A stretch of DNA of 64,000 nucleotides. Origin: a virus. Below, piece by piece: positions 1 to 64,000 of this stretch. The DNA is taken from the IMG/VR virus record IMGVR_UViG_3300022074_000013, positions 1-64,000 of that record; one strand, given 5' to 3'. How positions within the stretch are numbered: position 1 is the stretch's first letter; each line of letters opens with the position of its first letter. Both the position numbers and the translations under genes were made by a program. The notes beneath the pieces are model-generated. The model had not been told where the DNA came from. It saw only the letters and a program-made list of their open reading frames with translations, and ran no database searches.

Positions 1-501
1 ATCCTTAGCGGCAAGTATTCTTGTTTTCTGCTCTTCTCTTTCTTTTTCCGCTTGTTTGAGCGCTTCGGTTGCGTTGTTAAGAGCTTGACCTTGGAGACGT
101 GATTGTTTCTCTTTTAAAGCTGCAATCTCTATATCTTTTTTACCAAGGTCATTGTTTTTCTTTTCCGCAGTTGCTAATCTATCAGCACGTGCTTTCTGTG
201 CTTTAGCTAATTGTTCTTCTAACTGTTGGGTTGTTTCCGAAACTTTTTTAAATTCAGCAAAATCGATATTACCCAGTTGTCCTTCGCCAGACTTCAATCC
301 GTCTGCTACTTTAGTAAGGGTGTCTCTCATTTTTTGAGCTGCGAGTGCACCCTTAAAGGAATCTCTTGAAGAGTTTCTAAAGTTAGCTGCTGTTAGAGCA
401 ACCTCTTTATTACTATCCGCAAGAGAATCTACAACCTGTTTAAATGCTGGTTTAAGAGTCTTTGCGGCCTCTTCTAACTGTTTATCGATTTCGTTTGCCA
501 T
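1..501 (-). CDS. Putative tape measure / baseplate hub protein (gp29-like), N-terminal part, runs off window
   Basis: Own translation from ATG at 501 (MANEIDKQLEEAAKTLKPAFKQVVDSLADSNKEVALTAANFRNSSRDSFKG...) is open to position 1. It is helical, Ala/Lys/Glu/Gln-rich and lies downstream of gp26/gp51. Confidence 0.55.
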   Translation of the reverse strand, partial: MANEIDKQLEEAAKTLKPAFKQVVDSLADSNKEVALTAANFRNSSRDSFKGALAAQKMRDTLTKVADGLKSGEGQLGNIDFAEFKKVSETTQQLEEQLAKAQKARADRLATAEKKNNDLGKKDIEIAALKEKQSRLQGQALNNATEALKQAEKEREEQKTRILAAKD

Positions 502-505
502 TTAA

Positions 506-892
506 TTATTTCTTATTGTTATCAGAGTCATGTTCTTTAGCTGCACTGTTTACATATAGTCCAAACCATGCCGCCCCAGCACCAACTAAGATACTGATAA
601 GACCCGATTGTTCCATGGTAGGTGCTTCTAAATCTAGGAACCACATAACAACGTAGTAAATTAAGAATATGTAAACACTTAGAAATGCTCTAGGCCATAT
701 TCTCCATGAGTCAACTGCTTTAGCAGCGAAAATCCATTTCTGCCAAGGGTTTGCTCTATCGTTGTGGGTTAATTCAAAAATCTCTTGTTTAAGAGCATTG
801 TTTTCGGTGACCATTTCCATAAACTTACTTAAGTCTATTTCAACTTCATTACGACTCATGTCACCACTGAATTTTTCTCTATCTTCTGCCAT
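506..892 (-). CDS. Small membrane protein with two TM helices (holin-like candidate)
   Basis: Likely start is ATG 892, preceded by AAGGAG. N-terminal coiled coil, then two hydrophobic helices (RAFLSVYIFLIYYVVMWFL, GLISILVGAGAAWFGLYV). Confidence 0.55.
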   Translation of the reverse strand: MAEDREKFSGDMSRNEVEIDLSKFMEMVTENNALKQEIFELTHNDRANPWQKWIFAAKAVDSWRIWPRAFLSVYIFLIYYVVMWFLDLEAPTMEQSGLISILVGAGAAWFGLYVNSAAKEHDSDNNKK

Positions 893-893
893 G

Positions 894-1097
894 TTATCTC
901 CTTTGATTATATTTGGCTTGTTCATTCTTCTGCCGTTCCTGTTCTTCTTTTAGGAACTGCAATAACAGCATAATATAAATCTCCCTTTCCCATGGCATCA
1001 TATTTTCAAGTTCTTCCAAACTGTAGTTATGATGTTGCATCAACTGAAAGTTTGTATTGTAATAATTCAATACAGACTCATGCGAAAGGCATACTAA
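894..1097 (-). CDS. gp51: gp51-like baseplate hub assembly protein, probably made as a -1 frameshift extension of gp26
   Basis: Not in the ORF track. Reads LVCLSHESVLNYYNTNFQLMQHHNYSLEELENMMPWEREIYIMLLLQFLKEEQERQK..., the motif of T4-like gp51 homologues. No ATG precedes the conserved SHE..NYY block. Confidence 0.8.
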   Translation of the reverse strand, partial: LVCLSHESVLNYYNTNFQLMQHHNYSLEELENMMPWEREIYIMLLLQFLKEEQERQKNEQAKYNQRR

Positions 1098-1810
1098 AAA
1101 AAACTTTGTAGGCCCTCCAAGGTTCTACTTTGTTCTTTTCCACATGTGTTACATTTGTAACTCGCATCATAAAAAATCTTTGGCATATCATCAAAATATT
1201 CACCTAGTTTTTCAATCTGTGGGAAAGTTAAGTTATCCACAAATTCACTAAGTTCTTTCTTTGATACGTCATCTGCATCATATACAGATTCACTATCAAA
1301 TATTTCAGTGATACATGCCTTCAACATTTCAATAGGTTGTTGGTTGGAATCAATCTTTTGAACGTCTTCCATAAGATTCCAATCGGGATATCTTAACACA
1401 ACACCTAGTTCATCGGTAATCATAATTCTAGGTTCTACACCTTTTGGTTTACTACACTGTACTTCATCTAGATTTACAGTGACTTCACCACTGCCATTAC
1501 ACTCTGCTTCTTGACAAGTTAGATTAAGTTTAACTGTTTCACCTACTGATACTGCTCTAATTTTAATGAACAGATATTCAATGTCAAACATAGGAAGTTT
1601 TTCAACGTCCAACCATTCGTTTTCACTGAATGATGTTACTGCCTTAATCATTTGCTTTATAGAAGCAAGTGACCGACTTTGGTCTTCACCCTCTTTCGCA
1701 ATTACTAAAACCTTTTGTTCCTTAACAAGAAACGGTCTAAATGTTACTTCACGTCCGTCACTTGGCAAGGCGCACTTATAAGTAGGTGCACTTTGTATTG
1801 GTAATGCCAT
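1094..1810 (-). CDS. gp26: Baseplate hub assembly protein gp26-like
   Basis: MALP...FRPFLVKEQKVL, FDIEYLFIKIRAVSVGE, two CxxC-like pairs, ends LEGLQSFF. Confidence 0.88.
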   Translation of the reverse strand: MALPIQSAPTYKCALPSDGREVTFRPFLVKEQKVLVIAKEGEDQSRSLASIKQMIKAVTSFSENEWLDVEKLPMFDIEYLFIKIRAVSVGETVKLNLTCQEAECNGSGEVTVNLDEVQCSKPKGVEPRIMITDELGVVLRYPDWNLMEDVQKIDSNQQPIEMLKACITEIFDSESVYDADDVSKKELSEFVDNLTFPQIEKLGEYFDDMPKIFYDASYKCNTCGKEQSRTLEGLQSFF

Positions 1811-1835
1811 AATTTATTTCCTCAAATAATAAAAA

Positions 1836-2585
1836 TTAACCGCCACTACCGAATACATTGTTAACCTTACCAAGGTTAGTATCCAGTGAAGTCAGTTTTC
1901 CAAGAAGTTTATCACCTTTGCCACCAAATCTAGAAGCGACTGATAGTCCTTCCATGACAGCATTAAGTGCTCTCCTTCCTTTATTTAGTCCTGATAGTTC
2001 AGGTGGTTGAGTATATTCTACTTCCCACCCTCGATATGCAATGGTGCACCCAAACTTCAATATACTATCAGGAGAGTTTGAGTCTAATGCCATTGCATCA
2101 AAAGCTTTTGGATAACATTCATATAACTTATATTTCAATGCAGAGTTACCGTCAATCCTGTATTGTGTTATATCAACTTGTCCTATGTAATCATTGTAGT
2201 ATGCAAAGGTAGGTTGTAATTGACTACCTTCACCAGCAGTGTATACTAAAGACTGCCATGCTTCGATTATTAATCTGTCAGCGAATGTTTGGTCGCAGAA
2301 AAAAGAGAACGTAGTTTCACCACCGTCATTTACTGCGTGAGGCATTTGTCTCTTTTGTCCATATTCTGACCATGGAGTTGATTCAATTGTTCTGCCTGGC
2401 AATGAAGCAGAGTCACAACGTAACCCCTCTAAAGATAATCCCTGCGGGCCAAAAAAGTCTGCTTGGAATCTATTTGTTCTTGCACCTGTATCAAAGTTTG
2501 CTTTGAACTTATCGATTGCAGTTCCTTTGTCGTTCCCACTTAAAAAGTTGGAAACACCTTGTTTTACTAAATCTCTTAATGCCAT
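1836..2585 (-). CDS. gp54: Baseplate-tail tube initiator (gp54/gp19-like fold)
   Basis: ARTNRF, CDSASLPGRTI, YYNDYIG, LYECYPK are tube-fold motifs; synteny agrees. Confidence 0.75.
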   Translation of the reverse strand: MALRDLVKQGVSNFLSGNDKGTAIDKFKANFDTGARTNRFQADFFGPQGLSLEGLRCDSASLPGRTIESTPWSEYGQKRQMPHAVNDGGETTFSFFCDQTFADRLIIEAWQSLVYTAGEGSQLQPTFAYYNDYIGQVDITQYRIDGNSALKYKLYECYPKAFDAMALDSNSPDSILKFGCTIAYRGWEVEYTQPPELSGLNKGRRALNAVMEGLSVASRFGGKGDKLLGKLTSLDTNLGKVNNVFGSGG

Positions 2586-3136
2586 TAAATTCTTCCTAGT
2601 GATTCTGAATATACTGTGTTTGCATTCACGTTAAATTTCGTTGTTGGTAACATGGATATTAAATCATAATACTGAGAGTCTACTTTCTTTATGTAACTCT
2701 TAAAGAATCCATATTGATATTGTTTTACACATGGTTTTGCCCACCTTAGTTTTCCGACTGACTTCACCAATTTATAATTGATATCAAATACACCGTCTGA
2801 AGCATACTCATACATAGCGTCCAGTAATCTAATTCTATATCTTGGTGCTAAGTAATGTAGGTTCAAACCCATGAAACCTGTTTTATATCTCTTAATAGGA
2901 ATGCATAAAGGAAAGTAGTCCCAATATGGGAGTTTGTCCTGTGTCTTTGCGTCATAAAAGAACATATACATTTGCCCTAGTTGAAGCGCTCCCTCAGTAT
3001 CAAATTCGTCCATTAAGGAAGTAGACCGCACTCTTATTTGTCTTAAATTGTTACGGAACCAGTTCATGGATTCGATACTTCTTGCTCTTAGTTCAGCAGG
3101 TTTCTCGTTTTGTAAATCGTCCAATAGTTGTCCCAT
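2585..3136 (-). CDS. gp2: DNA end protector protein
   Basis: GQMYMFFYDAKTQDKLPYWDYFPL, GLNLHYL..YR, KPCVKQY. Confidence 0.9.
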   Translation of the reverse strand: MGQLLDDLQNEKPAELRARSIESMNWFRNNLRQIRVRSTSLMDEFDTEGALQLGQMYMFFYDAKTQDKLPYWDYFPLCIPIKRYKTGFMGLNLHYLAPRYRIRLLDAMYEYASDGVFDINYKLVKSVGKLRWAKPCVKQYQYGFFKSYIKKVDSQYYDLISMLPTTKFNVNANTVYSESLGRI

Positions 3137-3152
3137 ACAACTATTTATGCAT

Positions 3153-3587
3153 TTAAGTCAAATGGTCTTCCGTTAATATCCTAAATTTTAATCTTCTTTC
3201 TTTGCAGTATAATTCAGCTGCTTTGAACTTTGCCTGATTGACTGCATATGTCTGTGCTTCCATAAGATATCTTTTGGAAACTCTATGTTCAGGTTTCTTT
3301 GGCGGTTTAAGTTGTTTTTTTGGTTTGACTTCTATGATTTCCCGTACAGTTTGTCCCGAAGCATTCACATACTTAATGTAAAAGTCGGGAAAGTATCTGT
3401 GAGGTCTTCTATCAAGAGGTGATATGTAAGGAATGACTACTTCTTCCGAACCCCATTCAATGATATTAGGGTTTGAATCAGCGTAGACCATGAATCTTCT
3501 TTCCCATAAAGACCTATAAAAGATTTTTGTAGGGTTTCCTTTGTATTTTTTATAGTTCTTCGGTTTAAACTTGCCACTGTAAGACAT
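3153..3587 (-). CDS. gp4: Head completion nuclease (TnsA-like)
   Basis: MSYSGKFKPKNYKKYKGNPTKIFYRSLWE, WGSEE, HRYFPDF, IEVKP; likely start is MSYSGK. Confidence 0.92.
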   Translation of the reverse strand: MSYSGKFKPKNYKKYKGNPTKIFYRSLWERRFMVYADSNPNIIEWGSEEVVIPYISPLDRRPHRYFPDFYIKYVNASGQTVREIIEVKPKKQLKPPKKPEHRVSKRYLMEAQTYAVNQAKFKAAELYCKERRLKFRILTEDHLT

Positions 3588-3629
3588 AAATAGATATATT
3601 ACCAATTAATTATTAAGACGAAGGTATTT

Positions 3630-4721
3630 ATGGCAATAGGCAAATTATTAGACAAAGTCAACCAAGCAAAGTCCGCTGTAGAATCTGTAAAAGGTATCAA
3701 GACCAAACTTAAGAACTTAGACAAGACAACTGTTCTTGACCAGTTAGGAGAACAAGCAGAAGAAGCTAAAAGAACTTTAGAGAAGAGACGGTCTTCTTTA
3801 GAGAAAAATCTTGATGCAAGAAATAAAGGTAAGTCAATTGCAAAATCGACACCTTCAACTGCAGATATAGATTTAATTTATCCACTGTATGACCAACTAG
3901 ACAACTACATTCTTTTTCAAACTAGGGCACGTGAAGCAAGAGACGGAAAGAATGGGGAAAACCTACTATCGAAAAAGAATCTAGAAATAGCATTGTATGT
4001 TAAACCCGAACATTTAGCAAGTAACTTTACTGTTAACTATAAGACTCAAGGATTCGGTGCTGGTATTCGTGGTCTTGCAGATATGTTTGACGGTGGAGAA
4101 TCAGGAAACTTTTTTGGTGACGGGGGTGACCTAGAACAGTTCGGTGCAGAAGTCAAAAATGTAGCAGGAGCTGCTATAAACAAACTTATGAATTCTGCCA
4201 CAGGAGATTTCATGAACATGAATGCTGGACGAGCAGTTAATCCAATGGAAGAACAATTGTTGGAAGGCATTGGATTCCGTTCTTTCTCATTCCAATATGA
4301 ATTCTATCCACGTTCAGAAGAAGAAGCAGATATGGTACAACAGATTATGTACTATTTCAGAACTGCAATGTTACCTGATACATATGGTAGTGCAGAGACA
4401 ACAGAAAACGAAAACTTCTTTAACTATCCAAACGTGTTTGACGTATCATTTGATGGCCCAATCAAAAAAAGACTAGACGGATTTATGCCTATGGTTTGTA
4501 CTGGTTGCGATATCCAACACGGAGATACAGAATTAGGATTCTTTGAAAACGGACAACCAACAAAGTCTGCTATGAAGTTAGACTTTACAGAAATCAAAAT
4601 TGTTACTCAAGAGAACTTCCAAAAGATTTCTCCAATTGGTCAAGGCACAGGAGATGGGGGTCAACCTATTACTGGTACTGACTACAGTATTCGTGATAGA
4701 CAGACAAGGGGTGACGGATAA
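3630..4721 (+). CDS. gp48: Baseplate tail tube cap
   Basis: NPMEEQLLEGIGFRSFSFQYEFYPRSEEEA, FNYPNVF, LDFTE; divergent from gp4 as in T4-like phages. Confidence 0.85.
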   Translation: MAIGKLLDKVNQAKSAVESVKGIKTKLKNLDKTTVLDQLGEQAEEAKRTLEKRRSSLEKNLDARNKGKSIAKSTPSTADIDLIYPLYDQLDNYILFQTRAREARDGKNGENLLSKKNLEIALYVKPEHLASNFTVNYKTQGFGAGIRGLADMFDGGESGNFFGDGGDLEQFGAEVKNVAGAAINKLMNSATGDFMNMNAGRAVNPMEEQLLEGIGFRSFSFQYEFYPRSEEEADMVQQIMYYFRTAMLPDTYGSAETTENENFFNYPNVFDVSFDGPIKKRLDGFMPMVCTGCDIQHGDTELGFFENGQPTKSAMKLDFTEIKIVTQENFQKISPIGQGTGDGGQPITGTDYSIRDRQTRGDG

Positions 4722-5455
4722 TGGCAAACGAACTATTTAAGAATTTTCCCGAAGTAAGATACACACTTAGTAATGGAAAGATTGTTACAATCAAAGACTT
4801 CTTTCGTAAAGCAAAGTTAGAAGGCACACAACTTAATCAAGTAATCGATTACACAGTCTATGAACTACAAGAAGGTGAAAGACCTGATATAGTTGCAAGT
4901 AAACTATATGGTAATGGTGATTTACACTGGACATTATTCCTTGCAAATGACATTACTAATTACTACGATTGGCATATGGATACTTCTACATTTGAAAATT
5001 ATATGAAATCTACATATCCTGGCCAATTTTTAGTTGCGTCTACGAGTACGGACATAGTATCTTCTACTTCTAAATTTTTAATTGGTGAAGACATAACTCA
5101 AGGAACACGTAAAGGTAAAATTTTAAAAGTTGACCCAACTTACAATAGAATTTTAGTAGAAACAACAAACGGCCAAAAATTTGTGGCCAACCAAGCGGTT
5201 ACGGGTGCGAGTAGCACTAAGGTATTTACACCTAGCAGTGTAGCAAACGGAGTAGACGGTGTTGCATATTACTATGACCCTGATGCAATCGACAAAGAAT
5301 TTAGATACAATAATAATAGTACAGGAACCTATCAACCAAGAACGTATTACGAAAAAGAATACGAAGACAACGAAGCGAGAAGAAAGATAAAAGTTATCAA
5401 ACCTGAGTTCATACGAAGAGTGGTATCTGAGTTTGAACGTGTAATGAGTGTATAA
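4721..5455 (+). CDS. gp53: Baseplate wedge subunit
   Basis: FKNFPEVRY, GERPDIVASKLYGNGDLHWTLFLANDI (LysM-like), YEDNEARRKIKVIKPE. Confidence 0.9.
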   Translation: MANELFKNFPEVRYTLSNGKIVTIKDFFRKAKLEGTQLNQVIDYTVYELQEGERPDIVASKLYGNGDLHWTLFLANDITNYYDWHMDTSTFENYMKSTYPGQFLVASTSTDIVSSTSKFLIGEDITQGTRKGKILKVDPTYNRILVETTNGQKFVANQAVTGASSTKVFTPSSVANGVDGVAYYYDPDAIDKEFRYNNNSTGTYQPRTYYEKEYEDNEARRKIKVIKPEFIRRVVSEFERVMSV

Positions 5456-6936
5456 TGTCTGAAAAGAAAAACATGCAGGGTGGTGTATTCACCATTGACG
5501 CAATTAATCTAGTAAACCAAGAAGGCGAGTCTGTAGACATACAGGGTCTTGTTTTATCTTTTCGTCTTTACGAAAGTATTTACAATAAGTTTGTTACAGG
5601 TGATATTAGTATTATAGACGGTCTTGACCTGTTAAAGAATTTTAAGATTACAGGTGACGAATATATACGTATTGCAGTCAAACAAATTGAAGGTATGGGA
5701 GAAGAAGCTCCCAAAGAGTTTACCGTAGACAGAGATTTAAAAGTCTACAAAATAACTGCAGTTAACAGAGTAGACCAATCAACCCAATCCTATGTTTTAA
5801 AGGTATGTGACCCACGCATGTTTACTGCTAGAAATACTAGAGTGTCTAGAGTCATGCGTGGTTCATATGATAAAATGTTGCAGAATGTTTTAATCAATGA
5901 AGGACATATGGAAACAGAAGAGTTTGTTCATTGGGAAGATACTAAACCTGAAAATCAACAAATGGTTGTACCTAACTGGACTATCGATAAGTTTATAGAC
6001 TTTACAGTTAACAATGCAGATAAAGGACTAGAAGAAAAAGCAGTATACAAAAATGGTATGTTCTTTTATCAAACACTAAACGGTGGTTTTACTTTTAAAT
6101 CAATCGATTCAATGTTTCAAGAAGAGTTTCCCCTTACATTCTCATATGGTTCAAGACAAGCAGATACAGAAACTGCAGACGTAGACGCAAATGCTGACGG
6201 TGGTGTTAATACTATTATTGAAGATATACAAATACCACAAAGAGCAGATACATTAAGAGGAATGGTTGGTGGTGCATATGCGTCAACACAAATAACATAT
6301 GACCCGATAAGAAAAGTAGACGAAGTAGACCTGTATTCTATAAATGACTTGTTTGAAAGGAATGCAGAAAACCATTTATCAGGGTTTCCGTTAATTAGAA
6401 CGGGTGGTCAAAATGAAGTATTTGAAAAAGTCTTTACAACAGAAAATGTAACGGACGCAAAAGTTTCTCCGCCAGTTACAGAAAAAGACGTTGACGCAAA
6501 TCTAGGTTACAAGTATGATTCGTTGAAAATTTATGATACTAAAATGGTGCATTCTTTTGACAATGCAGATAAGTTAGATACCGAAGAATCATTTAAAGGT
6601 TGGTCTGCTAAAGTCGATGCTGGTAAATTAGAACGTAGGGCAATGTTAGAGATTCTACAACAAAACAGAATCATAATCACAATACCTATGAGAACAGATT
6701 TAAATGTAGGTACAATTATTAAATTAGATATACCACCACCGCAATCTTCAACAGGTGGTGTAGATATCTCAGATAAAATGAACGACAATAGATATTTGAT
6801 TACAGACATATGTATTAATGGTATCCCTGCTGATAAGGTAGGGAAATGTTTTGTCGAGTGCGTGAAAGAAAGTTATGCTAAGAAGATTGCAGACTATACA
6901 CCATTAGATAATACAGCAGCTCCGAGGGAAGTATGA
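5455..6936 (+). CDS. Baseplate hub protein (gp27-like)
   Basis: LYESIYNKFVTGDISIIDG, FFYQTLNGGFTFKSIDSM, GTIIKLDIP, RYLITDI; sits between gp53 and gp5. Confidence 0.65.
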   Translation: MSEKKNMQGGVFTIDAINLVNQEGESVDIQGLVLSFRLYESIYNKFVTGDISIIDGLDLLKNFKITGDEYIRIAVKQIEGMGEEAPKEFTVDRDLKVYKITAVNRVDQSTQSYVLKVCDPRMFTARNTRVSRVMRGSYDKMLQNVLINEGHMETEEFVHWEDTKPENQQMVVPNWTIDKFIDFTVNNADKGLEEKAVYKNGMFFYQTLNGGFTFKSIDSMFQEEFPLTFSYGSRQADTETADVDANADGGVNTIIEDIQIPQRADTLRGMVGGAYASTQITYDPIRKVDEVDLYSINDLFERNAENHLSGFPLIRTGGQNEVFEKVFTTENVTDAKVSPPVTEKDVDANLGYKYDSLKIYDTKMVHSFDNADKLDTEESFKGWSAKVDAGKLERRAMLEILQQNRIIITIPMRTDLNVGTIIKLDIPPPQSSTGGVDISDKMNDNRYLITDICINGIPADKVGKCFVECVKESYAKKIADYTPLDNTAAPREV

Positions 6937-7172
6937 TAATTAGATTTCTAAAAGCACTTAAAAATTGGGTAGACCCAAACCATTGGGCAAACAAAATAGG
7001 TGAAAAGAGTGGTGCATATGATAAGGCACGAAACAGTAAACTCAGACAATGGGTAGACAGTTTGGAAGGTTGGCAATGGTGGGCATGGCAATTAGGCCCA
7101 TGTCTATTAGTATTCATATTATTAGAGTTGGGTTTAAATCAACTTGGTATGACAATGTTACCTTGGAGATAA
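6933..7172 (+). CDS. Small Trp-rich membrane protein
   Basis: 79 aa, overlaps the upstream stop (ATGA coupling), C-terminal hydrophobic helix. Confidence 0.6.
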   Translation: MIIRFLKALKNWVDPNHWANKIGEKSGAYDKARNSKLRQWVDSLEGWQWWAWQLGPCLLVFILLELGLNQLGMTMLPWR

Positions 7173-7173
7173 A

Positions 7174-8484
7174 ATGAAATTTTGGTACGGGATAGTAGAA
7201 GACAGACAAGACCCATTAAAGATTGGCCGTGTGCGTGTGCGTGTACACGGAGTACATACTCATATCAAAGACCAAATCTCAACACCTGATTTACCATGGG
7301 CGCAAGTATTACTTCCAACAACAGAAGCAGGACTCTCAGGATTCGGAAAAGGTAACGGTCTCGTAGAAGGGTCTACGGTATTCGGTTTTTGGAGAGACGA
7401 AAACTATATGCAAGACCCAGTGGTTCTTGGTGTAGCAGCTGGAATGCCTGCACAGGGTTCTCGTATTACAATCAAAGACGAATTGATACAAAGAAAGATT
7501 GAAGACGGATTCAATGACCCAAGACGATTAACAATAGCAGACTATGCTGAGACGCCAGACGGTGAAACACCTACACACGATAGGACTAGAAGTTTTGGAT
7601 TGACTACTGCATTAGATACCGCACCAAAACACGTCAAGTCTCTCACGCTGAACTATGACGGAACAGGTTCAACAATAGAAGAAGTAGAACTTACCAAAGA
7701 TGATTTACCTTACTATCCAAGATACTATGACGCTTCAGATTTAAATGATAACACAACAGGTATCGCAACATATACACATAGAAGTTTTACAAAAGTTGTA
7801 GACGATAAAGTTGAGAATCTAAAACACATAAACACAAAAGAAATCTTTACAGACAATACAAAGAAAAGAGTAGTAGACGAGGAATGGGCATTCCCAGTAT
7901 CACCTGCTAAACCAGTATATCCATATAACAAATCCATGACTACAGAGTCAGGACATATCGTTGAGATAGACGATACTCTTGGTGTAGAAAGAATGGCAAT
8001 CGAACATAGAAGTGGAACGTTCCATGAGATACACCCTGATGGTTCAGAGGTAACTAGAATTGTAAATGATAATTATACTGTAGTTGCAAAAGACAATAAA
8101 CTAATTGTCGGTGGTAACGTAGACGTGTCTGTCGAAAAGGGTAATGTTAGAATCGCAGTAGCGACAGGTAATGCAGATATCTACGTAGCAGGACATACAG
8201 ATTTAATGGTAGACGGAAACGTAAATGCAAGTATAGGCGGAACACTAAATGCAGACGTGGTTGGTAATACAACATTCACTTCACCCGAAACACTTATGAC
8301 TACAAATTTAACAGTTGACGGTACAGTACATGTTACTAAAACAACACATTCAGTTGGTGACGTATCAACAGACGCTGGAAACGCACCGACTCTTGCGACT
8401 CATGTACACAAATCAACTTCTAAAGATACAGGTGTTGGTGCTAATGCTGGTGTTCAAACAGATACCACAATTCCTGATGCATAA
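7174..8484 (+). CDS. gp5: Baseplate central spike gp5 (OB fold + beta-helix, no lysozyme domain)
   Basis: WYGIVEDRQDPLKIGRVRVRVHG..DLPWA, YPYNKSMTTESGHIVEIDDT..ER..HRSGTFHEIHPDG, C-terminal THVH. Confidence 0.9.
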   Translation: MKFWYGIVEDRQDPLKIGRVRVRVHGVHTHIKDQISTPDLPWAQVLLPTTEAGLSGFGKGNGLVEGSTVFGFWRDENYMQDPVVLGVAAGMPAQGSRITIKDELIQRKIEDGFNDPRRLTIADYAETPDGETPTHDRTRSFGLTTALDTAPKHVKSLTLNYDGTGSTIEEVELTKDDLPYYPRYYDASDLNDNTTGIATYTHRSFTKVVDDKVENLKHINTKEIFTDNTKKRVVDEEWAFPVSPAKPVYPYNKSMTTESGHIVEIDDTLGVERMAIEHRSGTFHEIHPDGSEVTRIVNDNYTVVAKDNKLIVGGNVDVSVEKGNVRIAVATGNADIYVAGHTDLMVDGNVNASIGGTLNADVVGNTTFTSPETLMTTNLTVDGTVHVTKTTHSVGDVSTDAGNAPTLATHVHKSTSKDTGVGANAGVQTDTTIPDA

Positions 8485-8498
8485 ATTTAGAGAGGTTG

Positions 8499-8506
8499 TA
8501 TAAATA
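8499..8506 (+). promoter_or_regulatory. T4-type late promoter (gp25)
   Basis: TATAAATA, intergenic. Confidence 0.85.
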
Positions 8507-8511
8507 GAAGT

Positions 8512-8931
8512 ATGGCAGACTTAAAATCACAGGGACAAAACGTTGCGGAAACAAAACTATACGCAGATATAGATTTTAGGTTTAGACCACACCCGATTAC
8601 GGGTGACGTTACCATTAAATATGATACAGACGCTATTAAACGTGCAGTTAGAAATATAGTTCTAACTAATTTTTATGAGAGACCCTTCAAACCAAGTTTG
8701 GGGTCTTCTTTGAGGAATCAACTTTTTGAAATGACCACGGATAGGAAAGTAAGAAGACTTGCAGTCAGAGTTCAAAAGATTATCGAAGACTTTGAACCAA
8801 GAGTTGAGAATGTAAAGGTTCAATTCGGCGAAGTATCAGATAGAAATGAATTGGACGTTACTATTTTCTACAACATAAAGAACAACTCCCAAGGACAGGA
8901 ACTAGATTTCACTGTTAGCAGGGCGAGATAG
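8512..8931 (+). CDS. gp25: Baseplate wedge subunit
   Basis: YADIDFRF..HP, AIKRAVRNIVLTNFYERPFKPSLGS, FEPRV. Confidence 0.93.
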   Translation: MADLKSQGQNVAETKLYADIDFRFRPHPITGDVTIKYDTDAIKRAVRNIVLTNFYERPFKPSLGSSLRNQLFEMTTDRKVRRLAVRVQKIIEDFEPRVENVKVQFGEVSDRNELDVTIFYNIKNNSQGQELDFTVSRAR

Positions 8932-8941
8932 AGGACACTAA

Positions 8942-10816
8942 ATGGCAGTTAAAAGTTCATCACTAAATGTAACTGATTTAGACTTTGACGATATAAGTCA
9001 AAATCTGAAAAGTTATTTAAAAGGACAAGATAGTCTAAAAGATTATGACTTTGAAGGTTCAACACTTTCAATGTTAATAGACTTACTTGCGTATTCATCA
9101 CATATCGGAGCAGTAAACACAAACATAGCTGCTTCAGAACTATTCTTAGATTCCGCACAAATGAGAAAGAACGTTGTATCACGTGCGAAAGATTTAGGTT
9201 TCGTCCCTGCTTCAGAATCTGCCTCTACAGCAATCGTTGACCTAACTATGAATAACGTAAGAAATGCAGACGGTACATTCCCAAGTGCAAACGATATGAC
9301 TATCGAAGCAGGTACAAGATTCTCAACTCAGTATGACGGTAAAGCATACAACTTTGTTGTAAGTGCAGGTGTAACACCTCAACCAAATGGAAAAAGTTTT
9401 TCTTATACAGGAATCAATATAAAACAAGGAACAAATGCAAGTGACGTTTTTGTTTATGATAGACAAATTGCAAATCCTAAGTTTGTACTAAGTCAATCAA
9501 GAATAGATAGAACTGCAATGACTGTATCTGTAAACTCAGGTGGTACAAGTACCGCATATGCTCTTGCAAGTGATATATCAAATATTCTTTCTACAAGTAA
9601 AGTATACTTTACTCAAGAAAACGAAGACGGATTTACCGAAGTATATTTTGGTGACGGTAGTATCGGTGCAGAATTGAATGACGGAGATATTATTACAATA
9701 CAATATACGATTGTAGACGTTATTCATGCTAATGGCGCAAATACATTTAGTCTTACTGACGCAATCAATGGTTTCTCAGATTCAACAGTTGTAACTACAA
9801 ATATAGCACAGGGTGGTTCAGAAAAAGAATCTGTAGAATCAATCAAGTTTAAGGCAACAAAGTTCTATTCTTCACAAAACAGATTAGTAACATTGAATGA
9901 CTACAAAGCAAAAGTCTCAGAGTATTATCCAAATGCAGATGCAGTAGCAGTATGGGGCGGAGAAGATAATGACCCACCTGTATATGGTAAAGTTTTTGTT
10001 GCAATCAAACCATTGAATAGTGATTACTTATCAGACGTAGAAAAGACACAGGTCAAAGCAAATCTAAACAAACTAAATGTTATAACAGTTAGACCTGAAA
10101 TAGTAGACGCTGAAATTATTAAGATTTTACTTAATACTACATTTCAATTCAATGAAAAATTAACAGATTTAACAAGTGGTGAGTTAGAAACTTTAGTTAA
10201 GAACGCTATCGTTAAATATGATACAGATAATCTTAATAACTTTGATAGTATATTCAGACATTCAAATCTTCTAAGAAACATAGACGAAGTGGATAGTTCT
10301 ATTCTATCAAATGTAACTAACGTAAGACTAATGCTTAAGAAAAAGATTTTGTTACTAGGTCAAACTGCTGGAATAACAGTAGACTTTGGTAACCCGTTGT
10401 ATAACCCACACAGTGGACATAATAAACACGCTGGTGGTATTACAACGTCAACAGGATTTTACATTAGTGGCGATGCAACCAACGTCATGTTTTTTGACGA
10501 TGACGGTGAAGGTAATATCCGTAGGTACTATCTATCAGGTTCTGTAAGAGTCTATCAAGATAACCAAGCGGGTACTATCGCATATGGCACTGGTAAAATA
10601 ACAATCAATGCTCTGAACATAACTTCAACAGTTAATTCAGACAATACGATTGACTTCACTTTAATACCTAACTCAAATGATGTTATTGCAAAGAGAGGTT
10701 CGTTAATCGATATCTCTTCTGCTGATATCAAGGTCTCAAGTGAATTGGATACCGTTGCAAGCGGTGAATCGAGTGCTGGTGTAGGATTTACTCCAACGTC
10801 AACCTCGACTTATTAA
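8942..10816 (+). CDS. gp6: Baseplate wedge subunit
   Basis: LDFDDISQNLKSYL..DYDFEGS, FLDSAQMRKNVVSRAK.LG, FGDG, QNRLVT.NDY, WGGEDNDPPVYGKVF. Confidence 0.93.
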   Translation: MAVKSSSLNVTDLDFDDISQNLKSYLKGQDSLKDYDFEGSTLSMLIDLLAYSSHIGAVNTNIAASELFLDSAQMRKNVVSRAKDLGFVPASESASTAIVDLTMNNVRNADGTFPSANDMTIEAGTRFSTQYDGKAYNFVVSAGVTPQPNGKSFSYTGINIKQGTNASDVFVYDRQIANPKFVLSQSRIDRTAMTVSVNSGGTSTAYALASDISNILSTSKVYFTQENEDGFTEVYFGDGSIGAELNDGDIITIQYTIVDVIHANGANTFSLTDAINGFSDSTVVTTNIAQGGSEKESVESIKFKATKFYSSQNRLVTLNDYKAKVSEYYPNADAVAVWGGEDNDPPVYGKVFVAIKPLNSDYLSDVEKTQVKANLNKLNVITVRPEIVDAEIIKILLNTTFQFNEKLTDLTSGELETLVKNAIVKYDTDNLNNFDSIFRHSNLLRNIDEVDSSILSNVTNVRLMLKKKILLLGQTAGITVDFGNPLYNPHSGHNKHAGGITTSTGFYISGDATNVMFFDDDGEGNIRRYYLSGSVRVYQDNQAGTIAYGTGKITINALNITSTVNSDNTIDFTLIPNSNDVIAKRGSLIDISSADIKVSSELDTVASGESSAGVGFTPTSTSTY

Positions 10817-10888
10817 CCATGGATAAAGTGGTCAGGAGTCCCCTGAGTAGTTTACCATTAAATTGGATTAAAATAGGAGAAAATTCAA

Positions 10889-11368
10889 ATGGCAGATAAG
10901 AAAATATCAGCGTTAACTGCAGTAGCAGACGCAGACATCGGTGGTGATGATTTACTTCACATCGTTGATAACCCAGGCGGAACGCCTGTAAACAAAAAGA
11001 TGACAATTGCTCAACTTTTTGAAAATATCCCAACTCACTTAGCAGTTGACGATATTACAACAGTAACGGCAACTGCAAGTAACCTTGCTTCTTCATTCGC
11101 AACTGCGATTGATTTATCAGGTGCTTCAGGTAACGTTGCATTTACGTTAGACAACGGAACAGACGTTGGTCAGTTAAAATTGATTTATCAAAAAACTGAA
11201 CCTGCATCTTCCCATGCGGCTAACATTACTGTAACCAGTTTCGGAAGTGGAACAAGTTCAAGTAACCAAATCTCTCAGGATACTCAGGGTGATGCGGTTA
11301 TCTGTGTTTGGGACGGTTCTAACTGGTTTGTTCTATCAAACTTTAATAGTACAGTTACACTATCATAA
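10889..11368 (+). CDS. Virion structural protein (fibre/baseplate associated)
   Basis: Strong SD (AGGAG); MADKKISALTA N-terminus typical of phage fibre proteins; C-terminal WDGSNW. Confidence 0.6.
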   Translation: MADKKISALTAVADADIGGDDLLHIVDNPGGTPVNKKMTIAQLFENIPTHLAVDDITTVTATASNLASSFATAIDLSGASGNVAFTLDNGTDVGQLKLIYQKTEPASSHAANITVTSFGSGTSSSNQISQDTQGDAVICVWDGSNWFVLSNFNSTVTLS

Positions 11369-11369
11369 T

Positions 11370-14300
11370 ATGAGTGGAATTCAGGGGGTTGACAAATTAC
11401 TACCTAGACTTAATAGTCTAGTACCCGACTTTGTTCAGGCAGAGTCGCCAGAATTTGTCGCCTTCCTGAAAGCGTACTTTGAGTTCCTAGAACATGAGAC
11501 AGTAGTTCTCAAAAGTCAATCAACTATTGACAACGTAGGATTGGAAGATGGAAGTGGTGACATACTTTATGAAACTGCAACCATCTCTCCTTCTACAACT
11601 GTAGACAATAAAATATTATTAGAGCAAACAGTTACTAATCCAACTGCAAGTGCTGACCCATTTACTGTAGGTGAGTATCTTGTTGGTGATAAATCTAAAA
11701 CAGTCGCAAAGATTAATGTCGTTAACGGAGACCAATTATTCGTTAAGACTATTTCAGGTTTTGGTTTCAAACCTCTTGAAAATGTAACTGGTAGAACAGG
11801 TGGACAAACTGGTGTTGTTTCCACATATAAAGAATCTAGTATTCGTGCAAATAATAAAATCTTAGAATACTCAGACGTAGATAAAACAACAGAAAACTTC
11901 TTAGAATTTTTCCAAAAAGATTTCATGCCCTCTCTTGATGCGAGTTTAAACTCAAACAAGAGAAGTACAATAAAACATATCAGAGACCTTTATCAAAAGA
12001 AAGGTTCCCCTGATTCATTAAAGTTCCTTTTAAGACTTCTATACGGGCAGGAAGCAGAGGTATCATATCCATTCGATAATACAATCAAGTCAAGTGAATC
12101 TTCTTATGTTTCAGAAAGAAGAATGGTTGTTAATATCCCCATAGAAAAAGATAGACCACAAGCAACAGATACCATAACTGAATATGAAGGTGGAGTTGTT
12201 TACGCACAGGGTATCGTTAACATTGTATATCCAGTGGTTGGTTCTGAAACATTATTTTCACTTGATATAACAAACATAGCAAGTAAAGAATTTAGAGAAG
12301 GTTCTACTATAGAACTTTTAGATAGAGATACTAAAGTAAAAAGAGCAGGAACAGTATCAGGTATCATTTCAACATTCAATGATAACGATTCTTCAATATA
12401 CATTGACCACGGTGATGACGGAGACATTCTTCTAGAAGACGGTGGTGGTTTGATATTAGAATCAAGTTTTGCTTCGATAGGTTCTTTGTATGCAATAAAT
12501 GACGATATTAATTTCCAAGGTTCAAAAAACCAGTTAGGTCAAGTAGGTCTTTCAACTTCTGTAGTAGAAGGTATACAAACAGGTTCTGTAGAAGAAGTAT
12601 ATATTGAAGCAGACGGTTCAGGATACGAAGGTGGTGATTTAGTTATCTTTGATAATACTGGTACTAACGGTAGTGGTGCATTTGGTATGATTGGTTCTGC
12701 TGGTGACGAACTATTCCAAGAGGCAGGAACAAGATTTGGATACTATCAGTTTACTGCAACAGCAGGACAAACAGTTTTCAGTGGTTACGATAATTACGGA
12801 CAACAAGTAATTTATGAAGACCACAACAGACACGTATTTGTAAATGACGTAGAACAAACAACAGGTTTTAGTACACAGGGAAGTATACTAACATTCAATT
12901 CAGGATTGAGTGCTGGTGACCAAGTAGAAATATACACAGAGTATATGAGAATTACTTTAGAAGACGGTTCACCTTTAAATCTAGAAACAACAAATTCAAA
13001 CATAAGAAAAGTAACTCTAATAAATGGTGGACGTGGTTACAGTACATTACCTCTATGTGGCCCAGGCGGATACATTTATCCTGCGAGTGTGTCAACATTT
13101 ACACAGGGTGAAGTTGTCACGGGCGCTGGCGGGGCGACAGCAGTAATCGGACTAGTTAATAACGAAAAGAATAGACTAGAAGTATATCGTAGGGCAACAG
13201 ATACTGGTTCATTTGTAGTAGGAGAAACTTTAACTGGTGGTGGAAGTGGTGCGACTTCTACAATCTTACAACAAAATGTTTCTTCGGGAAGTGGTGCGAA
13301 ACTATTTGCATTTTCAAAAAGTATTGGTAGAGTTGGAACAATTAATATCAAAGCACAAGGTAATAGATATACCTCAGACGCACATGTATCTCAAAGTTCA
13401 ACATATCCTTTATTGATATCCGCACCAAGTGTTGCTCTAACAAAAGATACAATTATTACAGGTTCAGTATCAGGTTCAACTGCGAGAGTATTAGACTTTA
13501 ACTCCAATACACAATTACTTAAAGTTCAAGACATGACTAACATGTTCTTAGAAAATGAATCAGTCACATTCCCTAACGGCGGAACATTTAAAATTCATGC
13601 ATTTAATCCATTCACTGGTAGAGGAACGAAGTCAGGTGAAGGATTTATAAACAAAGGAACAACAGGTGATACTGGTGCTCTATCAGCTTCAGGTATGTCA
13701 ATTACTGATAGTAAATTCTATCAATCACATTCTTATGTTGTAAGAATCGGTGAGAGTATTAATAAGTTCCGTTCAATAGTAAAAGATTTAGTTCACCCTG
13801 CAGGTCACATATTCTTTGGTGAGGTTGCGGTAACAAATAATGTTTCTATGAATGTTGCTGACGCAGACCATGTAAGATTTAGACCAACTATTGTTATCAA
13901 TGCTGGTGGTGACGATACTGCAAATGCAAGTGCTCAATTAGCAACTAGAACTGCACAGAGACAAGAAGTTGAAATATACTCATTATCTACAGAAGAACAT
14001 GACTTAGCATATGCACCAATGATTGCATTGGTTAATGAATCAATACCAGCCCCAAGTACAGACCCAAGAACAGGTGGGTCAATTACTGAACCAAGAACAG
14101 AACACGGTGATTCTTCACATAGACAAAGACATATAAACATTCTTAAAATTGTTTCTAAGAATGCAGAGGTAACTCAAGTTGGTATGTATCCATTGAACGG
14201 AATACCAACAACCATATCCTTAGAAAGTGGTGACGGAACCTTTGACCCATATTTTGTTTTACAAACAAATGTAAACGGTGGGCCAGAAAGAAGACCTACA

Positions 14301-14927
14301 CGTAATGGTAAACCACTTCCAGTTAATCCGCACCACGAAGAAGTTATTGTTATGGAAAATGGTGATAGAATAGAAGTAGAAGAAGTTGCGTGTACATTAA
14401 GAATGGAACCTCGAAGAGACGCAGAAGTAAAAGGTATCTTTGGTGACGTAATGATAATGGAAGACGGAAGTAATGTGCGTCTAGAATCTGCTACAACTAT
14501 AGAAGAAGTTGATTATTTTGTAACAGAAAGAAGCAGAGAGAATTTGATAGAAAGATATATGCAGACAGAGGACGGGTTCTCTATCTGTATGGAAAATGAC
14601 GATAGACTAGTTGTCGAAGGTGTCAGTGAAAATGCTGTAACTTCATCATTTGTATCTTTTGGAACTTCGTTCAATGACCTAAATATAATCAGTGGTCAAC
14701 AAGTATATGATATTGCATACTATATTAAGGACGAAACTGATAATGACGACTTCTTATTAGAAGACGGTACAGGTGTTATCATGAGTGAAGTATCAAAACC
14801 CGAAGGACTTAGAATCCAAGACATGGAAACTTTGTTCCCCAACACCTTTATTCCAAAATTTTCCGACCATGCTAGAGATAGGACTAACGTAACCTATTCA
14901 GCATACGTTAAATCAGGAACAAATTAG
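11370..14927 (+). CDS. gp7: Baseplate wedge initiator gp7-like
   Basis: Likely start ATG 11370. PDFVQAESPEFVAFLKAYFEFLE, IRDLYQKKGSPDSLKFLLRLLYG, DSKFYQSHSYV, LVHPAGHIFFG; lies between gp6 and gp8. Confidence 0.75.
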   Translation: MSGIQGVDKLLPRLNSLVPDFVQAESPEFVAFLKAYFEFLEHETVVLKSQSTIDNVGLEDGSGDILYETATISPSTTVDNKILLEQTVTNPTASADPFTVGEYLVGDKSKTVAKINVVNGDQLFVKTISGFGFKPLENVTGRTGGQTGVVSTYKESSIRANNKILEYSDVDKTTENFLEFFQKDFMPSLDASLNSNKRSTIKHIRDLYQKKGSPDSLKFLLRLLYGQEAEVSYPFDNTIKSSESSYVSERRMVVNIPIEKDRPQATDTITEYEGGVVYAQGIVNIVYPVVGSETLFSLDITNIASKEFREGSTIELLDRDTKVKRAGTVSGIISTFNDNDSSIYIDHGDDGDILLEDGGGLILESSFASIGSLYAINDDINFQGSKNQLGQVGLSTSVVEGIQTGSVEEVYIEADGSGYEGGDLVIFDNTGTNGSGAFGMIGSAGDELFQEAGTRFGYYQFTATAGQTVFSGYDNYGQQVIYEDHNRHVFVNDVEQTTGFSTQGSILTFNSGLSAGDQVEIYTEYMRITLEDGSPLNLETTNSNIRKVTLINGGRGYSTLPLCGPGGYIYPASVSTFTQGEVVTGAGGATAVIGLVNNEKNRLEVYRRATDTGSFVVGETLTGGGSGATSTILQQNVSSGSGAKLFAFSKSIGRVGTINIKAQGNRYTSDAHVSQSSTYPLLISAPSVALTKDTIITGSVSGSTARVLDFNSNTQLLKVQDMTNMFLENESVTFPNGGTFKIHAFNPFTGRGTKSGEGFINKGTTGDTGALSASGMSITDSKFYQSHSYVVRIGESINKFRSIVKDLVHPAGHIFFGEVAVTNNVSMNVADADHVRFRPTIVINAGGDDTANASAQLATRTAQRQEVEIYSLSTEEHDLAYAPMIALVNESIPAPSTDPRTGGSITEPRTEHGDSSHRQRHINILKIVSKNAEVTQVGMYPLNGIPTTISLESGDGTFDPYFVLQTNVNGGPERRPTRNGKPLPVNPHHEEVIVMENGDRIEVEEVACTLRMEPRRDAEVKGIFGDVMIMEDGSNVRLESATTIEEVDYFVTERSRENLIERYMQTEDGFSICMENDDRLVVEGVSENAVTSSFVSFGTSFNDLNIISGQQVYDIAYYIKDETDNDDFLLEDGTGVIMSEVSKPEGLRIQDMETLFPNTFIPKFSDHARDRTNVTYSAYVKSGTN

Positions 14928-14946
14928 ATTTTATAACATAAGTTGT

Positions 14947-14966
14947 TATAAATAGAAGTATAAATA
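14947..14966 (+). promoter_or_regulatory. Tandem late promoters (gp8)
   Basis: Two TATAAATA boxes, at 14947 and 14959. Confidence 0.85.
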
Positions 14967-14992
14967 CATTATATCTTAGGAGATAGAATCAA

Positions 14993-16471
14993 ATGGCAGC
15001 AATAATAACAGAAAAGTTTCGTATCCATAATGCGAGACAGTTTAAGGAAGATTTTGGTGAAGCCGCTTCATCGACATTCCTTTTTATAGGACGACCACAA
15101 CAGTGGGACGCATCAGACACAACCCCAACACCTTCAAACTCTATTGGAGAAATGATAGACGCATATAACGATATGATTGCAATGAAGAAAATTACTTCTT
15201 CGGACGTATCACATGCTCTAGTAAGAAGGGATTGGACAACAGGAACAACGTATGACGAGTATGCACATGATTATAGTGCAACAAATACTTCTCCTGCTTC
15301 TAGTTCAAACAACTTGTTTGACTCAAGATATTTTGTGATTACAGACGATTACAATGTATACAAATGTTTAAGGACAGGAAGAGATAGTTCAGGTAACGTA
15401 GTTGCATCTACAGTTAAACCTACAGGAACTGCAACAACTCCATTCGCAACCGCAGATAGTTCAGCTGCCTCAGGACGTGGTTATATTTGGAAGTATATGT
15501 ATTCAGTTTCTGCTTCAGAAACTATTAAGTTTGTAACAAACGATTTTATCCCTGTAAAAACATTAGGTGCACAAACAGAAGTCAATGGTGACTTAGGTGC
15601 ATTCGGTTCTGCTGGTGCAGATGACGGTTCAACTCAATATGACGTAGAAACAGCCGCTGTAGACGGTGGAATTCACCACGTAGTAGTTACTAACGGTGGT
15701 GCTGGATATACTAACGGTACTTACAATAGTGTCGCAGTAGTTGGAGACGGAAGTGGTGCAACAGTATCAGTTAAAGTAGCTGGTGGTGCTGTAACAGAAG
15801 TATTTGTAAACAGCATAGGTTCAGACGAAGGAACTGGTTACAGACGTGCTTCAATTAATATTGACGATATTTCAGGTATCGGTACACCTTCAACAAGTGC
15901 AGTAGTAAAACCAATCATATCACCAGTTTATGGACATGGTGCTAACCCAGTTGAAGAACTAGGTGGTATCTATGTTATCGTAAACTCAAGATTAGAATTC
16001 GCAGAAGGAAGCGGTGACTTCCCAGTCGATAACGATTTCCGAAGAATTGGTCTAGTTCAAGACCCATTCCAAGATGACACAACTACAGTTTCAACAGATA
16101 CAACTCTAAGCGCAATGTACAAAATGACATTGAGTTCAGTAACAGGTCTTTCAAAAGACGATACTATTATGAGTGCAGCTTCTGACGCAACTGGTGTCGC
16201 AAAAAGTATTATAGTCTCAATTGATACAAGTAATAAGTTCGTTTATCACTTACCTCAAGAAAACGTTAAAGGTGAAGTTGTAAACTTTGCTACTAGTGGT
16301 ACGAACACAGTTTTCCTAGGGTCTTCAAGTATAGGAACAGTTAGTGCAGTTGATTCAGATTATCCCGAAGTGCAACCGCATTCGGGTGAAATCATTTACA
16401 TAGAGAACAGAGGTGCGGTATCTAGGGCTTCAGACCAAATTGAAGATATCAAACTTATTGTTCAAATGTAA
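14993..16471 (+). CDS. gp8: Baseplate wedge subunit
   Basis: MAAIITEKFRIHNA, FLFIGRPQQW, YNVYKCL, GYIWKYMY, GHGANPVEELG, SGEIIYIENR..R..DQIEDIKL. Confidence 0.92.
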   Translation: MAAIITEKFRIHNARQFKEDFGEAASSTFLFIGRPQQWDASDTTPTPSNSIGEMIDAYNDMIAMKKITSSDVSHALVRRDWTTGTTYDEYAHDYSATNTSPASSSNNLFDSRYFVITDDYNVYKCLRTGRDSSGNVVASTVKPTGTATTPFATADSSAASGRGYIWKYMYSVSASETIKFVTNDFIPVKTLGAQTEVNGDLGAFGSAGADDGSTQYDVETAAVDGGIHHVVVTNGGAGYTNGTYNSVAVVGDGSGATVSVKVAGGAVTEVFVNSIGSDEGTGYRRASINIDDISGIGTPSTSAVVKPIISPVYGHGANPVEELGGIYVIVNSRLEFAEGSGDFPVDNDFRRIGLVQDPFQDDTTTVSTDTTLSAMYKMTLSSVTGLSKDDTIMSAASDATGVAKSIIVSIDTSNKFVYHLPQENVKGEVVNFATSGTNTVFLGSSSIGTVSAVDSDYPEVQPHSGEIIYIENRGAVSRASDQIEDIKLIVQM

Positions 16472-16496
16472 TTGATAATTAAAAAGAGATAAAAAT

Positions 16497-19400
16497 ATGC
16501 CTGAGAAAGTAGACTTAAATGTATCGCCTTATTATGACGATTATGATGAAGATAAAAAGTATCATAAGGTACTTTATCGTCCTAGTAGACCGATACAGGC
16601 AAGAGAGTTAACACAAGCTCAATCTATTCTACAAAACCAAATTGAAAGATTTGGTGACCACATGTTCAAAGAAGGAAGTATCATTACTGGTGCTGAATCA
16701 AACGTGGACATGGACGTTATGTATGTAAAAGTTGAGAGTACCAACCCTAATGGTTTGGGAACAACTGGTGTAGAAAATTATAGAACTACTTTTGATAACA
16801 AATATCTACAAGGTGAAACTACAGGTGCAGTTGCACAGGTAGTAACTTCATATGCAGAAACTTCAACTGACCCTATCACGTACATTGTCAGAATGTATAA
16901 GTCAGGTTCTGATACAAATAACTCTATTAGATTTTCAGCAGGAGAAGAACTAAAAGAAGTCACAATAGATGCAAACGGTTCAGCTTCTTCTGCAAGTAAC
17001 AACAACGAATTAAAAATTAAGGACTCAACTCATACACCAGTTGGACGTTCTTCATTAGCAGAAATCCAAGAAGGTATTATTTTTACTAGAGGGTTTTTTA
17101 CTAAGGTTAATCAACAACAAATAACACTTGAAAAATATTCAGGTGCACCAAGTTATAGAGTCGGACTAGAGATTGCAGAAACTTTAGTTGGTTCTTCAAC
17201 AGACTCTACATTATTTGATAATGCACAGGGTTCTTCTAACGAGAACGCAGCTGGTGCTGACAGATTAAAAATAGAATTAACTTTAGCAAAACATCTTATA
17301 GATTCCACTACAGACGCAAACTTCATTGAGTTAATGAGAGTTAACAATGGAATCATGGAACTGTCAATCCAAAGACCTGAGTACAATGCATTTGCAAACT
17401 TACTTGCACAAAGAACATTTGATACTTCGGGTGATTTTATTGTAAACCAATTTGTACCAAATCTTAAAGAACATTTAGATGACGGAACTAATGGTGGTGT
17501 ATATTCAACAATTAACGGTGGTGACGAATCTAAATTCGTAGTTAAAACTTCTGCTGGTAAAGCATATGTTAAAGGATACCAAGTAGATAAACTAGTAGGC
17601 TCTACTATACCAATCAGAAAAGCAAGAAGCACCGCAAGTCTTACAGGTGCATCAACACCAGTTAGACTAGGTAACTTTGTAAAAGTAATAAACTCACACG
17701 GTCTTCCTGAATTCGGTAATGAGTCAGGAACAGACGCACAGAAACCATATGGTATCGTAAAACTTTTTGACGCAGTAACAGCAACGCCTGGAACTGAAAA
17801 CACTAGTGGACAAATTGGTTTCGCAAGAATTAGAAACTTTGATATGGCAACTGCTGGAACTTCAAACAGTTCAGAAGTTTGGGATAATGCAACTAGGTTT
17901 AATGCATATCTATTTGATATCAAAATGTTTACCAAACTTAAGTACAGTGCACATAGTGGTACTGCAGTAGTTGGTGATAAGATTACAGGTTCAGTATCAG
18001 GTGCAACTGCTATTGTCGGTTATGACGATGGTTCAGGTGCATTATACGTCCATGACGTAGTAGGAACATTTACTTCAGCAGACGCAATCAGTTCAACAAA
18101 TGGTTCTTTTGCAATGTCAGCTGGTCAACATACTGGTGAGAATTTTAGAGGAACTGCTAACGAAGTAAGAACATATAATATTGACAGAGTTCGTGGAATA
18201 TCACAAGCACCAAATGTAACCGCAAGAGAAACATTCACTGCAGACATATACACAGACCAAGACTTTATATTAACTGGTCAAGTATCAATGTCTTCTACAA
18301 GTGTAACAGGTTTTGCAACTAAATTTACTGCAGAACTTAAAGAAGGTGATATAGTTATTGACGGTGCTGGTAACGAAAGAGTTATTTCTTCTATAACCAG
18401 TGATATAGCTGCTACACTAACAGGTGCGGTAGGAACTGCTTTAACAAACGCAAACGCAACTAGACGAAGAACAAGAGTATTTGACCAAGAACAAGTTGCG
18501 TCCATATTTGCATGGCCAAGAGACTATGTAAAAACACATACACCCGACCAAGTACAAGTAAGAAGGTCACAAAACGTAACATTGTCAAGTGGTACAATTA
18601 CACTTACATGTGGTTCAGGAGAATCCTTTTCAACAAGAACAGATGATAACTATATCTTCTCAGTTGTAGAAGCACAAACATCAGGTTCACCTACATTAGT
18701 AAATGGTGACATGGTTGACGTTGTCAACAACTTAAGTGGTGCACCATTTACAGATACAATTTCAGGAAACAACTTAGAATTCAGTGGGTTCCCAACTGCT
18801 GATGACGGTGCAATTCTAAAAGTAACATTTACTGTAGATATTAATTCACCAGTTAACAGAGATAAGTCACTAAAACAAGCAAGGTGTCTCTCAGTTGTAA
18901 ACTCTAGAACCACAGGTGGATTCTACGGAACATGTTATAACGATAAAGAAATATCCCTAGGTGTTGCAGACGTATTTAAAGTTCGTGCAATCTATGAAGG
19001 TAATGGTGCAACTGCACCTCTACCACCTTCGGGAACAATTACAGAGACATCAAGTCCTGCTATACCATTTCAAAGTTTTGAGGTCATAAAAGGTAATACC
19101 TCAGACGCACGTGCGGTAATTGTAAATTACAATGGTTCTACAAATAAGAGTTATTTTTATTATACCACATTAAACAAAACATTTATAGAAGGTGAAGTTC
19201 TTGTAGGACAGACTTCAAAAGCAACTGGTAACTTAACTAATTTTGACCAAGGTGCAACAAACATAACAGACAGATATTACTTTGACGATGGACAAAGAGA
19301 TGGATTCTATGACCATGGTAGATTACAATTGAAGCCAGGAAATCCAACTGCTAACAATCAGATACTAGTTTTACTTGATTACTTTACTTCAAGTGGTAAC

Positions 19401-22400
19401 GGTGACTTCTTTGACGTAAATTCATACAGTGGTATCGATTATGAAACTATTCCTAGATACGTTCCAAGTAAAGTAGACTTAGGTGGTTTAGAACCTGACG
19501 GTGAGTTTGAATTAGCAGACGCAGTAGACTTTAGACCAGTATTAGGACAACTATTAGGTACAACTACTTTTGGTTCAGCAACACCTAACCCCGAATCACC
19601 AATTAATATTAGTAATACGACTTCGGGTATTGTTTCATCACCATTTGCATATGCAAGTAAATCATTTGAATCTGCTGTAACAGGTATCTCAGCAACAGGT
19701 GCTAGTGCGGTAGACGTACCAGTGCCAGGCTCAAACGTAGTTGGTGATATTAGTTTCTATGTTGGAAGAATTGACAAAGTCTTCTTACACAAAGACGGTG
19801 AATTCCAAATAGCTCAAGGAACACCTGCATTGACTCCTATGAAACCAAAAGGTATTGACGATGCAATTGAATTATACGAGTTAAGAATTCCACCTTACAC
19901 AGACGATTTAAAGAGAGTAAGATTAAGAAGTGTAGACCATAGAAGGTTTACAATGAAAGATATCGGTAAGATATCAAATCGTGTTGCTAACTTAGAAAGA
20001 TTAACAACACTATCTCTATTAGAAAGAGATACACAAACAATGCAGTTTAAAGATGCAGACGGATTTGATAGATTCAAATCAGGTTTTGTTGTGGATTCAT
20101 TTAAAGGACATAATGTCGGAGACGTTAACCATATAGATTATAATTGTTCAGTCGATACGAAATCAGGCGTACTGAGACCTAAGAACTTCCAAAACTTCTT
20201 CGATATTGAATTCGATTCAGTTAACAGTTCAGAGTTTCAAAAGACGGGTGACTTAATTACTTTACCTTATACAAGTACAACTTATGTAAATCAAAGTAAA
20301 GCGTCAAGGGCAATGAATGTTAACCCTTATCACGTATTTGCATTTATTGGAAATGTAAGTCTGACTCCTGCTTCTGATATATGGCAAGACCAAACACAAT
20401 TACCCGAAGTAAGAATAAACAGAGAAGGTAACTTTGACGCATTGTTAGCTGAAAGTGCAGACCTTGGAACTGTTTGGAATGCATGGCAAACAAACTGGGT
20501 AGGAGAACCTACAACTGTGTCTACAGAGGTTCTATCGACTTCTAGTGGTTCATGGAGTGGTGACCCAGCACAAGGTGGTGAATGGGTATCGGGTACAGAA
20601 GTATCAAGAGAAATAACAAATACGATTGAAACACAAAGTAGAACTGGTATTAGAACTACTGTAGTAGAAGATTTTGTAGAAGATAGAAATGACAGAGTTG
20701 TAAGTATATCTGTTATTCCATTTATACGTGCTCAAACAATTGAGATTGACGCAGTAAACTTAAAACCTGATTCATTCCATTACGTATTCTTTGACCAACA
20801 AGACGTAAACAGATTCGTAAGACCATTCAATGCAACTTATTCTCAGGACGGTGGAACAGGTGTTACATCAGGAATTAAAGCAGATGGTAACGGTAGAGTT
20901 CGTGCATACTTTGATTTACCTAATAATGGGCCAGATAGATTCCCTACAGGTCAAAGAGACTTAAAAGTAACGTCAAGTGTATACAATGAATCTAACCCTT
21001 CATCGGGTGGTCAAGCACAATTTAGTGCTCAAGGTTTACTACAAACTAATCAAACAGAAATTATTTCTACTAGAAATGGTAGAACTATAGTAGGTGCTAC
21101 AGCGGGTGAAAGACAGATAACAAGACGTGGTGAACAAATGAACTCACGTAATGTGGATACTGACGCACCACCAGTACCATTACCTGACCCTAATTTTCCA
21201 GCAACTCCACCAGCGGAACCTGACCCACCAAGGGAAGACCCGCCGTTGCCACCGCCACCAATACCTAACATAAATCTACCGTTAAACATAGATTTTGATT
21301 TTGATTTCAATGTATTTGAATTTGGTGGGTGGATGGATCCGCTTGCACAATCATTCTTAGTTGATAAAAGTGGTGGTATGTACTTAACAGAAGTAGACTT
21401 GTTCTTTAAAACTAAAGACGAGAGTTTACCTGTATCTGTAGAAATTAGAAACATGGTTAATGGATATCCTGGCCAAATTATATTACCGTTCTCAGAGGTT
21501 ACAAAAAATCCTGCAGACGTTAATTTGTCACAGGACGGTTCAGTTTCTACAACATTCACATTCCAAAGTCCAGTATTCTTAGAACAGAATCAAGAATATT
21601 GTTTTGTAGTTCTTTCAAACTCTAACAAGTATGAAGCATTCATTTCAAGAATGGGTGAAACAGACTTAGTAACAGGACAAACAATTTCAGGACAACCATA
21701 TGCTGGTTCATTATTCGCATCTCAAAATGCTTCAACATGGACTGCAGAACAAACAGATGACCTCAAGTTCCATTTGAAGTATGCAAGGTTTGATATTTCT
21801 AAGAGACCTATTGTTAAATTTAATAACAAAGCATTAGAAGCTTCACCTTTACAAAATAATCCAATCGAATCATATGCTGGTGAAAACTACGTAAGAGTTT
21901 ATGCATATGGACACGGTATGTATGATAATTCTTCTAACGCTGTTATAGCGGGAGTTACAGGAGAAAAAACTGGTGCGATTATAAACATAGAAGCAGAAGG
22001 TTCAATAGCAACAACTGGAACCATGGGTTCTACTTCAACAGGAGTTGCGACAACTACTGACGGTTCAGGAACAGGTTGTAAATTAGATATCACTGTATCA
22101 AGTGGAAGTATAACTTCAATTAAAATTGCAGACCCTGGCTTTGGATATACAACTTCAAACAAACTAACAGTAACAAACTTTGGTAGTGCAACTAACACAG
22201 TAGAAATTGACATTGACACAGTAGACCAAACAATCGGTGGTATTCCAATATCATGTATCAATGGAACATACACCGCTATCTCAGGAACAGACATTGATAG
22301 TTATACGGTAATACCTGACTTGTCTAGTACAGACCTTAAAACAGGTTATGTTGCTCTAGAAAGCACACAAAGTGGTGGTGGAAACGCAACCGCACAAAGA

Positions 22401-23159
22401 AACTATTACTTCGATACAATACACACAATGATACCAAGTGTTCAATTGAAAGGAACATTGTTGCATACTAATATTAGAACAACTGCAATGAAATCGCCAG
22501 AAGGTGTTGGTGGAACTGCATATGTTAAAAACAATACTGCAGAGTTTATCACATTAAATGATAACCACTTCTTAGACCAACCTTCGATTGTTGCTTCACC
22601 TATCAATGAAACTAATGAAATGGCAAGTGTGAAGTCATTTACTTGTACTTTGCAAATGCAATCACCTAGGGGTAACTTGTCACCAATGATTGACATTTCT
22701 TCTTTAGGTGCATTAGGTATCATGAACAGATTAAATAACATAGACAGTAGTTCAGATGTACCTACAGGAATCACATATGTTGATTCTACGGAACCCGATG
22801 GTGACAACAATGCATTTGTATACTGTACAAGAAAGGCGTCTCTGGCTACGCCTGGCACCGCCGTGAAGGTAATGTTAGACGGATTTAGACCTTCGGGAAC
22901 TGATTTAAAAGTTCTTTACAAGGTGTTAGAAAACGATAACTCGACACCATTCGATGATATCGGTTGGAGATATTTTAATACAGACGGTTCGCCAGATATC
23001 GCTGTAGGAAATGACGCAAGAAACTTTAAAGAATATAATTATACTCAAGAGGGACTAGCAGAGTTCTCAGCATTTGCAATTAAGATTGTAGGACAGTCAA
23101 CTAATACTTCCACAGTCCCACTTGTAAGTAACCTGAGAGCGATTGCATTAGCAACATAA
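16497..23159 (+). CDS. Giant VrlC/DUF4815-like virion structural protein
   Basis: NVSPYYDDYD..YHKVLYRPSRPIQARELTQAQSILQNQIERFG, RRFTMKDIGKI..R, RFKSGFVVDSF, DPLAQSF; 2220 aa. Confidence 0.82.
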   Translation: MPEKVDLNVSPYYDDYDEDKKYHKVLYRPSRPIQARELTQAQSILQNQIERFGDHMFKEGSIITGAESNVDMDVMYVKVESTNPNGLGTTGVENYRTTFDNKYLQGETTGAVAQVVTSYAETSTDPITYIVRMYKSGSDTNNSIRFSAGEELKEVTIDANGSASSASNNNELKIKDSTHTPVGRSSLAEIQEGIIFTRGFFTKVNQQQITLEKYSGAPSYRVGLEIAETLVGSSTDSTLFDNAQGSSNENAAGADRLKIELTLAKHLIDSTTDANFIELMRVNNGIMELSIQRPEYNAFANLLAQRTFDTSGDFIVNQFVPNLKEHLDDGTNGGVYSTINGGDESKFVVKTSAGKAYVKGYQVDKLVGSTIPIRKARSTASLTGASTPVRLGNFVKVINSHGLPEFGNESGTDAQKPYGIVKLFDAVTATPGTENTSGQIGFARIRNFDMATAGTSNSSEVWDNATRFNAYLFDIKMFTKLKYSAHSGTAVVGDKITGSVSGATAIVGYDDGSGALYVHDVVGTFTSADAISSTNGSFAMSAGQHTGENFRGTANEVRTYNIDRVRGISQAPNVTARETFTADIYTDQDFILTGQVSMSSTSVTGFATKFTAELKEGDIVIDGAGNERVISSITSDIAATLTGAVGTALTNANATRRRTRVFDQEQVASIFAWPRDYVKTHTPDQVQVRRSQNVTLSSGTITLTCGSGESFSTRTDDNYIFSVVEAQTSGSPTLVNGDMVDVVNNLSGAPFTDTISGNNLEFSGFPTADDGAILKVTFTVDINSPVNRDKSLKQARCLSVVNSRTTGGFYGTCYNDKEISLGVADVFKVRAIYEGNGATAPLPPSGTITETSSPAIPFQSFEVIKGNTSDARAVIVNYNGSTNKSYFYYTTLNKTFIEGEVLVGQTSKATGNLTNFDQGATNITDRYYFDDGQRDGFYDHGRLQLKPGNPTANNQILVLLDYFTSSGNGDFFDVNSYSGIDYETIPRYVPSKVDLGGLEPDGEFELADAVDFRPVLGQLLGTTTFGSATPNPESPINISNTTSGIVSSPFAYASKSFESAVTGISATGASAVDVPVPGSNVVGDISFYVGRIDKVFLHKDGEFQIAQGTPALTPMKPKGIDDAIELYELRIPPYTDDLKRVRLRSVDHRRFTMKDIGKISNRVANLERLTTLSLLERDTQTMQFKDADGFDRFKSGFVVDSFKGHNVGDVNHIDYNCSVDTKSGVLRPKNFQNFFDIEFDSVNSSEFQKTGDLITLPYTSTTYVNQSKASRAMNVNPYHVFAFIGNVSLTPASDIWQDQTQLPEVRINREGNFDALLAESADLGTVWNAWQTNWVGEPTTVSTEVLSTSSGSWSGDPAQGGEWVSGTEVSREITNTIETQSRTGIRTTVVEDFVEDRNDRVVSISVIPFIRAQTIEIDAVNLKPDSFHYVFFDQQDVNRFVRPFNATYSQDGGTGVTSGIKADGNGRVRAYFDLPNNGPDRFPTGQRDLKVTSSVYNESNPSSGGQAQFSAQGLLQTNQTEIISTRNGRTIVGATAGERQITRRGEQMNSRNVDTDAPPVPLPDPNFPATPPAEPDPPREDPPLPPPPIPNINLPLNIDFDFDFNVFEFGGWMDPLAQSFLVDKSGGMYLTEVDLFFKTKDESLPVSVEIRNMVNGYPGQIILPFSEVTKNPADVNLSQDGSVSTTFTFQSPVFLEQNQEYCFVVLSNSNKYEAFISRMGETDLVTGQTISGQPYAGSLFASQNASTWTAEQTDDLKFHLKYARFDISKRPIVKFNNKALEASPLQNNPIESYAGENYVRVYAYGHGMYDNSSNAVIAGVTGEKTGAIINIEAEGSIATTGTMGSTSTGVATTTDGSGTGCKLDITVSSGSITSIKIADPGFGYTTSNKLTVTNFGSATNTVEIDIDTVDQTIGGIPISCINGTYTAISGTDIDSYTVIPDLSSTDLKTGYVALESTQSGGGNATAQRNYYFDTIHTMIPSVQLKGTLLHTNIRTTAMKSPEGVGGTAYVKNNTAEFITLNDNHFLDQPSIVASPINETNEMASVKSFTCTLQMQSPRGNLSPMIDISSLGALGIMNRLNNIDSSSDVPTGITYVDSTEPDGDNNAFVYCTRKASLATPGTAVKVMLDGFRPSGTDLKVLYKVLENDNSTPFDDIGWRYFNTDGSPDIAVGNDARNFKEYNYTQEGLAEFSAFAIKIVGQSTNTSTVPLVSNLRAIALAT

Positions 23160-23163
23160 TATT

Positions 23164-23403
23164 ATGTCAAAGTTCGCTTACGAAAAAGGACATGCAAAAG
23201 TAGAAGGACATTCGACTCTACTTAGAGAAGAAAGTTCAAGTGCGATTATTAATAATGATATCAACGGATATCAAGCTGCTATTAGAAGAAAAAAAGTTTT
23301 TCAAATACAGCGAGAGGAAATAAATACTTTAAAAGTAGAAATGACAGAGATAAAACAACTATTAGGTGAAATATTAGAGAGAACAAATGGCAAAAACGAT
23401 TGA
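23164..23403 (+). CDS. Small conserved coiled-coil protein
   Basis: KVEGHSTLLREESSSAIIN...EINTLKVEMTEIKQLL; typical gene after the VrlC-like protein. Confidence 0.7.
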   Translation: MSKFAYEKGHAKVEGHSTLLREESSSAIINNDINGYQAAIRRKKVFQIQREEINTLKVEMTEIKQLLGEILERTNGKND

Positions 23404-24976
23404 CCAATTTAGTACGTTAGAAAACTTTAGAACTCGTTACAACGATTTAGCAAATGACGTTGGGGATATCTCTGGCTTAAGAACAGACGTTACAGGAAAC
23501 CTAATAGACGCAATCAATAGTATAGAAGATAAAACATTCTTCTATCAAGAGTTTCTTTATACTGCGACCAGTGGACAAACTGCATTTACAGGAAATGACG
23601 CATTTAGTAATGACCTAGTATTCAAGAAAGATAGAATACAGGTTTATAAAAATGGTGCATTGTTAAGAGTTGGTGACGACTATGTTTTAGCAAGTCAACA
23701 ATCAGACGGAACATTCAAACAGATTACACTTATTTCAGGTGCTACCACAGGTGATAAAATCGCAATCCATGCCTTTACTGGTTCATTCTTAACAGTTCAA
23801 GGTGGTGGTGTCGGTGGTAGTTCTCTATTTACAGAAACTGCAAACAATACAATCTTTAACCATAATAGTAATGGTATAGTATTAAACGCAACCAATACTC
23901 CTTCTATCACTTCATTAGATACTGGTATAAACATTCAGTTAGAAGGTGTAACTAAAGTTGACGGTAATCTATCAGTTGATACTGGTCATACATTTACTGC
24001 TCCAACAATTACAGACGGAACAGGAACATTTACTGGTGGTAATGGTACTGGTTGGACAAGTATAACTTCTACTTCGTTTGCTGGTAACTTAACAGGTAAC
24101 GTTGCAGGTGATACTACAGGAACACACATTGGGCCGTTGAGTTCAAGTTCAGGTAATATTCAAGTTAATTCAGCAACATACATAACAGAATTTAGAGGTG
24201 GTGGTTCAACCGAAGGACAGATTAGACTTAACTGTCATGTTAACTCTCATGGTCAAACTATTAGACCTCAACCACATAGTGAAGGTGTTACAAATACATT
24301 AACACTTCCTGCAGGTGGTGACCAAGAATTAGTTGGTACAACTGATACTCAGACTTTAACAAATAAAACTATTACAGGTACATTTACAGGAACTTTAACA
24401 GGTACAACTTCTGATATTTCTAATCATAGTATTACAGGATTGAGTGACGTTGGTGGAAGTGCCCCAAGTGACGGACAGATACTTGTTTATAGTTCAAGTA
24501 ATAGCAGATACGAAGCTACAGACCAAAATACTTCTGACAGTGTGACAGAAGGTTCAAGTAATTTATATTTTACAAACGAAAGAGTTGACGATAGAGTTAA
24601 TGCACTGATAGTTGGTGGAACAGGTATAGCAACTGTATATGACGATGCAAGTAACACATTAACAATTAATGGTTCTGCTCAATACGGTAATGAAGATGTC
24701 CTAGATTTCTTAGGTGGCGGTGGACTAGTAGGTGGAAATGGTATAGATTTAACTTATAATGATTCCGCTAATACATTAACCATTCACAGTGATATTGAAG
24801 GTGGTGCTGGTATGCTTGCAACTACAGAAGCTACAGGAGAAAACACCATAAATATCGGCGCAGGTAAAGGTATAAAAGTCAATGCAGATGATGTGCAAAT
24901 TGACTACGAAGTAACTAACTCAGCTCCAGGCTCAGTTGGTTCAACTTCTGACGGTCACCTTTGGTTTGTGATATAG
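23387..24976 (+). CDS. Tail fibre / whisker-like protein
   Basis: N-terminal TLENFRTRYN coiled coil, G/T/S-rich shaft, TEGSSNLYFTNERVDDRV module, C-terminal APGS..DGHLWFVI. Confidence 0.7.
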   Translation: MAKTIDQFSTLENFRTRYNDLANDVGDISGLRTDVTGNLIDAINSIEDKTFFYQEFLYTATSGQTAFTGNDAFSNDLVFKKDRIQVYKNGALLRVGDDYVLASQQSDGTFKQITLISGATTGDKIAIHAFTGSFLTVQGGGVGGSSLFTETANNTIFNHNSNGIVLNATNTPSITSLDTGINIQLEGVTKVDGNLSVDTGHTFTAPTITDGTGTFTGGNGTGWTSITSTSFAGNLTGNVAGDTTGTHIGPLSSSSGNIQVNSATYITEFRGGGSTEGQIRLNCHVNSHGQTIRPQPHSEGVTNTLTLPAGGDQELVGTTDTQTLTNKTITGTFTGTLTGTTSDISNHSITGLSDVGGSAPSDGQILVYSSSNSRYEATDQNTSDSVTEGSSNLYFTNERVDDRVNALIVGGTGIATVYDDASNTLTINGSAQYGNEDVLDFLGGGGLVGGNGIDLTYNDSANTLTIHSDIEGGAGMLATTEATGENTINIGAGKGIKVNADDVQIDYEVTNSAPGSVGSTSDGHLWFVI

Positions 24977-24993
24977 TGAATGAGTAATGTGTA

Positions 24994-26406
24994 ATGTCAG
25001 ACGAAATATATATAAACACCAAGAACACTCCGCATAGTCAACTAGGACAATTAGGTAGTTCAGGCAATTTTCAACAACCGTATCAAGGTCAAGCAGCTGT
25101 TACGGGTACTTTGCAGGCACAAAGAGCTGTAACTGGTCAAACTCCGACTACTTATCAGGCAAGATATCCATTTACTTACCAAGCAAACGCACGTGGAAGA
25201 TATCCATATCCTGCAAACTCTCAGACGCCATATCCTGCTTCAGCACAAGGACAATATCCATTTACTTATCCTGCGATAGGACAAAATCCCTATACGTTTG
25301 AATATATCGCAAGATATCCATTCGCTTATCAAGCAAGGTATCCGTATCCTGCAAACTATACAGCACAGGGAAGATATCCTGCTAATGCAAGTGGTACATA
25401 TCCTTATCAACAAAATTATCAAATAGCATATACTTTTCCGTATACCTATAGCGCCCGTAGACCTAGTCCTGCTAACCACCGTGGTACATATCCATATTCA
25501 GCGAGGACACAGGTAGTCAATAGGGCAAGATATCCGTTTACTACATCTACTCCCCTTTTTGGGCCTCACGGATATCAAGTTCCATATCCGTTCTTTTTTA
25601 GTTTTGACCCTAAAGACCCAGGCACAAATGCCCAAGGTCGAAGGCCTGCTAATAGACAAGGATATTATCAAGGGTCACAGAATGTAAGAGGTCGTACACC
25701 TTCTATTGCCAATGGAAGAAGACCTGTAAATGGTACAACTCCTTGGCCAGAACCTGAATTGAATTCACAGTTTCCGATTCCTTATGCGTATCAACAGCCT
25801 TATTCGTTTACTCCAAGAACACAACAACCATATATTGCAACTGGAAGATATCCATTTACACAGCAAAGTCAACAACCTTATATTACCAATGGGCAGGGAC
25901 AGGGTAGTACACAACACCAAAAAAATGCTCAAGGGCCTTATCCATTCACTTATCAAGCAAGATATCCATACCCTGCAACTTACCAAGCAAGAGGAAGATA
26001 TCCTGCTAGTGCACGTGGTATGTATCCAGCTCAAGCAAATGGACAACAACCGTTTAGTTATCAAGCAAACGCACGTGGAAGATATCCATTCATTTATACT
26101 GCACGTCAGCCAGGCACTTATCAAGCACAGGGAAGGTATCCATTTACATATCCTGCAAATGCTAGAGGAAGATATCCTGCTAGTGCACAGAATCCATATC
26201 CGTTCCAGCAGAACTATCAACAAAATTATATTTTCCAACAACCATATTCTACAACTAGAAGTATTGGTGCAGCTGCCAAAGTTAAAGCGGTGTACTTGAA
26301 TGACGCTGGAACTTTAAGAAAATTACAAGAAGTATATGTAAATAATCAAGGAACACTAGAAAAAACTCACCAAACAGTTCCAGCAGCTCAATTTAGTAAA
26401 TCATAA
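24994..26406 (+). CDS. Tyr/Pro/Gln/Arg-rich mirror-repeat protein A (putative fibre-tip filament/adhesin)
   Basis: 470 aa built from YQARYPFT, ANARGRYP and QQNYQ motifs in mirror register; paralogue of 32779-34152. Confidence 0.7.
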   Translation: MSDEIYINTKNTPHSQLGQLGSSGNFQQPYQGQAAVTGTLQAQRAVTGQTPTTYQARYPFTYQANARGRYPYPANSQTPYPASAQGQYPFTYPAIGQNPYTFEYIARYPFAYQARYPYPANYTAQGRYPANASGTYPYQQNYQIAYTFPYTYSARRPSPANHRGTYPYSARTQVVNRARYPFTTSTPLFGPHGYQVPYPFFFSFDPKDPGTNAQGRRPANRQGYYQGSQNVRGRTPSIANGRRPVNGTTPWPEPELNSQFPIPYAYQQPYSFTPRTQQPYIATGRYPFTQQSQQPYITNGQGQGSTQHQKNAQGPYPFTYQARYPYPATYQARGRYPASARGMYPAQANGQQPFSYQANARGRYPFIYTARQPGTYQAQGRYPFTYPANARGRYPASAQNPYPFQQNYQQNYIFQQPYSTTRSIGAAAKVKAVYLNDAGTLRKLQEVYVNNQGTLEKTHQTVPAAQFSKS

Positions 26407-26410
26407 TAGG

Positions 26411-26418
26411 TATAAATA
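26411..26418 (+). promoter_or_regulatory. Late promoter
   Basis: TATAAATA. Confidence 0.85.
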
Positions 26419-26423
26419 GTTAA

Positions 26424-26756
26424 ATGGCAATAATCGCAAACATATTCATAGACCAAGGTACAGACTTTGCTATACAAGTTGACCTAACAGATACAGTAGG
26501 TGATGTATTGAATCTCACTGGATTTACTGCGACTGCCCAATTAAGAAAAACATATGGTTCTTCAAATGCGGCCGCAACCTTTACATGTTCACATAATGGA
26601 GTTGGTGGAACAGTTACAATGACATTAACTGATACTATTACAACTGCTTTAGAAGCAGGAAGATATGTATATGATTTATTGATAACGGACAGTGGCGGTT
26701 CAATAAGTCGTGTCGTTGAAGGACAAGCAACAGTAACGCCAGGCGTAACGAGGTAA
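26424..26756 (+). CDS. Small Ig-like virion protein (BppU N-terminal-like)
   Basis: IFIDQGTDF..LTGFTATAQLRK..GRYVYDLLI..RVVEGQATVTPGVT; late promoter upstream. Confidence 0.7.
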   Translation: MAIIANIFIDQGTDFAIQVDLTDTVGDVLNLTGFTATAQLRKTYGSSNAAATFTCSHNGVGGTVTMTLTDTITTALEAGRYVYDLLITDSGGSISRVVEGQATVTPGVTR

Positions 26757-26758
26757 AC

Positions 26759-26965
26759 ATGGCAATTAAAGGAAAACTTAGAGGAACAGGAAATATCAAA
26801 GTACAAACTTTAAAAGTTGGAGTTACAGACGTTAATCTATCAGCAAAATCCATTCAGGAACTACAAGACGTAGAAGCTTCAGAAACTGATAAAGGGTATC
26901 TACAATACGACCAAACCACCGATAAGTGGAAAACTACCACAGTCATTGACGGTGGCACTTTCTAA
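26759..26965 (+). CDS. Small fibre-associated protein ending IDGGTF
   Basis: LQDV...GYLQYDQTTDKW fibre module followed by IDGGTF. Confidence 0.65.
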   Translation: MAIKGKLRGTGNIKVQTLKVGVTDVNLSAKSIQELQDVEASETDKGYLQYDQTTDKWKTTTVIDGGTF

Positions 26966-26968
26966 TCG

Positions 26969-26976
26969 TATAAATA
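26969..26976 (+). promoter_or_regulatory. Late promoter (fibre gene 27095)
   Basis: TATAAATA. Confidence 0.85.
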
Positions 26977-27094
26977 GTATAAGACACATATCAAGGGAAC
27001 AACCAGTGAGTTCCGACCCACATTGTGAGTGGATAGGTTCATTATGGATATACCCATGTGGGATTAATAACAGAATTATACGAGGAAAAAATAA

Positions 27095-28528
27095 ATGGCA
27101 ACAGTAATTCAAATTAAAAGAACGACTGGTGTTTCTAGCCCTACAGTATCGGATTTAGCAGAAGCGGAATTGGCGTATGTCCAAGACCGTTCTAATGACG
27201 GTGCGTCCTCAAAGTTGTTCATTGAGTCTGTAGATTCAAGTTCAAACCCAGTTATACATGAAATTGGTGGTAAATTTTTTACTGATATCATAAAGGGTTC
27301 TACACCCACACCTGCTAACTTAATTGTTGGTAATGGTGCGACTGCTGGTGCAGAGATTCAACTTAGAGAAGATTCTGACAACGGTACAAACTATGTTGCT
27401 TTGAAATCGCCAAATGCGGTTGGTTCAAATGTAACATTTACACTGATGGGTGCAGACGGTTCTGCTAATCAGGTAATTGAAACCGATGGTTCAGGAAATT
27501 TAGGTTTTAGGACAGTAACATCAACAATTGACGGTGCAACAGACACTAATATCACTTCAGCAGCTGACGGTGCAATGTTACTGTATGATACAGGAACATC
27601 TAAGTGGATAGATAACGTAATGTCAGGTGACGCTACTATGGCGGACACTGGTGTTATGACTATCTCAAATGACGCAGTCACACTTGCTAAAATTGCAGAC
27701 GCAGTTATTATTACAGAATCAGAAGGTATCTCAAGTAATGATGTAGATACGGGGTTCCCAACAGCGGCTGCTGTTAAGGACTATGTTGATTCAAACATAA
27801 CTGCTCAAGATTTAGACGTTACAGGTGATTCAGGAACAGGTGCGGTAGACTTAGATTCTCAAGCGCTAAATATCGTAGGAACAACAAACGAGATTGTAAC
27901 TTCTGCGAGTGGACAAACAATCACAGTAGCTTTACCTGATGACGTAACTGTAGGAAATAGTCTAACAGTAACAGGTAACTTAACGGTTAACGGTACTACC
28001 ACAACTGTTAACTCAACAACTACAACAGTAGACGACCCAATCTTTACAGTTGGTGGAGACAGTGCTCCTGGCTCAGACGACAACAAAGACAGAGGTATCG
28101 AGTTTAGATACCATGACGGTTCTTCTGCTAAAATTGGTTTCTTTGGATATGACGATTCAGTAAATAAGTTTACGTTTATCTCAGACGCTACAAACACTTC
28201 CGAAGTATTTTCAGGTTCAGCAGGTAATGTTGCATTTGGAAACATGGAAGGTGTTGGTTTAGCATTAAGTGGTTCAATAACTTCTGTAGACGGTTCTGCA
28301 CCAACTAACGGTCAGATTCTAATGGGACATACTTCAAATGGAGATATGCAATTAGGAACAATCACTGCAGGTGAAGGTATTGACGTAACTAATGGTGCTG
28401 GTAGCATAACAATTACGGGAGAAGACGCAACAACGTCAAACAAAGGTATCGCAAGTTTTGCTAGTGCAAACTTTACAGTATCAAGTGGTGCAGTAACTAT
28501 CACTGGTATTGACGGTGGGACATTTTAA
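27095..28528 (+). CDS. Tail fibre protein
   Basis: MATVIQIKR..LAEAELAY N-terminus, GNLTVNGTTTTVNST..DNKDRGIEF module, ends IDGGTF. Confidence 0.75.
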   Translation: MATVIQIKRTTGVSSPTVSDLAEAELAYVQDRSNDGASSKLFIESVDSSSNPVIHEIGGKFFTDIIKGSTPTPANLIVGNGATAGAEIQLREDSDNGTNYVALKSPNAVGSNVTFTLMGADGSANQVIETDGSGNLGFRTVTSTIDGATDTNITSAADGAMLLYDTGTSKWIDNVMSGDATMADTGVMTISNDAVTLAKIADAVIITESEGISSNDVDTGFPTAAAVKDYVDSNITAQDLDVTGDSGTGAVDLDSQALNIVGTTNEIVTSASGQTITVALPDDVTVGNSLTVTGNLTVNGTTTTVNSTTTTVDDPIFTVGGDSAPGSDDNKDRGIEFRYHDGSSAKIGFFGYDDSVNKFTFISDATNTSEVFSGSAGNVAFGNMEGVGLALSGSITSVDGSAPTNGQILMGHTSNGDMQLGTITAGEGIDVTNGAGSITITGEDATTSNKGIASFASANFTVSSGAVTITGIDGGTF

Positions 28529-28548
28529 TTATTAGAATAGGGTAATAC

Positions 28549-29688
28549 ATGGCAACAGTCATAACGTTCAAGAAGTCATCGACTCAGAACGCTGTTCCAA
28601 CTACCTCAGATATCACTCTTGGGGAATTGGCAGTAAATACTTACCACGGTAGGTTTTACACTGAGAAGAATGACGGTTCAGCTGCCATTGTAGAAGTAGG
28701 GTCTAATCCTGCATCATTCACTATTAATGACGCAATCACATTCCCCACTTCTGACGGTTCAGCTGACCAAATAATTACAACCGATGGTTCGGGGACTTTG
28801 ACGTGGGCAGACCAAAGTGGCGGAAGTTATGGAACAGGTGCAACTTTTACCTTTTCTCTAACAGGAACCACAACCACTATATCAGGAAATGATGATGATG
28901 GGCAAGCATTGTCATATGATATTGGAAAAGAAGCAGTATATCTAAACGGTGTACTATTACAAGACGGTGGTGTTGACTACGCAACAACAAGTTCCTCAGT
29001 AATTACTCTTCAAGCAAATGGTGAAAGTGGTGACGTTGTTTGTATTAAAACACCTAAAAATCCAGGCGTATTAGTTGAAACTGCAAGTTCAGCATTGACA
29101 ACTACTGATTCAAACCAAACTATTCTTTCAATTGCTTCTGCTGGAACAAAGTCAACTAAAATATCTTTGACTGCAGTTCATTCAACAGGTTCACATTCAT
29201 GCGAAGTTCTCATGGGTAATGACGGTAGTAACGCATTCTTTTCACAATACGGTGACGTAACAACTACAGGTTCATTCTTGTATGATTTATCCACAACAAT
29301 GTCAAGTGGTAATCAATTATTGAGAGCGACACCTGCTAATACTAATACAACTTTCTTTTTAACTTACAGTAGATTACCAGCACTCAAAAACGGTGAGTTG
29401 ACAACTACAACTACAACTGCAGACCAAACATTAGATACGTGTTCAGTTGCATATGAAGGAGTTAAGTATTCATTACTTGCAGTTCATTCAAGTGGGTCAC
29501 ATGCGTGTGAGGTTGTAGTAGGTACAGACGGTACAAACGCATTCTTCTCACAATATGGCGATGTTATAACTGCAAGTTCTTTATTCACTCTAAATACATC
29601 AGTTAGTTCAGGAAATACTAATCTATTAGTAACTCCTGCTAATACGAATACTACGTTCTATTGGAACGTGACTAAGAGAGGAGAATAA
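28549..29688 (+). CDS. Tail fibre-associated protein with duplicated C-terminal beta domain
   Basis: MATVITFKK..LGELAVNT N-terminus; two copies of AVHSxGSHxCEV..DGxNAFFSQYGDV..TPANTNTTF. Confidence 0.7.
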   Translation: MATVITFKKSSTQNAVPTTSDITLGELAVNTYHGRFYTEKNDGSAAIVEVGSNPASFTINDAITFPTSDGSADQIITTDGSGTLTWADQSGGSYGTGATFTFSLTGTTTTISGNDDDGQALSYDIGKEAVYLNGVLLQDGGVDYATTSSSVITLQANGESGDVVCIKTPKNPGVLVETASSALTTTDSNQTILSIASAGTKSTKISLTAVHSTGSHSCEVLMGNDGSNAFFSQYGDVTTTGSFLYDLSTTMSSGNQLLRATPANTNTTFFLTYSRLPALKNGELTTTTTTADQTLDTCSVAYEGVKYSLLAVHSSGSHACEVVVGTDGTNAFFSQYGDVITASSLFTLNTSVSSGNTNLLVTPANTNTTFYWNVTKRGE

Positions 29689-30101
29689 TGCCAAGGTCAT
29701 TAGCATTCAAACTTGCAGAAATTTCTAGGCACATAGAATATGATGCCACTAATGACGATATTGTTGTAAGTAAAGAATTAGTTTCTTCAAGAAGGAAATC
29801 GGGTTCTACAACTACGACTGCGACAACTCAAGTCGCACTGGATACGTTTGCACATGCAACATTCTCAACTGCAAGATACATTGTATCCGTAACTCAAGGT
29901 TCAGATTATCATTCTACAGAACTTGTTATATCTCATAACGGTTCTAGTGCAGATATCCTTGAGTATGGTATTCTCAAATCAGGTAGTGATTTAGCAACAT
30001 TCAGTGCTGATATCAGCGGTGCAAATGCAAGATTACTCATAACTCCTGCCTCTTCAAGTTCAACTGTCTTTAAATTTGATAGACAACTAGTAGAATCTTA
30101 A
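29688..30101 (+). CDS. Small virion protein, related to the C-terminal repeat of the upstream gene
   Basis: TTTATTQVALDTF..ARYIVSV..YHSTEL..EYG..RLLITPA matches the repeated domain of 28549-29688. Confidence 0.65.
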   Translation: MPRSLAFKLAEISRHIEYDATNDDIVVSKELVSSRRKSGSTTTTATTQVALDTFAHATFSTARYIVSVTQGSDYHSTELVISHNGSSADILEYGILKSGSDLATFSADISGANARLLITPASSSSTVFKFDRQLVES

Positions 30102-30119
30102 TCCTAAACTCCGTTTAGT

Positions 30120-30127
30120 TATAAATA
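30120..30127 (+). promoter_or_regulatory. Late promoter (fibre gene 30191)
   Basis: TATAAATA. Confidence 0.85.
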
Positions 30128-30190
30128 ACAGTAGACATTTTTAATAATGCTGTGAACTGGGATAGTGAACAGTAAACGGAGGCGAACAGC

Positions 30191-32755
30191 GTGGCTGCAA
30201 AGAATTTTCATGTAAAAAACGGACTGAGTATCGGTACAACCGAGGTAATCAACAGCTCAGGTCTTATACAAACAGCCGCACTAGGAAGTGATTTTAACGA
30301 AAAGGTTGACGACAGAGTCAACGCATTAATCGTTGCAGGAACAGGTATTTCTACCTCATATGATGATAGTGCAGGCACATTAACAATCAACGGACAAGTC
30401 GGGGATATCACGGGCGTAACTGCTGGTGACGGTCTTTCAGGTGGTGGAACAAGTGGTGCGATAACACTCGCACTGGATAGTTCAGTAGCTGGTGACGGTC
30501 TTGCACATTCAAGTGGTGTTCTATCAGTCGGAGTAGACGATAGTTCAATCGAAACAGATTCAGACGCATTAAGAATTAAAGCAAGTGGTGTTACTAATGC
30601 CATGTTGGCAGGTTCTATTGCAAACGATAAACTATCAAATTCATCAATTACAGTTTCAGACGGCAGTAATACAACTGCGACAGCATTAGGTGGAACAATA
30701 ACCTTTGCTGGTGGTGAAGGTATAGATGTTGCAGAAAGTTCAGGCACAGTCACATATTCAGCGGAACTTGCAACAGAAACAAACGCTGGTGTCGCAACAT
30801 TTGACGGAACAGACTTTACTGTATCAGCTGGTGATGTCACGGTAAACGCAGAAAGAATTCAAGATATCGTTGGTGCAATGGTATCAGGAAATACTGAAAG
30901 TGGTATCACAGTTACATATGAAGACGGTGACGGTACTTTAGACTTCTCTACTACACTAGGTGGTCTTGCTGGTACTTCTGATAATATCACAGAAGGTTCA
31001 ACAAATTTATTCCTTACCAACGAAAGAGTAGACGATAGAGTAAACGCACTATTGACTGCTGGTACAAACATGTCATTGACATATGACGATGCAGCTAATA
31101 CTTTAACAATTGCGTCTTCGGGTAAAACAGAAGAAGAAATAGAAGACATTGTTGGTGCACAACTTGCTACAAACGGTTCACACACAAATATCACTGCAAC
31201 ATATGACGATGCTGGTGACGGTGCGGTAGACCTTGCAATTACAGACGCAACAATCAGAGGAAAGGTTTCCGTAACAGATTCAGGTGGAGACGGTTCACTT
31301 GCATACAATAACTCTACAGGTGTTATCACATATACAGGCCCAAGTGCGTCAGAAGTAAGAGCACATATCTCAGGTGGAACAGGTGTTACTGTATCAAGTG
31401 GTGAAATTGCAATTGGACAAGCAGTTGCAACAAGTTCAAATGTAACTTTCGCAGACGTAGCTGCAACAGGTAATTTGACAGTTACAGGTAACTTAGATGT
31501 AAACGGAACAACCACAACTTTAGACACTACAAACTCAACAATTACAGATAGATTGATTGAGTTAGGAAATGGTACAACAGGAACACCTGCAAATGATATG
31601 GGTATTGTTCTTGAAAGAGGAGACTCAGACAACGCATTTATAGGTTGGGATGAAAGTGCAGACAAATTCTTAGTAGGTACAGGTTCATTTACAGGTGCAA
31701 GTACAGGTGACTTAACAGTTACTACAGGAACACTTGTAGCAAACTTAGAAGGTAACGTAACTGGTAACGTAACTGGTGACTTGACTGGTAACGTAACTGG
31801 TAACGTTAGTGGAACTGCAGCTACAGTAACAGGTGCAGCTCAAACAAACATTACAAGTCTTGGAACTCTTACAGCATTAACAGTAGACGATATTAGTATT
31901 GACGGTTCAAAGATATCTATAGCCGATAACTCAGCAACTGCTCTTACCATTTCAGAAGGTAGTAATGACTATTTAACTTTTAATACTACAGACTCAGCAG
32001 AAACAATATTATTAGGAAAACCTCTTGATACAAATGGTAATGCAATTATTTTTGATGTAGATGGTGATACATCAATTGCTGGTTCACCTATTGATGATAT
32101 GTTGATATTTAAATCTGGTGGAGCTTCATGGTTATTAGCTTCTGCAAATGTTGGTTTATCACCAAATGTTGCATTCCCCCTTGGTAATTCAAGTTATCCG
32201 TTTACCCATTTATATGTGGACAATATTTTTGTTGATGGTAATACAATTAAATCAGAAAATTCAGATGGCGATTTAATATTTAAAGGCAACGATGGCGGTT
32301 CAGAAATAACTGCTCTTACACTTGATATGTCTGAAGCAGGTGCAGCTACTTTTAATGCAGGAGTAACTGCTACTACATTTACAGGTGCATTAACTGGTAA
32401 CGTTACTGGTAACTTAACTGGTAATGTCACAGGTAATGTTAGTGGAACTTCAGGTTCAACAACAGGTAATGCCGCTACAGCAACTGCATTACAAAATGCA
32501 AGAACAATCAACGGAGTATCTTTTGACGGAACTGGAAACGTAACAACCTTGACTGCAGGAACAGGTGTTTCTGTATCAGGAACCGAAGTTGCAATCGGAC
32601 AAGCAGTTGCTACAAACAGTAACGTGACCTTTAATCAGATACACACCGACTACGCAAGTAATAGTGGACAAGTTGCAAGGAACATTTACCAATCAACTTC
32701 TGCTCCAAGTGGTGGAGACGGACAAGTCGGCGACTTATGGATTTTATACTCTTAA
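30191..32755 (+). CDS. Long tail fibre protein (GTG start)
   Basis: KNFHVKNGL N-terminus, DDRVNAL/TYDDA repeats, GNVT tetrapeptide runs, C-terminal SAPSGGDGQVGDLW. Confidence 0.75.
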   Translation: MAAKNFHVKNGLSIGTTEVINSSGLIQTAALGSDFNEKVDDRVNALIVAGTGISTSYDDSAGTLTINGQVGDITGVTAGDGLSGGGTSGAITLALDSSVAGDGLAHSSGVLSVGVDDSSIETDSDALRIKASGVTNAMLAGSIANDKLSNSSITVSDGSNTTATALGGTITFAGGEGIDVAESSGTVTYSAELATETNAGVATFDGTDFTVSAGDVTVNAERIQDIVGAMVSGNTESGITVTYEDGDGTLDFSTTLGGLAGTSDNITEGSTNLFLTNERVDDRVNALLTAGTNMSLTYDDAANTLTIASSGKTEEEIEDIVGAQLATNGSHTNITATYDDAGDGAVDLAITDATIRGKVSVTDSGGDGSLAYNNSTGVITYTGPSASEVRAHISGGTGVTVSSGEIAIGQAVATSSNVTFADVAATGNLTVTGNLDVNGTTTTLDTTNSTITDRLIELGNGTTGTPANDMGIVLERGDSDNAFIGWDESADKFLVGTGSFTGASTGDLTVTTGTLVANLEGNVTGNVTGDLTGNVTGNVSGTAATVTGAAQTNITSLGTLTALTVDDISIDGSKISIADNSATALTISEGSNDYLTFNTTDSAETILLGKPLDTNGNAIIFDVDGDTSIAGSPIDDMLIFKSGGASWLLASANVGLSPNVAFPLGNSSYPFTHLYVDNIFVDGNTIKSENSDGDLIFKGNDGGSEITALTLDMSEAGAATFNAGVTATTFTGALTGNVTGNLTGNVTGNVSGTSGSTTGNAATATALQNARTINGVSFDGTGNVTTLTAGTGVSVSGTEVAIGQAVATNSNVTFNQIHTDYASNSGQVARNIYQSTSAPSGGDGQVGDLWILYS

Positions 32756-32778
32756 TAAGGGTAACAGGATAATATAAT

Positions 32779-34152
32779 ATGGCATCAGGCTCACAGAAGG
32801 TTAAAACACCTACAGGCTGGAACGCAACTCAAGGTGCGTGGGTTAAAACGCCTGACGGTTGGCGTGCAGTAGAGCAAGTCTATATTAAAACGCCTGACGG
32901 GTGGAATAATGCTAGTGGTCAAGAAGATACACAACAACCTGCTCGAAGACCTGCAACTGGTAGACTTCAAGCACAAAGACCTGCAACTGGTCAATTACAG
33001 GCACAAAGACCTGCAATAGGAACAACACCTGCAAGAAGACCTGCGACTGGTAGACTTCAAGCACAAAGACCTGCATCAGGACAGTCGCCAAGCACTTATC
33101 AGGCGCAAGGAAGATATCCATATCCTGCCAATGCACAGGCACCTTATCCTGCTAATGGACAACAGCCAGGCACATATCCTGCTAACGCTCAGACGCCTGG
33201 CACATATCCTGCAAATGCTAGAGGAAGATATCCTGCTAACGGACAATCGCCAGGCACATATCCTGCTAATGCGAGACAGCCAGGAACTTATCAGGCAAGA
33301 TATCCATTTACTTATCCTGCTAACTCACAAAGTCCATTTACGTATCAGGCAAGATATCCATTTACATACCCTGCTAACTCACAGTCACCATTTACGTATC
33401 AGGCAAGATATCCGTTTATTGCACCTACAACATATCAGGCACCTACAACGTATCAGGCAAGATATCCATTTATTACACCTGCGAGACAACCTTTCACTTT
33501 CTCATTCATGAAAGACGGGATAGTTTATAACGGTCAGAATCCTTTTACTACAAGTGCAAGGGGTAGGTATCCTGCTAATACAACGTATCCTGCTAACACG
33601 AATACAAATGCACGTGGAAGATATCCTGCCAACGCAAGGCAGCCAGGAACTTATCAGAATAACGCAAGAGGAAGATACCCTGCTAATGCAAGACAGCCAG
33701 GCACATATCAAAACAATGCACGTGGAAGATATCCTGCGAACTCACAGTCACCATTTACTTATCAGACGCCTTATAGAACTCCGTTTACATATCAGGCAAG
33801 ATATCCATTTACATATCAAGCGTCTTATAGAATTCCGTCTACTTATCAGGCGTCTTATAGAACACCGTTTACGTATCAGGCAAGACAACCTAGCACGTAT
33901 CAAGCACAAGGAAGATATCCGTATCCTGCTAACGCACAGACATCATATAATTTCCAACAGAACTATCAGAACCCATACCCGTTCCAACAGAATTATCAAA
34001 ATCCGTATCCGTTCCAACAGAACTATCAGAACCCGTATCCGTTCCAACAGAACTATCAGAACCCGTACCCATACCAGCAGAACTATCAAAACCCTGTTCA
34101 ACGTTGGGACGGTGTGTTACAACAACAATGGCCTGCAACACCTATTTCGTAA
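32779..34152 (+). CDS. Tyr/Pro/Gln/Arg-rich mirror-repeat protein B (putative fibre-tip filament/adhesin)
   Basis: Three N-terminal (V/I)KTPxGW repeats, then about 390 aa of mirror-symmetric repeats about the central FSFMKDGIVY turn. Confidence 0.72.
   Translation: MASGSQKVKTPTGWNATQGAWVKTPDGWRAVEQVYIKTPDGWNNASGQEDTQQPARRPATGRLQAQRPATGQLQAQRPAIGTTPARRPATGRLQAQRPASGQSPSTYQAQGRYPYPANAQAPYPANGQQPGTYPANAQTPGTYPANARGRYPANGQSPGTYPANARQPGTYQARYPFTYPANSQSPFTYQARYPFTYPANSQSPFTYQARYPFIAPTTYQAPTTYQARYPFITPARQPFTFSFMKDGIVYNGQNPFTTSARGRYPANTTYPANTNTNARGRYPANARQPGTYQNNARGRYPANARQPGTYQNNARGRYPANSQSPFTYQTPYRTPFTYQARYPFTYQASYRIPSTYQASYRTPFTYQARQPSTYQAQGRYPYPANAQTSYNFQQNYQNPYPFQQNYQNPYPFQQNYQNPYPFQQNYQNPYPYQQNYQNPVQRWDGVLQQQWPATPIS
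32929..33078 (+). repeat. Five imperfect 30-bp repeats (xxQAQRPATG)
   Basis: agacctgcaactggt/agacttcaagcacaa units with period 30. Confidence 0.85.
33289..33396 (+). repeat. Two 54-bp repeats (YQARYPFTYPANSQSPFT)
   Basis: Direct inspection of DNA and protein. Confidence 0.85.
33607..33714 (+). repeat. Two 54-bp repeats (NARGRYPANARQPGTYQN)
   Basis: Direct inspection of DNA and protein. Confidence 0.85.
33952..34095 (+). repeat. Five near-perfect 30-bp tandem repeats (FQQNYQNPYP)
   Basis: ttccaacagaactatcagaacccgtatccg units. Confidence 0.9.
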
Positions 34153-34155
34153 CAC

Positions 34156-34163
34156 ACTAAATA
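34156..34163 (+). promoter_or_regulatory. Variant late promoter for the enzyme cluster
   Basis: ACTAAATA, the same variant as at 55775; CCTAAATA precedes gp3. Confidence 0.6.
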
Positions 34164-34188
34164 TACTCACATAAGTGAGATTTTTATT

Positions 34189-35715
34189 ATGACAGAAATT
34201 GACCATTTAATTGATTTTATTCCATTTCGCCTAGACTGGACGCAAGAAAGTGTTCGTAGACAACTCTTTTATAAGAGCGGTCACCATATTGGCAATATTC
34301 CTGTTAACGAAGACGGTTCTATTGATACTGAATGTGACACATATAAAGTTGTACAATACTTTGTAGATAATGTTTATGTTCCTAATGTGAAATTAGTAAC
34401 TTGGGGTGATATTAAAAAGTGCGGATTCATGCCTTTGGAATCATTTGGATTAGACTATCAAGCGTCTAATTATTTAAAGTATATTCCTAATTTCCATACT
34501 TACGGTGCTAGTATGAAAAAAATAACTACCGCAACGGGAGATATTACTGGTGGAAATGAAGATGGAAATGATATAACTGGTTCGGGATTTTATCATGGGT
34601 GTAAAGGACATTGGTTATTACATGATATTCAGAAGAATGGTTTAAATCAACCGATAACTATTGTATTACAAAAAAGCGGAAGAAACGATAGAATTGAATA
34701 CAACCCACATATACACCCTGGCTCAGTACGACAAGGTGTATTCGGTGCGACAGACGATGAAAGTATGACCTGTATTGTTTGGGACGCATATAACGCCTTT
34801 GATTGGATAGAACCTTTAACTACTGATGAGTGGTTAAGAAGTTTTACTACACCACAGTTTGACGGCATGAGACCGACACAATTACATGTATCTTACAATT
34901 ATACTAGTATTGAAGTGCAAACTTCGGGTGAATGGAATAATGGAAGGTCAGAACCCGATAGACAATGGAGAGAAAAAGTAAAGGATTTTTCTAAAAAGGT
35001 ATCAGAAAAATTCAATGGAAAACCTTTAAACATATATCTTGGGTATGATTCAAGACATGAAGATATAACAGACGTACAAATAAATTCTATTAATCAAGCA
35101 TGTCAAAGAGCAGTTAATGACTCACAGTGTAGATTTGAACCTGAAATAAAACTACTTGACGTATCAAAGATTCCCGAATATACTAGAGAGTACGCAAATC
35201 AATCGACAGAATTTACTTATAGCAGATTCTTAATTCCATACTTAGAAAATTATGAAGGGTTTAGTATATTCATAGATAATGATTTTGTATGGAAACAACC
35301 TTGGTATGAAATGTTTTATTTTCTACACCCCGACAATGCAGTAGCATGTGTTCAATATGAATATGAACTAGAAAAAATGTCTAAGACTAAAATGGGTGGT
35401 GAAGAGAATGTTATGTATCCTAAAAAGTTGTGGTCTAGTTTCATGATATTTAATAATGCTCATGAAGACTGTAAAAAATTAACACCCGAAGTTGTAAATA
35501 CTGCGAGTGGTCAATACTTACACCAGTTTGAATGGACTGATAGTATTGATAGAATCCCTGACAAATATGTCTTTACAGAAGGCATGTCAGACGAAGATAA
35601 AAGATATCATGCGGTGCATTATACAAGAGGTGGCCCATGGATAAAAGATATGGACTGTAGTGACATATCGCAATTAAAGTTATACGAAAAGTATAAAAAT
35701 ATACTCAATAAATAA
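34189..35715 (+). CDS. Fusion: ParB/Srx-like N-terminal domain + GT-A glycosyltransferase (GT8/CDI-like)
   Basis: C-terminal half: IYLGYDSRHE, STEFTYSRFLIPYL, IFIDNDF (DxD), KKLWSSFMIFN, LHQFEW, HYTRGGPW. N-terminal half: DIQKNGLNQPI...HPGSVR. Confidence 0.75.
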   Translation: MTEIDHLIDFIPFRLDWTQESVRRQLFYKSGHHIGNIPVNEDGSIDTECDTYKVVQYFVDNVYVPNVKLVTWGDIKKCGFMPLESFGLDYQASNYLKYIPNFHTYGASMKKITTATGDITGGNEDGNDITGSGFYHGCKGHWLLHDIQKNGLNQPITIVLQKSGRNDRIEYNPHIHPGSVRQGVFGATDDESMTCIVWDAYNAFDWIEPLTTDEWLRSFTTPQFDGMRPTQLHVSYNYTSIEVQTSGEWNNGRSEPDRQWREKVKDFSKKVSEKFNGKPLNIYLGYDSRHEDITDVQINSINQACQRAVNDSQCRFEPEIKLLDVSKIPEYTREYANQSTEFTYSRFLIPYLENYEGFSIFIDNDFVWKQPWYEMFYFLHPDNAVACVQYEYELEKMSKTKMGGEENVMYPKKLWSSFMIFNNAHEDCKKLTPEVVNTASGQYLHQFEWTDSIDRIPDKYVFTEGMSDEDKRYHAVHYTRGGPWIKDMDCSDISQLKLYEKYKNILNK

Positions 35716-35733
35716 GAATAGAGGTAATATATT

Positions 35734-36291
35734 ATGAATCAACTTGTTTTTACAGAAGATAACAATCTTCACATCACCAAACCAAACGGTTTGAGATACC
35801 AATTTGACAATGTCGAAAAACCAAATTTAGGTTTTGATTTTGACGTTATTGTTTATGACGGAGACAGCGAATTTAAAATTGTCGGTTACAACGATGACAT
35901 TCCTTTCGATGAACAGGATAAACATGCACTTGTAGACGAAGAAAGAGACGCTATCGAACAGTTTATTGAACAGTCAGAACCACCAAATGGTATGTCCTTA
36001 AACAATCAGTTTATGGCAGACTTAGAAAATTTAACTCACGACAAAATAGAAGACTGTGCAATAAGATATAATTTTAGAAATCTTAACGAATGTGTATATG
36101 CTGGACGAGAAGGTTCTAATCATACGTATAGGTCAGAAGCACGTAGAGTTTTAGAATATGCAGATGCAACTTGGTCAATATGTTTTCAAACGCAAGAAGA
36201 AATAATGGCAACAAGAGAAGACCATTTGAAACCTTTTGACGAATACGTAGTAGTGTTGCCTGAAACAGTATCACCAAATAATATTTGTTAA
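35734..36291 (+). CDS. Hypothetical, possible tail fibre assembly chaperone
   Basis: Acidic; C-terminal YAG..SNHTYRSEARRVLEYADATW resembles fibre-assembly proteins. Confidence 0.45.
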   Translation: MNQLVFTEDNNLHITKPNGLRYQFDNVEKPNLGFDFDVIVYDGDSEFKIVGYNDDIPFDEQDKHALVDEERDAIEQFIEQSEPPNGMSLNNQFMADLENLTHDKIEDCAIRYNFRNLNECVYAGREGSNHTYRSEARRVLEYADATWSICFQTQEEIMATREDHLKPFDEYVVVLPETVSPNNIC

Positions 36292-36292
36292 A

Positions 36293-37054
36293 GTGAACGT
36301 TGTCTACCACGACAAACCTTTCAGACTAACGAAAGATAATTATCCGTTAGGGGATACCTTTCATGTTATCGATAATTATTTGGCGGACGAATTACACCAC
36401 CATTGGGATAAGTCATTAGTCGCAAGTAACCTTTGGTCTAAAACTAATCAAGTTGCGTCCGATAGTAAAACAGGATTACCACATCATTCCTTTTGGGGTG
36501 GAACATTTTTTAGAGATGTTCCTAATCATGAACACGTAGATTGGTGTCAAGGAAATCAGATAAATCGTTCAGATACTTACTTTGCTTCATATTTTAATAC
36601 TAGAGTAATGAATGACTTTGGTTTTCGTTGGGTTGAGTTTGATTACATGGGTTTGAATTCACAAACTCAAGGACTAGACGGTACATGTCATAATGATTGT
36701 GCGCCTGAATGTGAGTGGAACATATCTTTTTTGTATTACTTAAATACATTTTGGAATCCTAAATGGGGCGGTGACTTAAGAGTGTATGATGAAAATATTG
36801 GTAGCGGTGTTGCAGAAGAAATGAACAAACACGAAATAGGAAGAATAGAATTTAAACCAAACAGATTACTTATGTTTGACGGAAGGATACCTCATGGTGC
36901 AGAAGCACCAAAACCTTCTGCAAGATATGTAGATAGACGTTCATGTGTATTGCGTGGTTCAGAAATAAGATTAGTACCTCAAGAAGAACAAAGAAAAGAA
37001 GTTGCACCAAGACAACTAAGATATCAGAGATATATGAGATATGCCGACAATTGA
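36293..37054 (+). CDS. 2OG-Fe(II) oxygenase (prolyl-4-hydroxylase-like)
   Basis: HND, SFLYYLNTFWNPKWGGDL, FKPNRLLMFDGRIPHGA, distal R; GTG start. Confidence 0.85.
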   Translation: MNVVYHDKPFRLTKDNYPLGDTFHVIDNYLADELHHHWDKSLVASNLWSKTNQVASDSKTGLPHHSFWGGTFFRDVPNHEHVDWCQGNQINRSDTYFASYFNTRVMNDFGFRWVEFDYMGLNSQTQGLDGTCHNDCAPECEWNISFLYYLNTFWNPKWGGDLRVYDENIGSGVAEEMNKHEIGRIEFKPNRLLMFDGRIPHGAEAPKPSARYVDRRSCVLRGSEIRLVPQEEQRKEVAPRQLRYQRYMRYADN

Positions 37055-37910
37055 GTTTAAAACATATAATGATACCGCATTTGAATTAATGCGTCCTGTA
37101 CCTGCAAGTAAAATGCAACCCGATTGGTGGAAAAAATCTAAAGTGCATATGATTGATAAAGGGGTGGTTGGGATATCATTAAGAGCTTGTCCTGCAATGC
37201 ATGATTGGTTATCAACAGGATATTATATCGCAACAAATAGAGATATACATTGTGAATTCAATCAAACTCTTGTAAGTGGTGGTGATTGGCATGCTACCGT
37301 TCCGCCTGACGGTGAAAATTTTGAAGCTTCATATGCTTCACCTACACATTCAAAACACCAACTAATGAATGATAATTTCTCATTCTTAAAAGGAGATGGT
37401 TCTGATGAAAATCCTCATGACGCATTCAAATTTAGAGTACCTTGGTCTGTAGTAACACCGCCTGGCTATTCTTGTTTATATCTTGACCCCTTTTTACATC
37501 AGAATAAATATTTTAGAACATGGCAAGGAACAATGGATACTGATATGTTTAATACCTTAACAGATAATACGCAGATTATTATGTATCCATTAAGTGACAA
37601 GTCTTTTGTTATACCTAAAGGAACACCCATAGTACAGATAGTTCCTTATAGGAGAGAACAGTGGACTGCGTCTTATATTAACATGGACGGGAGTGCATAT
37701 ATAAATGAAGTAAGTCATTTAACAAGTGAATACGGCAAACCTTCAATATCTGAATTGTGTGAAGTTGAGGGTGATGCAAGTTCGCCAGACGGACAGGTGC
37801 CTGGCGGATTTTACAGAAAATACATGTGGACGACTAAAGCAAAAAACTTTAAGGACGCTCCACCTAATGAATGCCCCTTTGACCCAAAAACAGGAGAAAT
37901 GAAAAAGTGA
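37041..37910 (+). CDS. Conserved phage protein with dUTPase-like beta-fold (DUF6065-like)
   Basis: RACPAMHD..GY, FKFRVPWSVVTPPGYSCLYLDPF, IPKGTPIVQIVPYRRE. Confidence 0.55.
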   Translation: MPTIEFKTYNDTAFELMRPVPASKMQPDWWKKSKVHMIDKGVVGISLRACPAMHDWLSTGYYIATNRDIHCEFNQTLVSGGDWHATVPPDGENFEASYASPTHSKHQLMNDNFSFLKGDGSDENPHDAFKFRVPWSVVTPPGYSCLYLDPFLHQNKYFRTWQGTMDTDMFNTLTDNTQIIMYPLSDKSFVIPKGTPIVQIVPYRREQWTASYINMDGSAYINEVSHLTSEYGKPSISELCEVEGDASSPDGQVPGGFYRKYMWTTKAKNFKDAPPNECPFDPKTGEMKK

Positions 37911-38545
37911 AATACGAAGGATATACAGAGTTCGAGGCTAATAAAACTAAAGGTGATAACAATGTTGGAGTTGATATCGATAGTTTATACGAAGGACAAA
38001 CTAATGTTCAAATAGAAGGTTTTGATGTAGGTACAGACGCCAGTACACCTGCTTTTTATATTTGGAATTCTATGAACTGGCACGAAGATACTTATTGTGG
38101 TTGGAAAACTTTTAAAGGTGAACAAGACCATAATACACTGTCAACAGTATGGGAAACGAGGTGGTGGCATTCAATCCAACCAGCACCTTACAAGTATGTG
38201 GGTGGCCCTTATAGAGCTGCTGTTGCAGATTATACTTTTGGTGTGTTTGGATTATTCTTTTGTCAAAGGTTTGTTCCAATTACAGATTTGAGAGTCACTT
38301 ATGACAAAGCAATTAAAGTAGGTGATACTATAGAATGTGTAATAACAAACACTGTAATTGAAAATGACATTTTGAAACAAGAGTTAATTCAAAGAATTTA
38401 CGGTAGTGATGAAATTGTTGGTCGTGCTTGGGCAAGTCACTTCATGAAGAAGAAAGAAGACTATAAAGAAAAACAACAAGACTTAACTGAATTAAATGGT
38501 GACGGTAATCGTGACCGAGGAAGGTACGGGGAAGATGTCAGTTAG
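37907..38545 (+). CDS. Putative hotdog-fold (thioesterase/dehydratase-like) protein
   Basis: GGPYRAAVADYTFG helix followed by TDLRVTYDKAIKVGDTIECV. Confidence 0.5.
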   Translation: MKYEGYTEFEANKTKGDNNVGVDIDSLYEGQTNVQIEGFDVGTDASTPAFYIWNSMNWHEDTYCGWKTFKGEQDHNTLSTVWETRWWHSIQPAPYKYVGGPYRAAVADYTFGVFGLFFCQRFVPITDLRVTYDKAIKVGDTIECVITNTVIENDILKQELIQRIYGSDEIVGRAWASHFMKKKEDYKEKQQDLTELNGDGNRDRGRYGEDVS

Positions 38546-39296
38546 ATTACTGTTTCCACATTACGTATTTCAAAGAAATATGTTAGACCCAAATCTTGAC
38601 GAAAGTCAAGGATATGATTTGGAGTATAACGAAATGTTAGTTGCAGAAGTTGACGCAATGCGTAAGCGTGACCCTAAAGGTAGACTTGTATCTAATTCAC
38701 CTAACCCTGCTACAATGCATAGGTCGGGTTGGCAGTCTAATGACGGTTGTGAAAGTAGTCCAGTCTTTCAGAAATGTATGAATCGTATCAGTAAGTTTTT
38801 TTCTGACGAGGTTTTACCTTTTCATGGTATTCAAAATTCTAATGGTCTTAAAATGAGGCCAGGCAATTCATGGGCAAACATAAATGAAACTATGTCTTGG
38901 AATAGACCTCATACTCATAATGGTTGTTGGTATTCAGGTGTTTTATATCTAAAAGCAGACGGAGATGAAGGTAACTTTTCTGCAATTGATACAGACTCTA
39001 AAGTTCTGTCTATGTTTCCGCACCACCAAAGAGTTAGAACTAATTGGGACGTTCAACCTAGAACAGGAGATATTCATATATTTTCTAGTGGTTTAATGCA
39101 TATGGTTGAACCTAATATGACTGACAAAGAAAGATATAGCATATCGTTCAATATGGATTTACATGACGTGGTAGGCCCAACTGGATTCTTTCCTGATAAT
39201 GGTGCTGGTTACTTTGGTCAAGACTTTACTGTTGATGAATGGAATCCTGATGAATTTTCATTTAATTTAGACGAAAGAGGAAATCCAATACGTTAA
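38535..39296 (+). CDS. 2OG-Fe(II) oxygenase (TIGR02466-like)
   Basis: Likely start MSVRLLFP; GWQS, SWANIN..WNRPHTH..WYSGVLYL, FSSGLMHMVEPN..RYSISFN. Confidence 0.85.
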   Translation: MSVRLLFPHYVFQRNMLDPNLDESQGYDLEYNEMLVAEVDAMRKRDPKGRLVSNSPNPATMHRSGWQSNDGCESSPVFQKCMNRISKFFSDEVLPFHGIQNSNGLKMRPGNSWANINETMSWNRPHTHNGCWYSGVLYLKADGDEGNFSAIDTDSKVLSMFPHHQRVRTNWDVQPRTGDIHIFSSGLMHMVEPNMTDKERYSISFNMDLHDVVGPTGFFPDNGAGYFGQDFTVDEWNPDEFSFNLDERGNPIR

Positions 39297-39312
39297 TTCC
39301 ATAAATAACCGT

Positions 39313-39582
39313 ATGGAAGAAAACCTAATAGCCTTTGACGCACACTTACTTTGGAATATAGTTCTAACCTTTATTCTCATGCCTTTAGGTTTCTTAATCC
39401 GTAACCTATTATCTGAACAAAAAAGAATTGATATTCTTATCAATAAAACACGTGAAGAAGTCGCCAAAGACTACGTAACACGTGAACAACTATCCAAAGA
39501 ACTAGAAAGATTAATGGATACCTTAGACAGAATCGATACCAAAATCGATAGACTACAGAATAAAACTTACTTCCAAGAATAA
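39313..39582 (+). CDS. Small TM + coiled-coil protein
   Basis: N-terminal hydrophobic helix; TREEVAKDYVTRE...LDRIDTKIDRL. Confidence 0.7.
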   Translation: MEENLIAFDAHLLWNIVLTFILMPLGFLIRNLLSEQKRIDILINKTREEVAKDYVTREQLSKELERLMDTLDRIDTKIDRLQNKTYFQE

Positions 39583-39586
39583 TTCT

Positions 39587-39594
39587 TATAAATA
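39587..39594 (+). promoter_or_regulatory. Late promoter (gp13)
   Basis: TATAAATA. Confidence 0.85.
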
Positions 39595-39618
39595 GTAGTA
39601 TTAAAGGAAAATACTACT

Positions 39619-40434
39619 ATGGCCGCACCAAATTCTAAAGACACATTTAAACAGTACATCAAGCGTGCTCTTGGAGCTCCAGTAATAGAAATCAATATAG
39701 ATGATGACCAACTGGACGACAGAGTAGACGAAGCATTACAATACTTTCGTGAATATCATTATGACGGTAGTATCAAAACATATTTAAAACACCAATTGAG
39801 TGCTAACGATATCGCTGGATTAAAAACAGACGAAACGTTTACAGAAAACGCAGCTGGTACTCACGCAAAAACAGACCAACAATATAAACAACAACAAAAC
39901 TATATTGTTTTACCTGAGTTTATATTATCAGTTATAAACATATTTCCATTTGCAGATAAACATAATCTTAATATGTTTGATATTAGATATCAATTAAGAC
40001 TCAACGACATATACGATTTAACAAACACTAGTATTCTATACTATGAAATGGTTCAACAGCATATCAGTATGTTAGACCAAATCTTAGTGGGTCAAACACC
40101 TATCAGATACAATACTCACATGAATAGACTATATCTTGACATGGACGCTGACCAAATCAACGCAGGTGAGTTTATCATTATAGAGTGTTACAGAAAGATA
40201 GACCCAAATGATTTTACAGACATATACAATGACATGTGGTTGAAAAGATATGCAACTGCTTTGGTCAAGTATCAATGGGGACAGAACTTATCTAAGTTTG
40301 GTGGTATCGCACTGCCAGGCGGAGTGGTGCTTGAACCCGATAACATAAAGACAGAAGCACTAGAAGAAAAAACAAGGTTAGAGGAAGAATCTAGATTGAA
40401 CTACGAAATGCCTGTATTAGATATGATGGGGTAA
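39619..40434 (+). CDS. gp13: Neck protein
   Basis: LGAPVIEINIDDDQLDDRVDEALQYF.EYHYDG, WLKRYATALVKYQWGQNLSKF. Confidence 0.95.
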   Translation: MAAPNSKDTFKQYIKRALGAPVIEINIDDDQLDDRVDEALQYFREYHYDGSIKTYLKHQLSANDIAGLKTDETFTENAAGTHAKTDQQYKQQQNYIVLPEFILSVINIFPFADKHNLNMFDIRYQLRLNDIYDLTNTSILYYEMVQQHISMLDQILVGQTPIRYNTHMNRLYLDMDADQINAGEFIIIECYRKIDPNDFTDIYNDMWLKRYATALVKYQWGQNLSKFGGIALPGGVVLEPDNIKTEALEEKTRLEEESRLNYEMPVLDMMG

Positions 40435-40437
40435 TAA

Positions 40438-41304
40438 ATGCCAACTAACGTATTCTTTAACCATGCAGTTCAGAGTGAACAACATCTATATGAAGATTTA
40501 GTTGTTGAATCTCTTAGAATGTATGGACAAGAGACATTCTACTTACCAAGACAGATAGTTGAAACAGATACTATTTTTGACGAAGACGTGCAGTCCAAAT
40601 TTGGTGACGCATACTCAGTAGAAATGTACATTGAAAACGCCGAAGGATTTGAGGGCGAAGGCGACCTCATGTCTAAATTTGGTGTAGAGATACGTGACCA
40701 AGCAACATTTGTTTTATCGGTAAGAAGTTGGGAAAGGTTTGTCGCCACAGACCAAAATTTAGCAACTAGTCTTAGACCTAACGAAGGAGATTTAATTTAT
40801 CTTCCTTTATCAGGTTCATTATTTGAAATTAAATTTGTAGAACACGAACAGCCTTTCTATCAAGTAGGTAAACTATTTGTATTTAAACTACAGGCAGAAC
40901 TATTTGAATACGCAGGTGAAGATTTTGATACTGGTTCAGACGCAGACTTTGTTGAGGCAGAACAAGCATACAGAGTTGACTTGAGAATGACCGCTGATGC
41001 ATCACCACCAAGTCCATATACTCTTGGTGAAAATGTAACATTAAATGGAACTGTTGTAGGTGAGGTTGTTGGATTTAGAGCTGACATAGCACCTGGCCAA
41101 TTAGAAGTAATACACGTAACTACTACATTTAAAGTTGGTGATACTATTGTTGGTGCAAGTTCGGGTACTTCAAGAGTTATCAATAGTATAGAAGATGTGA
41201 TATCTATGTCTCAGGACGGAAATGCTCAGAACTTAGACTTTGAAGGTAAAGCAGATAACTATCTAGACTTCTCAGAAACGAATCCATTTGGTGAGGTTAC
41301 ATAA
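40438..41304 (+). CDS. gp14: Neck protein
   Basis: EDLVVESLRMYG, SKFGVEIRD, RPNEGDLIY, FEIKFVEHEQPFYQ.GK, DFSETNPFG. Confidence 0.95.
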   Translation: MPTNVFFNHAVQSEQHLYEDLVVESLRMYGQETFYLPRQIVETDTIFDEDVQSKFGDAYSVEMYIENAEGFEGEGDLMSKFGVEIRDQATFVLSVRSWERFVATDQNLATSLRPNEGDLIYLPLSGSLFEIKFVEHEQPFYQVGKLFVFKLQAELFEYAGEDFDTGSDADFVEAEQAYRVDLRMTADASPPSPYTLGENVTLNGTVVGEVVGFRADIAPGQLEVIHVTTTFKVGDTIVGASSGTSRVINSIEDVISMSQDGNAQNLDFEGKADNYLDFSETNPFGEVT

Positions 41305-42350
41305 TGTTTGGTACACGTTTTTATAACGAAACAATGAAACGAGCAGTTTCAATATTTGGAACTTTGTTCAATAACATTGACGTTGCTGATATTAAAACAG
41401 ACGGAACTGTTTTGAATATAAGAAAGGTTCCCATAAGTTATGGCCCAAAAGCAAAGTTTCTTGCGAGACTTCAAAACGAAACAAATCTGAATGACGGAAA
41501 CAGAACTGCTATCTCATTACCTAGAATAGCATTTGAAATTTCAGGTATCGAATACGATACGTCTAGACAAAACAATAAACTAATTAGAAATACTAAGAAT
41601 ACTCAAGAGACTGATAAAGTCAATCGTAGGTTTCAATATGCACCTGCACCATATAATATAAACTTTACATTGTCTGTAATGGCAAACAAGATGAATGACG
41701 CATTACAGATAGTAGAACAGATACTTCCATATTTTCAACCCGATTACACAGTCACCATGAAAATGATAGACGATATGTCTGATAATAGAGACGTTCCTGT
41801 CATTTTAAATTCAGTATCGTTTGAAGATACTTATCAAGGTGGTTTCGAGGAAAGACGTACAATTACATATGACTTAGAATTTCAAATGCAGTTATACTTT
41901 TTTGGCCCTGTTTATCAAGGTAAGATTATTAAAAACGTTATCGAAAGAGATTACATTGGTGACGGTAATACAGGATTTACATCTTCCGAAATAACTAGCG
42001 CAGGTCTTGTAAAAGAAGTTAAAAGTTATGAACCTGCATTTGAAAATAGAACTAACAATGCGGTTTCAAATTCTTCAACAGTTACATTTACAACAGCACT
42101 AGACGCTGATATAAGTGTAGGAGACGAAGTATTTGGAACTGGAAATACAACTAATCCAACTATAAGTAGTATTGCAACTGATAAACTAAGTATGGTTCTT
42201 AGTGCAAATATTACTCTTGACGCAAACAAGAGTTTGAAATTTGTTGGTTCAGTAAATACTAATGATACGTTTGTAGTAGCGGAAACAGTTTCATTCTATG
42301 ACGATGGAACAAACAAAACCTACACAGACAACTTAACAGATGATGCATAA
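41304..42350 (+). CDS. gp15: Tail terminator / sheath stabiliser
   Basis: FYNETMKRAVSIFGTLFNNI, VPISYGPKAKFL, LPRIAFE, QIVEQILPYFQP. Confidence 0.93.
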   Translation: MFGTRFYNETMKRAVSIFGTLFNNIDVADIKTDGTVLNIRKVPISYGPKAKFLARLQNETNLNDGNRTAISLPRIAFEISGIEYDTSRQNNKLIRNTKNTQETDKVNRRFQYAPAPYNINFTLSVMANKMNDALQIVEQILPYFQPDYTVTMKMIDDMSDNRDVPVILNSVSFEDTYQGGFEERRTITYDLEFQMQLYFFGPVYQGKIIKNVIERDYIGDGNTGFTSSEITSAGLVKEVKSYEPAFENRTNNAVSNSSTVTFTTALDADISVGDEVFGTGNTTNPTISSIATDKLSMVLSANITLDANKSLKFVGSVNTNDTFVVAETVSFYDDGTNKTYTDNLTDDA

Positions 42351-42352
42351 TT

Positions 42353-42766
42353 ATGACAAAAAAAGTAGACGAAAAGTTAAACGACTTGCTCGATATTAAC
42401 ACCTCTTTAAAAAAAGAAACCAAAGCGGTTCCTGTGATTCGACCTGATAAAGAGCAGAACATAGAGACTGACTACAGGTATGCGAGAGAACACCTCTACG
42501 ACCTCATAGAACGAGGCCAAGACGCAATTGACGGTATCCTAGACCTATCTAAAGAGACAGAACACCCACGTGCCTACGAGGTTGCAGGACAGTTAATTAA
42601 GACTGTAGGGGAAACTGCAGAGAAACTTATAGACCTTCAAAGTAAAATGAAGAAACTAGAACAAGACGATACTAAAATCAGAGACCAACATAATCATTTA
42701 TACGTGGGGTCAACCAGTGAACTACAAAAGTTCCTAAAGAAAAATAATGGTACAAGCGAAGAATGA
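42353..42766 (+). CDS. gp16: Terminase small subunit
   Basis: DYRYAREHLYDLIERG, EHPRAYEVAGQLIK, LYVGSTSELQKFL. Confidence 0.93.
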   Translation: MTKKVDEKLNDLLDINTSLKKETKAVPVIRPDKEQNIETDYRYAREHLYDLIERGQDAIDGILDLSKETEHPRAYEVAGQLIKTVGETAEKLIDLQSKMKKLEQDDTKIRDQHNHLYVGSTSELQKFLKKNNGTSEE

Positions 42767-44348
42767 AGGTTATCTAGGCAACACGCAAATTAAACGTGTT
42801 GGTATAGAAACCAAATATACAGAAGAAGAGTTAGCGGAATACATGAAGTGTTCCAAAGACCCATGCCATTTTATTGAACAATACACACAGATTATCTCTC
42901 TTGACGAAGGTATGGTTCCATTCAAACTTCGTGGATATCAGGATAAACTAATTCAACATTACGACAGTAATAGATTCAGTGTCGTACTTGCAAGTAGACA
43001 GAGTGGTAAATCAATCACCTCATGTGCATATCTATTGTGGTTCTTATTGTTCCACCCCGAAGTAACTGTAGCTGTACTTGCAAACAAAGGTGCGATTGCG
43101 AGAGAAATGATAGCACGTATCGTAACTATGTTAGAGTCTGTTCCATTTTTCTTACAGCCAGGCGTAAAGATTTTAAACAAAGGTAATATAGAGTTTGGTA
43201 ACGATAGTAAGGTTGTTGCAGCTGCAACTTCCAGTAGTAGTATCCGTGGACTCTCAATAAATATGTTGTACCTTGATGAGTTTGCATTCGTAGACGATGC
43301 AGAGACATTCTATACTGCAACATATCCCGTTATTACATCAGGTAAAGATTCAAAGGTTATTATTACTTCCACTGCAAACGGTGTGGGTAATATGTTTCAT
43401 AAAATATACGAGAGTGCAGTACATGGACAATCAGAATACAAAGACTTCACAATTAACTGGTATGACGTGCCAGGCAGAGACGAAGCATGGAAAGAACAAA
43501 CAATTGCAAACACCTCAGAAGCACAGTTTGAACAAGAGTACGGAAACTCGTTTTTGGGAACTGGTAACACTCTCATTAACTCGAATACTTTACTTGGGTT
43601 AAAAGCATATGACCCTGAATGGTCAAAAGAAGAATTCTACATGTATGAAAAACCCATAGAAGGTCACCAATATGTTATGTGTTGTGACGTTGCGAAAGGG
43701 AGAGGTATCGACTTCTCAACGTTTAGTATCTTTGACGTATCTTCTAAACCATTCAAACAAGTTGCGACATTTAGAAACTCTTTAATATCACCATTATTGT
43801 TTCCCGATTTGATTGCAAAGTATGGTAAAGCATATAATGACGCAACTGTTATCATAGAAAACAATAATGAAGGAAGTATTGTTGCGTCACAATTGCATTA
43901 TGATTTAGAATATCCTAATGTTTTCGTACAAGGACAACTAAAAGCAGAAGATATTGGTGTAACAATGTCTAGAAAAATCAAAAGAATTGGTTGTTCTACA
44001 TTAAAAGAACTATTAGAAGAAGATAGATTGCAATTATTAGACAGATGGACTATCACTGAGCTCATGACTTTTGTAAATAAGGGTAGAAGCTTTGAGGCTG
44101 ATAGAGGTTATCATGACGATATGGTAATGACATGTGTACTATTTTCATGGTTTGTAACTACAGATTACTTCTATCATTTAACAAATTATCAAGTCAAAGA
44201 GTTGTTATATTCTGAACAGCAGAAACTTATTGAAGAGGATATGTTACCTGCAGGGATTTTCGGGGACAGACCGATAGAAGAAGAGTCTTTTGTAGATAGT
44301 TCAGGGGATAGGTGGTTTGCTGACCCGTTAGACAATATAAAGTTATAA
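42747..44348 (+). CDS. gp17: Terminase large subunit
   Basis: Walker A SRQSGKS, Walker B LYLDEFAF, ITSTANG, nuclease DVAKG/HDDMVM. Confidence 0.97.
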   Translation: MVQAKNEGYLGNTQIKRVGIETKYTEEELAEYMKCSKDPCHFIEQYTQIISLDEGMVPFKLRGYQDKLIQHYDSNRFSVVLASRQSGKSITSCAYLLWFLLFHPEVTVAVLANKGAIAREMIARIVTMLESVPFFLQPGVKILNKGNIEFGNDSKVVAAATSSSSIRGLSINMLYLDEFAFVDDAETFYTATYPVITSGKDSKVIITSTANGVGNMFHKIYESAVHGQSEYKDFTINWYDVPGRDEAWKEQTIANTSEAQFEQEYGNSFLGTGNTLINSNTLLGLKAYDPEWSKEEFYMYEKPIEGHQYVMCCDVAKGRGIDFSTFSIFDVSSKPFKQVATFRNSLISPLLFPDLIAKYGKAYNDATVIIENNNEGSIVASQLHYDLEYPNVFVQGQLKAEDIGVTMSRKIKRIGCSTLKELLEEDRLQLLDRWTITELMTFVNKGRSFEADRGYHDDMVMTCVLFSWFVTTDYFYHLTNYQVKELLYSEQQKLIEEDMLPAGIFGDRPIEEESFVDSSGDRWFADPLDNIKL

Positions 44349-44351
44349 ATA
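44344..44351 (+). promoter_or_regulatory. Late promoter (gp18)
   Basis: TATAAATA. Confidence 0.85.
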
Positions 44352-44390
44352 AAACAGTAAACAACTTTTGACATTAACAGGAGAAAAAGT

Positions 44391-46421
44391 ATGGCATTTC
44401 AAGTATCACCAGGCGTACAGGTTAAAGAGATTGACCTTACAAATGTTGTGCCTGCAGTATCCAGTACAACTGGTGCTTTCGCAGGGACATTCCAATGGGG
44501 CCCTGTTGATGAAGTAGTAACAATTTCAGACCAAAAGGGACTAGTAGAGAATTTTCACGAACCTGCTAACACCAACGGAGCTGCAGAGGACTACTATTCA
44601 GCTGAAGGATTTTTAAGATATGGTTCTTCTCTAAGAGTAGTTAGAATAAACTCTACAGGATTGTTTAGTGCGAATTCAGCTGGACATGGTTCAACGCTAA
44701 TAAAGAATAGTGACGAATATGTTCAATCTTACCAAAGTGGTGCCTTATCAGGTACAGCAGGAAGGTGGGTAGCCCGTCACGCAGGAGTTTTAGGAAACTC
44801 CTTAAAAGTATCTGTTTGTTCAACAGCAACTGCCTTCGAGACAGACAACGCTGGAACATCTACAGGAAATAACGCAGTTGGAGCGCTTTCAATAACAGGT
44901 GTTGCAAACGCAACTACATTGTTTAGAGTAAGAGATATTATCACATTTGATAATCACTTAGGACAAGAATACAGAATTACCGCAAGTTCAGGTACAACTC
45001 TTACTATTGAAGCAATTAACCAACCTGCAAACACAGGATTAACAACAGCAGTTGACGGTTCAAGTACACCAGTCAATATAAACAGGAAATGGGAGTTCCA
45101 TTCTTTCTTTGATAAAGCTCCAGGCACTTCCGCATCTGCAGCTGCTGTCGGTGCATCATTAGACGAATGTCACGTAGTAGTAAGTGACGAAGACGGTGTG
45201 TGGAGTGGAACTCAAAACGAAGTTCTAGAAACATTCGGTTTCGTATCACTTGCAAGTGACGCTAAAGACGCTCAAGGTGCATCAAACTACTACAGAGACG
45301 TAATTGAAAGAAAATCAACATACGTATACTGGGCAGGTCACTCTACAGGAGATGACGGTTCACCAGTAACTGGTACTCACGATAGTGGTAATGAACACAG
45401 AACATTAGCAGAATCTTTATCAGATGGTTTCGGTGTAATGACTCTTCCAGTAAATGACACACTTTCAGGTGGTTCAAATGGTAGAATGCCAACAGCCGCT
45501 GAGAAGTTCGGTGCATGGTCAACACACTTCGGTGACGCTGAAACAGTAGATATCTCATTCTTAATCGTAGGTTCTTCAAGAACTGATAACGGTTCGGGAA
45601 CAGAACAAGATATCTTAACAGATTGGACAACTTTAACAAACCAAGCGATTCTTCTTTGTGAATCTAGAAAAGATTGTATGGCAATCGTATCACCAAGAAA
45701 GAATGACGTAGTTGGAGTTTCCTCAGAATCAACACAATCCGCAAATGTAATTGCCTCCGCTAATACTGCAACAAGTTCTTCTTATTCAGTTATGGATAGT
45801 GGTTGGTTATACATTTACGAAAGATATAACGACAAATACTGTTGGATTCCAGGCAATGGACATACTGCAGGTCTAATGGCAAGAAGTGACTTATTAAGAG
45901 ACCCATGGTTCTCACCTGCTGGTTTCTCAAGAGGTCAATACTTAGGTGTAACTAAACTTGCATTTAATCCTTCACAATCGTCTAGAGACGACTTATACAG
46001 TGCAAGGGTTAACCCAATTGTTACATTCCCAGGCCAAGGAACAGTCCTATTTGGTGACAAAACTATGTTATCAACACCTTCTGCATTCGATAGAATCAAT
46101 GTAAGAAGATTGTTCATAGTCCTAGAAAAGGCAATCGCAACTGCCGCTAAAGCACAACTCTTTGAATTCAATGACGCATTCACAAGAGCACAGTTTAGAG
46201 CTGCTGTAGAACCTTTCTTAAGAGACGTGAAGAACAGACGTGGTCTTGTAGATTTCCAAGTATTATGTGACGAAACAAACAACACTGATAGTGTTATCGA
46301 TAGAAATGAATTTGTATGTTCTATCTTCGTTAAACCTAACAGGTCGATTAACTTCATTACATTGAACTTTGTTGCCGCTAGAAGTGGTGTAGAGTTTAGT
46401 GAATTATACGGTGCAGTCTAA
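44391..46421 (+). CDS. gp18: Tail sheath protein
   Basis: MAFQVSPGVQVKEIDLT, FQWGP, PWFSPAG, FDRINVRRLF, FEFND. Confidence 0.97.
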   Translation: MAFQVSPGVQVKEIDLTNVVPAVSSTTGAFAGTFQWGPVDEVVTISDQKGLVENFHEPANTNGAAEDYYSAEGFLRYGSSLRVVRINSTGLFSANSAGHGSTLIKNSDEYVQSYQSGALSGTAGRWVARHAGVLGNSLKVSVCSTATAFETDNAGTSTGNNAVGALSITGVANATTLFRVRDIITFDNHLGQEYRITASSGTTLTIEAINQPANTGLTTAVDGSSTPVNINRKWEFHSFFDKAPGTSASAAAVGASLDECHVVVSDEDGVWSGTQNEVLETFGFVSLASDAKDAQGASNYYRDVIERKSTYVYWAGHSTGDDGSPVTGTHDSGNEHRTLAESLSDGFGVMTLPVNDTLSGGSNGRMPTAAEKFGAWSTHFGDAETVDISFLIVGSSRTDNGSGTEQDILTDWTTLTNQAILLCESRKDCMAIVSPRKNDVVGVSSESTQSANVIASANTATSSSYSVMDSGWLYIYERYNDKYCWIPGNGHTAGLMARSDLLRDPWFSPAGFSRGQYLGVTKLAFNPSQSSRDDLYSARVNPIVTFPGQGTVLFGDKTMLSTPSAFDRINVRRLFIVLEKAIATAAKAQLFEFNDAFTRAQFRAAVEPFLRDVKNRRGLVDFQVLCDETNNTDSVIDRNEFVCSIFVKPNRSINFITLNFVAARSGVEFSELYGAV

Positions 46422-46432
46422 GGGAGAAATAA

Positions 46433-46930
46433 ATGGCAACAATAGATGAATTTAAAGCGCAACTAATCGCTGGTGGCCCTAGAGCTAATAGGTTCCGAGT
46501 CTTCATACCTAGAACAGGTAATAAGATAGAGTTTCTATGTCAAGCTGCTCAGATTCCCGCTATGACTGTCGGTCAGGTCACAGTTCCATTCAGAGGAATG
46601 AACTTGAAACTTGCTGGAGACAGAACCTTTGAACCATGGGCAGTTACTGTAATCAACGATGTTGAATTCAGTGTAAGAAATGCCCTAGAATCATGGCAGT
46701 TGGATATCAGTCAGTTAGACTCAGGTATCGGTGCGATTAATAACGATTACTTGTTATCACGAGCATTCGTTGAACAGTTAAACAAAGATGACTCAGTCCT
46801 TGCGAGATACGAATTCTTCAATATGTTCCCTCAAAATATCGGTGGTATTGAACTGAATATGGGAACTGCTGACGAAGTTGAAACTTTTGAAGTTTCATTT
46901 GACTATTCTCACTGGGAAAGAGTTATTTAA
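46433..46930 (+). CDS. gp19: Tail tube protein
   Basis: GGPRANRF, VPFRG..LKLAGDRTFEPW.VTVIND, FP. Confidence 0.95.
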   Translation: MATIDEFKAQLIAGGPRANRFRVFIPRTGNKIEFLCQAAQIPAMTVGQVTVPFRGMNLKLAGDRTFEPWAVTVINDVEFSVRNALESWQLDISQLDSGIGAINNDYLLSRAFVEQLNKDDSVLARYEFFNMFPQNIGGIELNMGTADEVETFEVSFDYSHWERVI

Positions 46931-46959
46931 TTAAAGTGAAATACACCCTTTTAGGGGAG

Positions 46960-46967
46960 TATAAATA
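46960..46967 (+). promoter_or_regulatory. Late promoter (gp20)
   Basis: TATAAATA. Confidence 0.85.
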
Positions 46968-46972
46968 TTAGT

Positions 46973-48508
46973 ATGGAAATTTTTGGGTTTGAAATATCCC
47001 GTAAAAAGGATGAACTACGAAGCATAGAGGTGTCTAAGGCACCTTCCTTCGTCCCCCCTGTTGAAGATGACGGTACACCCGTCATTCAACAACAACCAGG
47101 CGGGTTCATATCAGGTGGAGCATATGGTTCCTACATTGATATGGAAGGTGGTATCAAGAATGAGGTTGGTCTCATTACAAGATACCGTGAAATATCTCTA
47201 ATCCCTGAGTGTGACTCAGCGATTGAAGATATTGTTAATGAGTGTATTACATCGGATTCTCAAGACAAGATTGTATCACTCGACCTCAGAAACGTAAAAC
47301 TTTCTGATAGTATCAAAAACAAGATACATGACGAGTTTAATCATATTCTTGCCTTAATGAAGTTCAATCAGAACTCTCACGAATTATTCCGAAAATGGTA
47401 CATAGATGGAAGGATATACTTCCATAAGGTCGTTGACGGCAAACGTCCGAAAGCAGGTATTGTAGACCTAAGAAACATTGACCCACTTAAAATTAAGAAG
47501 GTCAGAAATGTAATCAAAGGTAAATCGGACAAAGCAGGTGTTGACGTAATAAAACAAGTTGAAGAATTTTTTGTCTTCAACGATAAAGGTTTTGATAAAT
47601 CTTCAGCGAATGACGGAACGTCCGTGAAGATTGCTCCCGAAGCAGTATCATATACTACATCGGGTTTATTAGACTACACAAAGAACGTAGTCATTGGGTA
47701 TCTTCATAAAGCATTGAAGACTGCAAACCAGTTATCAATGATGGAAGACGCACTAGTTATCTATAGGATATCACGTGCACCCGAAAGAAGGATTTTCTAC
47801 ATTGACGTAGGTAACCTTCCAAAGGCAAAAGCAGAACAGTATTTGTCTGAGGTTATGAACAAGTATAGAAATAAACTTGTTTACAATGCAGACACAGGTG
47901 AAATCAAAGATGATAGAAAACATATGTCTATGTTGGAAGATTTTTGGTTACCTAGGAGAGAAGGTGGACGTGGGACAGAGATAACAACTTTGCCAGGCGG
48001 ACAAAATCTCTCGGAGATAGAAGACATTGAATACTTTAAGTCGAAGTTATACAAGAGTTTAAGTATTCCAGCTTCTAGAATGGAAGCAGACGCAGGATTC
48101 AATTTGGGACGTGCGTCCGAAATCCAAAGAGATGAACTTAAGTTTAATAAGTTCACGAATAGACTTCAAAAGAAGTTTAGTAGAGTATTTGTTGACGTTT
48201 TAAGAACTCAATTGATACTAAAAGAAATTGTAAGTGGCGAAGAATTTGACAAAATGGTCAAAGACTTCGTACAGTTTGATTATGCTAGCGATAACCACTT
48301 CGCAGAGTTGAAAGACGCTGAAATTATGCGTGAGAGACTTGAGACTTTATCAACCGTAGACGAGTATGTTGGTAAGTATTATTCTCAGGAGTTTGTACGT
48401 AAGAATATCTTAATGCAAACAGAAGAAGAAATGAAACTTATGGACAAACAAATGGAAGACGAGGGTGGAGACGAAGAAGGTGGTGACGATGAATTTGGGG
48501 GATTTTAA
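46973..48508 (+). CDS. gp20: Portal protein
   Basis: FRKWYIDGR, EDALVIYRISRAPERRIFYIDVGNLPK.KAEQY, EDFWLPRREGGRGTEITTLPG. Confidence 0.98.
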   Translation: MEIFGFEISRKKDELRSIEVSKAPSFVPPVEDDGTPVIQQQPGGFISGGAYGSYIDMEGGIKNEVGLITRYREISLIPECDSAIEDIVNECITSDSQDKIVSLDLRNVKLSDSIKNKIHDEFNHILALMKFNQNSHELFRKWYIDGRIYFHKVVDGKRPKAGIVDLRNIDPLKIKKVRNVIKGKSDKAGVDVIKQVEEFFVFNDKGFDKSSANDGTSVKIAPEAVSYTTSGLLDYTKNVVIGYLHKALKTANQLSMMEDALVIYRISRAPERRIFYIDVGNLPKAKAEQYLSEVMNKYRNKLVYNADTGEIKDDRKHMSMLEDFWLPRREGGRGTEITTLPGGQNLSEIEDIEYFKSKLYKSLSIPASRMEADAGFNLGRASEIQRDELKFNKFTNRLQKKFSRVFVDVLRTQLILKEIVSGEEFDKMVKDFVQFDYASDNHFAELKDAEIMRERLETLSTVDEYVGKYYSQEFVRKNILMQTEEEMKLMDKQMEDEGGDEEGGDDEFGGF

Positions 48509-48511
48509 TAA

Positions 48512-48691
48512 ATGACTGAAATAGCAAAAAAGATAGTTGACGAAATAGAACAAGGTAAGTTGCAAGACGCTAAGGATTCTATTTTTGACGGCATTAAAGA
48601 GAAAGCTGCCCAAGCAGTGGACATGAAGAGAGTGGAAGCAACGGTTGATTGGATGAAAAATGAACCTGAAGCTACAGCAGAGGAAGAGTAA
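48512..48691 (+). CDS. Small acidic prohead core protein (gp67 position)
   Basis: 59-aa ORF below the track cut-off: MTEIAKKIVDEIEQGKLQDAKDSIFDGIKEKAAQAVDMKRVEATVDWMKNEPEATAEEE. Confidence 0.65.
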   Translation: MTEIAKKIVDEIEQGKLQDAKDSIFDGIKEKAAQAVDMKRVEATVDWMKNEPEATAEEE

Positions 48692-48988
48692 ATGAAATCT
48701 TTTGCATCTATATCAAGAGAACTTTATGAGGCGAAATTTAAGTTGCCTAAAAAACATAAAGAACTTAAAGTAGATACAATGAAAACTGGTGGAAAGACCT
48801 ACAACATTACCTATAGTAAAATGGGTAAAGACATTTACGCATTCGTTAATAATAATGAAACAGGGCCTTACAAGGACTTGAAGGACGCAGAAAAATCTGT
48901 GAAGGAATTATCCAAACTCTTTAAACAAATGAATTTTGAAGGGGTAACAGAAGAGGAAATTTTCAATGAAATTAATTTCAGAGTATAA
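48692..48988 (+). CDS. Hypothetical prohead/internal protein (gp68 position)
   Basis: Between portal and protease; MKSFASISRELYEA N-terminus. Confidence 0.55.
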   Translation: MKSFASISRELYEAKFKLPKKHKELKVDTMKTGGKTYNITYSKMGKDIYAFVNNNETGPYKDLKDAEKSVKELSKLFKQMNFEGVTEEEIFNEINFRV

Positions 48989-49610
48989 CGAAGCAAAACC
49001 ATTAATCGAATCAAAAGAAAATGGTAAAAAAGATTACTTTATCGAAGGTGTCTTTATGCAAGCAGACATAAAGAATCGTAACGGAAGAATCTATCCCAAA
49101 GAAATCATGGCAAAAGAAGTCAATCGTTACGTAAAAGAATTCGTAAACGAACAAAGAGCATTCGGTGAGTTAGGACACCCCGAAGGGCCAACAATCAATT
49201 TAGACAAAGTATCCCACATGATTACCGAACTTCACGAAGACGGTAGTAATTGGGTAGGTAAAGCAAAAATTTTGAGCACTCCAAATGGTGAGATTGTAAA
49301 AAATCTTATCAATGACGGTGCAAAACTAGGTGTCTCTTCAAGAGGACTTGGTTCATTAGAACAAAAATCAGACGCACAGTATGTGAAGTCGGACTTTCAA
49401 CTTGCAACTGCAGGTGATATTGTCGCAGACCCTTCAGCGCCAGATGCCTTCGTAGACGGTATCATGGAAGGTGTTGAGTGGATTATGGACAATGGAATCC
49501 TAAAAAGACAAGAAATGGAGTCTATGAGAGAAGTTTTAAAGAACGAAAAGCAGGTTAGACTTGAAGAAACAAAAATTAATTTATGGAAAACGTTCGTTAA
49601 GAACTTATAA
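48966..49610 (+). CDS. gp21: Prohead protease
   Basis: IEGVFMQADIKNRNGRIYP, GELGHP, GVSSRGLGS, DIVADPSAPDAFV. Confidence 0.97.
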   Translation: MKLISEYNEAKPLIESKENGKKDYFIEGVFMQADIKNRNGRIYPKEIMAKEVNRYVKEFVNEQRAFGELGHPEGPTINLDKVSHMITELHEDGSNWVGKAKILSTPNGEIVKNLINDGAKLGVSSRGLGSLEQKSDAQYVKSDFQLATAGDIVADPSAPDAFVDGIMEGVEWIMDNGILKRQEMESMREVLKNEKQVRLEETKINLWKTFVKNL

Positions 49611-49612
49611 CA

Positions 49613-49620
49613 TATAAATA
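49613..49620 (+). promoter_or_regulatory. Late promoter (gp22/23)
   Basis: TATAAATA. Confidence 0.85.
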
Positions 49621-49648
49621 AAAAAGTAAACTCAAACAGGAGAAAAAT

Positions 49649-51013
49649 ATGGCAGAGTTAGATACAAACCAAGATGAGCTATTAGAGGCAGGACAACCTG
49701 ACGCTAAAGCTGAGAAAGGTGACAAAAACCCGCCTAAGCAAGGTTCAAGTGATTCCGCTAAAATAGAAAGTGGAAAAGCTGAAGTCGTCAAACCCGAAGA
49801 AAATCCTGTTGACAAAGCTGTCGATTCTGTAGATAAAGCAGAAGATGGAGTCAAAGAGATTTCCGCAGACCCACAACAAAAGGGTGAAGGGAAACCTGAT
49901 AAGGCTGAAAAAATCAAAGAAGGCGAAGGCGCTGACGAAGAAGCAGAAGTTTCTGAAGCAGAAGAAAAAGTTCCTTCCAAGATGGAAACAATCAAAGCTA
50001 TGGTCAACACAATGAAGGAAATGAATAAAGAAGACCTTCAAGGTATTTTCTCTTCTATTTCAGAAGATGAGGTTGACGAGTCTTTGACTAAGGCAGAAAT
50101 CGCAAGAAACATTGTCGAACTAGTTAAAAAACTAGATGACGAAAAGGTTCAAGAGATGTACGGCAAGATGAAAGGTGTCGAGGACGAAGAGGAAGAAGAC
50201 GAAGACAAGAAGATGAAAAAAGAATCTGTTGACGAAGAAACTTCCGAAGAACTCGAATCTAAACTTGTAGAGATTGAAATTGAAGACGACCTAAATGCAA
50301 TCTCAGAAGCATTAGACTTGTCAGAAGAGAACCGAGAAAAAGCTAAAACAATCTTTAAAGCTGCAGTATCAAGTAAAGTTGCAGAAGTTGAAAAAGGATT
50401 GAAAGAAGCTTACGAAACAGAATTACAAACCTCAGTAGATAAGGTCAAAGCCGACTTAAGTGAAGCAGTTGACAAATACTTGTCTTACGTTGCTGACGAG
50501 TGGACGAAAGAAAACGAATTAGCTATCGAGAGAGGTTTGAAAGCTGAAATGACTGAAAACTTTATTTCAGGATTGAAAACATTGTTCGTAGAACATTATG
50601 TTGACGTTCCCGAAGATAAGTATGACGTGATTGATGAGCTTTCTAATCGTCTCGATGAGATGGAAGTTAAACTTGACTCCGAAGTTCAAACAAATATGGA
50701 CATCGCAGAAGAGTTGAACACTCTCAAGAGAGAAAATGTGGTAAGGGATGCGTCTTCGGACTTAACTGAATCACAGAAAGAGAAATTAGAATCACTTGCA
50801 AACGGTGTAGACTTCAATGACGAAGCTGACTTCCAAGAGAAGATTGGTGAAATCAAAGAAGCATACTTCGGTATTGAAGGTGAATCTATTTCTGAGGATA
50901 CCGTAGTTGAAGAAGGAACTGGAACGCTTGAAGATGAAAACTCTTCACCTGTTATAGACCCTTCCCTTCAAAGGTATTCTGACGCAATTAGTAAACTAAA
51001 ACCATTAGGTTAA
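49649..51013 (+). CDS. gp22: Prohead core scaffold protein
   Basis: Acidic coiled coil; KAKTIFKAAV, VDKYLSYVADEW..ENELAIERGLK, LFVEHY. Confidence 0.92.
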   Translation: MAELDTNQDELLEAGQPDAKAEKGDKNPPKQGSSDSAKIESGKAEVVKPEENPVDKAVDSVDKAEDGVKEISADPQQKGEGKPDKAEKIKEGEGADEEAEVSEAEEKVPSKMETIKAMVNTMKEMNKEDLQGIFSSISEDEVDESLTKAEIARNIVELVKKLDDEKVQEMYGKMKGVEDEEEEDEDKKMKKESVDEETSEELESKLVEIEIEDDLNAISEALDLSEENREKAKTIFKAAVSSKVAEVEKGLKEAYETELQTSVDKVKADLSEAVDKYLSYVADEWTKENELAIERGLKAEMTENFISGLKTLFVEHYVDVPEDKYDVIDELSNRLDEMEVKLDSEVQTNMDIAEELNTLKRENVVRDASSDLTESQKEKLESLANGVDFNDEADFQEKIGEIKEAYFGIEGESISEDTVVEEGTGTLEDENSSPVIDPSLQRYSDAISKLKPLG

Positions 51014-51033
51014 TTTAAAGGAGATTAAAAACA

Positions 51034-52347
51034 ATGTTTTTATCTGAAAACTTACAGGAAAAGTGGCAACCTATCCTAGAGCATTCTGATTTGCCAAAAA
51101 TCGAAGACTCTTACAAGAAGGCTGTTACCGCAGTAATCCTAGAAAACCAAGAAAAAGCTCTTAACGAAGATAGAGTTTCTCTTGACGAAGCTGCACCTTT
51201 AAATGCTACTGGCAGTTCTGCTGTATCTAACTGGGATCCAATCCTAATTAGTCTAGTAAGACGAGCTATGCCTAACTTGGTTGCTTACGACATTTGTGGT
51301 GTTCAACCAATGACTGGGCCAACAGGACTTATCTTTGCTATGAAAGCAAGGTATAACGACTATCCGACTCAAGGACGTGAAGGTAAAACTGAAGCTTTAG
51401 GGCTTGACGAACCTCATACTCCTTATTCGGCTGCTGCTCAGACAACTTCAGCTGGTGCATTAACAGCTGCAATCAGTGACCCATTTGACACTAGTTCGCC
51501 TTCTTATGAAGACACAACTGGTTCAGGTATGTCTACTGCAACTGCAGAAGCATTAGGTGATGTCGAAGCTTCCAACGGATTCGCTCAAATGGCTTTCACA
51601 ATTGAGAAAGCTACAGTAACTGCTAAATCAAGAGCACTTAAAGCGGAATATACTTTAGAATTGGCACAAGACCTTAAAGCAATTCACGGTCTAGACGCTG
51701 AATCTGAACTCGCTAACATACTATCATCTGAAATCCTTGCGGAAATCAACAGAGAAGTAGTAAGAAACGTTAACATACAAGCTAAAGTAGGTGCATCTGC
51801 AACTGCTTCTGCTGGTACTTTCAACTTAGATGTTGATGCTAACGGACGTTGGTCAGTTGAGAAATTCAAAGGTCTATTATTCCAAATAGAAAGAGAATCA
51901 AATGTAATCGCAAAAGAAACAAGACGTGGTAAAGGTAACTTTATCCTTTGTTCTTCTGACGTTGCATCTGCTTTATCAATGGCTGGTGTATTAGATTATA
52001 CTCCTGCGCTTAACACTGACATTAACGTTGACGATACTGGTAATACTTTTGCTGGTGTTCTAAACGGTAGAGTTAAAGTTTATATCGACCCATATGCTGG
52101 TGTTGATTACTTGACTGTCGGTTACAGAGGGTCTAACCCTTATGACGCTGGACTTTTCTATTGCCCATACGTTCCATTACAAATGGTTCGTGCCGTTGGT
52201 GAGAATACTTTCCAACCAAAAATTGGTTTCAAAACTAGATACGGAATGGTATCTAACCCATTCGTAGGTTCTACACCTGCTAATGGTCTAGCTTCTGCTG
52301 GTACAAACCAATACTACAGAAAGTTCGCAGTATCTAACATTCTATAA
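51034..52347 (+). CDS. gp23: Major capsid protein
   Basis: LVRRAMPNL.AYDICGVQPMTGPTGLIFA, SRALKAEYTLELAQDLKAIHGLDAE.EL, FQPKIGFKTRYG. Confidence 0.99.
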   Translation: MFLSENLQEKWQPILEHSDLPKIEDSYKKAVTAVILENQEKALNEDRVSLDEAAPLNATGSSAVSNWDPILISLVRRAMPNLVAYDICGVQPMTGPTGLIFAMKARYNDYPTQGREGKTEALGLDEPHTPYSAAAQTTSAGALTAAISDPFDTSSPSYEDTTGSGMSTATAEALGDVEASNGFAQMAFTIEKATVTAKSRALKAEYTLELAQDLKAIHGLDAESELANILSSEILAEINREVVRNVNIQAKVGASATASAGTFNLDVDANGRWSVEKFKGLLFQIERESNVIAKETRRGKGNFILCSSDVASALSMAGVLDYTPALNTDINVDDTGNTFAGVLNGRVKVYIDPYAGVDYLTVGYRGSNPYDAGLFYCPYVPLQMVRAVGENTFQPKIGFKTRYGMVSNPFVGSTPANGLASAGTNQYYRKFAVSNIL

Positions 52348-52370
52348 AGAATAGTTACTCAACCGAAATT

Positions 52371-52399
52371 AAAAACCCCAGTTCGCTGGGGTTTTTTTT
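52371..52399 (+). terminator. Rho-independent terminator after gp23
   Basis: AAAAACCCCAG-TTCG-CTGGGGTTTTTTTT with a cUUCG-type tetraloop. Confidence 0.92.
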
Positions 52400-52447
52400 G
52401 TTCTAAATAAAAGTGATACAAATCATTCGTGCAGGACGGTAGTATCT

Positions 52448-52479
52448 AAAACCCCACTTCGGTGGGGTTTTTCTTTTTT
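52448..52479 (+). terminator. Second rho-independent terminator
   Basis: AAAACCCCAC-TTCG-GTGGGGTTTTTCTTTTTT. Confidence 0.9.
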
Positions 52480-52527
52480 GTGTCTCAATTGTGACAGTTG
52501 TGTGACACTTTCGTGTCTATATACTAT

Positions 52528-52647
52528 ATGGCGTATATAAAACAAATAAACAAAAGATTTCATAAATTTATGAAGTGCGGTAGACTACCCAAGGTTATCA
52601 AACTAGCAGGACTCAGTGAGTTAAAGTTAGAATCAGAACAGTCTTAG
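52528..52647 (+). CDS. Possible 39-aa basic peptide
   Basis: MAYIKQINKRFHKFMKCGRLPKVIKLAGLSELKLESEQS fills the gap before gp3; no clear SD. Confidence 0.35.
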   Translation: MAYIKQINKRFHKFMKCGRLPKVIKLAGLSELKLESEQS

Positions 52648-52666
52648 AAATTACCTAAATAGGTAT

Positions 52667-53203
52667 ATGACTACGATTAACAAATCTATACTTCAAAAGA
52701 ACAACTTTAGACTTCTCATCGATAAAGTTCCAACGGTGGAATACTTCGTGCGTACTGCAAATATTCCTGGCATATCATTCAGTGAGACTGCTGTACCAGC
52801 AGGTATAGGACTGGACGCATATTTTCCAGGCGATAAAGTTGAATTTGAAAAGTTATCTGTATCGTTTTTGGTAGACGAAGATTTACAGAACTTCAAAGAA
52901 GTATATGATTGGATGGATTCTATTGTACCTATACAAGACCCGTCTAAGTACAAAACACTTGTTGGTACAACTGCAACAGCAACAAACCAGTTTTCAAGTG
53001 CAGGTAATGACCTAAGTCAATATAGCATGATTACACTCGTACTAAATACAAATAAGAATATACCAAACAGATTCTTTAAATTTTATGACGCATTTCCAAC
53101 GTCACTAAGTGGATTGGAACTTGCATCAGGAGAGAGTGGTGAAGCTGTAATATGTACAGTAGACTTTAGATTTACTTATTATGAGATAGGAACCACTAGT
53201 TAA
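52667..53203 (+). CDS. gp3: Tail completion / tube terminator protein
   Basis: NNFRLLIDKVPTVEYF..ANIPGI, PGDK..FEKLSVSFLVDEDLQNFKEVYDW, DAFPTSLSG. Confidence 0.9.
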   Translation: MTTINKSILQKNNFRLLIDKVPTVEYFVRTANIPGISFSETAVPAGIGLDAYFPGDKVEFEKLSVSFLVDEDLQNFKEVYDWMDSIVPIQDPSKYKTLVGTTATATNQFSSAGNDLSQYSMITLVLNTNKNIPNRFFKFYDAFPTSLSGLELASGESGEAVICTVDFRFTYYEIGTTS

Positions 53204-53231
53204 AAACACATTTTCGTGATATAATTATAGT

Positions 53232-53675
53232 ATGAACTTAGAAGAGCTACGCAAAGAGTGGGCTAAGGATTGTGAAGTTGACGATATCGAACTAGATAAA
53301 TCGTCTCTAGAAGTCCCCAAACTACACGCAAAATATCAAGAATTCTTGACCGATAATATATTGGTTCTCAAGAACTTAGAATTCCAATACAATATCCTGC
53401 TTAAAAATAAGTGGTTATGGTATAACGGAAAGATGTCTGAGGAACAAATAAAAGAACTTGGTTGGGAAGACGACCCCTTTGACGGTCTCAAAGTCATGAA
53501 GAATGATATGCAGATATGGTATAACGCTGACCAAGACTTACAAAGAATGAATGGTAAAGTGGAGTATCAAAAAATCGTTATCAACTTCTTGAAAGAGTGT
53601 ATGCAAAATATCACTTGGAGACACCAAACGATTAAGAATACAATCGACTGGCGAAAGTTTATGGCGGGACAATGA
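53232..53675 (+). CDS. uvsY: Recombination mediator UvsY
   Basis: W.KD..DDIELD..SL.VPKLHAKY, YNGK, IKNTIDWRKF.AG. Confidence 0.92.
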   Translation: MNLEELRKEWAKDCEVDDIELDKSSLEVPKLHAKYQEFLTDNILVLKNLEFQYNILLKNKWLWYNGKMSEEQIKELGWEDDPFDGLKVMKNDMQIWYNADQDLQRMNGKVEYQKIVINFLKECMQNITWRHQTIKNTIDWRKFMAGQ

Positions 53676-54376
53676 TACTCAATAATTATATGTTTACAGC
53701 ACCTGAATTCTTTACTAGAGAAGAAGTTGCACAAATACATCAACATGCCAAAGGAATTCCATTAGATTTAGGACGTACAGGAAACGGACAAATGAATGAC
53801 CCTGATAGGGCACCTGACTCAGTAGACATGTCCGTGGCAGCTGAAATAAGACAATCAAAGGTAAAATGGTTTCTTGGTCAAGACCCAAGGTATAGAATGC
53901 CTGACAATATCATGGAAAAGATTAATGAGATTGTTGCCCAAGGAATGGACGAGTGTGGTTGGAACTTCAATTTATCTTGGATAGAAAACTTTCAATACAC
54001 AATCTACGACTACGAACCTGATTTACCTACAGGTGATTTCTATACATGGCATACAGACCATGGTGGTGAGTCAATCATGAGTATGGAAGGAATGCCAGAA
54101 CACAGAAAGATTAGTATGACTATACAATTATCTGACCCTTTAGATTATGAAGGTGGTAAGTTTCAATGGTTAGAACCAAATCCACAGTTTGATAAAATTA
54201 AGTTTGGTGATAAAAAACTTGATATCGATAAAGCAGTAAGAACTTTACCATTCAGTGCACAAGCAATCGGTTCAATATGTTTATTTCCAAGTTGGTTATA
54301 TCACCAAGTCACACCAGTAACGAGAGGAACTAGAGTATCAATAGTAGGTTGGTACAACGGCCCAGCATGGACTTAA
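53672..54376 (+). CDS. 2OG-Fe(II) oxygenase (PKHD-type)
   Basis: FYTWHTD, RKISMTIQLSDP.DYEGG, FPSWLYHQVTPVTRGTR.SIVGW. Confidence 0.9.
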   Translation: MILNNYMFTAPEFFTREEVAQIHQHAKGIPLDLGRTGNGQMNDPDRAPDSVDMSVAAEIRQSKVKWFLGQDPRYRMPDNIMEKINEIVAQGMDECGWNFNLSWIENFQYTIYDYEPDLPTGDFYTWHTDHGGESIMSMEGMPEHRKISMTIQLSDPLDYEGGKFQWLEPNPQFDKIKFGDKKLDIDKAVRTLPFSAQAIGSICLFPSWLYHQVTPVTRGTRVSIVGWYNGPAWT

Positions 54377-55770
54377 AAATTTCTAAAGTCAATGAAGTCT
54401 TTATGAAGATTTCGTGTGACGACTCAATCGCTAAAGACTTGCACGATTACTTTTCATTTAAAGTACCTAACGCAAAATTTATGCCTTCCTATAAAAATAG
54501 ACGTTGGGACGGTAAAGTATATCTGTTCAGTATCAAGACACACAAAATCTATATTGGATTACTTCCATACATTGCTGAGTTCTGTGAAGAAAGACAATAC
54601 AAGTATTCGGTAGAAGAAGACGTTATTACTAAGAATGAAATTACCGAAGACGAATACAATAAGTTTATAGACCAATTAAACCTACCGTTTGAACCTAGAG
54701 ATTATCAAAAGGAAGCATTTCTAAAGAGTATCGAATACGGAAGAAAGTTACTAGTATCACCGACTGCGAGTGGTAAGTCATTAATCATTTATTTACTTGC
54801 ACGTTATTATAATAAAAAAACAATTGTCATTGTACCTACTACTTCTTTGGTAGAACAAATGACAAAAGATTTTCAGGAGTATGGATATGATAAAGAAATT
54901 TGCAAAATATACAGCGGGCAACCTGTATTCGATTCAGACATTACGATTACAACTTGGCAGTCTTTATCTAAAGCACCTACTGACGTTCTTGCGAAGTTTG
55001 AAGTTGTTGTCGGAGACGAAGCCCACCTCTTCAAAGCAAACGTCCTCAAAGGAATCCTCGAAAAAATGAGAAGTACCGCAGTACGTTTTGGTACTACAGG
55101 TACGTTAGACGGTACAGAAGTCCACAGGCTACAGTTAGAAGGACTCTTTGGGCCAGCGACTAAGGTTATATCAACTTTCGACCTTATTGAGGAAGGTACA
55201 ATTGCAAGTATAGACATTGACGTTATCATATTGGAACATGAGAAAACTGCTAAGTTAAAGTATCAGGACGAAATGGATTACTTAGTAGGGAATCAAAAGA
55301 GAAATGATTTCATATGTAATCTTGTTTACTCACTAAAAGGGAACACACTTTGTTTGTTTCAGTATGTAGAAAAACATGGATTTGTTTTATACACATTAAT
55401 GAAAGAAAGAATAGATAATCTTCATTATGTTTATGGTGGAACTGATACAAAAGATAGAGAAGAGATTAGAGGATTGGTAGAGAAACAAGATGACGCCTGT
55501 ATTCTTGCGTCATATGGCACCTTCAGCACTGGTGTTAATATAAAGAAGATAGATAACATAATTTTTGCTTCGCCTTCTAAATCTAGAATACGTAACTTAC
55601 AATCCATTGGACGTGGATTGAGAAAGGGTAATGGTAAAGAAAATCTAAGACTATTTGATATCGCAGACGATTTGTGGGGAGACAACTACACATTACGTCA
55701 CTTAAAAGACCGTATAAATATTTACAACGAGGAACAATTTCCTTATAACATTAAACAATTTAAATTATGA
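54367..55770 (+). CDS. uvsW: SF2 helicase UvsW
   Basis: PRDYQ, SPTASGKS, GDEAH, GTTGT, ASYGTFSTGVNI, QSIGRGLR. Confidence 0.96.
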   Translation: MDLKISKVNEVFMKISCDDSIAKDLHDYFSFKVPNAKFMPSYKNRRWDGKVYLFSIKTHKIYIGLLPYIAEFCEERQYKYSVEEDVITKNEITEDEYNKFIDQLNLPFEPRDYQKEAFLKSIEYGRKLLVSPTASGKSLIIYLLARYYNKKTIVIVPTTSLVEQMTKDFQEYGYDKEICKIYSGQPVFDSDITITTWQSLSKAPTDVLAKFEVVVGDEAHLFKANVLKGILEKMRSTAVRFGTTGTLDGTEVHRLQLEGLFGPATKVISTFDLIEEGTIASIDIDVIILEHEKTAKLKYQDEMDYLVGNQKRNDFICNLVYSLKGNTLCLFQYVEKHGFVLYTLMKERIDNLHYVYGGTDTKDREEIRGLVEKQDDACILASYGTFSTGVNIKKIDNIIFASPSKSRIRNLQSIGRGLRKGNGKENLRLFDIADDLWGDNYTLRHLKDRINIYNEEQFPYNIKQFKL

Positions 55771-55787
55771 ACCAACTAAATATAGAT

Positions 55788-56303
55788 ATGGATAACGTAA
55801 CATCTTTAGCACCAAACAAGTATGAGGTAATCAAACTCAAGACTGGTTTAGATATAGTCGGAATGGTAAGAGATTCACAGGAAGGTATACACATTACACT
55901 TCCTATGATATGTCAATTACAATTGACTCAAACTAATGATACCCTATCAACGTTTATTCCTTATGCACCTCTCAGTGCAGAACCGACTTTATTCATTCCC
56001 GACAATCACATTGTACATAGGAATAAACTTAACGAGCAATTCGTTAAATACTATGACAATGCATCTGCTAGGTGGTTAGAAATGGTTGAGAACGGAACCA
56101 TACCAGTTAAGTCAGGAAAAGAATATCAAGACGATATAAAAGCATATGTGGATAGAGCAATGCAGAGTATCATGGACGCAACTGGAGGCCCAATCACACC
56201 CGAAGAACTCAGGAGATTGGAAATATTGGAAGATGAAGATTTTGATTTAGAAACAGAGTATGAACAACATCTGATTACTAAAGGCAAAAAGATTCTTCAC
56301 TAA
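55788..56303 (+). CDS. Conserved T4-like protein after uvsW (Sm-like fold candidate)
   Basis: YEVIKLKTGLDIVG..LPM..FIPYAPLS; likely start ATG 55788, 5 nt after ACTAAATA. Confidence 0.6.
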   Translation: MDNVTSLAPNKYEVIKLKTGLDIVGMVRDSQEGIHITLPMICQLQLTQTNDTLSTFIPYAPLSAEPTLFIPDNHIVHRNKLNEQFVKYYDNASARWLEMVENGTIPVKSGKEYQDDIKAYVDRAMQSIMDATGGPITPEELRRLEILEDEDFDLETEYEQHLITKGKKILH

Positions 56304-56551
56304 TGGCAATTTGGTATTTAAATATGTTACAAGAAGACGAACAAGGTATGAAACAGTTCGACCATTTGTTACACCAGTATTGGAGTGACGATAAGTTGAA
56401 AAAGGCAGAGGTATATGTAACTGACCAAGGGTATGGTTGCAGGTATTACGAAGACCATATGTGGAAGAAGGATATCGTGTATAAGAATCATTCTGAATCA
56501 TATGCAGAGTCAGCTGCTGAGAATTATGTCTTAGGAATTTTACAGTTATAA
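56303..56551 (+). CDS. Hypothetical protein
   Basis: HSESYAESAAENYVLG motif; translational coupling (TAATG). Confidence 0.65.
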   Translation: MAIWYLNMLQEDEQGMKQFDHLLHQYWSDDKLKKAEVYVTDQGYGCRYYEDHMWKKDIVYKNHSESYAESAAENYVLGILQL

Positions 56552-56554
56552 ATA
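56547..56554 (+). promoter_or_regulatory. Late promoter
   Basis: TATAAATA. Confidence 0.75.
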
Positions 56555-56615
56555 AAACGGATTGATATAACATTCAGTTATATTGTTTCATTAACCCTGT
56601 TTATATGGAGAAACC

Positions 56616-56789
56616 ATGACCACAATTGCATACGCAATGAAGAGCATGGTGCGAAAGGTTGACGGACTAAGAGAAAATGGCATTTATTGCCGATTCTGCG
56701 ATGCAGTGCAAATGGTCACACTAATGACTCTTCCAATAGCGATACCTTTTATAATAATGTATCTTACGATACTACAGTATAGATTGTAA
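56616..56789 (+). CDS. 57-aa membrane peptide with CxxC
   Basis: Not in the ORF track. GGAG SD and late promoter at 56547; MTTIAYAMKSMVRKVDGLRENGIYCRFCDAVQMVTLMTLPIAIPFIIMYLTILQYRL. Confidence 0.6.
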   Translation: MTTIAYAMKSMVRKVDGLRENGIYCRFCDAVQMVTLMTLPIAIPFIIMYLTILQYRL

Positions 56790-56825
56790 TCATTATATAA
56801 GCTAGCTTGTCGGGGCGACATAGTT

Positions 56826-56854
56826 AGGATATCAGATAGAAATGATTCTGTCTA
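56826..56854 (-). promoter_or_regulatory. Antisense sigma70-type promoter
   Basis: Minus strand TAGACA-17 nt-TATCCT. Confidence 0.5.
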
Positions 56855-56877
56855 GATACTTTTTACATTAAATTATT

Positions 56878-57141
56878 ATGAGTAAACGAAAAATCTTAGA
56901 TTCTTGGAAAAGACCAATAGAAGTAGAGGACTCCGATTCCGATATAATTCCTGAACAGTTAAAGTTCCAATTCCAACCTAGAGACGCTACACCTGAACAG
57001 ATTGCTAAATGGCAAGAGACGGAAGGTAAATGGTGGGCGGATAGAGCTTTATTGTTTGTTGCAATTGCGTCAGTGATACAGTTTTCTGCAATGGGTATGA
57101 TGTTGTTATCCTTTTATCTGATACAACTTTCAGTTGGATAA
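56878..57141 (+). CDS. Small membrane protein
   Basis: C-terminal hydrophobic segment ALLFVAIASVIQFSAMGMMLLSFYLI. Confidence 0.6.
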   Translation: MSKRKILDSWKRPIEVEDSDSDIIPEQLKFQFQPRDATPEQIAKWQETEGKWWADRALLFVAIASVIQFSAMGMMLLSFYLIQLSVG

Positions 57142-57191
57142 ATACTAAAAACCCTCTTACATATTAGTAAGTATTAACATATAATAGATAC

Positions 57192-57764
57192 ATGACTAAA
57201 AAAACCACTGATAAGAAACAAGCGGAACATTACGTAAATAACAAAGAGTTTACAGCTGCCGTTGCGGAGTACAATGCGTCCGTTAAACTTGCAGAAGAAA
57301 AAGGTAAACAACCACCACGTATGACAGAATATATTGGTGAGTGTATTTACAAGATTGCAACCCGTTTGTCCACACGTCCAAATTTCATTAACTATACCTA
57401 TAGAGATGAAATGATTTGTGACGCTATAGAAAACTGTCTACAGTATATAAACAACTTCAACGTTGAAAAATCTAACAATGCATTCGCATACGTTACACAA
57501 ATTTGTTACTATGCATTCCTAAGACGTATTCAAAAAGAAAAGAAACAAGTCTTTATCAAGCAAAAACAGATAGAAGAAGCGGGTATTACAATGGACGCTT
57601 ATACTACTATTGACGGTTCTCATGACCCTACATTTGTAAATACAAACGTAGAATGGATGCAGGAACACATGAACCACGTGGAATATGAACCACGTAAAAG
57701 TAAAAAGAAGTCAGGTAAAGCAAAAGCAAATCTTGACCAAGACTTGAGCAAAAACAACACTTAA
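57192..57764 (+). CDS. gp55: Late transcription sigma factor
   Basis: HYVNNKEF, YIGECIYKIA..LS.RPNFINYTYRDEMICDAIENCLQY..NF..EKS.NAFAY.TQI.YYAFLRRI.KEKKQ. Confidence 0.97.
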   Translation: MTKKTTDKKQAEHYVNNKEFTAAVAEYNASVKLAEEKGKQPPRMTEYIGECIYKIATRLSTRPNFINYTYRDEMICDAIENCLQYINNFNVEKSNNAFAYVTQICYYAFLRRIQKEKKQVFIKQKQIEEAGITMDAYTTIDGSHDPTFVNTNVEWMQEHMNHVEYEPRKSKKKSGKAKANLDQDLSKNNT

Positions 57765-58831
57765 TGAAAATAGCTATTTTGAATGACACACATTGCGGTG
57801 TCAGGAACGATATGGTTGAAATGTCTGATTATCAGGGACGTTTCTATAAAGAGATATTCTTTCCATATCTAGACCAACACGATATCAAACATATCATTCA
57901 TATGGGTGATTATTTTGATAGACGAAAATTCATAAACTTTGCGTCCATGCAAAGAAACATTGAGCACTTTGTAAAACCTATGATAGAAAGAGGTATTACA
58001 ATGGACTTGATAATAGGTAACCATGATACCTATTATAAGAACACTAACGAAGTAAACTCACCTGCCTTATTACTATACGGTCAACCTAATATCACTGTAC
58101 ATGAAGAACCTGTAGTTAAAGAATATGACGGTTTAGATGTTGCACTTGTTCCATGGATTAATAATGAAAACTATGCAGACAATATAGAGTTCTTTCAATC
58201 CGCACCAGCACCAATCTGTATGGGACACTTTGAAATAGAAGGTGCCATGATGAATCCTGCAATGGTATGTTCACACGGATTAAACCCAAGTTACTTGAAG
58301 AGATTTGAAAAAGTTTACAGTGGTCACTTCCACCACAAAACAGACGTAGAGAATATACGCTACGTAGGTTCACAAATGCAATTCACTTGGTCAGATTTTG
58401 GAGACGAAAAATATTTCCATATCTTTGATACTGATACAAGAGAAATGTTACCTGTGCATAATCCACTAACAATGTTTGAAAAGGCATTCTATAATGATAC
58501 CGAAGAATCTTTTGAATCGATTGCTAATGACGATTATGAAAAGTACAGAGGAAAGTTTGTAAAGGTAATCGTAATAGAAAAGGAGAACCCATATTGGTTT
58601 GATACATTCCTAGACAAACTTCATGGTGTCAATCCGTTACACGTATCAGTTGTAGACGATAACAAACACATGGACTTCTTTGATGATGAAGAAATAGAAA
58701 ATGTTGAAGACACATTGACTATCTTATCAAAGTACGTTGAAGGTCTAGAGATACAAGGTAAGAAAAAAGAACTAGACAAAATAATGAAGTCACTGTACCA
58801 TGAAGCATTGGAAGAACATAACTTTTTATGA
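57764..58831 (+). CDS. gp47: Recombination nuclease (Mre11/SbcD-like)
   Basis: DTHCG, GDYFDRRK, GNHD, GHFE, SGHFH. Confidence 0.96.
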   Translation: MKIAILNDTHCGVRNDMVEMSDYQGRFYKEIFFPYLDQHDIKHIIHMGDYFDRRKFINFASMQRNIEHFVKPMIERGITMDLIIGNHDTYYKNTNEVNSPALLLYGQPNITVHEEPVVKEYDGLDVALVPWINNENYADNIEFFQSAPAPICMGHFEIEGAMMNPAMVCSHGLNPSYLKRFEKVYSGHFHHKTDVENIRYVGSQMQFTWSDFGDEKYFHIFDTDTREMLPVHNPLTMFEKAFYNDTEESFESIANDDYEKYRGKFVKVIVIEKENPYWFDTFLDKLHGVNPLHVSVVDDNKHMDFFDDEEIENVEDTLTILSKYVEGLEIQGKKKELDKIMKSLYHEALEEHNFL

Positions 58832-60543
58832 TAAATTTTAAAAAAGTAAGATACAAAAATCTATTATCAAGTGGTAACAAGTTTACCGAAATACGATTAG
58901 ACAAACACCAAACGACTCTTATATTAGGTGAGAACGGCAGTGGTAAGTCTACACTTCTTGACGCTTTATGTTTTGGATTGTATGGACGTGGGTTTCGTAA
59001 TCTAAAGAAAGATTTACTTATCAATAGTATCAACGAGAAAGGTCTAGAAGTAGAGATTGAATTCTCTATTGGTACAAAACAATACAAGGTAATCCGTGGT
59101 GCAAAACCAAACAAGTTTGAATTATATCTTGATGACGTAATGCTTAATCAAGACGCAAACGTAAGAGACTACCAAGAACACTTAGAAAAACAAATTCTGA
59201 AAATGAGTTTCCGCTCATTTACACAGGTCGCAATATTAGGTTCTGCTAACTTTACTCCGTTCATGCAGTTGAAAGCAAAGGACAGAAGAAACTTAGTGGA
59301 AGACCTATTGGATATCTCTATATTCTCTACTATGCAAGACATACTAAGGAAAAGGATATCAACACATCAAAATGAAATCACTGAGACTAGTCATGAAATC
59401 AATATTATGGAAGAGAGGATTCATGGATTGAATGAGCAACTTAATGTACTACGTGAAAACCGAGAGAGTAAAATCTTAAAGTATGAATCCACAGTAGGGG
59501 AAACCCAAGATAACATTAATCAACTCATGGAGAACATAGATGAAAAGACGCAAGATGTGGTGGCGCAAGCACGACTTATCGAGGATAAAGATACTAAAGA
59601 AAATAAACTCACAGAACTTATGGACTTGGAACGACAACTCGAAACGGCTCGTAAGAAAACAATTAGAGAAATCAAATTCTACGAAGACAATGACGAATGT
59701 CCCACCTGCGAGCAGTCCTTAGATGAAACGCACAAGAAAGAACACATTGAACAGAAGGAGACTAAGAAGACGGAGTTGTCAACTGCTATCGAAGAAATTG
59801 AAAAACAAATCGGAGAGTGTTCAAGAAGACTTGAAGAAATAAGAGAAATTCAATCTAAGATAGAAGAGATACAGAAAAAAATAAGTCTCTTACAAACAGA
59901 AGTAGTATCCAATCAAAAGTATATTACTAAACTGCAAAAAGAAATCGAAGACCTAAAAGGTGAAGCAACTGCAGGTTCAGATGCAGAAGATAAAATTGTA
60001 GATTCAGAAGATAAACTCGAAGTTCTTTTACAGAAGAAAGAAACACAAACAGAAACTTCTCACTACTATGATATCGCTTCAACACTTCTTAGAGACCAAG
60101 GTGTAAAACAAAAGATTATCAAACAGTATGTTCCTATTATGAACAAACTAATCAACAAATATCTAGCACAACTAGAGTTCTATGTTGGTTTTGAGATTGA
60201 CGAATCTTTTGAAGAAACAATCAAATCTAGATTCAGAGACGTATTCAAATACGATAATTTCTCTCAGGGTGAAAAGATGAGAATTGACTTATCATTACTA
60301 TTCACTTGGAGAAGTATTGCAAGAATGAAAAATAGTGTTAACACTAATTTACTTATTCTTGACGAAGTATTTGATAGTAGTTTAGATAGTGCTGGTACAG
60401 ACGACTTCTTAAAACTATTGAATGGTATGCCTGAAAGAACAAACGCATTTATCATATCTCATAAAGGGGACGCATTGTATGATAAGTTCAATGACGTACT
60501 ACGTTTTGAGAAATATAAGAACTTTTCAAGGGTTATGGAGTGA
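58828..60543 (+). CDS. gp46: Recombination ATPase (Rad50/SbcC-like)
   Basis: GENGSGKS, CPTC zinc hook, FSQGEKMRIDL, LILDEVFDSSLD, IISH. Confidence 0.97.
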   Translation: MINFKKVRYKNLLSSGNKFTEIRLDKHQTTLILGENGSGKSTLLDALCFGLYGRGFRNLKKDLLINSINEKGLEVEIEFSIGTKQYKVIRGAKPNKFELYLDDVMLNQDANVRDYQEHLEKQILKMSFRSFTQVAILGSANFTPFMQLKAKDRRNLVEDLLDISIFSTMQDILRKRISTHQNEITETSHEINIMEERIHGLNEQLNVLRENRESKILKYESTVGETQDNINQLMENIDEKTQDVVAQARLIEDKDTKENKLTELMDLERQLETARKKTIREIKFYEDNDECPTCEQSLDETHKKEHIEQKETKKTELSTAIEEIEKQIGECSRRLEEIREIQSKIEEIQKKISLLQTEVVSNQKYITKLQKEIEDLKGEATAGSDAEDKIVDSEDKLEVLLQKKETQTETSHYYDIASTLLRDQGVKQKIIKQYVPIMNKLINKYLAQLEFYVGFEIDESFEETIKSRFRDVFKYDNFSQGEKMRIDLSLLFTWRSIARMKNSVNTNLLILDEVFDSSLDSAGTDDFLKLLNGMPERTNAFIISHKGDALYDKFNDVLRFEKYKNFSRVME

Positions 60544-60553
60544 TAAATAAACG

Positions 60554-61618
60554 ATGCAAATATTAAAAACAGAAACACCCAAAGAAGTACGAGACTTTCC
60601 AGCGAAAGAAGAACTAAACCCTACAGACGTTGTAGAGATATTCCAAACACCTTTAACAGGTTCTTACAATTGGGACTACACAGTCCAAGATAATCGTATC
60701 AAAAAACTATACGAACTAGGTAAGAAGTTAAATTGGAATGTAGAAGTTGACGTTGATTGGTCACCGCCATTCAAACCAATGACATCTGAGTTCTTTGAAT
60801 TCCAAGACAATCAATGGAAGAATCACGAACAATACAAAACATTAACCCAAGAAGAAAAGGAAGAATTTCACCAAGATTTAAATTCATGGTCAGTAAGTCA
60901 ATTCCTTCATGGAGAACAAGGTGCATTATTAGTTGCGTCACAATTAGCCAGTTGTGCACCCACATTCAATGCAAAACTCTATGCAGCTTCTCAGACATTT
61001 GACGAAGCACGACATGTCGAAGCTTTTAACAAATATCTACAGACAAGACTCAAACGTTCATGGCCAATTGGCAGAAGTCTAAAAGGATTACTTGATAAAA
61101 TTTTAACTGACCCACGTTGGGATTTAAAATTTATAGGTATGCAAGTTGTCATTGAAGGTTTAGCATTAGCCGCTTTTCAAGCAAGTCGAGAAACAAGTAC
61201 CGACCCTGTATACAAAGAAATGATAGGACTTATCATTAGGGACGAAGCAAGACATGTAACTTTTGGTATCAACTATCTAACTGATTTTGTCCAAACACTT
61301 TCAGAAGAAGAACAAATAGACAGGGCAAACTTTGCCTTGGAAGCATGTACTGTAAGTAGAAATAGACTTAAACCAACTGCTGTATGGGAAAAGTATGGAT
61401 TTGACGTTGATTATACATTAGACTACGAAAAACATAATATCTTTACCTCACAATTCCAAGACATACTATTTACTAGAATCATGCCAAACCTTAAAAAGAT
61501 TGGACTACTGCGTGAAGAACTTATACCTGAATACGAAAAGTTAGGTGTTATGGGATACGCAGAAGGTGACAGTGATTATGAAACAAGTTGGGAAGAATTA
61601 TCGAAACCACTTAAGTGA
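60554..61618 (+). CDS. Ferritin-like diiron oxygenase (AurF/N-oxygenase-like family)
   Basis: Diiron ligands: FLHGEQGAL, DEARHVEAF, VIEGLALAAF, DEARHVTFG. Confidence 0.8.
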   Translation: MQILKTETPKEVRDFPAKEELNPTDVVEIFQTPLTGSYNWDYTVQDNRIKKLYELGKKLNWNVEVDVDWSPPFKPMTSEFFEFQDNQWKNHEQYKTLTQEEKEEFHQDLNSWSVSQFLHGEQGALLVASQLASCAPTFNAKLYAASQTFDEARHVEAFNKYLQTRLKRSWPIGRSLKGLLDKILTDPRWDLKFIGMQVVIEGLALAAFQASRETSTDPVYKEMIGLIIRDEARHVTFGINYLTDFVQTLSEEEQIDRANFALEACTVSRNRLKPTAVWEKYGFDVDYTLDYEKHNIFTSQFQDILFTRIMPNLKKIGLLREELIPEYEKLGVMGYAEGDSDYETSWEELSKPLK

Positions 61619-61621
61619 AAA

Positions 61622-61629
61622 TATAAATA
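61622..61629 (+). promoter_or_regulatory. Late promoter
   Basis: TATAAATA. Confidence 0.8.
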
Positions 61630-61634
61630 GTATT

Positions 61635-63017
61635 ATGAAGTCTTTCTCACAATTCACAGACAAAATTACCGTAACGAATCCTAAGCATGTGATTCGTGAG
61701 TTAACTGTGTCACCACACTACAAAAACAGAAACGGATTCAATCCTTATTATGTTCTAGACATAGACGATAAAGATGTCAAAGCAACAGTAGGTGCAGGAA
61801 AGATACTTTATAAATCAGTAGAGAATCCTACAGGTGAACTTCTCAAAAAATTAGGTAATGGTAAATACTATTTTCAAGTAGAACTAGACGGTTCTGATAC
61901 TCCGTATTACATTCAATCAACTAAAGCAAAAGTCAAAGCACACTTTGGAAGTAAGAGTAGAAAGGATTCAACTGCTTCTTCCAACGTGAATGAATTACTA
62001 ACCGTACACTTCTTAATACACCCCGACCAAATTCAAAATCAATTTGACTTTGAGAAATGGGTTGCAGGACAAAGTGGCGGAACAGGAGTTCTTGCAGGTT
62101 CAGGAAAAGAAGTCACCTATGAAGACATAGTTATGTTATTAGATAAAGACGAAACTTCATTGAGAGATATTCTAATCGGAATGAACAATGCAAAAGCAGT
62201 TGCAAAAGATTTAAAAGGAAGGTCAATCAAAAATGTATATTGGGTTCCAAGAGGTAAACCTGCAGGGATAGGTGGTAAGAATCCTTCGGACGTTATCGTT
62301 CAAACTGCAGACGGATATCAAGGATACTCTAACAAGATATCAGGTGGTGCAGACGCTACACCTAAAATCAATACAAACTTAGTTGCATTCTATTCTAAAG
62401 TAGGAGATAAGGGACAACTTGGTAGAATTAAATCTATGATTGATAACGCATGGGTCAAAGCGACTTCCATGATAGACCCCAAATATAAGAATGCTCACAA
62501 AGCAATCAACTCATTTAATATCAAGAAAGAAAAGTATAGTGAGTCCTCTTCACAAAGAGCATTCGCTACAATAGCAAAAGAATTCCAAAAAGATAAATTA
62601 GATTTCTATTCAAAAGATTTCTATTGGCCTTTTAGGAATGCTTTACTAGACGACTTTTCAAAATATGTTTCTTCACCAAGAAACCTACTATACTTTTTGA
62701 ATACTATAGGTTACTATACATATGACGACCCTAATTCAACACCATGTCCATATAAACTATTGATAGGTAGTGAGAAGGGTTCAACAATTAAAGACGTTAG
62801 TGGAGACGACAGTTTTAGACAAATGTTAATGTCAGATAATGCTAGTGATTTTAGTAAAATAAAATCTTCGTATGACGGTAAACAACAAACGTTTAAGTTG
62901 TCTTGGCATTATAAACCTTTAAAGATTGACGCAACCATGCCAGTTGTTTTAAGAACTAGACAAGCAGGGGGTTGGTCAGGTAAATCTTTATATGTAACCA
63001 GTAGTGGAATAAAATAA
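61635..63017 (+). CDS. Late protein, possible internal head protein with PD-(D/E)xK-like nuclease motif
   Basis: Start 5 nt after TATAAATA; MKSFSQF N-terminus; NELL...NPSDVIV..GYSNK. Confidence 0.5.
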   Translation: MKSFSQFTDKITVTNPKHVIRELTVSPHYKNRNGFNPYYVLDIDDKDVKATVGAGKILYKSVENPTGELLKKLGNGKYYFQVELDGSDTPYYIQSTKAKVKAHFGSKSRKDSTASSNVNELLTVHFLIHPDQIQNQFDFEKWVAGQSGGTGVLAGSGKEVTYEDIVMLLDKDETSLRDILIGMNNAKAVAKDLKGRSIKNVYWVPRGKPAGIGGKNPSDVIVQTADGYQGYSNKISGGADATPKINTNLVAFYSKVGDKGQLGRIKSMIDNAWVKATSMIDPKYKNAHKAINSFNIKKEKYSESSSQRAFATIAKEFQKDKLDFYSKDFYWPFRNALLDDFSKYVSSPRNLLYFLNTIGYYTYDDPNSTPCPYKLLIGSEKGSTIKDVSGDDSFRQMLMSDNASDFSKIKSSYDGKQQTFKLSWHYKPLKIDATMPVVLRTRQAGGWSGKSLYVTSSGIK

Positions 63018-63018
63018 T

Positions 63019-63630
63019 ATGTATGAACTAGTTGAAGAGGCCGCAAAGGTCTTACGTAATCCTACTGAAAAGTTTGATTTCGATAATCCGCAAACAGACC
63101 CAAAAGAATTACAAGCAGGTCTCGTAGAAACCATGGGAAAATATGGTGGACTTGGTTTAAGTGCTAATCAAGTCGGTGTAGACCTGAGTGTTTTTGTTAT
63201 GCAAACACAGGACGAAGGAATCGTTGCATTTTTCAATCCTGAGTTAGTTCAGATATCTCAAGAAACAGAAATGATGAAGGAAGGTTGTCTTTCTTTTCCC
63301 GACATATATATTATGCTCAAGCGACCAAAAGTAGTTGTAATGGACTACCAAACAGTTGACGGTGAAAAACGTTCAATAAAGTTAGAAGGATTGGGTGCAA
63401 GGTGTGTGCAACATGAAATAGACCACTTAAATGGTATTATATTTTTACAACGTGCATCACAATTAAAAATAGAACGTGCTCTAAAATCAAGACCAAAAGA
63501 AAGAGCAAAGAGATTAGAATATGAACAACGCAGAGCAATCGCAGAAGCCCTACGAACCGCAAATGCTGAAAAATCTGTTGACTCCGAACGAGTGCCAACA
63601 GATAATACACTTTCACAAAACGCATCATAA
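63019..63630 (+). CDS. def: Peptide deformylase
   Basis: GLGLSANQVG, EGCLSFP, QHEIDHLNG. Confidence 0.95.
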   Translation: MYELVEEAAKVLRNPTEKFDFDNPQTDPKELQAGLVETMGKYGGLGLSANQVGVDLSVFVMQTQDEGIVAFFNPELVQISQETEMMKEGCLSFPDIYIMLKRPKVVVMDYQTVDGEKRSIKLEGLGARCVQHEIDHLNGIIFLQRASQLKIERALKSRPKERAKRLEYEQRRAIAEALRTANAEKSVDSERVPTDNTLSQNAS

Positions 63631-64000
63631 CTTAAGAACCGTAGGAAACGGTGCTGGTTACAAGGGTATAAGATTTTGTCATGTCCAAACACAATGGGTA
63701 CGAACTCTAATAGATAGAGTTTGGATACGATTAGTTGCTCAAGTTTATAAAACCCAAGGTAAAATTGTTTATCCCGAAATGATTGGAATCAATGAATGGG
63801 TTATTGGTGGATATCAAGACCCACATTTAGATACTTACTCTACGCAGTCAGAACACTTACCAAACTTTGACCCCAACGAAAAACAAAGAGAGTGGACTTG
63901 TATTTTATATTTAAATGATAATTTCTCAGGTGGTGAAACTTATGTACCTAACGGAGAAACTTTTGTTCCTGAAACAGGTGCAGGATTATTGTTTCAAGGC
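63563..64000 (+). CDS. 2OG-Fe(II) oxygenase, partial (runs off window)
   Basis: Own translation MLKNLLTPNECQQII...QDPHLD...WTCILYLNDNFSGGET...PETGAGLLFQG; an in-frame ATG is also present at 63521. Confidence 0.85.
   Translation, partial: MLKNLLTPNECQQIIHFHKTHHNLRTVGNGAGYKGIRFCHVQTQWVRTLIDRVWIRLVAQVYKTQGKIVYPEMIGINEWVIGGYQDPHLDTYSTQSEHLPNFDPNEKQREWTCILYLNDNFSGGETYVPNGETFVPETGAGLLFQG

Follow-up and report, generated by a model that had tools for sequence, protein, structure and literature searches.

A putative self-zipping fibre protein from an uncultured marine T4-like phage

Proteins in which a single chain runs out to a distal tip and folds back are known from a few systems. In the needle domain of the T4 long-tail-fibre tip protein gp37 (PDB 2XGF; Bartual et al., 2010), each chain runs to the tip and returns, so that motifs on the way out face motifs on the way back, and His-x-His motifs form iron sites (PMC6957217) in a six-stranded trimer over about 100 residues. 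In the stalk of streptococcal antigen I/II (A3VP1 structure; PMC3707005), an N-terminal repeat region pairs with a C-terminal one, an Ala-rich alpha-helix intertwining with a Pro-rich polyproline-II helix, giving a long thin stalk with a variable domain at the far end and the termini at the base. Heterodimeric coiled coils (leucine zippers) offer a further analogy, and only an analogy, in that partner and register are specified by a readable positional code, there helical and heptad-based, and cognate pairs are preferred over non-cognate ones. Finally, Gly opposite Tyr or Phe is probably a favourable cross-strand pair in antiparallel beta sheets ('aromatic rescue of glycine', Merkel and Regan, 1998), although as a local statistical preference and not as a rule applied over more than 100 consecutive rungs.

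Here I describe a 470-residue protein (protein A) whose two repeat arms match each other residue by residue when read in opposite directions. It most likely folds back on itself into a thin stalk about 47 nm long, held in one register by an amino-acid pairing code for which I found no described precedent. Like the gp37 needle it belongs to a T4-like tail-fibre module, but it has only 5 His and no His-x-His arrangement, no sequence or profile similarity to gp37, arms of about 142 residues, and natural two-chain versions. Unlike antigen I/II, both of its arms have the same motif vocabulary and composition and a strict period of 2, which points to beta strands, and there is no homology between the two.

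Genomic setting and family

The window, the whole 64,000-nucleotide stretch analysed, is part of a 94.8-kb IMG/VR virus record (IMGVR_UViG_3300022074_000013) estimated to be 52% complete. It carries a T4-like structural module with a tube cap, a gp5-like hub, gp6/gp7/gp8-like wedge proteins, a 2220-aa DUF4815 protein and several fibre genes, followed by terminase, sheath, portal and scaffold. The baseplate wedge protein is 36-39% identical to those of Pelagibacter, OM43 (Methylophilales) and cyanobacterial myophages of the Kyanoviridae. Gene A lies 17 nt after one fibre gene and 17 nt before an LtfC-like gene, whereas its paralogue B follows another fibre gene. Both proteins are about 12-14% each of Gln, Tyr and Pro, and 11-12% Ala. 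The features discussed below are as follows.

23387-24976 (+): upstream fibre gene (529 aa; phrog_697 match) ending in the conserved GHLWFVI motif, the first gene of a conserved cassette
24994-26406 (+): gene A, 470 aa, single-chain ('fused') member of an uncharacterised marine-phage family with conserved termini and a hypervariable Tyr/Pro/Gln-rich centre
25000-25017 (+): N-terminal strand (aa 3-8), conserved family-wide, inferred to join the C-terminal strands in a small base domain
25084-25509 (+): N-arm (aa 31-172), the outgoing strand of the inferred stem
25510-25824 (+): distal tip (aa 173-277), not mirror-paired, containing two candidate turns (aa 200-213 = 25591-25632; aa 248-258 = 25735-25767)
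25825-26250 (+): C-arm (aa 278-419), the returning strand of the inferred stem
26251-26403 (+): C-terminal base domain (aa 420-470), conserved in the fused form and in the C-proteins of split relatives
26424-26756 (+): downstream 110-aa LtfC-like beta-sandwich gene (phrog_1084 and phrog_3304), the last gene of the cassette
32779-34152 (+): paralogue B (457 aa), with arms 52-240 and 251-439 in register 491/493 and a tight Asp-Gly turn at 246-247

The family comprises 115 database relatives and 79 viral loci in IMG/VR, all from uncultured aquatic viruses. In a 19-sequence alignment, 36 columns are invariant, almost all of them at the two ends (including D3, I5, Y6, I7 and N8; N-terminal M-x-D-E-I-Y-I-N, C-terminal A-K-V-K-G and E-K-I-H-Q). 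The C-terminal fibre motif GHLWFV[IV] lies upstream of nearly every family member, and the LtfC-like gene follows the hairpin or C-protein gene in all loci that extend that far. A and its two closest relatives (loci L001 and L002; related loci are given L numbers) carry a 13-residue insertion between the conserved N-terminal strand and the conserved Gln-Gln-Pro-Tyr block (25018-25068, aa 9-25 of A), whereas in other members the N-terminal strand continues the stem register onto the first C-terminal strand. B and a split relative of it (L075:7560-7700) start instead with three Lys-Thr-Pro-x-Gly-Trp-type repeats (32779-32920, aa 1-47 of B) and share a Trp-rich C-terminal motif, so B belongs to a parallel family with a different base.

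Searches for described relatives gave little. Pfam returned no hit for A, including the gp38-type adhesin family (PF05268), and PHROGs only phrog_13729, of unknown function, on aa 425-461. No PDB sequence matched the family profile at E <= 1, tblastn against 50,697 phage records with whole A, its C-terminal 56 aa and a relative's N-terminal 42 aa gave nothing credible, and a megablast of the region also found nothing. The cultured relatives with the LtfC-like gene (Melnitz, HTVC008M) have no Tyr/Pro hairpin gene upstream, and literature searches found no description of such a protein. Two consecutive genes further downstream (26759-26965 and 27095-28528) end in the same I-D-G-G-T-F motif, and a small gene of phage Melnitz-1 next to its LtfC-like gene (L085:6344-6616) ends similarly, which may represent a recurring fibre docking end. 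Long ORFs in other frames inside gene A (25784-26299 (+) and 25765-26241 (-), 171 and 158 aa) are most likely by-products of the repetitive codon content and not genes.

Mirrored register and pairing code

The original prediction held that six motif pairs of A face each other in a register of i+j about 452, with start positions summing to 445, and this is confirmed: every motif is in place in the translation of 24994-26403 and all six sums are 445, although those starts belong to windows of unequal length. With one uniform anchor, [R/Q/M]-Y-P, the positions are 57, 69, 87, 107, 115 and 127 in the first arm and 323, 335, 343, 363, 381 and 393 in the second. Six pairs sum to exactly 450 (gaps 12, 18, 20, 8, 12, mirrored), which is 452 on Tyr and 454 on Pro, and allowing Thr adds a seventh pair, 165/285. 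Shuffling the gaps gave a mean best register of 2.9 pairs and a maximum of 5 in 5000 shuffles. For all Tyr-Pro dipeptides there are 8 pairs at 452, again reached by 0 of 5000 shuffles. The predicted pairing of residues 40-47 with 405-412 also fits register 452. In B, the eleven gaps between its twelve Arg-Tyr-Pro motifs form a perfect palindrome (p = 6e-4). There is no DNA inverted repeat in gene A, so the symmetry is at the protein level.

In register 450 (residues 47-171 against 279-403, 125 rungs) the facing pairs are Ala-Tyr 24, Pro-Gln 19, Gly-Tyr 16, Asn-Thr 10, Pro-Arg 9, Ala-Phe 7, Pro-Thr 5 and Arg-Arg 4. An aromatic faces a small residue (Ala/Gly) in 49 of the 52 rungs that contain an aromatic and never faces another aromatic, whereas neighbouring registers have 9-13 aromatic-aromatic clashes. 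B shows the same table at 491. In register 452 (493 in B) the pairs are Tyr-Tyr, Phe-Gly, Ala-Ala and Arg-Pro; this is the rule originally predicted, and it sorts the motifs into three types that pair 7/7 in A, 6/6 in B and 8/8 in the 61%-identical orthologue P0002, whose order differs. The most deterministic register is 450, with 452 as its neighbour. AF2 predicts the centre of B as a two-residue Asp-Gly hairpin with strands 240-245 and 248-253 (pLDDT about 86), and on that basis 493/452 would be the direct cross-strand register and 491/450 its diagonal neighbour, although both are contacts in a twisted ribbon and sequence alone cannot decide between them.

A log-odds matrix learned only from B finds register 450 in A at 160.5 bits, against 29.8 for the next register and a mean of 40 and maximum of 83 when the order of the C-arm units is shuffled. 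The reverse test, from A to B, finds 491 at 234.9 against 71.9. Furthermore, a gapped local alignment with a matrix that excludes A gives one ungapped stem, 31-172 against 278-419, at 149.5 bits, which extends further than the six motifs. Every Pro (18 in each arm) is at an odd position and every aromatic (29 in the N-arm, 28 in the C-arm) at an even one, whereas the tip is mixed. Together with anchor spacings that are all even (8, 12, 18, 20), this does not fit the period-3 repeat of collagen-like or polyproline-II fibres.

Complementarity in relatives and split forms

Orthologues of A show reciprocal swaps on facing positions: Tyr72:Ala378 becomes Ala:Tyr, Ala82:Tyr368 becomes Tyr:Ala, and Asn121:Thr329 becomes Thr:Asn. 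Columns anchored on the conserved blocks at the stem base covary at offsets 0 and +2 over 50 end pairs. The residue matrix learned on A and B does not find the register in distant relatives, so the code varies across the family and only code-free measures recover it there. In relatives of about 33% identity that use other repeat units, a code-free mutual-information scan over 121 registers peaks about 5 sd above the rest, with the same pair types. Pro spacing is mirror-symmetric at p < 0.05 in 12 of 22 distinct full-length members, several relatives not being individually significant, and in 17 of 22 the best register lies 31-57 residues short of the protein's length, a narrow and consistent placement. 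In several full-length relatives (L026, L047, L022, L015 and L008; hairpin ORFs at about 8001 onward) the stem continues after a register shift of one (for example 472 then 471), implying single-residue bulges that flip the phase.

The strongest evidence comes from split forms. In many loci the fibre gene is followed by two genes instead of one: an N-protein with the same N-terminus, an N-arm and a variable distal domain, and a C-protein with a C-arm and the same C-terminal domain, followed by the LtfC-like gene. Scoring N-arm against C-arm in antiparallel gives one dominant register in each of 26 pairs of A's family, at 54-261 bits against 25-96 for the second best, and the first residues of the C-protein face the last arm residue before the distal domain. 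In a 9 x 9 comparison each N-arm matched its own partner best, with cognate scores of 94-243 and non-cognate scores of 21-101. A B-like split pair (L075) scores 292.7 bits over 268 rungs. Thus, A and B are most likely fused versions of a two-chain duplex in which the arms pair with each other.

In some split relatives (L075:7560-9871; L069:993-2753; also L066, L027 and L043) the N-protein ends in a Hint (intein/Hedgehog-type) domain (PF05203, PF14623, PF01079). In L075 this domain starts with Cys right after a Gly6 run at the end of the N-arm, exactly where the C-protein's N-terminus is predicted to lie, which suggests self-cleavage, or possibly zipper-templated joining, at the distal tip.

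A candidate zipper stalk and its alternatives

At this point, the explanation I consider likely is that A is the single-chain version of a coded antiparallel 'zipper' stalk used by uncultured marine T4-like phages. The strict period of 2, the even unit lengths, the partial AF2 strands and the aromatic-Gly preference suggest a two-stranded beta ribbon of about 142 rungs, which at 0.33-0.34 nm per rung gives roughly 47-48 nm. It would have one face of one aromatic plus one small residue per rung, probably buried by association of several ribbons, and one polar face punctuated by Pro, which would sit only where NH groups point away from the partner strand. The irregular unit order makes the register unique and is inferred to act as a barcode against slippage. 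From synteny, the base (N-terminal strand plus C-terminal strands) is inferred to dock on the upstream fibre while the tip holds a host-facing element at a fixed distance; in split relatives the distal domain is variable, as receptor-binding domains are. Two 2OG-Fe(II) oxygenase genes (36293-37054 and 38496-39296; PF13640 and PF13759, above the Pfam cut-offs) lie a few genes downstream of Pro-rich paralogue B, within the structural module, and may modify Pro or other residues of the repeat proteins. Structure prediction was uninformative for the stem. AF2 of A with the 19-sequence alignment has a mean pLDDT of 33.6, and the ESM Atlas model has 0.39 with no informative neighbour (structural TM 0.16-0.21), as expected for either a disordered protein or a fold outside the training data. 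At low confidence AF2 nevertheless places strands at 27-46 and 404-423 (ends sum to 450), at 3-8, and at 430-437 and 440-443 (pLDDT about 55), while AF2 of B 150-341 resolved only the central turn.

The forked tip of the original prediction, a stem ending in two small hairpins centred near residues 206 and 253, is not supported and seems doubtful. A local mirror match of 176-190 against 225-239 (sum 415) scores 13.8 bits (p = 0.05), and by eye the RYP motif at 179 faces RTP at 234 with Phe opposite Gly. However, a second matrix gives other weak solutions (sums 395 and 485; p 0.02-0.05 across the searches), no second branch reached significance, gapped alignment does not extend pairing into 173-277, and the tips of 22 relatives show no recurrent two-hairpin pattern. 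Both marked sites are conserved acidic or Pro-Gly motifs across the family, and within the tip G215 is invariant and P209 and P236 nearly so, but the first site aligns with the motif that starts a globular distal domain in split relatives.

Although sequence constraints are identical for pairing within and between chains, and split relatives prove that the arms can work as separate chains, a domain-swapped antiparallel homodimer or higher oligomer appears unlikely: the covalent 105-residue linker favours intramolecular pairing, the tip is not self-complementary as the centre of an antiparallel homodimer would have to be, and B has an Asp-Gly turn exactly at its symmetry centre. Still less likely is that the arms do not touch but lie along a third, symmetric partner such as the upstream trimeric fibre. 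The gene is always next to a fibre gene and no direct contact has been demonstrated, yet big-faces-small complementarity, reciprocal swaps and cognate specificity of fast-evolving arm pairs next to a conserved fibre terminus are what direct contact predicts and a shared scaffold does not. Least likely is a disordered low-complexity repeat protein whose mirror pattern is a by-product of duplication or chance. Predicted confidence is indeed very low and the arms share directly duplicated DNA (for example 124 nt at 75% identity), but direct duplication predicts the same order and not the reversed one, the permutation, sliding-register, unit-shuffle and non-cognate controls all fail to reproduce the signal, and the pattern recurs in diverged relatives with other repeat units.

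More tentatively, and with somewhat less than even likelihood, marine T4-like phages may use a natural, readable pairing code for antiparallel strands (aromatic facing Ala/Gly, Pro facing Gln/Arg/Thr, Asn facing Thr) that specifies both partner and register over 140-270 residues, building thin fibres from one chain that zips onto itself or from two cognate chains; in the Hint-bearing split forms, the zipper may bring the chain ends together for self-processing or covalent joining at the distal tip. If the arms really pair as the sequences say, this is a protein analogue of nucleic-acid complementarity, in which the partner and register of a fibre more than 40 nm long could be read from the sequence, with hundreds of natural cognate pairs available as a training set. 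It would give designers a beta-strand pairing code with built-in protection against slippage. For phage biology, it would be a new structural principle for fibres, and it would also explain a widespread and so far unannotated gene family in abundant marine myoviruses.

What the first reader, a model, noticed from the sequence alone, without database searches (positions are those of the whole stretch)
32779..34152. 'Protein palindrome': mirror-symmetric repeat arms with a motif-pairing code, implying a ~190-residue-per-arm antiparallel beta-hairpin
Seen: around the turn FSFMK-D246-G247-IVY (DNA about 33511-33522), residues pair in a constant register i+j=493. Five xxQAQRPATG 10-mers (aa 51-100) face five QQNYQNPYPF 10-mers (393-442). 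STYQAQGRYPYPANAQ occurs at 105-120 and at 372-387, so it faces itself. The period series 10,10,8,10 of ANxQxPGTYP/ANARGRYP (125-162) is mirrored by YQxxYRxPFT/YQARYPFT (328-365). Two 18-mers YQARYPFTYPANSQSPFT face two 18-mers NARGRYPANARQPGTYQN, and YQAPTT 6-mers face YPANTT. The arms differ in sequence yet have matched copy numbers and lengths, so each duplication on one arm was compensated on the other, like covariation in an RNA stem. The arms are not reverse complements in DNA, so the constraint is at protein level. Inference: a single-chain, very long twisted two-stranded ribbon (tens of nm if extended) used as a fibre-tip filament or adhesin. I do not recognise this as a described phage protein class.
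Basis: partly seen in the sequence, partly recalled or inferred. Interest (0 to 1): 0.95.

Follow-up and report, generated by a model that had tools for sequence, protein, structure and literature searches.

The report
Fold-back coded zipper fibre protein
A late gene of an uncultured marine T4-like phage encodes a 457-residue chain whose two halves match residue by residue when one is read backwards, a rule that related phages keep even when the halves are two separate genes, so the chain most likely folds back on itself into a very long thin fibre of a design I could not find described.

Summary
ORF 32779-34152 (+, 457 aa) has an N-terminal three-hairpin domain, two ~190-residue repeat arms around the turn M244-K-D-G247, and a conserved C-tail. 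Both arms keep a strict two-residue rhythm that flips once, at the turn. None of 5000 shuffles of arm 2 reaches this.

Relatives decide the case. Six fused orthologues keep near-equal arms (171/184 to 240/240). In 29 other phages the arms are two adjacent genes whose lengths run from about 170 to 440 residues with r=0.996. The same anchored register is the best one in 33 of 35 proteins or pairs. Cognate pairs are almost clash-free (0.19%); non-cognate pairs are not (9.6%). The code is Tyr/Phe:Ala/Gly, Pro:Gln/Arg, Asn:Thr.

AlphaFold2 is confident only for the N-domain and the tip hairpin, so the beta-ribbon shape, oligomeric state and function are inferred. The gene always sits between a fibre gene ending ...GDLWILYS and a glycosyltransferase-like gene. 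I found no Pfam, PHROG, PDB or cultured-phage relative. This scan had already found the two-gene form on other genomes; this window holds the one-chain form, plus a second paralogue.

The parts
32779..34152 (+). Whole gene of the fold-back repeat protein (457 aa, P0001)
   Evidence: Only long ORF filling the gap between the flanking genes. Full-length orthologues at 55-69% identity occur in IMG/VR contigs.
32779..32928 (+). N-terminal base domain, aa 1-50, three KTPxGW hairpin repeats
   Evidence: AF2 strands E7-10/13-16, E20-24/27-31 and E35-38/41-44, pLDDT 66-89. Nearly invariant in relatives. Always on the arm-1 protein in split pairs.
32929..33507 (+). Arm 1, aa 51-243 (outgoing strand): five xxQAQRPATG units, then 6/8/10/18-residue Tyr/Pro units
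   Evidence: All 60 Pro/Tyr/Phe of aa 54-243 keep one two-residue phase. Pairs with arm 2 at i+j=491.
33508..33519 (+). Tip turn M244-K245-D246-G247
   Evidence: The phase flips here. AF2 places a beta-hairpin at E240-245/E248-253, block pLDDT 80, and again. Under the 491 code the closing pair is F243:I248.
33520..34098 (+). Arm 2, aa 248-440 (returning strand), ending in five QQNYQNPYPF units
   Evidence: All 66 Pro/Tyr/Phe of aa 250-439 keep one phase, opposite to arm 1. Complementary to arm 1.
34099..34152 (+). C-tail, aa 441-457 (QRWDGVLQQQWPATPIS) plus stop
   Evidence: Invariant in the six fused orthologues. Present at the end of every arm-2 protein of the split pairs. Under antiparallel pairing it lies next to the N-domain.
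30191..32755 (+). Upstream fibre-like gene (854 aa) ending ...GDLWILYS
   Evidence: PHROG structural and tail-fibre hits. An ORF with the same C-terminal motif lies directly upstream of the module in all 31 loci that reach that far. A T4-type late box TATAAATA lies at 30120.
34189..35715 (+). Downstream conserved 508-aa gene; its C-terminal half is glycosyltransferase-like
   Evidence: A homologue (40-86% identity) lies directly downstream in 35 of 37 loci. aa 268-490 match annotated phage sugar transferases. ESM Atlas neighbours are viral GT8-type clusters (a lead only). No Pfam hit.
24994..26406 (+). Second fold-back paralogue in the same window (470 aa, P0122), also behind a fibre-like gene (23387-24976)
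   Evidence: Found by a search of the window's own genome. Unique antiparallel register i+j=450 with 61 aromatic:small, 1 aromatic:aromatic and 3 Pro:Pro pairs, z=6.0.

Best explanation
P0001 is the one-chain form of a two-arm fibre module found in the host-recognition region of marine T4-like phages. Arm 1 (aa 51-243) runs out from a small N-terminal three-hairpin domain to a four-residue turn (M244-G247). Arm 2 (aa 248-440) runs back antiparallel, so that residue i faces residue 491-i. The conserved C-tail therefore ends up beside the N-domain.

Each rung follows a size and shape code: Tyr/Phe face Ala/Gly, Pro faces Gln/Arg, Asn faces Thr. The strict two-residue rhythm puts the aromatic/small rungs on one face and the Pro/polar rungs on the other. 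This is what a two-stranded antiparallel beta-ribbon needs. Fully extended, about 194 rungs would span roughly 65 nm.

Shown: the complementarity, its register, and its co-variation in relatives, including two-gene forms.

Inferred: the beta conformation; that pairing is within one chain; that the base docks on the fibre protein encoded just upstream; and that the filament serves host contact.
For: Within P0001: register 491 gives 63 aromatic:small, 49 Pro:Gln/Arg and 18 Asn:Thr pairs with 1 clash. Shuffles give 33, 21, 4 and 19, and 0 of 5000 reach the observed values. The two-residue phase is perfect in each arm and flips once at the turn.

Family:
- Arm spans stay near-equal in the fused orthologues while total length varies from 434 to 561 aa.
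- 29 distinct split pairs have r=0.996, slope 1.03, SD of the difference 5.9 against SD of length 59.
- The same anchored offset is best in 33 of 35 cases, whereas the parallel alignment has no consistent optimum.
- The clash rate is 0.19% in cognate pairs against 9.6% in 1100 non-cognate pairings, with no overlap.
- Over about 7,800 rungs, Tyr:Tyr is 0 (102 expected), Ala:Ala 0 (106 expected) and Pro:Pro 13 (158 expected).
- Rung indels are shared by both genes, for example blocks of 10+8+28 rungs between L028 and L063.

Topology: the fused forms join arm 1 to arm 2 by a few residues only, which forces an antiparallel arrangement. AF2 predicts the tip hairpin.

Context: baseplate, sheath, portal and capsid genes surround the gene. 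The order fibre gene, module, 508-aa gene is conserved. A late-type promoter box lies upstream. The region lies upstream of the neck-protein gene, which fits the host recognition cluster described in PMC7029224.
Against: AlphaFold2 leaves both arms unstructured, pLDDT about 40 with a 64-row alignment and about 35 with orthologues only. Pro makes up 14% of the chain and Gln, Asn, Gly and Ala are abundant, a composition that usually reads as disordered. A free two-stranded ribbon of this length has no solved precedent that I know of. AF2's local tip hairpin uses i+j=493, two residues off the code register. A few relatives are unbalanced: L022 lacks one 18-residue unit in arm 1, and P0097 lacks 36 residues in arm 2 only. 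There is no virion or expression proof.
Confidence: 0.75

Rival explanations
1. A trimeric, six-stranded needle like the stem of the T4 long tail fibre tip. Three fold-back chains pack their aromatic/small faces into a common core. The aromatic:small rule would then be a core-packing rule rather than a feature of a free ribbon.
For: In T4 gp37 the chain runs out and back (D10 is made of residues 811-881 plus 1010-1026). G921 must be Gly because it faces F970 of the hydrophobic core (PMC6957217). Phage fibres are usually trimers, and the gene follows a fibre gene. One large plus one small residue per rung suits a closed core.
Against: P0001 has no His, so no HxH iron sites, and no sequence relation to gp37 or any solved chain. 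The outer Pro/polar face obeys an equally strict code (Pro:Gln/Arg, Asn:Thr), which a core-only rule does not explain. Frequent Pro on one edge would cost hydrogen bonds in a closed six-stranded sheet (inference). The N-domain has three repeats in one chain, which would fit one chain docking on a trimer (inference).
Confidence: 0.3
2. The arms pair between molecules, not within one chain. Arm 1 of one chain zips to arm 2 of another, giving polymers or a mesh.
For: The split relatives prove that pairing can work between two chains. The code itself does not distinguish pairing within a chain from pairing between chains.
Against: A four-residue tip and a predicted tight hairpin favour closure within the chain. 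The arms are kept equal in length, which a staggered polymer would not need. The N-domain and C-tail always sit at the two ends that meet.
Confidence: 0.1
3. A disordered, prion-like low-complexity spacer. The mirror pattern would be a by-product of repeat expansion with no structural meaning.
For: The composition is rich in Gln, Asn, Tyr and Pro. AF2 confidence is low. The halves share motifs when read in the same direction.
Against: A disordered spacer has no reason to keep the two-residue phase over hundreds of residues. It also has no reason to match the lengths of two separate genes with r=0.996, or to be clash-free only with the cognate partner.
Confidence: 0.04
4. The arms pair in parallel, or the two halves are simply a direct tandem duplication.
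For: The direct local alignment of the halves scores 377 against 167 reversed.
Against: Parallel scans give scattered optima with many clashes, while the antiparallel optimum is constant. The fused forms have no linker long enough for a parallel return. The direct similarity follows from both arms using the same set of mutually complementary motifs.
Confidence: 0.02

Closest known systems
Needle (D10-D11 stem) of the phage T4 long tail fibre protein gp37 (PDB 2XGF; PMC6957217)
   Same: A fibre part of a T4-like phage in which the chain runs out to a tip and back, so both flanks sit at the base. A Gly in one strand is needed to make room for a core Phe of another strand (G921/F970).
   Different: gp37 is a trimer held by seven iron ions bound to His motifs. 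Its stem spans roughly 130 residues of each chain (882-1009). It is one gene. P0001 has no His, no detectable sequence relation, about 190 residues per arm (up to 430 in relatives), a two-face residue code, and exists as one or two genes.
Streptococcal antigen I/II (SpaP/SspB) stalk (my own knowledge; Larson et al. 2010)
   Same: A fold-back stalk in which two different repeat regions of one chain pair along their length and present a tip.
   Different: That stalk pairs an alpha-helix with a polyproline-II helix, whose rise per residue differs about two-fold. Here the arm lengths are 1:1 (slope 1.03) with a two-residue rhythm, which points to strand-strand pairing.
Silk fibroin (GAGAGS)n and other period-2 beta repeats (my own knowledge)
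   Same: Strict alternation puts two different residue classes on the two faces of a beta structure.
   Different: Silk stacks many identical strands into crystallites. Here exactly two non-identical partners match rung by rung, with Pro on one face.
Hint / bacterial intein-like domains on relatives of arm 1 (Pfam PF14890, PF01079, PF14623, PF05203)
   Same: Many arm-1 proteins of the family end in such a self-cleaving domain.
   Different: P0001 has none. In its place the chain continues directly into arm 2.

Membership tests
T4 gp37-type fibre needle | The chain runs out and back so that both flanks lie at the base | tested here: met
   Antiparallel register i+j=491 along the whole arms. The tip hairpin appears in AF2. 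This is a topological likeness only.
T4 gp37-type fibre needle | His-x-His motifs binding iron along the axis | tested here: not met
   P0001 contains no His at all.
T4 gp37-type fibre needle | Sequence or profile similarity to gp37 or another solved fibre | tested here: not met
   No Pfam, PHROG or PDB sequence match.
T4 gp37-type fibre needle | Homotrimer | not testable with these tools
   No oligomer test was run. The single complex job went on a split X/Y pair and gave no answer.
Two-gene 'mirror-coded' arm pairs of marine T4-like phages (this scan's earlier findings; not in the literature I searched) | N-domain with KTPxGW repeats at the start of arm 1 and a RWD...WPATP tail at the end of arm 2 | tested here: met
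   Both are present in P0001 and in all fused and split relatives.
Two-gene 'mirror-coded' arm pairs of marine T4-like phages (this scan's earlier findings; not in the literature I searched) | Arms complementary in one anchored antiparallel register with almost no aromatic:aromatic or Pro:Pro rungs | tested here: met
   Offset -6 from the anchors in 33 of 35 cases, P0001 included; code table.
Two-gene 'mirror-coded' arm pairs of marine T4-like phages (this scan's earlier findings; not in the literature I searched) | Sits between a fibre gene ending GDLWILYS and a homologue of the 508-aa gene | tested here: met
   31 of 31 upstream and 35 of 37 downstream.
Hint / intein-like self-cleaving proteins | Hint domain beginning with Cys after a Gly run and ending in His-Asn | tested here: not met
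   P0001 has no Cys and no Pfam hit. Relatives do carry the domain.
Collagen-like or polyproline-II fibre repeats | Three-residue periodicity (Gly-X-Y) | tested here: not met
   The periodicity is two residues, with unit lengths of 6, 8, 10 and 18.
Prion-like or disordered low-complexity domain | Gln/Asn/Tyr-rich composition with no positional constraint | tested here: not met
   The composition fits, but phase, length and partner constraints are strict.

The most novel reading that the evidence does not exclude
Two protein strands recognise each other over 170-430 residues through a simple rung code (aromatic:Ala/Gly, Pro:Gln/Arg, Asn:Thr). This would be a protein counterpart of base pairing. 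Phages would use it to build thin filaments of tunable length, either from two genes or from one fold-back chain. In relatives, the Hint domain at the tip end of arm 1 might even join the two chains covalently.
Probability: 0.45. Interest if true: 0.95.

Novelty: categorically new. Interest (0 to 1): 0.88.

Why it matters
If the arms really zip as the co-variation implies, three things follow.
- It would be a new structural principle for phage fibres: a sequence-coded, length-adjustable two-strand filament about 60-140 nm long in abundant ocean phages, sitting in the region that decides host recognition.
- It would give protein designers a natural, evolution-tested pairing code for long beta-ribbons.
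- It would explain hundreds of 'low-complexity' hypothetical proteins in marine viromes.

The one-chain form in this window matters because its short tip fixes the antiparallel orientation, which the two-gene forms alone cannot prove.

Tried and rejected
- My first reading was that the halves are only a direct tandem super-repeat, and that the one-arm relatives with a Hint domain refute a hairpin. I dropped it when the missing arm turned up as the adjacent gene.
- Complex prediction on the natural split pair of L051 (alignments A2 and A3): no answer, score 0.00. This is no evidence either way.
- The second AlphaFold2 run, with orthologues only (A4), gave mean pLDDT 36 and the same tip hairpin at low confidence. 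It is not informative for the arms.
- Window-by-window register scans are ambiguous because shifts of 10 or 18 residues score alike locally. Only the global register is informative.
- I searched cultured phages for relatives: megablast of the region, tblastn of P0001, tblastn of its N-domain, and tblastn of the paralogue's C-domain gave nothing usable. The glycosyltransferase homologue in Pelagibacter phage Mosig is not next to a fibre module.
- Literature searches for Hint plus phage fibre, pelagimyophage fibre repeats and two-stranded ribbon fibres found no description.
- Public reads: Logan contigs of two DNA runs match 32600-34032 exactly but break inside the 30-nt QQNYQNPYPF array, so they do not bridge its copy number. 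These runs may be the source sample. Exact pieces occur in two oligo-dT RNA libraries of one study, which does not prove transcription.

Full report
**What is there.** The window is part of a 94.8-kb IMG/VR virus record. It carries T4-type baseplate wedge, tail sheath, portal and major capsid genes. The capsid protein is 67.5% identical to that of the OM43 phage Melnitz and 65% to Pelagibacter phage HTVC008M. ORF 32779-34152 (+) encodes 457 residues. It begins 23 nt after an 854-aa fibre-like gene (PHROG structural and tail-fibre hits), and a T4-type late box TATAAATA lies at 30120 in front of that gene. A neck-protein gene follows at 40438. The locus therefore fits the 'host recognition cluster' that PMC7029224 describes between VrlC and gp14.

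**Check of the observation.** Tandem arrays of 18, 24, 30, 54 and 84 nt fill the gene. The DNA has direct repeats only and no inverted repeats. The protein is Gln 64, Pro 63, Ala 55, Tyr 51, Thr 46, Asn 36, Arg 36, with no His and no Cys.

- In aa 51-245 all 19 Tyr, 9 Phe and 31 Ala are at odd positions and all 32 Pro at even positions.
- In aa 246-442 all 31 Tyr, 9 Phe and 18 Ala are at even positions and all 26 Pro at odd positions.
- The single phase flip lies at the turn.

**First doubt, then reversal.** The halves align better in the same direction than reversed (377 against 167). The best database relatives seemed to have only one arm followed by a Hint/intein domain. That looked like a refutation.

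Fetching relatives with their DNA changed the picture. Six fused orthologues (55-69% identity, same N-domain and C-tail) range from 434 to 561 aa. With P0001 included, the two phased arm spans are 171/184, 190/190, 194/197, 222/223, 228/226, 236/234 and 240/240. The copy numbers of the unrelated outer arrays (xxQAQRPATG and QQNYQNPYPF) are 5/5 in five proteins and 4/4 in two.

In the other loci, the 'one-arm' proteins have their second arm in the adjacent gene:
- X carries the N-domain plus arm 1, with or without a Hint domain.
- Y carries arm 2 plus the C-tail.
- The gene order is XY or YX.

Over 29 distinct pairs the arm lengths run from 189 to 440 (X) and 174 to 430 (Y). Pearson r is 0.996 and the slope is 1.03. 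The SD of the difference is 5.9, against an SD of length of 59.

**The code.** I anchored each comparison at the end of the N-domain and the start of the C-tail and scanned 121 antiparallel offsets. The same offset (-6) gives the most aromatic:small pairs in 33 of 35 distinct proteins or pairs, with no or almost no aromatic:aromatic pairs and few or no Pro:Pro pairs over 174-430 rungs. Parallel scans give scattered optima with many clashes.

For P0001 this register is i+j=491: 63 aromatic:small, 1 aromatic:aromatic and 0 Pro:Pro pairs.

Pooled over about 7,800 rungs the rule is sharp:

| Rung | Observed | Expected |
|---|---|---|
| Tyr:Ala | 910 | - |
| Phe:Ala | 578 | - |
| Tyr:Gly | 284 | - |
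| Pro:Gln | 1109 | - |
| Pro:Arg | 918 | - |
| Asn:Thr | 722 | - |
| Tyr:Tyr | 0 | 102 |
| Ala:Ala | 0 | 106 |
| Pro:Pro | 13 | 158 |

The clash rate stays near zero in every 50-rung bin from base to tip. Beyond the first 60 rungs, cognate pairs have 0.19% clashes (maximum 1.3%), while 1100 non-cognate X/Y pairings have 9.6% (minimum 2.0%).

Within P0001 alone, 5000 shuffles of arm 2 that keep parity and units never reach the observed values.

Rung alignments show that length changes between relatives are shared by both arms or genes. For example, L028 and L063 differ by blocks of 10, 8 and 28 rungs, and L015 and L048 by 8, 2, 6 and 6.

The direct similarity of the halves is explained because both arms draw on the same set of mutually complementary motifs.

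**Structure.** The 1:1 length ratio, the two-residue rhythm and the two-face code fit two antiparallel beta strands. One face carries aromatic over small residues; the other carries Pro against Gln/Arg and Asn against Thr. The fused forms join the arms by a few residues, which forces the antiparallel orientation.

AlphaFold2 with a 64-row alignment is confident only in two places:
- the N-domain, three hairpins at pLDDT 66-89;
- a tip hairpin E240-245/E248-253, block pLDDT 80.

The arms stay at about 40. An orthologue-only alignment gave the same tip at low confidence.

AF2's tip pairs 245 with 248 (sum 493). The family code implies a four-residue loop M244-G247 closed by F243:I248 (sum 491). 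I cannot resolve this two-residue difference.

If the closing pair is hydrogen-bonded, all Pro would fall on the positions whose NH points away from the partner strand. That is inference from textbook hairpin geometry. Whether the ribbon is free, or three copies pack into a gp37-like needle, remains open.

**Context and function.** In every related locus that reaches far enough, the order is the same:
- Upstream gene: a fibre gene ending ...GD(L/M)W(I/V)(L/Y)YS, in 31 of 31 loci.
- Module: fused or split.
- Downstream gene: a homologue of the 508-aa protein, in 35 of 37 loci.

The C-terminal half of that protein matches annotated phage sugar transferases and has GT8-type neighbours in the ESM Atlas (a lead only). 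Two 2OG-Fe(II) oxygenases follow.

Some relatives of arm 1 end in globular domains or Hint domains, which would sit at the tip.

My reading, as inference, is this. The base (N-domain plus C-tail) docks on the upstream fibre. The zipped arms form a thin stalk of about 65 nm here and 58-145 nm across the family. The tip or the ribbon surface contacts the host.

P0001 has about 41 Arg/Lys against 7 Asp/Glu, so it is strongly cationic. That would suit binding to anionic envelope polymers.

**Exceptions.**
- L022 lacks one 18-residue unit in arm 1 relative to its near-twin L033.
- L030 does not give the common global optimum.
- In the paralogous subfamily, P0097 lacks 36 residues in arm 2 only, compared with the 89%-identical P0067. 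The register of the remainder is unchanged.

These may be assembly collapses of repeats or tolerated overhangs.

**Novelty.** I found no Pfam, PHROG or PDB relative, none in 50,697 GenBank phage records, and no description in the literature searches.

After my own analysis I looked up earlier notes of this scan. The two-gene form had already been found and followed up on several other genomes, with the same conclusion. Those notes also led me to the gp37 paper. This window adds the single-chain form and a second paralogue (24994-26406, register 450).

The closest known structure is the fold-back needle of T4 gp37, where a Gly must face a core Phe (PMC6957217). P0001 fails that family's defining tests: it has no His and no sequence relation.

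Noticed in passing
window 24994-26406 (+), behind fibre-like gene 23387-24976: A second fold-back repeat protein (470 aa), with a different N-terminus (MSDEIYINT...) and a C-terminal VY(V/L)N..GTL domain. It has its own unique antiparallel register i+j=450 (61 aromatic:small, 1 aromatic:aromatic, 3 Pro:Pro, z=6.0). Relatives P0047, P0067, P0069, P0070, P0079, P0083, P0107, P0109 and P0118 behave the same way.
   Followed up: partly
window 34189-35715 (+): A 508-aa gene that follows the module in 35 of 37 related loci. Its C-terminal half matches annotated phage nucleotide-sugar transferases and has GT8-type Atlas neighbours. Its N-terminal half has no match. It may modify or help assemble the fibre.
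   Followed up: partly
window 36293-37054 and 38496-39296 (+): Two 2OG-Fe(II) oxygenase genes (PF13640 and PF13759) a few genes downstream of the Pro-rich repeat protein. Whether they hydroxylate it is untested.
   Followed up: no
window, 13 sites, e.g. 30120, 26411, 26969, 39587: The T4 late-promoter box TATAAATA occurs 13 times, all on the + strand (5.7 expected; no shuffle reaches 13), mostly just in front of structural genes.
   Followed up: no
loci L028-L042, L055, L059, L063, L064, L069, L070 (arm-1 genes): Many arm-1 proteins end in a Hint/intein-like domain (Gly run, Cys, ... His-Asn). Under antiparallel pairing this domain sits at the tip, next to the N-terminus of the arm-2 protein. 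Whether it only cleaves itself off or links the two chains is unknown.
   Followed up: no
loci L022, L030; proteins P0067/P0097: Rare unbalanced members. In L022 arm 1 is one 18-residue unit shorter than in its near-twin L033. P0097 lacks 36 residues in arm 2 only. These could be assembly collapse of repeats or tolerated overhangs.
   Followed up: partly
window 32600-34300 in public runs: Near-identical DNA is held by seawater and viral metagenome runs of 2017-2025. Exact pieces also occur in two oligo-dT marine RNA libraries of one study. Logan contigs break inside the 30-nt QQNYQNPYPF array.
   Followed up: partly
proteins P0005, P0029, P0042, P0064, P0100, P0112: Some relatives carry a 130-220-residue globular domain with no Pfam family on record after the arm instead of a Hint domain. 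Under the fold-back model this would be a tip domain and a candidate receptor binder.
   Followed up: no

Follow-up and report, generated by a model that had tools for sequence, protein, structure and literature searches.

A conserved cassette of oxygenase-like and GT8-like genes behind a Pro/Tyr-rich hairpin gene in uncultured marine T4-like phages: possible tailoring of a virion fibre

On what do six tightly packed, enzyme-like genes act when they lie within the structural region of a T4-like phage, directly behind a gene for a repeat-rich protein? We investigated this question in a stretch of 64,000 nucleotides (the window; positions 1 to 64,000 of IMG/VR virus record IMGVR_UViG_3300022074_000013), where six co-directional ORFs, G1 to G6, span 34189–39296. 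An initial annotation of this DNA had suggested that the encoded enzymes hydroxylate and glycosylate the product of the upstream gene, protein B (hpB), a 457-aa Pro/Tyr/Gln/Asn/Thr-rich repeat ("hairpin") protein, which as the proposed substrate stands outside the enzyme operon. G1 begins 36 nt past the end of protein B (34152), and the spacings from G1 to G6 are, in order, +18, +1, −14, −4 and −50 nt. The locus comprises the following features.

32779–34152, + strand: hpB (protein B), from its translation; orthologues directly precede the cassette in all 27 informative loci
34156–34163, + strand: late-type promoter box ACTAAATA, 25 nt upstream of the G1 start codon; from sequence, the box being kept in divergent orthologous loci
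34166–34179, + strand: small stem-loop with a 5 bp stem and a T-run behind it, downstream of the box and ahead of the G1 start codon
34189–35715, + strand: G1 (508 aa), a fusion with a GT8-like domain (Foldseek, VIA, Pfam on homologues, invariant motifs)
35734–36291, + strand: G2 (185 aa), clade-specific, with the motif REGS.H..RS
36293–37054, + strand: G3 (253 aa), predicted prolyl-4-hydroxylase/PHD-type 2OG-Fe(II) oxygenase (PF13640, invariant ligands, 6T8M)
37041–37910, + strand: G4 (289 aa), dUTPase/dCTP-deaminase superfamily, DUF6065-related (AF2 model, VIA, hhalign, PF19541 in homologues)
37907–38545, + strand: G5 (212 aa), a lineage-specific insertion
38496–39296, + strand: G6 (266 aa), PF13759/TIGR02466 2OG-oxygenase-like (matches to both models; invariant residues)
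39313–39582, + strand: o89 (89 aa), with an N-terminal hydrophobic helix, from its translation; in all cassette loci
39587–39594, + strand: canonical late promoter TATAAATA ahead of gp13, which delimits the cassette transcription unit at its downstream end

The annotated layout of six closely spaced genes directly after protein B was confirmed. Orthologues were present in about 50 distinct IMG/VR contigs, and dN/dS was 0.17–0.29 for the six genes (compared with locus L003); all six are real genes under purifying selection. The small putative membrane protein o89 (dN/dS 0.058), always located between G6 and gp13, carries a charged, predicted helical tail behind its hydrophobic helix in our own reading of the sequence. 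The late-type box noted ahead of the cluster proved to be conserved across divergent loci: in every locus inspected, a [C/A/T]TAAATA box stands 13–42 nt upstream of whichever cassette gene comes first, and in a sister clade it precedes both the relocated G1 and G2. The canonical TATAAATA occurs in 13 copies on the + strand, 11 of which stand a short distance ahead of late genes, and precedes the structural genes of the window phage. Between box and G1, the sequence in loci L006 and L009 differs from that of the window, yet also forms a stem, and in several relatives the box is preceded by a stronger, terminator-like hairpin. Most likely, the cassette forms a late transcription unit that occupies a constant place in the fibre-to-neck segment throughout a large uncultured clade of marine T4-like phages; judging from the box, its genes would be expressed late.

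To what extent is the cassette bound to the hairpin gene? The order hairpin gene(s)–G1–G2–G3–G4–G6–o89–gp13 was kept in about 50 IMG/VR contigs, including those where the cassette proteins have diverged to 39–57% identity and those with a hairpin gene that is divided or twice as long. Within the clade, co-occurrence of hairpin genes and cluster was positive: in all 27 cassette loci with sufficient upstream DNA to judge the neighbour, the hpB orthologue, either a single gene or split into two Pro/Tyr-rich genes, ends just before G1. The sister clade, in which G1 is located after the capsid gene (gp23), also has its Pro/Tyr-rich hairpin gene(s) directly preceding the cassette, G2 being the next gene. 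G1 moves independently of the rest of the cassette, and its relatives adjoin gp44/gp45 and an NT5C nucleotidase in one locus (L031) and lie within a methyltransferase/sulfotransferase/GT block in phage Mosig. The cassette core is made up of the four genes G2, G3, G4 and G6, G1 being a movable accessory and G5 a recent addition. In locus L075 the cassette adjoins baseplate-like genes, with neither a hairpin gene nor G1 beside it, and the second hairpin gene of the window (24994–26406) is without such enzyme neighbours. The suggested modification of the hairpin protein is strengthened by co-occurrence and by the cassette's own late-type box, but weakened by the mobility of G1 and by L075. For the most part, the association reflects a single arrangement passed on by vertical descent; the cassette may decorate the fibre, although gene order alone does not prove it.

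Both oxygenase assignments held. G3, annotated as prolyl-hydroxylase-like, matched PF13640 at 38.5 bits (cut-off 27; E = 2.4e-9) with an intact HxD...H...R set, H133-x-D135, H201 and R215 being invariant in nine orthologues down to 47% identity, which places it in the PhyA/PHD-type prolyl hydroxylase family with a complete predicted set of iron- and 2OG-binding residues. Its best solved relative was Dictyostelium PhyA (6T8M; profile E = 8.3e-5), which is a protein prolyl hydroxylase (PMC7864055). G6, the presumed second 2OG oxygenase, exceeded the cut-offs of PF13759 (68.4 bits, cut-off 27; E = 7.9e-19) and TIGR02466 (78.5 bits, cut-off 62.5), with its putative metal ligands (H139, H141, H202, R213) kept without exception; its solved relatives, 3BVC and 2RG4, are uncharacterised.

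G1 had been described as a fusion of a ParB-like part with a GT8-like glycosyltransferase. In this protein, an N-terminus that varies among homologues is followed by a conserved middle domain (residues about 135–260) and a GT8-like retaining GT-A glycosyltransferase (about 276–508), and the C-terminal assignment was supported by fold matches and a DxD motif. Foldseek searches with the G1 model returned UGGT, LgtC and GT8 (E about 1e-5), and the best structural match in VIA was LgtC (Z 15.2, rmsd 3.4, 202 aligned), obtained with a model pLDDT of only 62. Further matches were GT8 3TZT (Z 14.1), GlyE (13.6), the Skp1 alpha-galactosyltransferase Gat1 (6MW8; 12.6), glycogenin (12.5), PBCV-1 A64R (11.9) and Mimivirus R699 (10.1), so that the fold group takes in protein-directed GT8/GT24 enzymes (GlyE, UGGT, glycogenin, Skp1 Gat1 and PBCV-1 A64R). 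The Pfam GT8 model (PF01501) matched four of 13 aligned homologues (best E = 6.6e-5) and not the window G1 itself. D363-x-D365 and H477-Y-T-R-G-G-P-W484 are invariant in 13 G1 sequences of 36–86% identity; the C-terminal His-containing motif of GT8 enzymes is of the type H-x-x-G-x-x-K-P-W. The ParB-like part was not recovered: ParB_N (PF02195), which does match control genomes, found nothing anywhere in the phage record at E ≤ 10, and the middle domain, the fold of which is poorly predicted, gave no Pfam ParB match in 13 homologues and none with a PDB profile.

Two further labels of the initial annotation, a fibre chaperone for G2 and a hotdog fold for G5, were not confirmed. G2 has 142 metagenomic homologues, none of them annotated, and searches of Pfam, PHROG, NCBIfam, PDB and cultured phages gave no match; the chaperone leads came from Atlas only and were weak (0.83–0.86; Caudo_TAP_N 0.86, XkdW 0.85). 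Its REGS.H..RS motif is invariant, and it is unrelated to the window's own L-shaped-tail-fibre-assembly-like gene at 26424–26756. G5 is a recent, lineage-specific insertion: it was found at full length only in the window and in loci L002–L005, and its C-terminal end carries the tail that other lineages have on longer G4 orthologues. Its match to 4HBT (13.2 bits, E = 0.12) was below the cut-off of 20.6, and a five-sequence profile found no PDB match.

Fibre tailoring is the best single reading of the locus, although doubtful and unproven: the cassette would act late on a phage structural protein, most plausibly the upstream Pro/Tyr-rich hairpin protein or proteins. Side-chain hydroxylation would fall to G3 and perhaps also to G6, and hexose transfer from a UDP-sugar to G1; G2 would serve as a helper, and G4 might handle the nucleotide product or cofactor. 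The late timing, the substrate and each chemical step are what we infer. The full version, in which phage enzymes hydroxylate and glycosylate a Pro/Tyr-rich, self-pairing hairpin protein of the fibre ahead of or in the course of its assembly, is rather unlikely. If true, this pathway would be the first in T4-like phages dedicated to tailoring a tail appendage post-translationally, and it would imply new roles for G4, with its dUTPase fold, and for G6, the TIGR02466 oxygenase.

The cassette could also be a generic auxiliary island, an explanation that we regard as possible but doubtful, with host molecules as targets: the LPS O-chain or another envelope glycan for the GT8 enzyme, and small metabolites for G4 and the oxygenases; its position would perhaps reflect only the fibre-to-gp13 slot in which marine T4-like phages gather such genes. 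The window contains a VrlC homologue (16497–23159; 35% identity to VrlC of HTVC008M, E = 9e-141), fibre-like genes (23387–32755) and the neck genes gp13 (at 39619) and gp14 (at 40438), and the cassette therefore falls in the VrlC-to-neck segment named the host recognition cluster (HRC) by Zaragoza-Solas et al. 2020 (PMC7029224), which is described as variable and rich in GT8 glycosyltransferases interpreted as O-chain modifiers. In two Pelagibacter phages, Mosig and HTVC008M, the same slot is taken by 2OG oxygenases and ferrochelatase, joined in Mosig by haem oxygenase and bilin reductase and encoded in HTVC008M on the opposite strand, and G6-type relatives are among these genes. The DUF6065 and PF13759 relatives of G4 and G6 are present in numerous other phages that lack a Pro/Tyr-rich gene in the vicinity; DUF6065 relatives are often multi-copy, with up to five copies in one locus. 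A fibre-specific role is weakened by these widespread relatives and by the oxygenases in the Mosig and HTVC008M slot, and the best structural match of G1, LgtC, is an LPS enzyme. By contrast, the cassette in this clade is invariable, its order and position being fixed across deep divergence; expression from its own late-type box would come late for host-surface conversion against superinfection; and proteins are the substrates of the PF13640 family, to which G3 belongs, as well as of the closest solved relative of G3.

G4 has no obvious place in a protein tailoring pathway, and its fold brings in a third, improbable explanation, namely that the cassette makes a hydroxylated and glycosylated base, as in base J (a JBP thymidine hydroxylase plus a glucosyltransferase). 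The annotated DUF6065/dUTPase-like character of G4 was sustained at the level of fold: with an AF2 model of pLDDT 74, VIA gave Z scores of 9.6 to 5.3, rows 1–22 all being dUTPase/dCTP-deaminase folds or viral derivatives and the best being ASFV dUTPase (Z 9.6, rmsd 3.0, 128 aligned), and Foldseek gave E = 8e-4. The DUF6065 model (PF19541) did not match the window G4 even at E ≤ 10; it is carried by four distant homologues (P0078, P0080, P0081 and P0082) and by 11% of one Atlas cluster. In hhalign, G4 160–201 aligned with Dut 84–121 (E = 0.0014, probability only 17.5%), pairing G163..D166-T-D168 and I-V-Q199 with motifs III and IV of E. coli Dut and placing an Asp opposite the catalytic Asp of Dut; for motifs I and V the comparison was by eye only. 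Set against the trimeric dUTPase/dCTP deaminase superfamily, G4 shows Z 8–9.6 to dUTPases and aligns with Dut over motifs III and IV, but it is about twice as long, has insertions, and in our reading of the alignment seemingly lacks the phosphate-binding motif II (Arg-Ser). Homologues in cultured phages are confined to haloarchaeal viruses and two Synechococcus phages, with none in pelagimyophages; the DUF6065 gene of haloarchaeal virus HRTV-10 adjoins ribonucleotide reductase, which together with the nucleotidase and clamp-loader genes beside the G1 relative in L031 is consistent with nucleotide chemistry. However, neither G3 nor G6 is an oxygenase of the TET/JBP or AlkB type, a ParB-like DNA-binding domain is unsupported, the cassette lies in the late structural region instead of the replication module, and the DUF6065 family, unlike dUTPases, forms paralogue arrays in phages, an unexpected pattern if the enzyme served the nucleotide pool. 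Viruses have also put dUTPase folds to non-catalytic use, as in pp71 (row 13 in the G4 VIA search).

Bacterial PHD acts on EF-Tu, and Ofd1/Tpa1 on Rps23. That the oxygenases hydroxylate host proteins, such as translation factors or ribosomal proteins, to tune late translation, with the fibre uninvolved, is likewise improbable: G3 belongs by its matches to the PHD/P4H family, microbial members of which act on such targets (PMC7864055), and pelagimyophage core genes include an aspartyl/asparaginyl beta-hydroxylase, ribosomal protein S21 and peptide deformylase (PMC7029224), but the GT8 enzyme, G2, G4 and the fixed position after the hairpin genes would be left unexplained.

Fibre tailoring can finally be set against known systems. 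The HRC of pelagimyophages and cyanomyophages occupies the same place, from VrlC to the neck genes, and combines tail fibres, GT8 enzymes and oxygenases; it is described as hypervariable, whereas the window cassette is fixed in order in about 50 contigs under its own late box, and cultured phages have no G2 homologue, G4 homologues lying outside the pelagimyophages. As a viral precedent for tailoring, purified cyanomyovirus S-SCSM2R virions were found to contain an Ofd1-like prolyl hydroxylase (PMC12801897). In the hydroxyproline glycosylation of Skp1 (Dictyostelium, Toxoplasma), PhyA prolyl 4-hydroxylase acts first, then Gnt1, then further glycosyltransferases including the GT8-like Gat1; the logic proposed for the cassette, hydroxylation followed by glycosylation, is alike, G3 being nearest to DdPhyA (6T8M) and G1 matching 6MW8. 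The Skp1 substrate is unrelated, the similarity of G3 to PhyA is weak (profile E 8e-5), and the cassette contains no GT60 enzyme (Gnt1-type, adding the first sugar onto hydroxyproline), nor any other GT domain in G2–G6. In Mimivirus, PBCV-1 and mycobacteriophages, where virion glycosylation has been described for the last (Freeman et al. 2023, as cited in PMC12801897), other enzyme families and substrates are involved and the modification was measured, while in the window it is read from gene order only. As proposed for the cassette, Mimivirus collagen is modified by hydroxylation and glycosylation through virus-encoded enzymes (L230, R699; PMC9546862, PMC12279948), and PBCV-1 A64R is a virus-encoded capsid glycosyltransferase that serves the virus's own virion protein.

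The 64-kb window is the first part of a 94.8-kb IMG/VR viral contig, whose structural genes are closest to those of the Pelagibacter phages Mosig and HTVC008M and of Methylophilales phage Melnitz (~70% nucleotide identity across the portal-to-capsid genes). The following features frame the cassette:

16497-23159, VrlC homologue
34156-34163, ACTAAATA late-type box, 25 nt upstream of the G1 start
34189-39296, six co-directional open reading frames, G1 to G6 (the cassette)
39619 onward, gp13 to gp18

Because it lies between the VrlC homologue and gp13–gp18, the cassette falls in the region that was named the "host recognition cluster" by Zaragoza-Solas et al. 2020 (PMC7029224). The six reading frames are closely packed, with gaps of 18 and 1 nt followed by overlaps of 14, 4 and 50 nt. 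Orthologues were found in about 50 distinct IMG/VR contigs, and comparison with a close relative gave dN/dS values of 0.17–0.29 for G1–G6 and of 0.04–0.06 for gp13, gp17 and o89, the 89-residue protein encoded between G6 and gp13 (o89, 0.058). On this evidence, all six count as real genes. When the cluster was compared by megablast with 50,697 phage records, no match was returned. A tblastn search with protein B, the Pro/Tyr-rich repeat (hairpin) fibre protein whose gene ends just before the cassette, was run with the low-complexity filter on, so its empty result is uninformative.

The canonical TATAAATA box occurs 13 times on the plus strand, and 11 of these copies closely precede late genes; they include copies at 30120, before the fibre B gene, and at 39587, before gp13. 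In every locus inspected, a [C/A/T]TAAATA box precedes the first cassette gene by 13–42 nt, and such a box is also found ahead of the relocated G1 and of G2 in the sister clade. In the window, a stem-loop (34166-34179) follows the late box ahead of G1; at other loci the sequences after the box differ and are still able to pair. Between the hairpin gene and the box, several relatives have a stronger terminator-like hairpin that is GC-rich and accompanied by a T-run (loci compared: L006, L009, L040, L042, L049 and L056), which suggests that the fibre gene is transcribed separately from the cassette. Together, the conserved boxes and terminator-like hairpins offer good support for late and separate transcription of the cassette, as far as this can be inferred.

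G1 (508 aa) contains a GT8-like retaining GT-A domain at about residues 276–508, as indicated by model comparison with VIA and Foldseek. The domain matched LgtC with a VIA Z of 15.2, and further structural matches were the GT8 protein 3TZT, GlyE, UGGT, the Skp1 galactosyltransferase 6MW8, glycogenin and PBCV-1 A64R. A Pfam GT8 match was obtained for 4 of 13 G1 homologues, and alignment of homologues revealed the invariant residues D363-x-D365 and H477...P483-W484. The middle domain has conserved motifs and a poor model, and the N-terminal half of the model, with pLDDT below 50 across conserved motifs, is too poor for fold comparison. The N-terminus showed no similarity to the Mosig ORF upstream of the Mosig glycosyltransferase.

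G3 (253 aa) matches PF13640, with invariant H133-x-D135, H201 and R215, and Dictyostelium PhyA (6T8M; PMC7864055) is the best relative among solved structures. G3 itself also matches a PHROG named "DNA endonuclease V" (phrog_274). Mosig_00058 (12696-13208 of the Mosig locus), which bears the same annotation, has an N-terminus resembling that of G3 (VIDNYL) and matches the G3 profile weakly (E 2.7e-5); the annotation may thus be a mislabelled 2OG oxygenase family. G6 (266 aa) matches PF13759 and TIGR02466, with the His/His/His/Arg set conserved.

G4 (289 aa) is predicted to adopt a dUTPase/dCTP-deaminase barrel (Z up to 9.6, the top 22 rows all belonging to that superfamily). Its G-x-M-D-T-D and I-V-Q segments were placed by hhalign on Dut motifs III and IV, and distant homologues carry DUF6065. 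The idea that G4 is a divergent 2OG oxygenase was rejected, since hhalign probabilities against G3 and G6 did not exceed 0.2%. Full-length G5 (212 aa) is limited to the window and four close relatives. A conserved motif of roughly 20 residues (KEKQQDLTELNGDG in the window) closes G5 (37907-38545) here, where it shares 50 nt with the beginning of G6; in most relatives this tail belongs to G4 itself, closing a longer protein of 302–336 aa (window G4, 37041-37910). G5 resembles an inserted module that separates the G4 core from its original C-terminal tail.

The initial annotation, which had proposed the cassette as a candidate hydroxylation and glycosylation system for the hairpin proteins, was largely right about its parts (six real genes, the late-type box, a GT8-like G1, oxygenase families for G3 and G6, and a dUTPase-like/DUF6065 G4), but three of its domain labels are unsupported. 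A ParB-like domain in G1 was rejected at the sequence level, since the ParB_N signal was absent, including from homologues and the PDB profile. For the fibre-chaperone-like label of G2 (185 aa), the Atlas offered only weak chaperone-like leads; G2 belongs to no family, none of its 142 homologues, all from metagenomes, carries an annotation, and its profile gave nothing significant against the PDB. The hotdog label for G5 is likewise unsupported, its 4HBT match being sub-threshold and its profile search of the PDB giving nothing significant. A 110-aa gene at 26424-26756, preceded by a TATAAATA box and lying 17 nt past the window's other hairpin gene (24994-26406), matches PHROGs for the L-shaped tail fibre assembly protein; kinship with G2 was considered and rejected.

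The order hairpin gene(s)-G1-G2-G3-G4-G6-o89-gp13 is kept in every cassette-bearing locus but L075, across loci in which identity falls to 39–57% for the cassette proteins and is 63–83% for gp13 and gp17. A sister clade has the order hairpin, G2, G3, G4, G6, o89, gp13, with its G1 homologue located after gp23. Co-occurrence with hairpin genes was complete where it could be read: of the IMG/VR contigs in which 1.8 kb or more of sequence precedes G1, all 27 have one or two Pro/Tyr-rich genes (P+Y 0.17–0.25) that end just before it. The exception is L075, where G2-G3-G4-G6-o89-gp13 stands directly behind two baseplate-like genes and neither a hairpin gene nor G1 lies beside it. There, a 515-nt non-coding stretch before G2 (2438-2951), with four copies of GGGACTCCTA and a CTAAATA box, lies at the junction from which the usual fibre/hairpin region is absent. 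In distant relatives (L012, L035–L074), the hairpin protein is split into two consecutive Pro/Tyr-rich genes (for example L041 3820-7089 and L064 2931-7005), in some with an 86–100-aa ORF between them, and totals about 570 to 1260 aa. o89 (39313-39582), always between G6 and gp13, is 92–98% identical in close relatives; its sequence reads as a hydrophobic helix at the N-terminus with a tail that is charged and predicted to be helical, and its relatives carry the PHROGs label "lipoprotein".

Tailoring of the fibre by the cassette is the best single reading, although a tentative one, because the cassette has a fixed position after the hairpin genes and its own late box, because G3 belongs to a protein-hydroxylase family, and because there are viral precedents in Mimivirus collagen modification (PMC9546862) and in a prolyl hydroxylase in cyanomyovirus S-SCSM2R virions (PMC12801897). 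A fibre-specific role is weakened by several observations. The same slot holds four annotated 2OG oxygenases, the G3-like gene annotated as endonuclease V, ferrochelatase, haem oxygenase and bilin reductase in Mosig, co-directional with the structural genes, and four oxygenases and ferrochelatase on the opposite strand in HTVC008M; some of the oxygenases are G6-type in both phages, and the fibre-adjacent proteins are Gly-rich, not Pro/Tyr-rich. Many other phage contigs also have DUF6065 relatives, often near PF13759 genes and without a Pro/Tyr-rich neighbour. G1 relatives also lie elsewhere, in L031 amid replication genes and a nucleotidase gene and, covering the GT-domain part only (residues 268–487), in a methyltransferase/sulfotransferase/glycosyltransferase block in Mosig. 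The published reading, in which such enzymes are directed at the host, is about as likely as tailoring and equally far from secure. A nucleotide-directed role stays among the readings because G4 is dUTPase-like, and we consider it improbable.

DUF6065 and PF13759 recur as a pair of families in these contigs. Arrays of 2–5 DUF6065-like paralogues within 20 kb are present in the unrelated phage contigs L090, L088, L103, L104 and L108, the last with paralogues interleaved with four PF13759-type genes. In haloarchaeal myoviruses, as in Halorubrum tailed virus 10 (gp35), the DUF6065-like gene lies where the tail-fibre/adhesin genes give way to a class II ribonucleotide reductase, and its orientation is opposite to that of the tail genes.

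If the fibre is tailored, the way in which abundant ocean phages recognise their hosts would hinge on protein chemistry invisible in gene sequences; if it is not, the cassette is still a defined group of genes from which functions of DUF6065 and TIGR02466 proteins could be worked out. In marine T4-like phages, the genes for 2OG oxygenases and GT8 transferases rank with the commonest that lack an explanation, and 2OG balance, DNA repair and a change of the host O-chain have so far been the candidate readings. In this clade the case is unusually clean: the late operon is fixed, its catalytic residues are intact, and the fibre protein next to it is very unusual.
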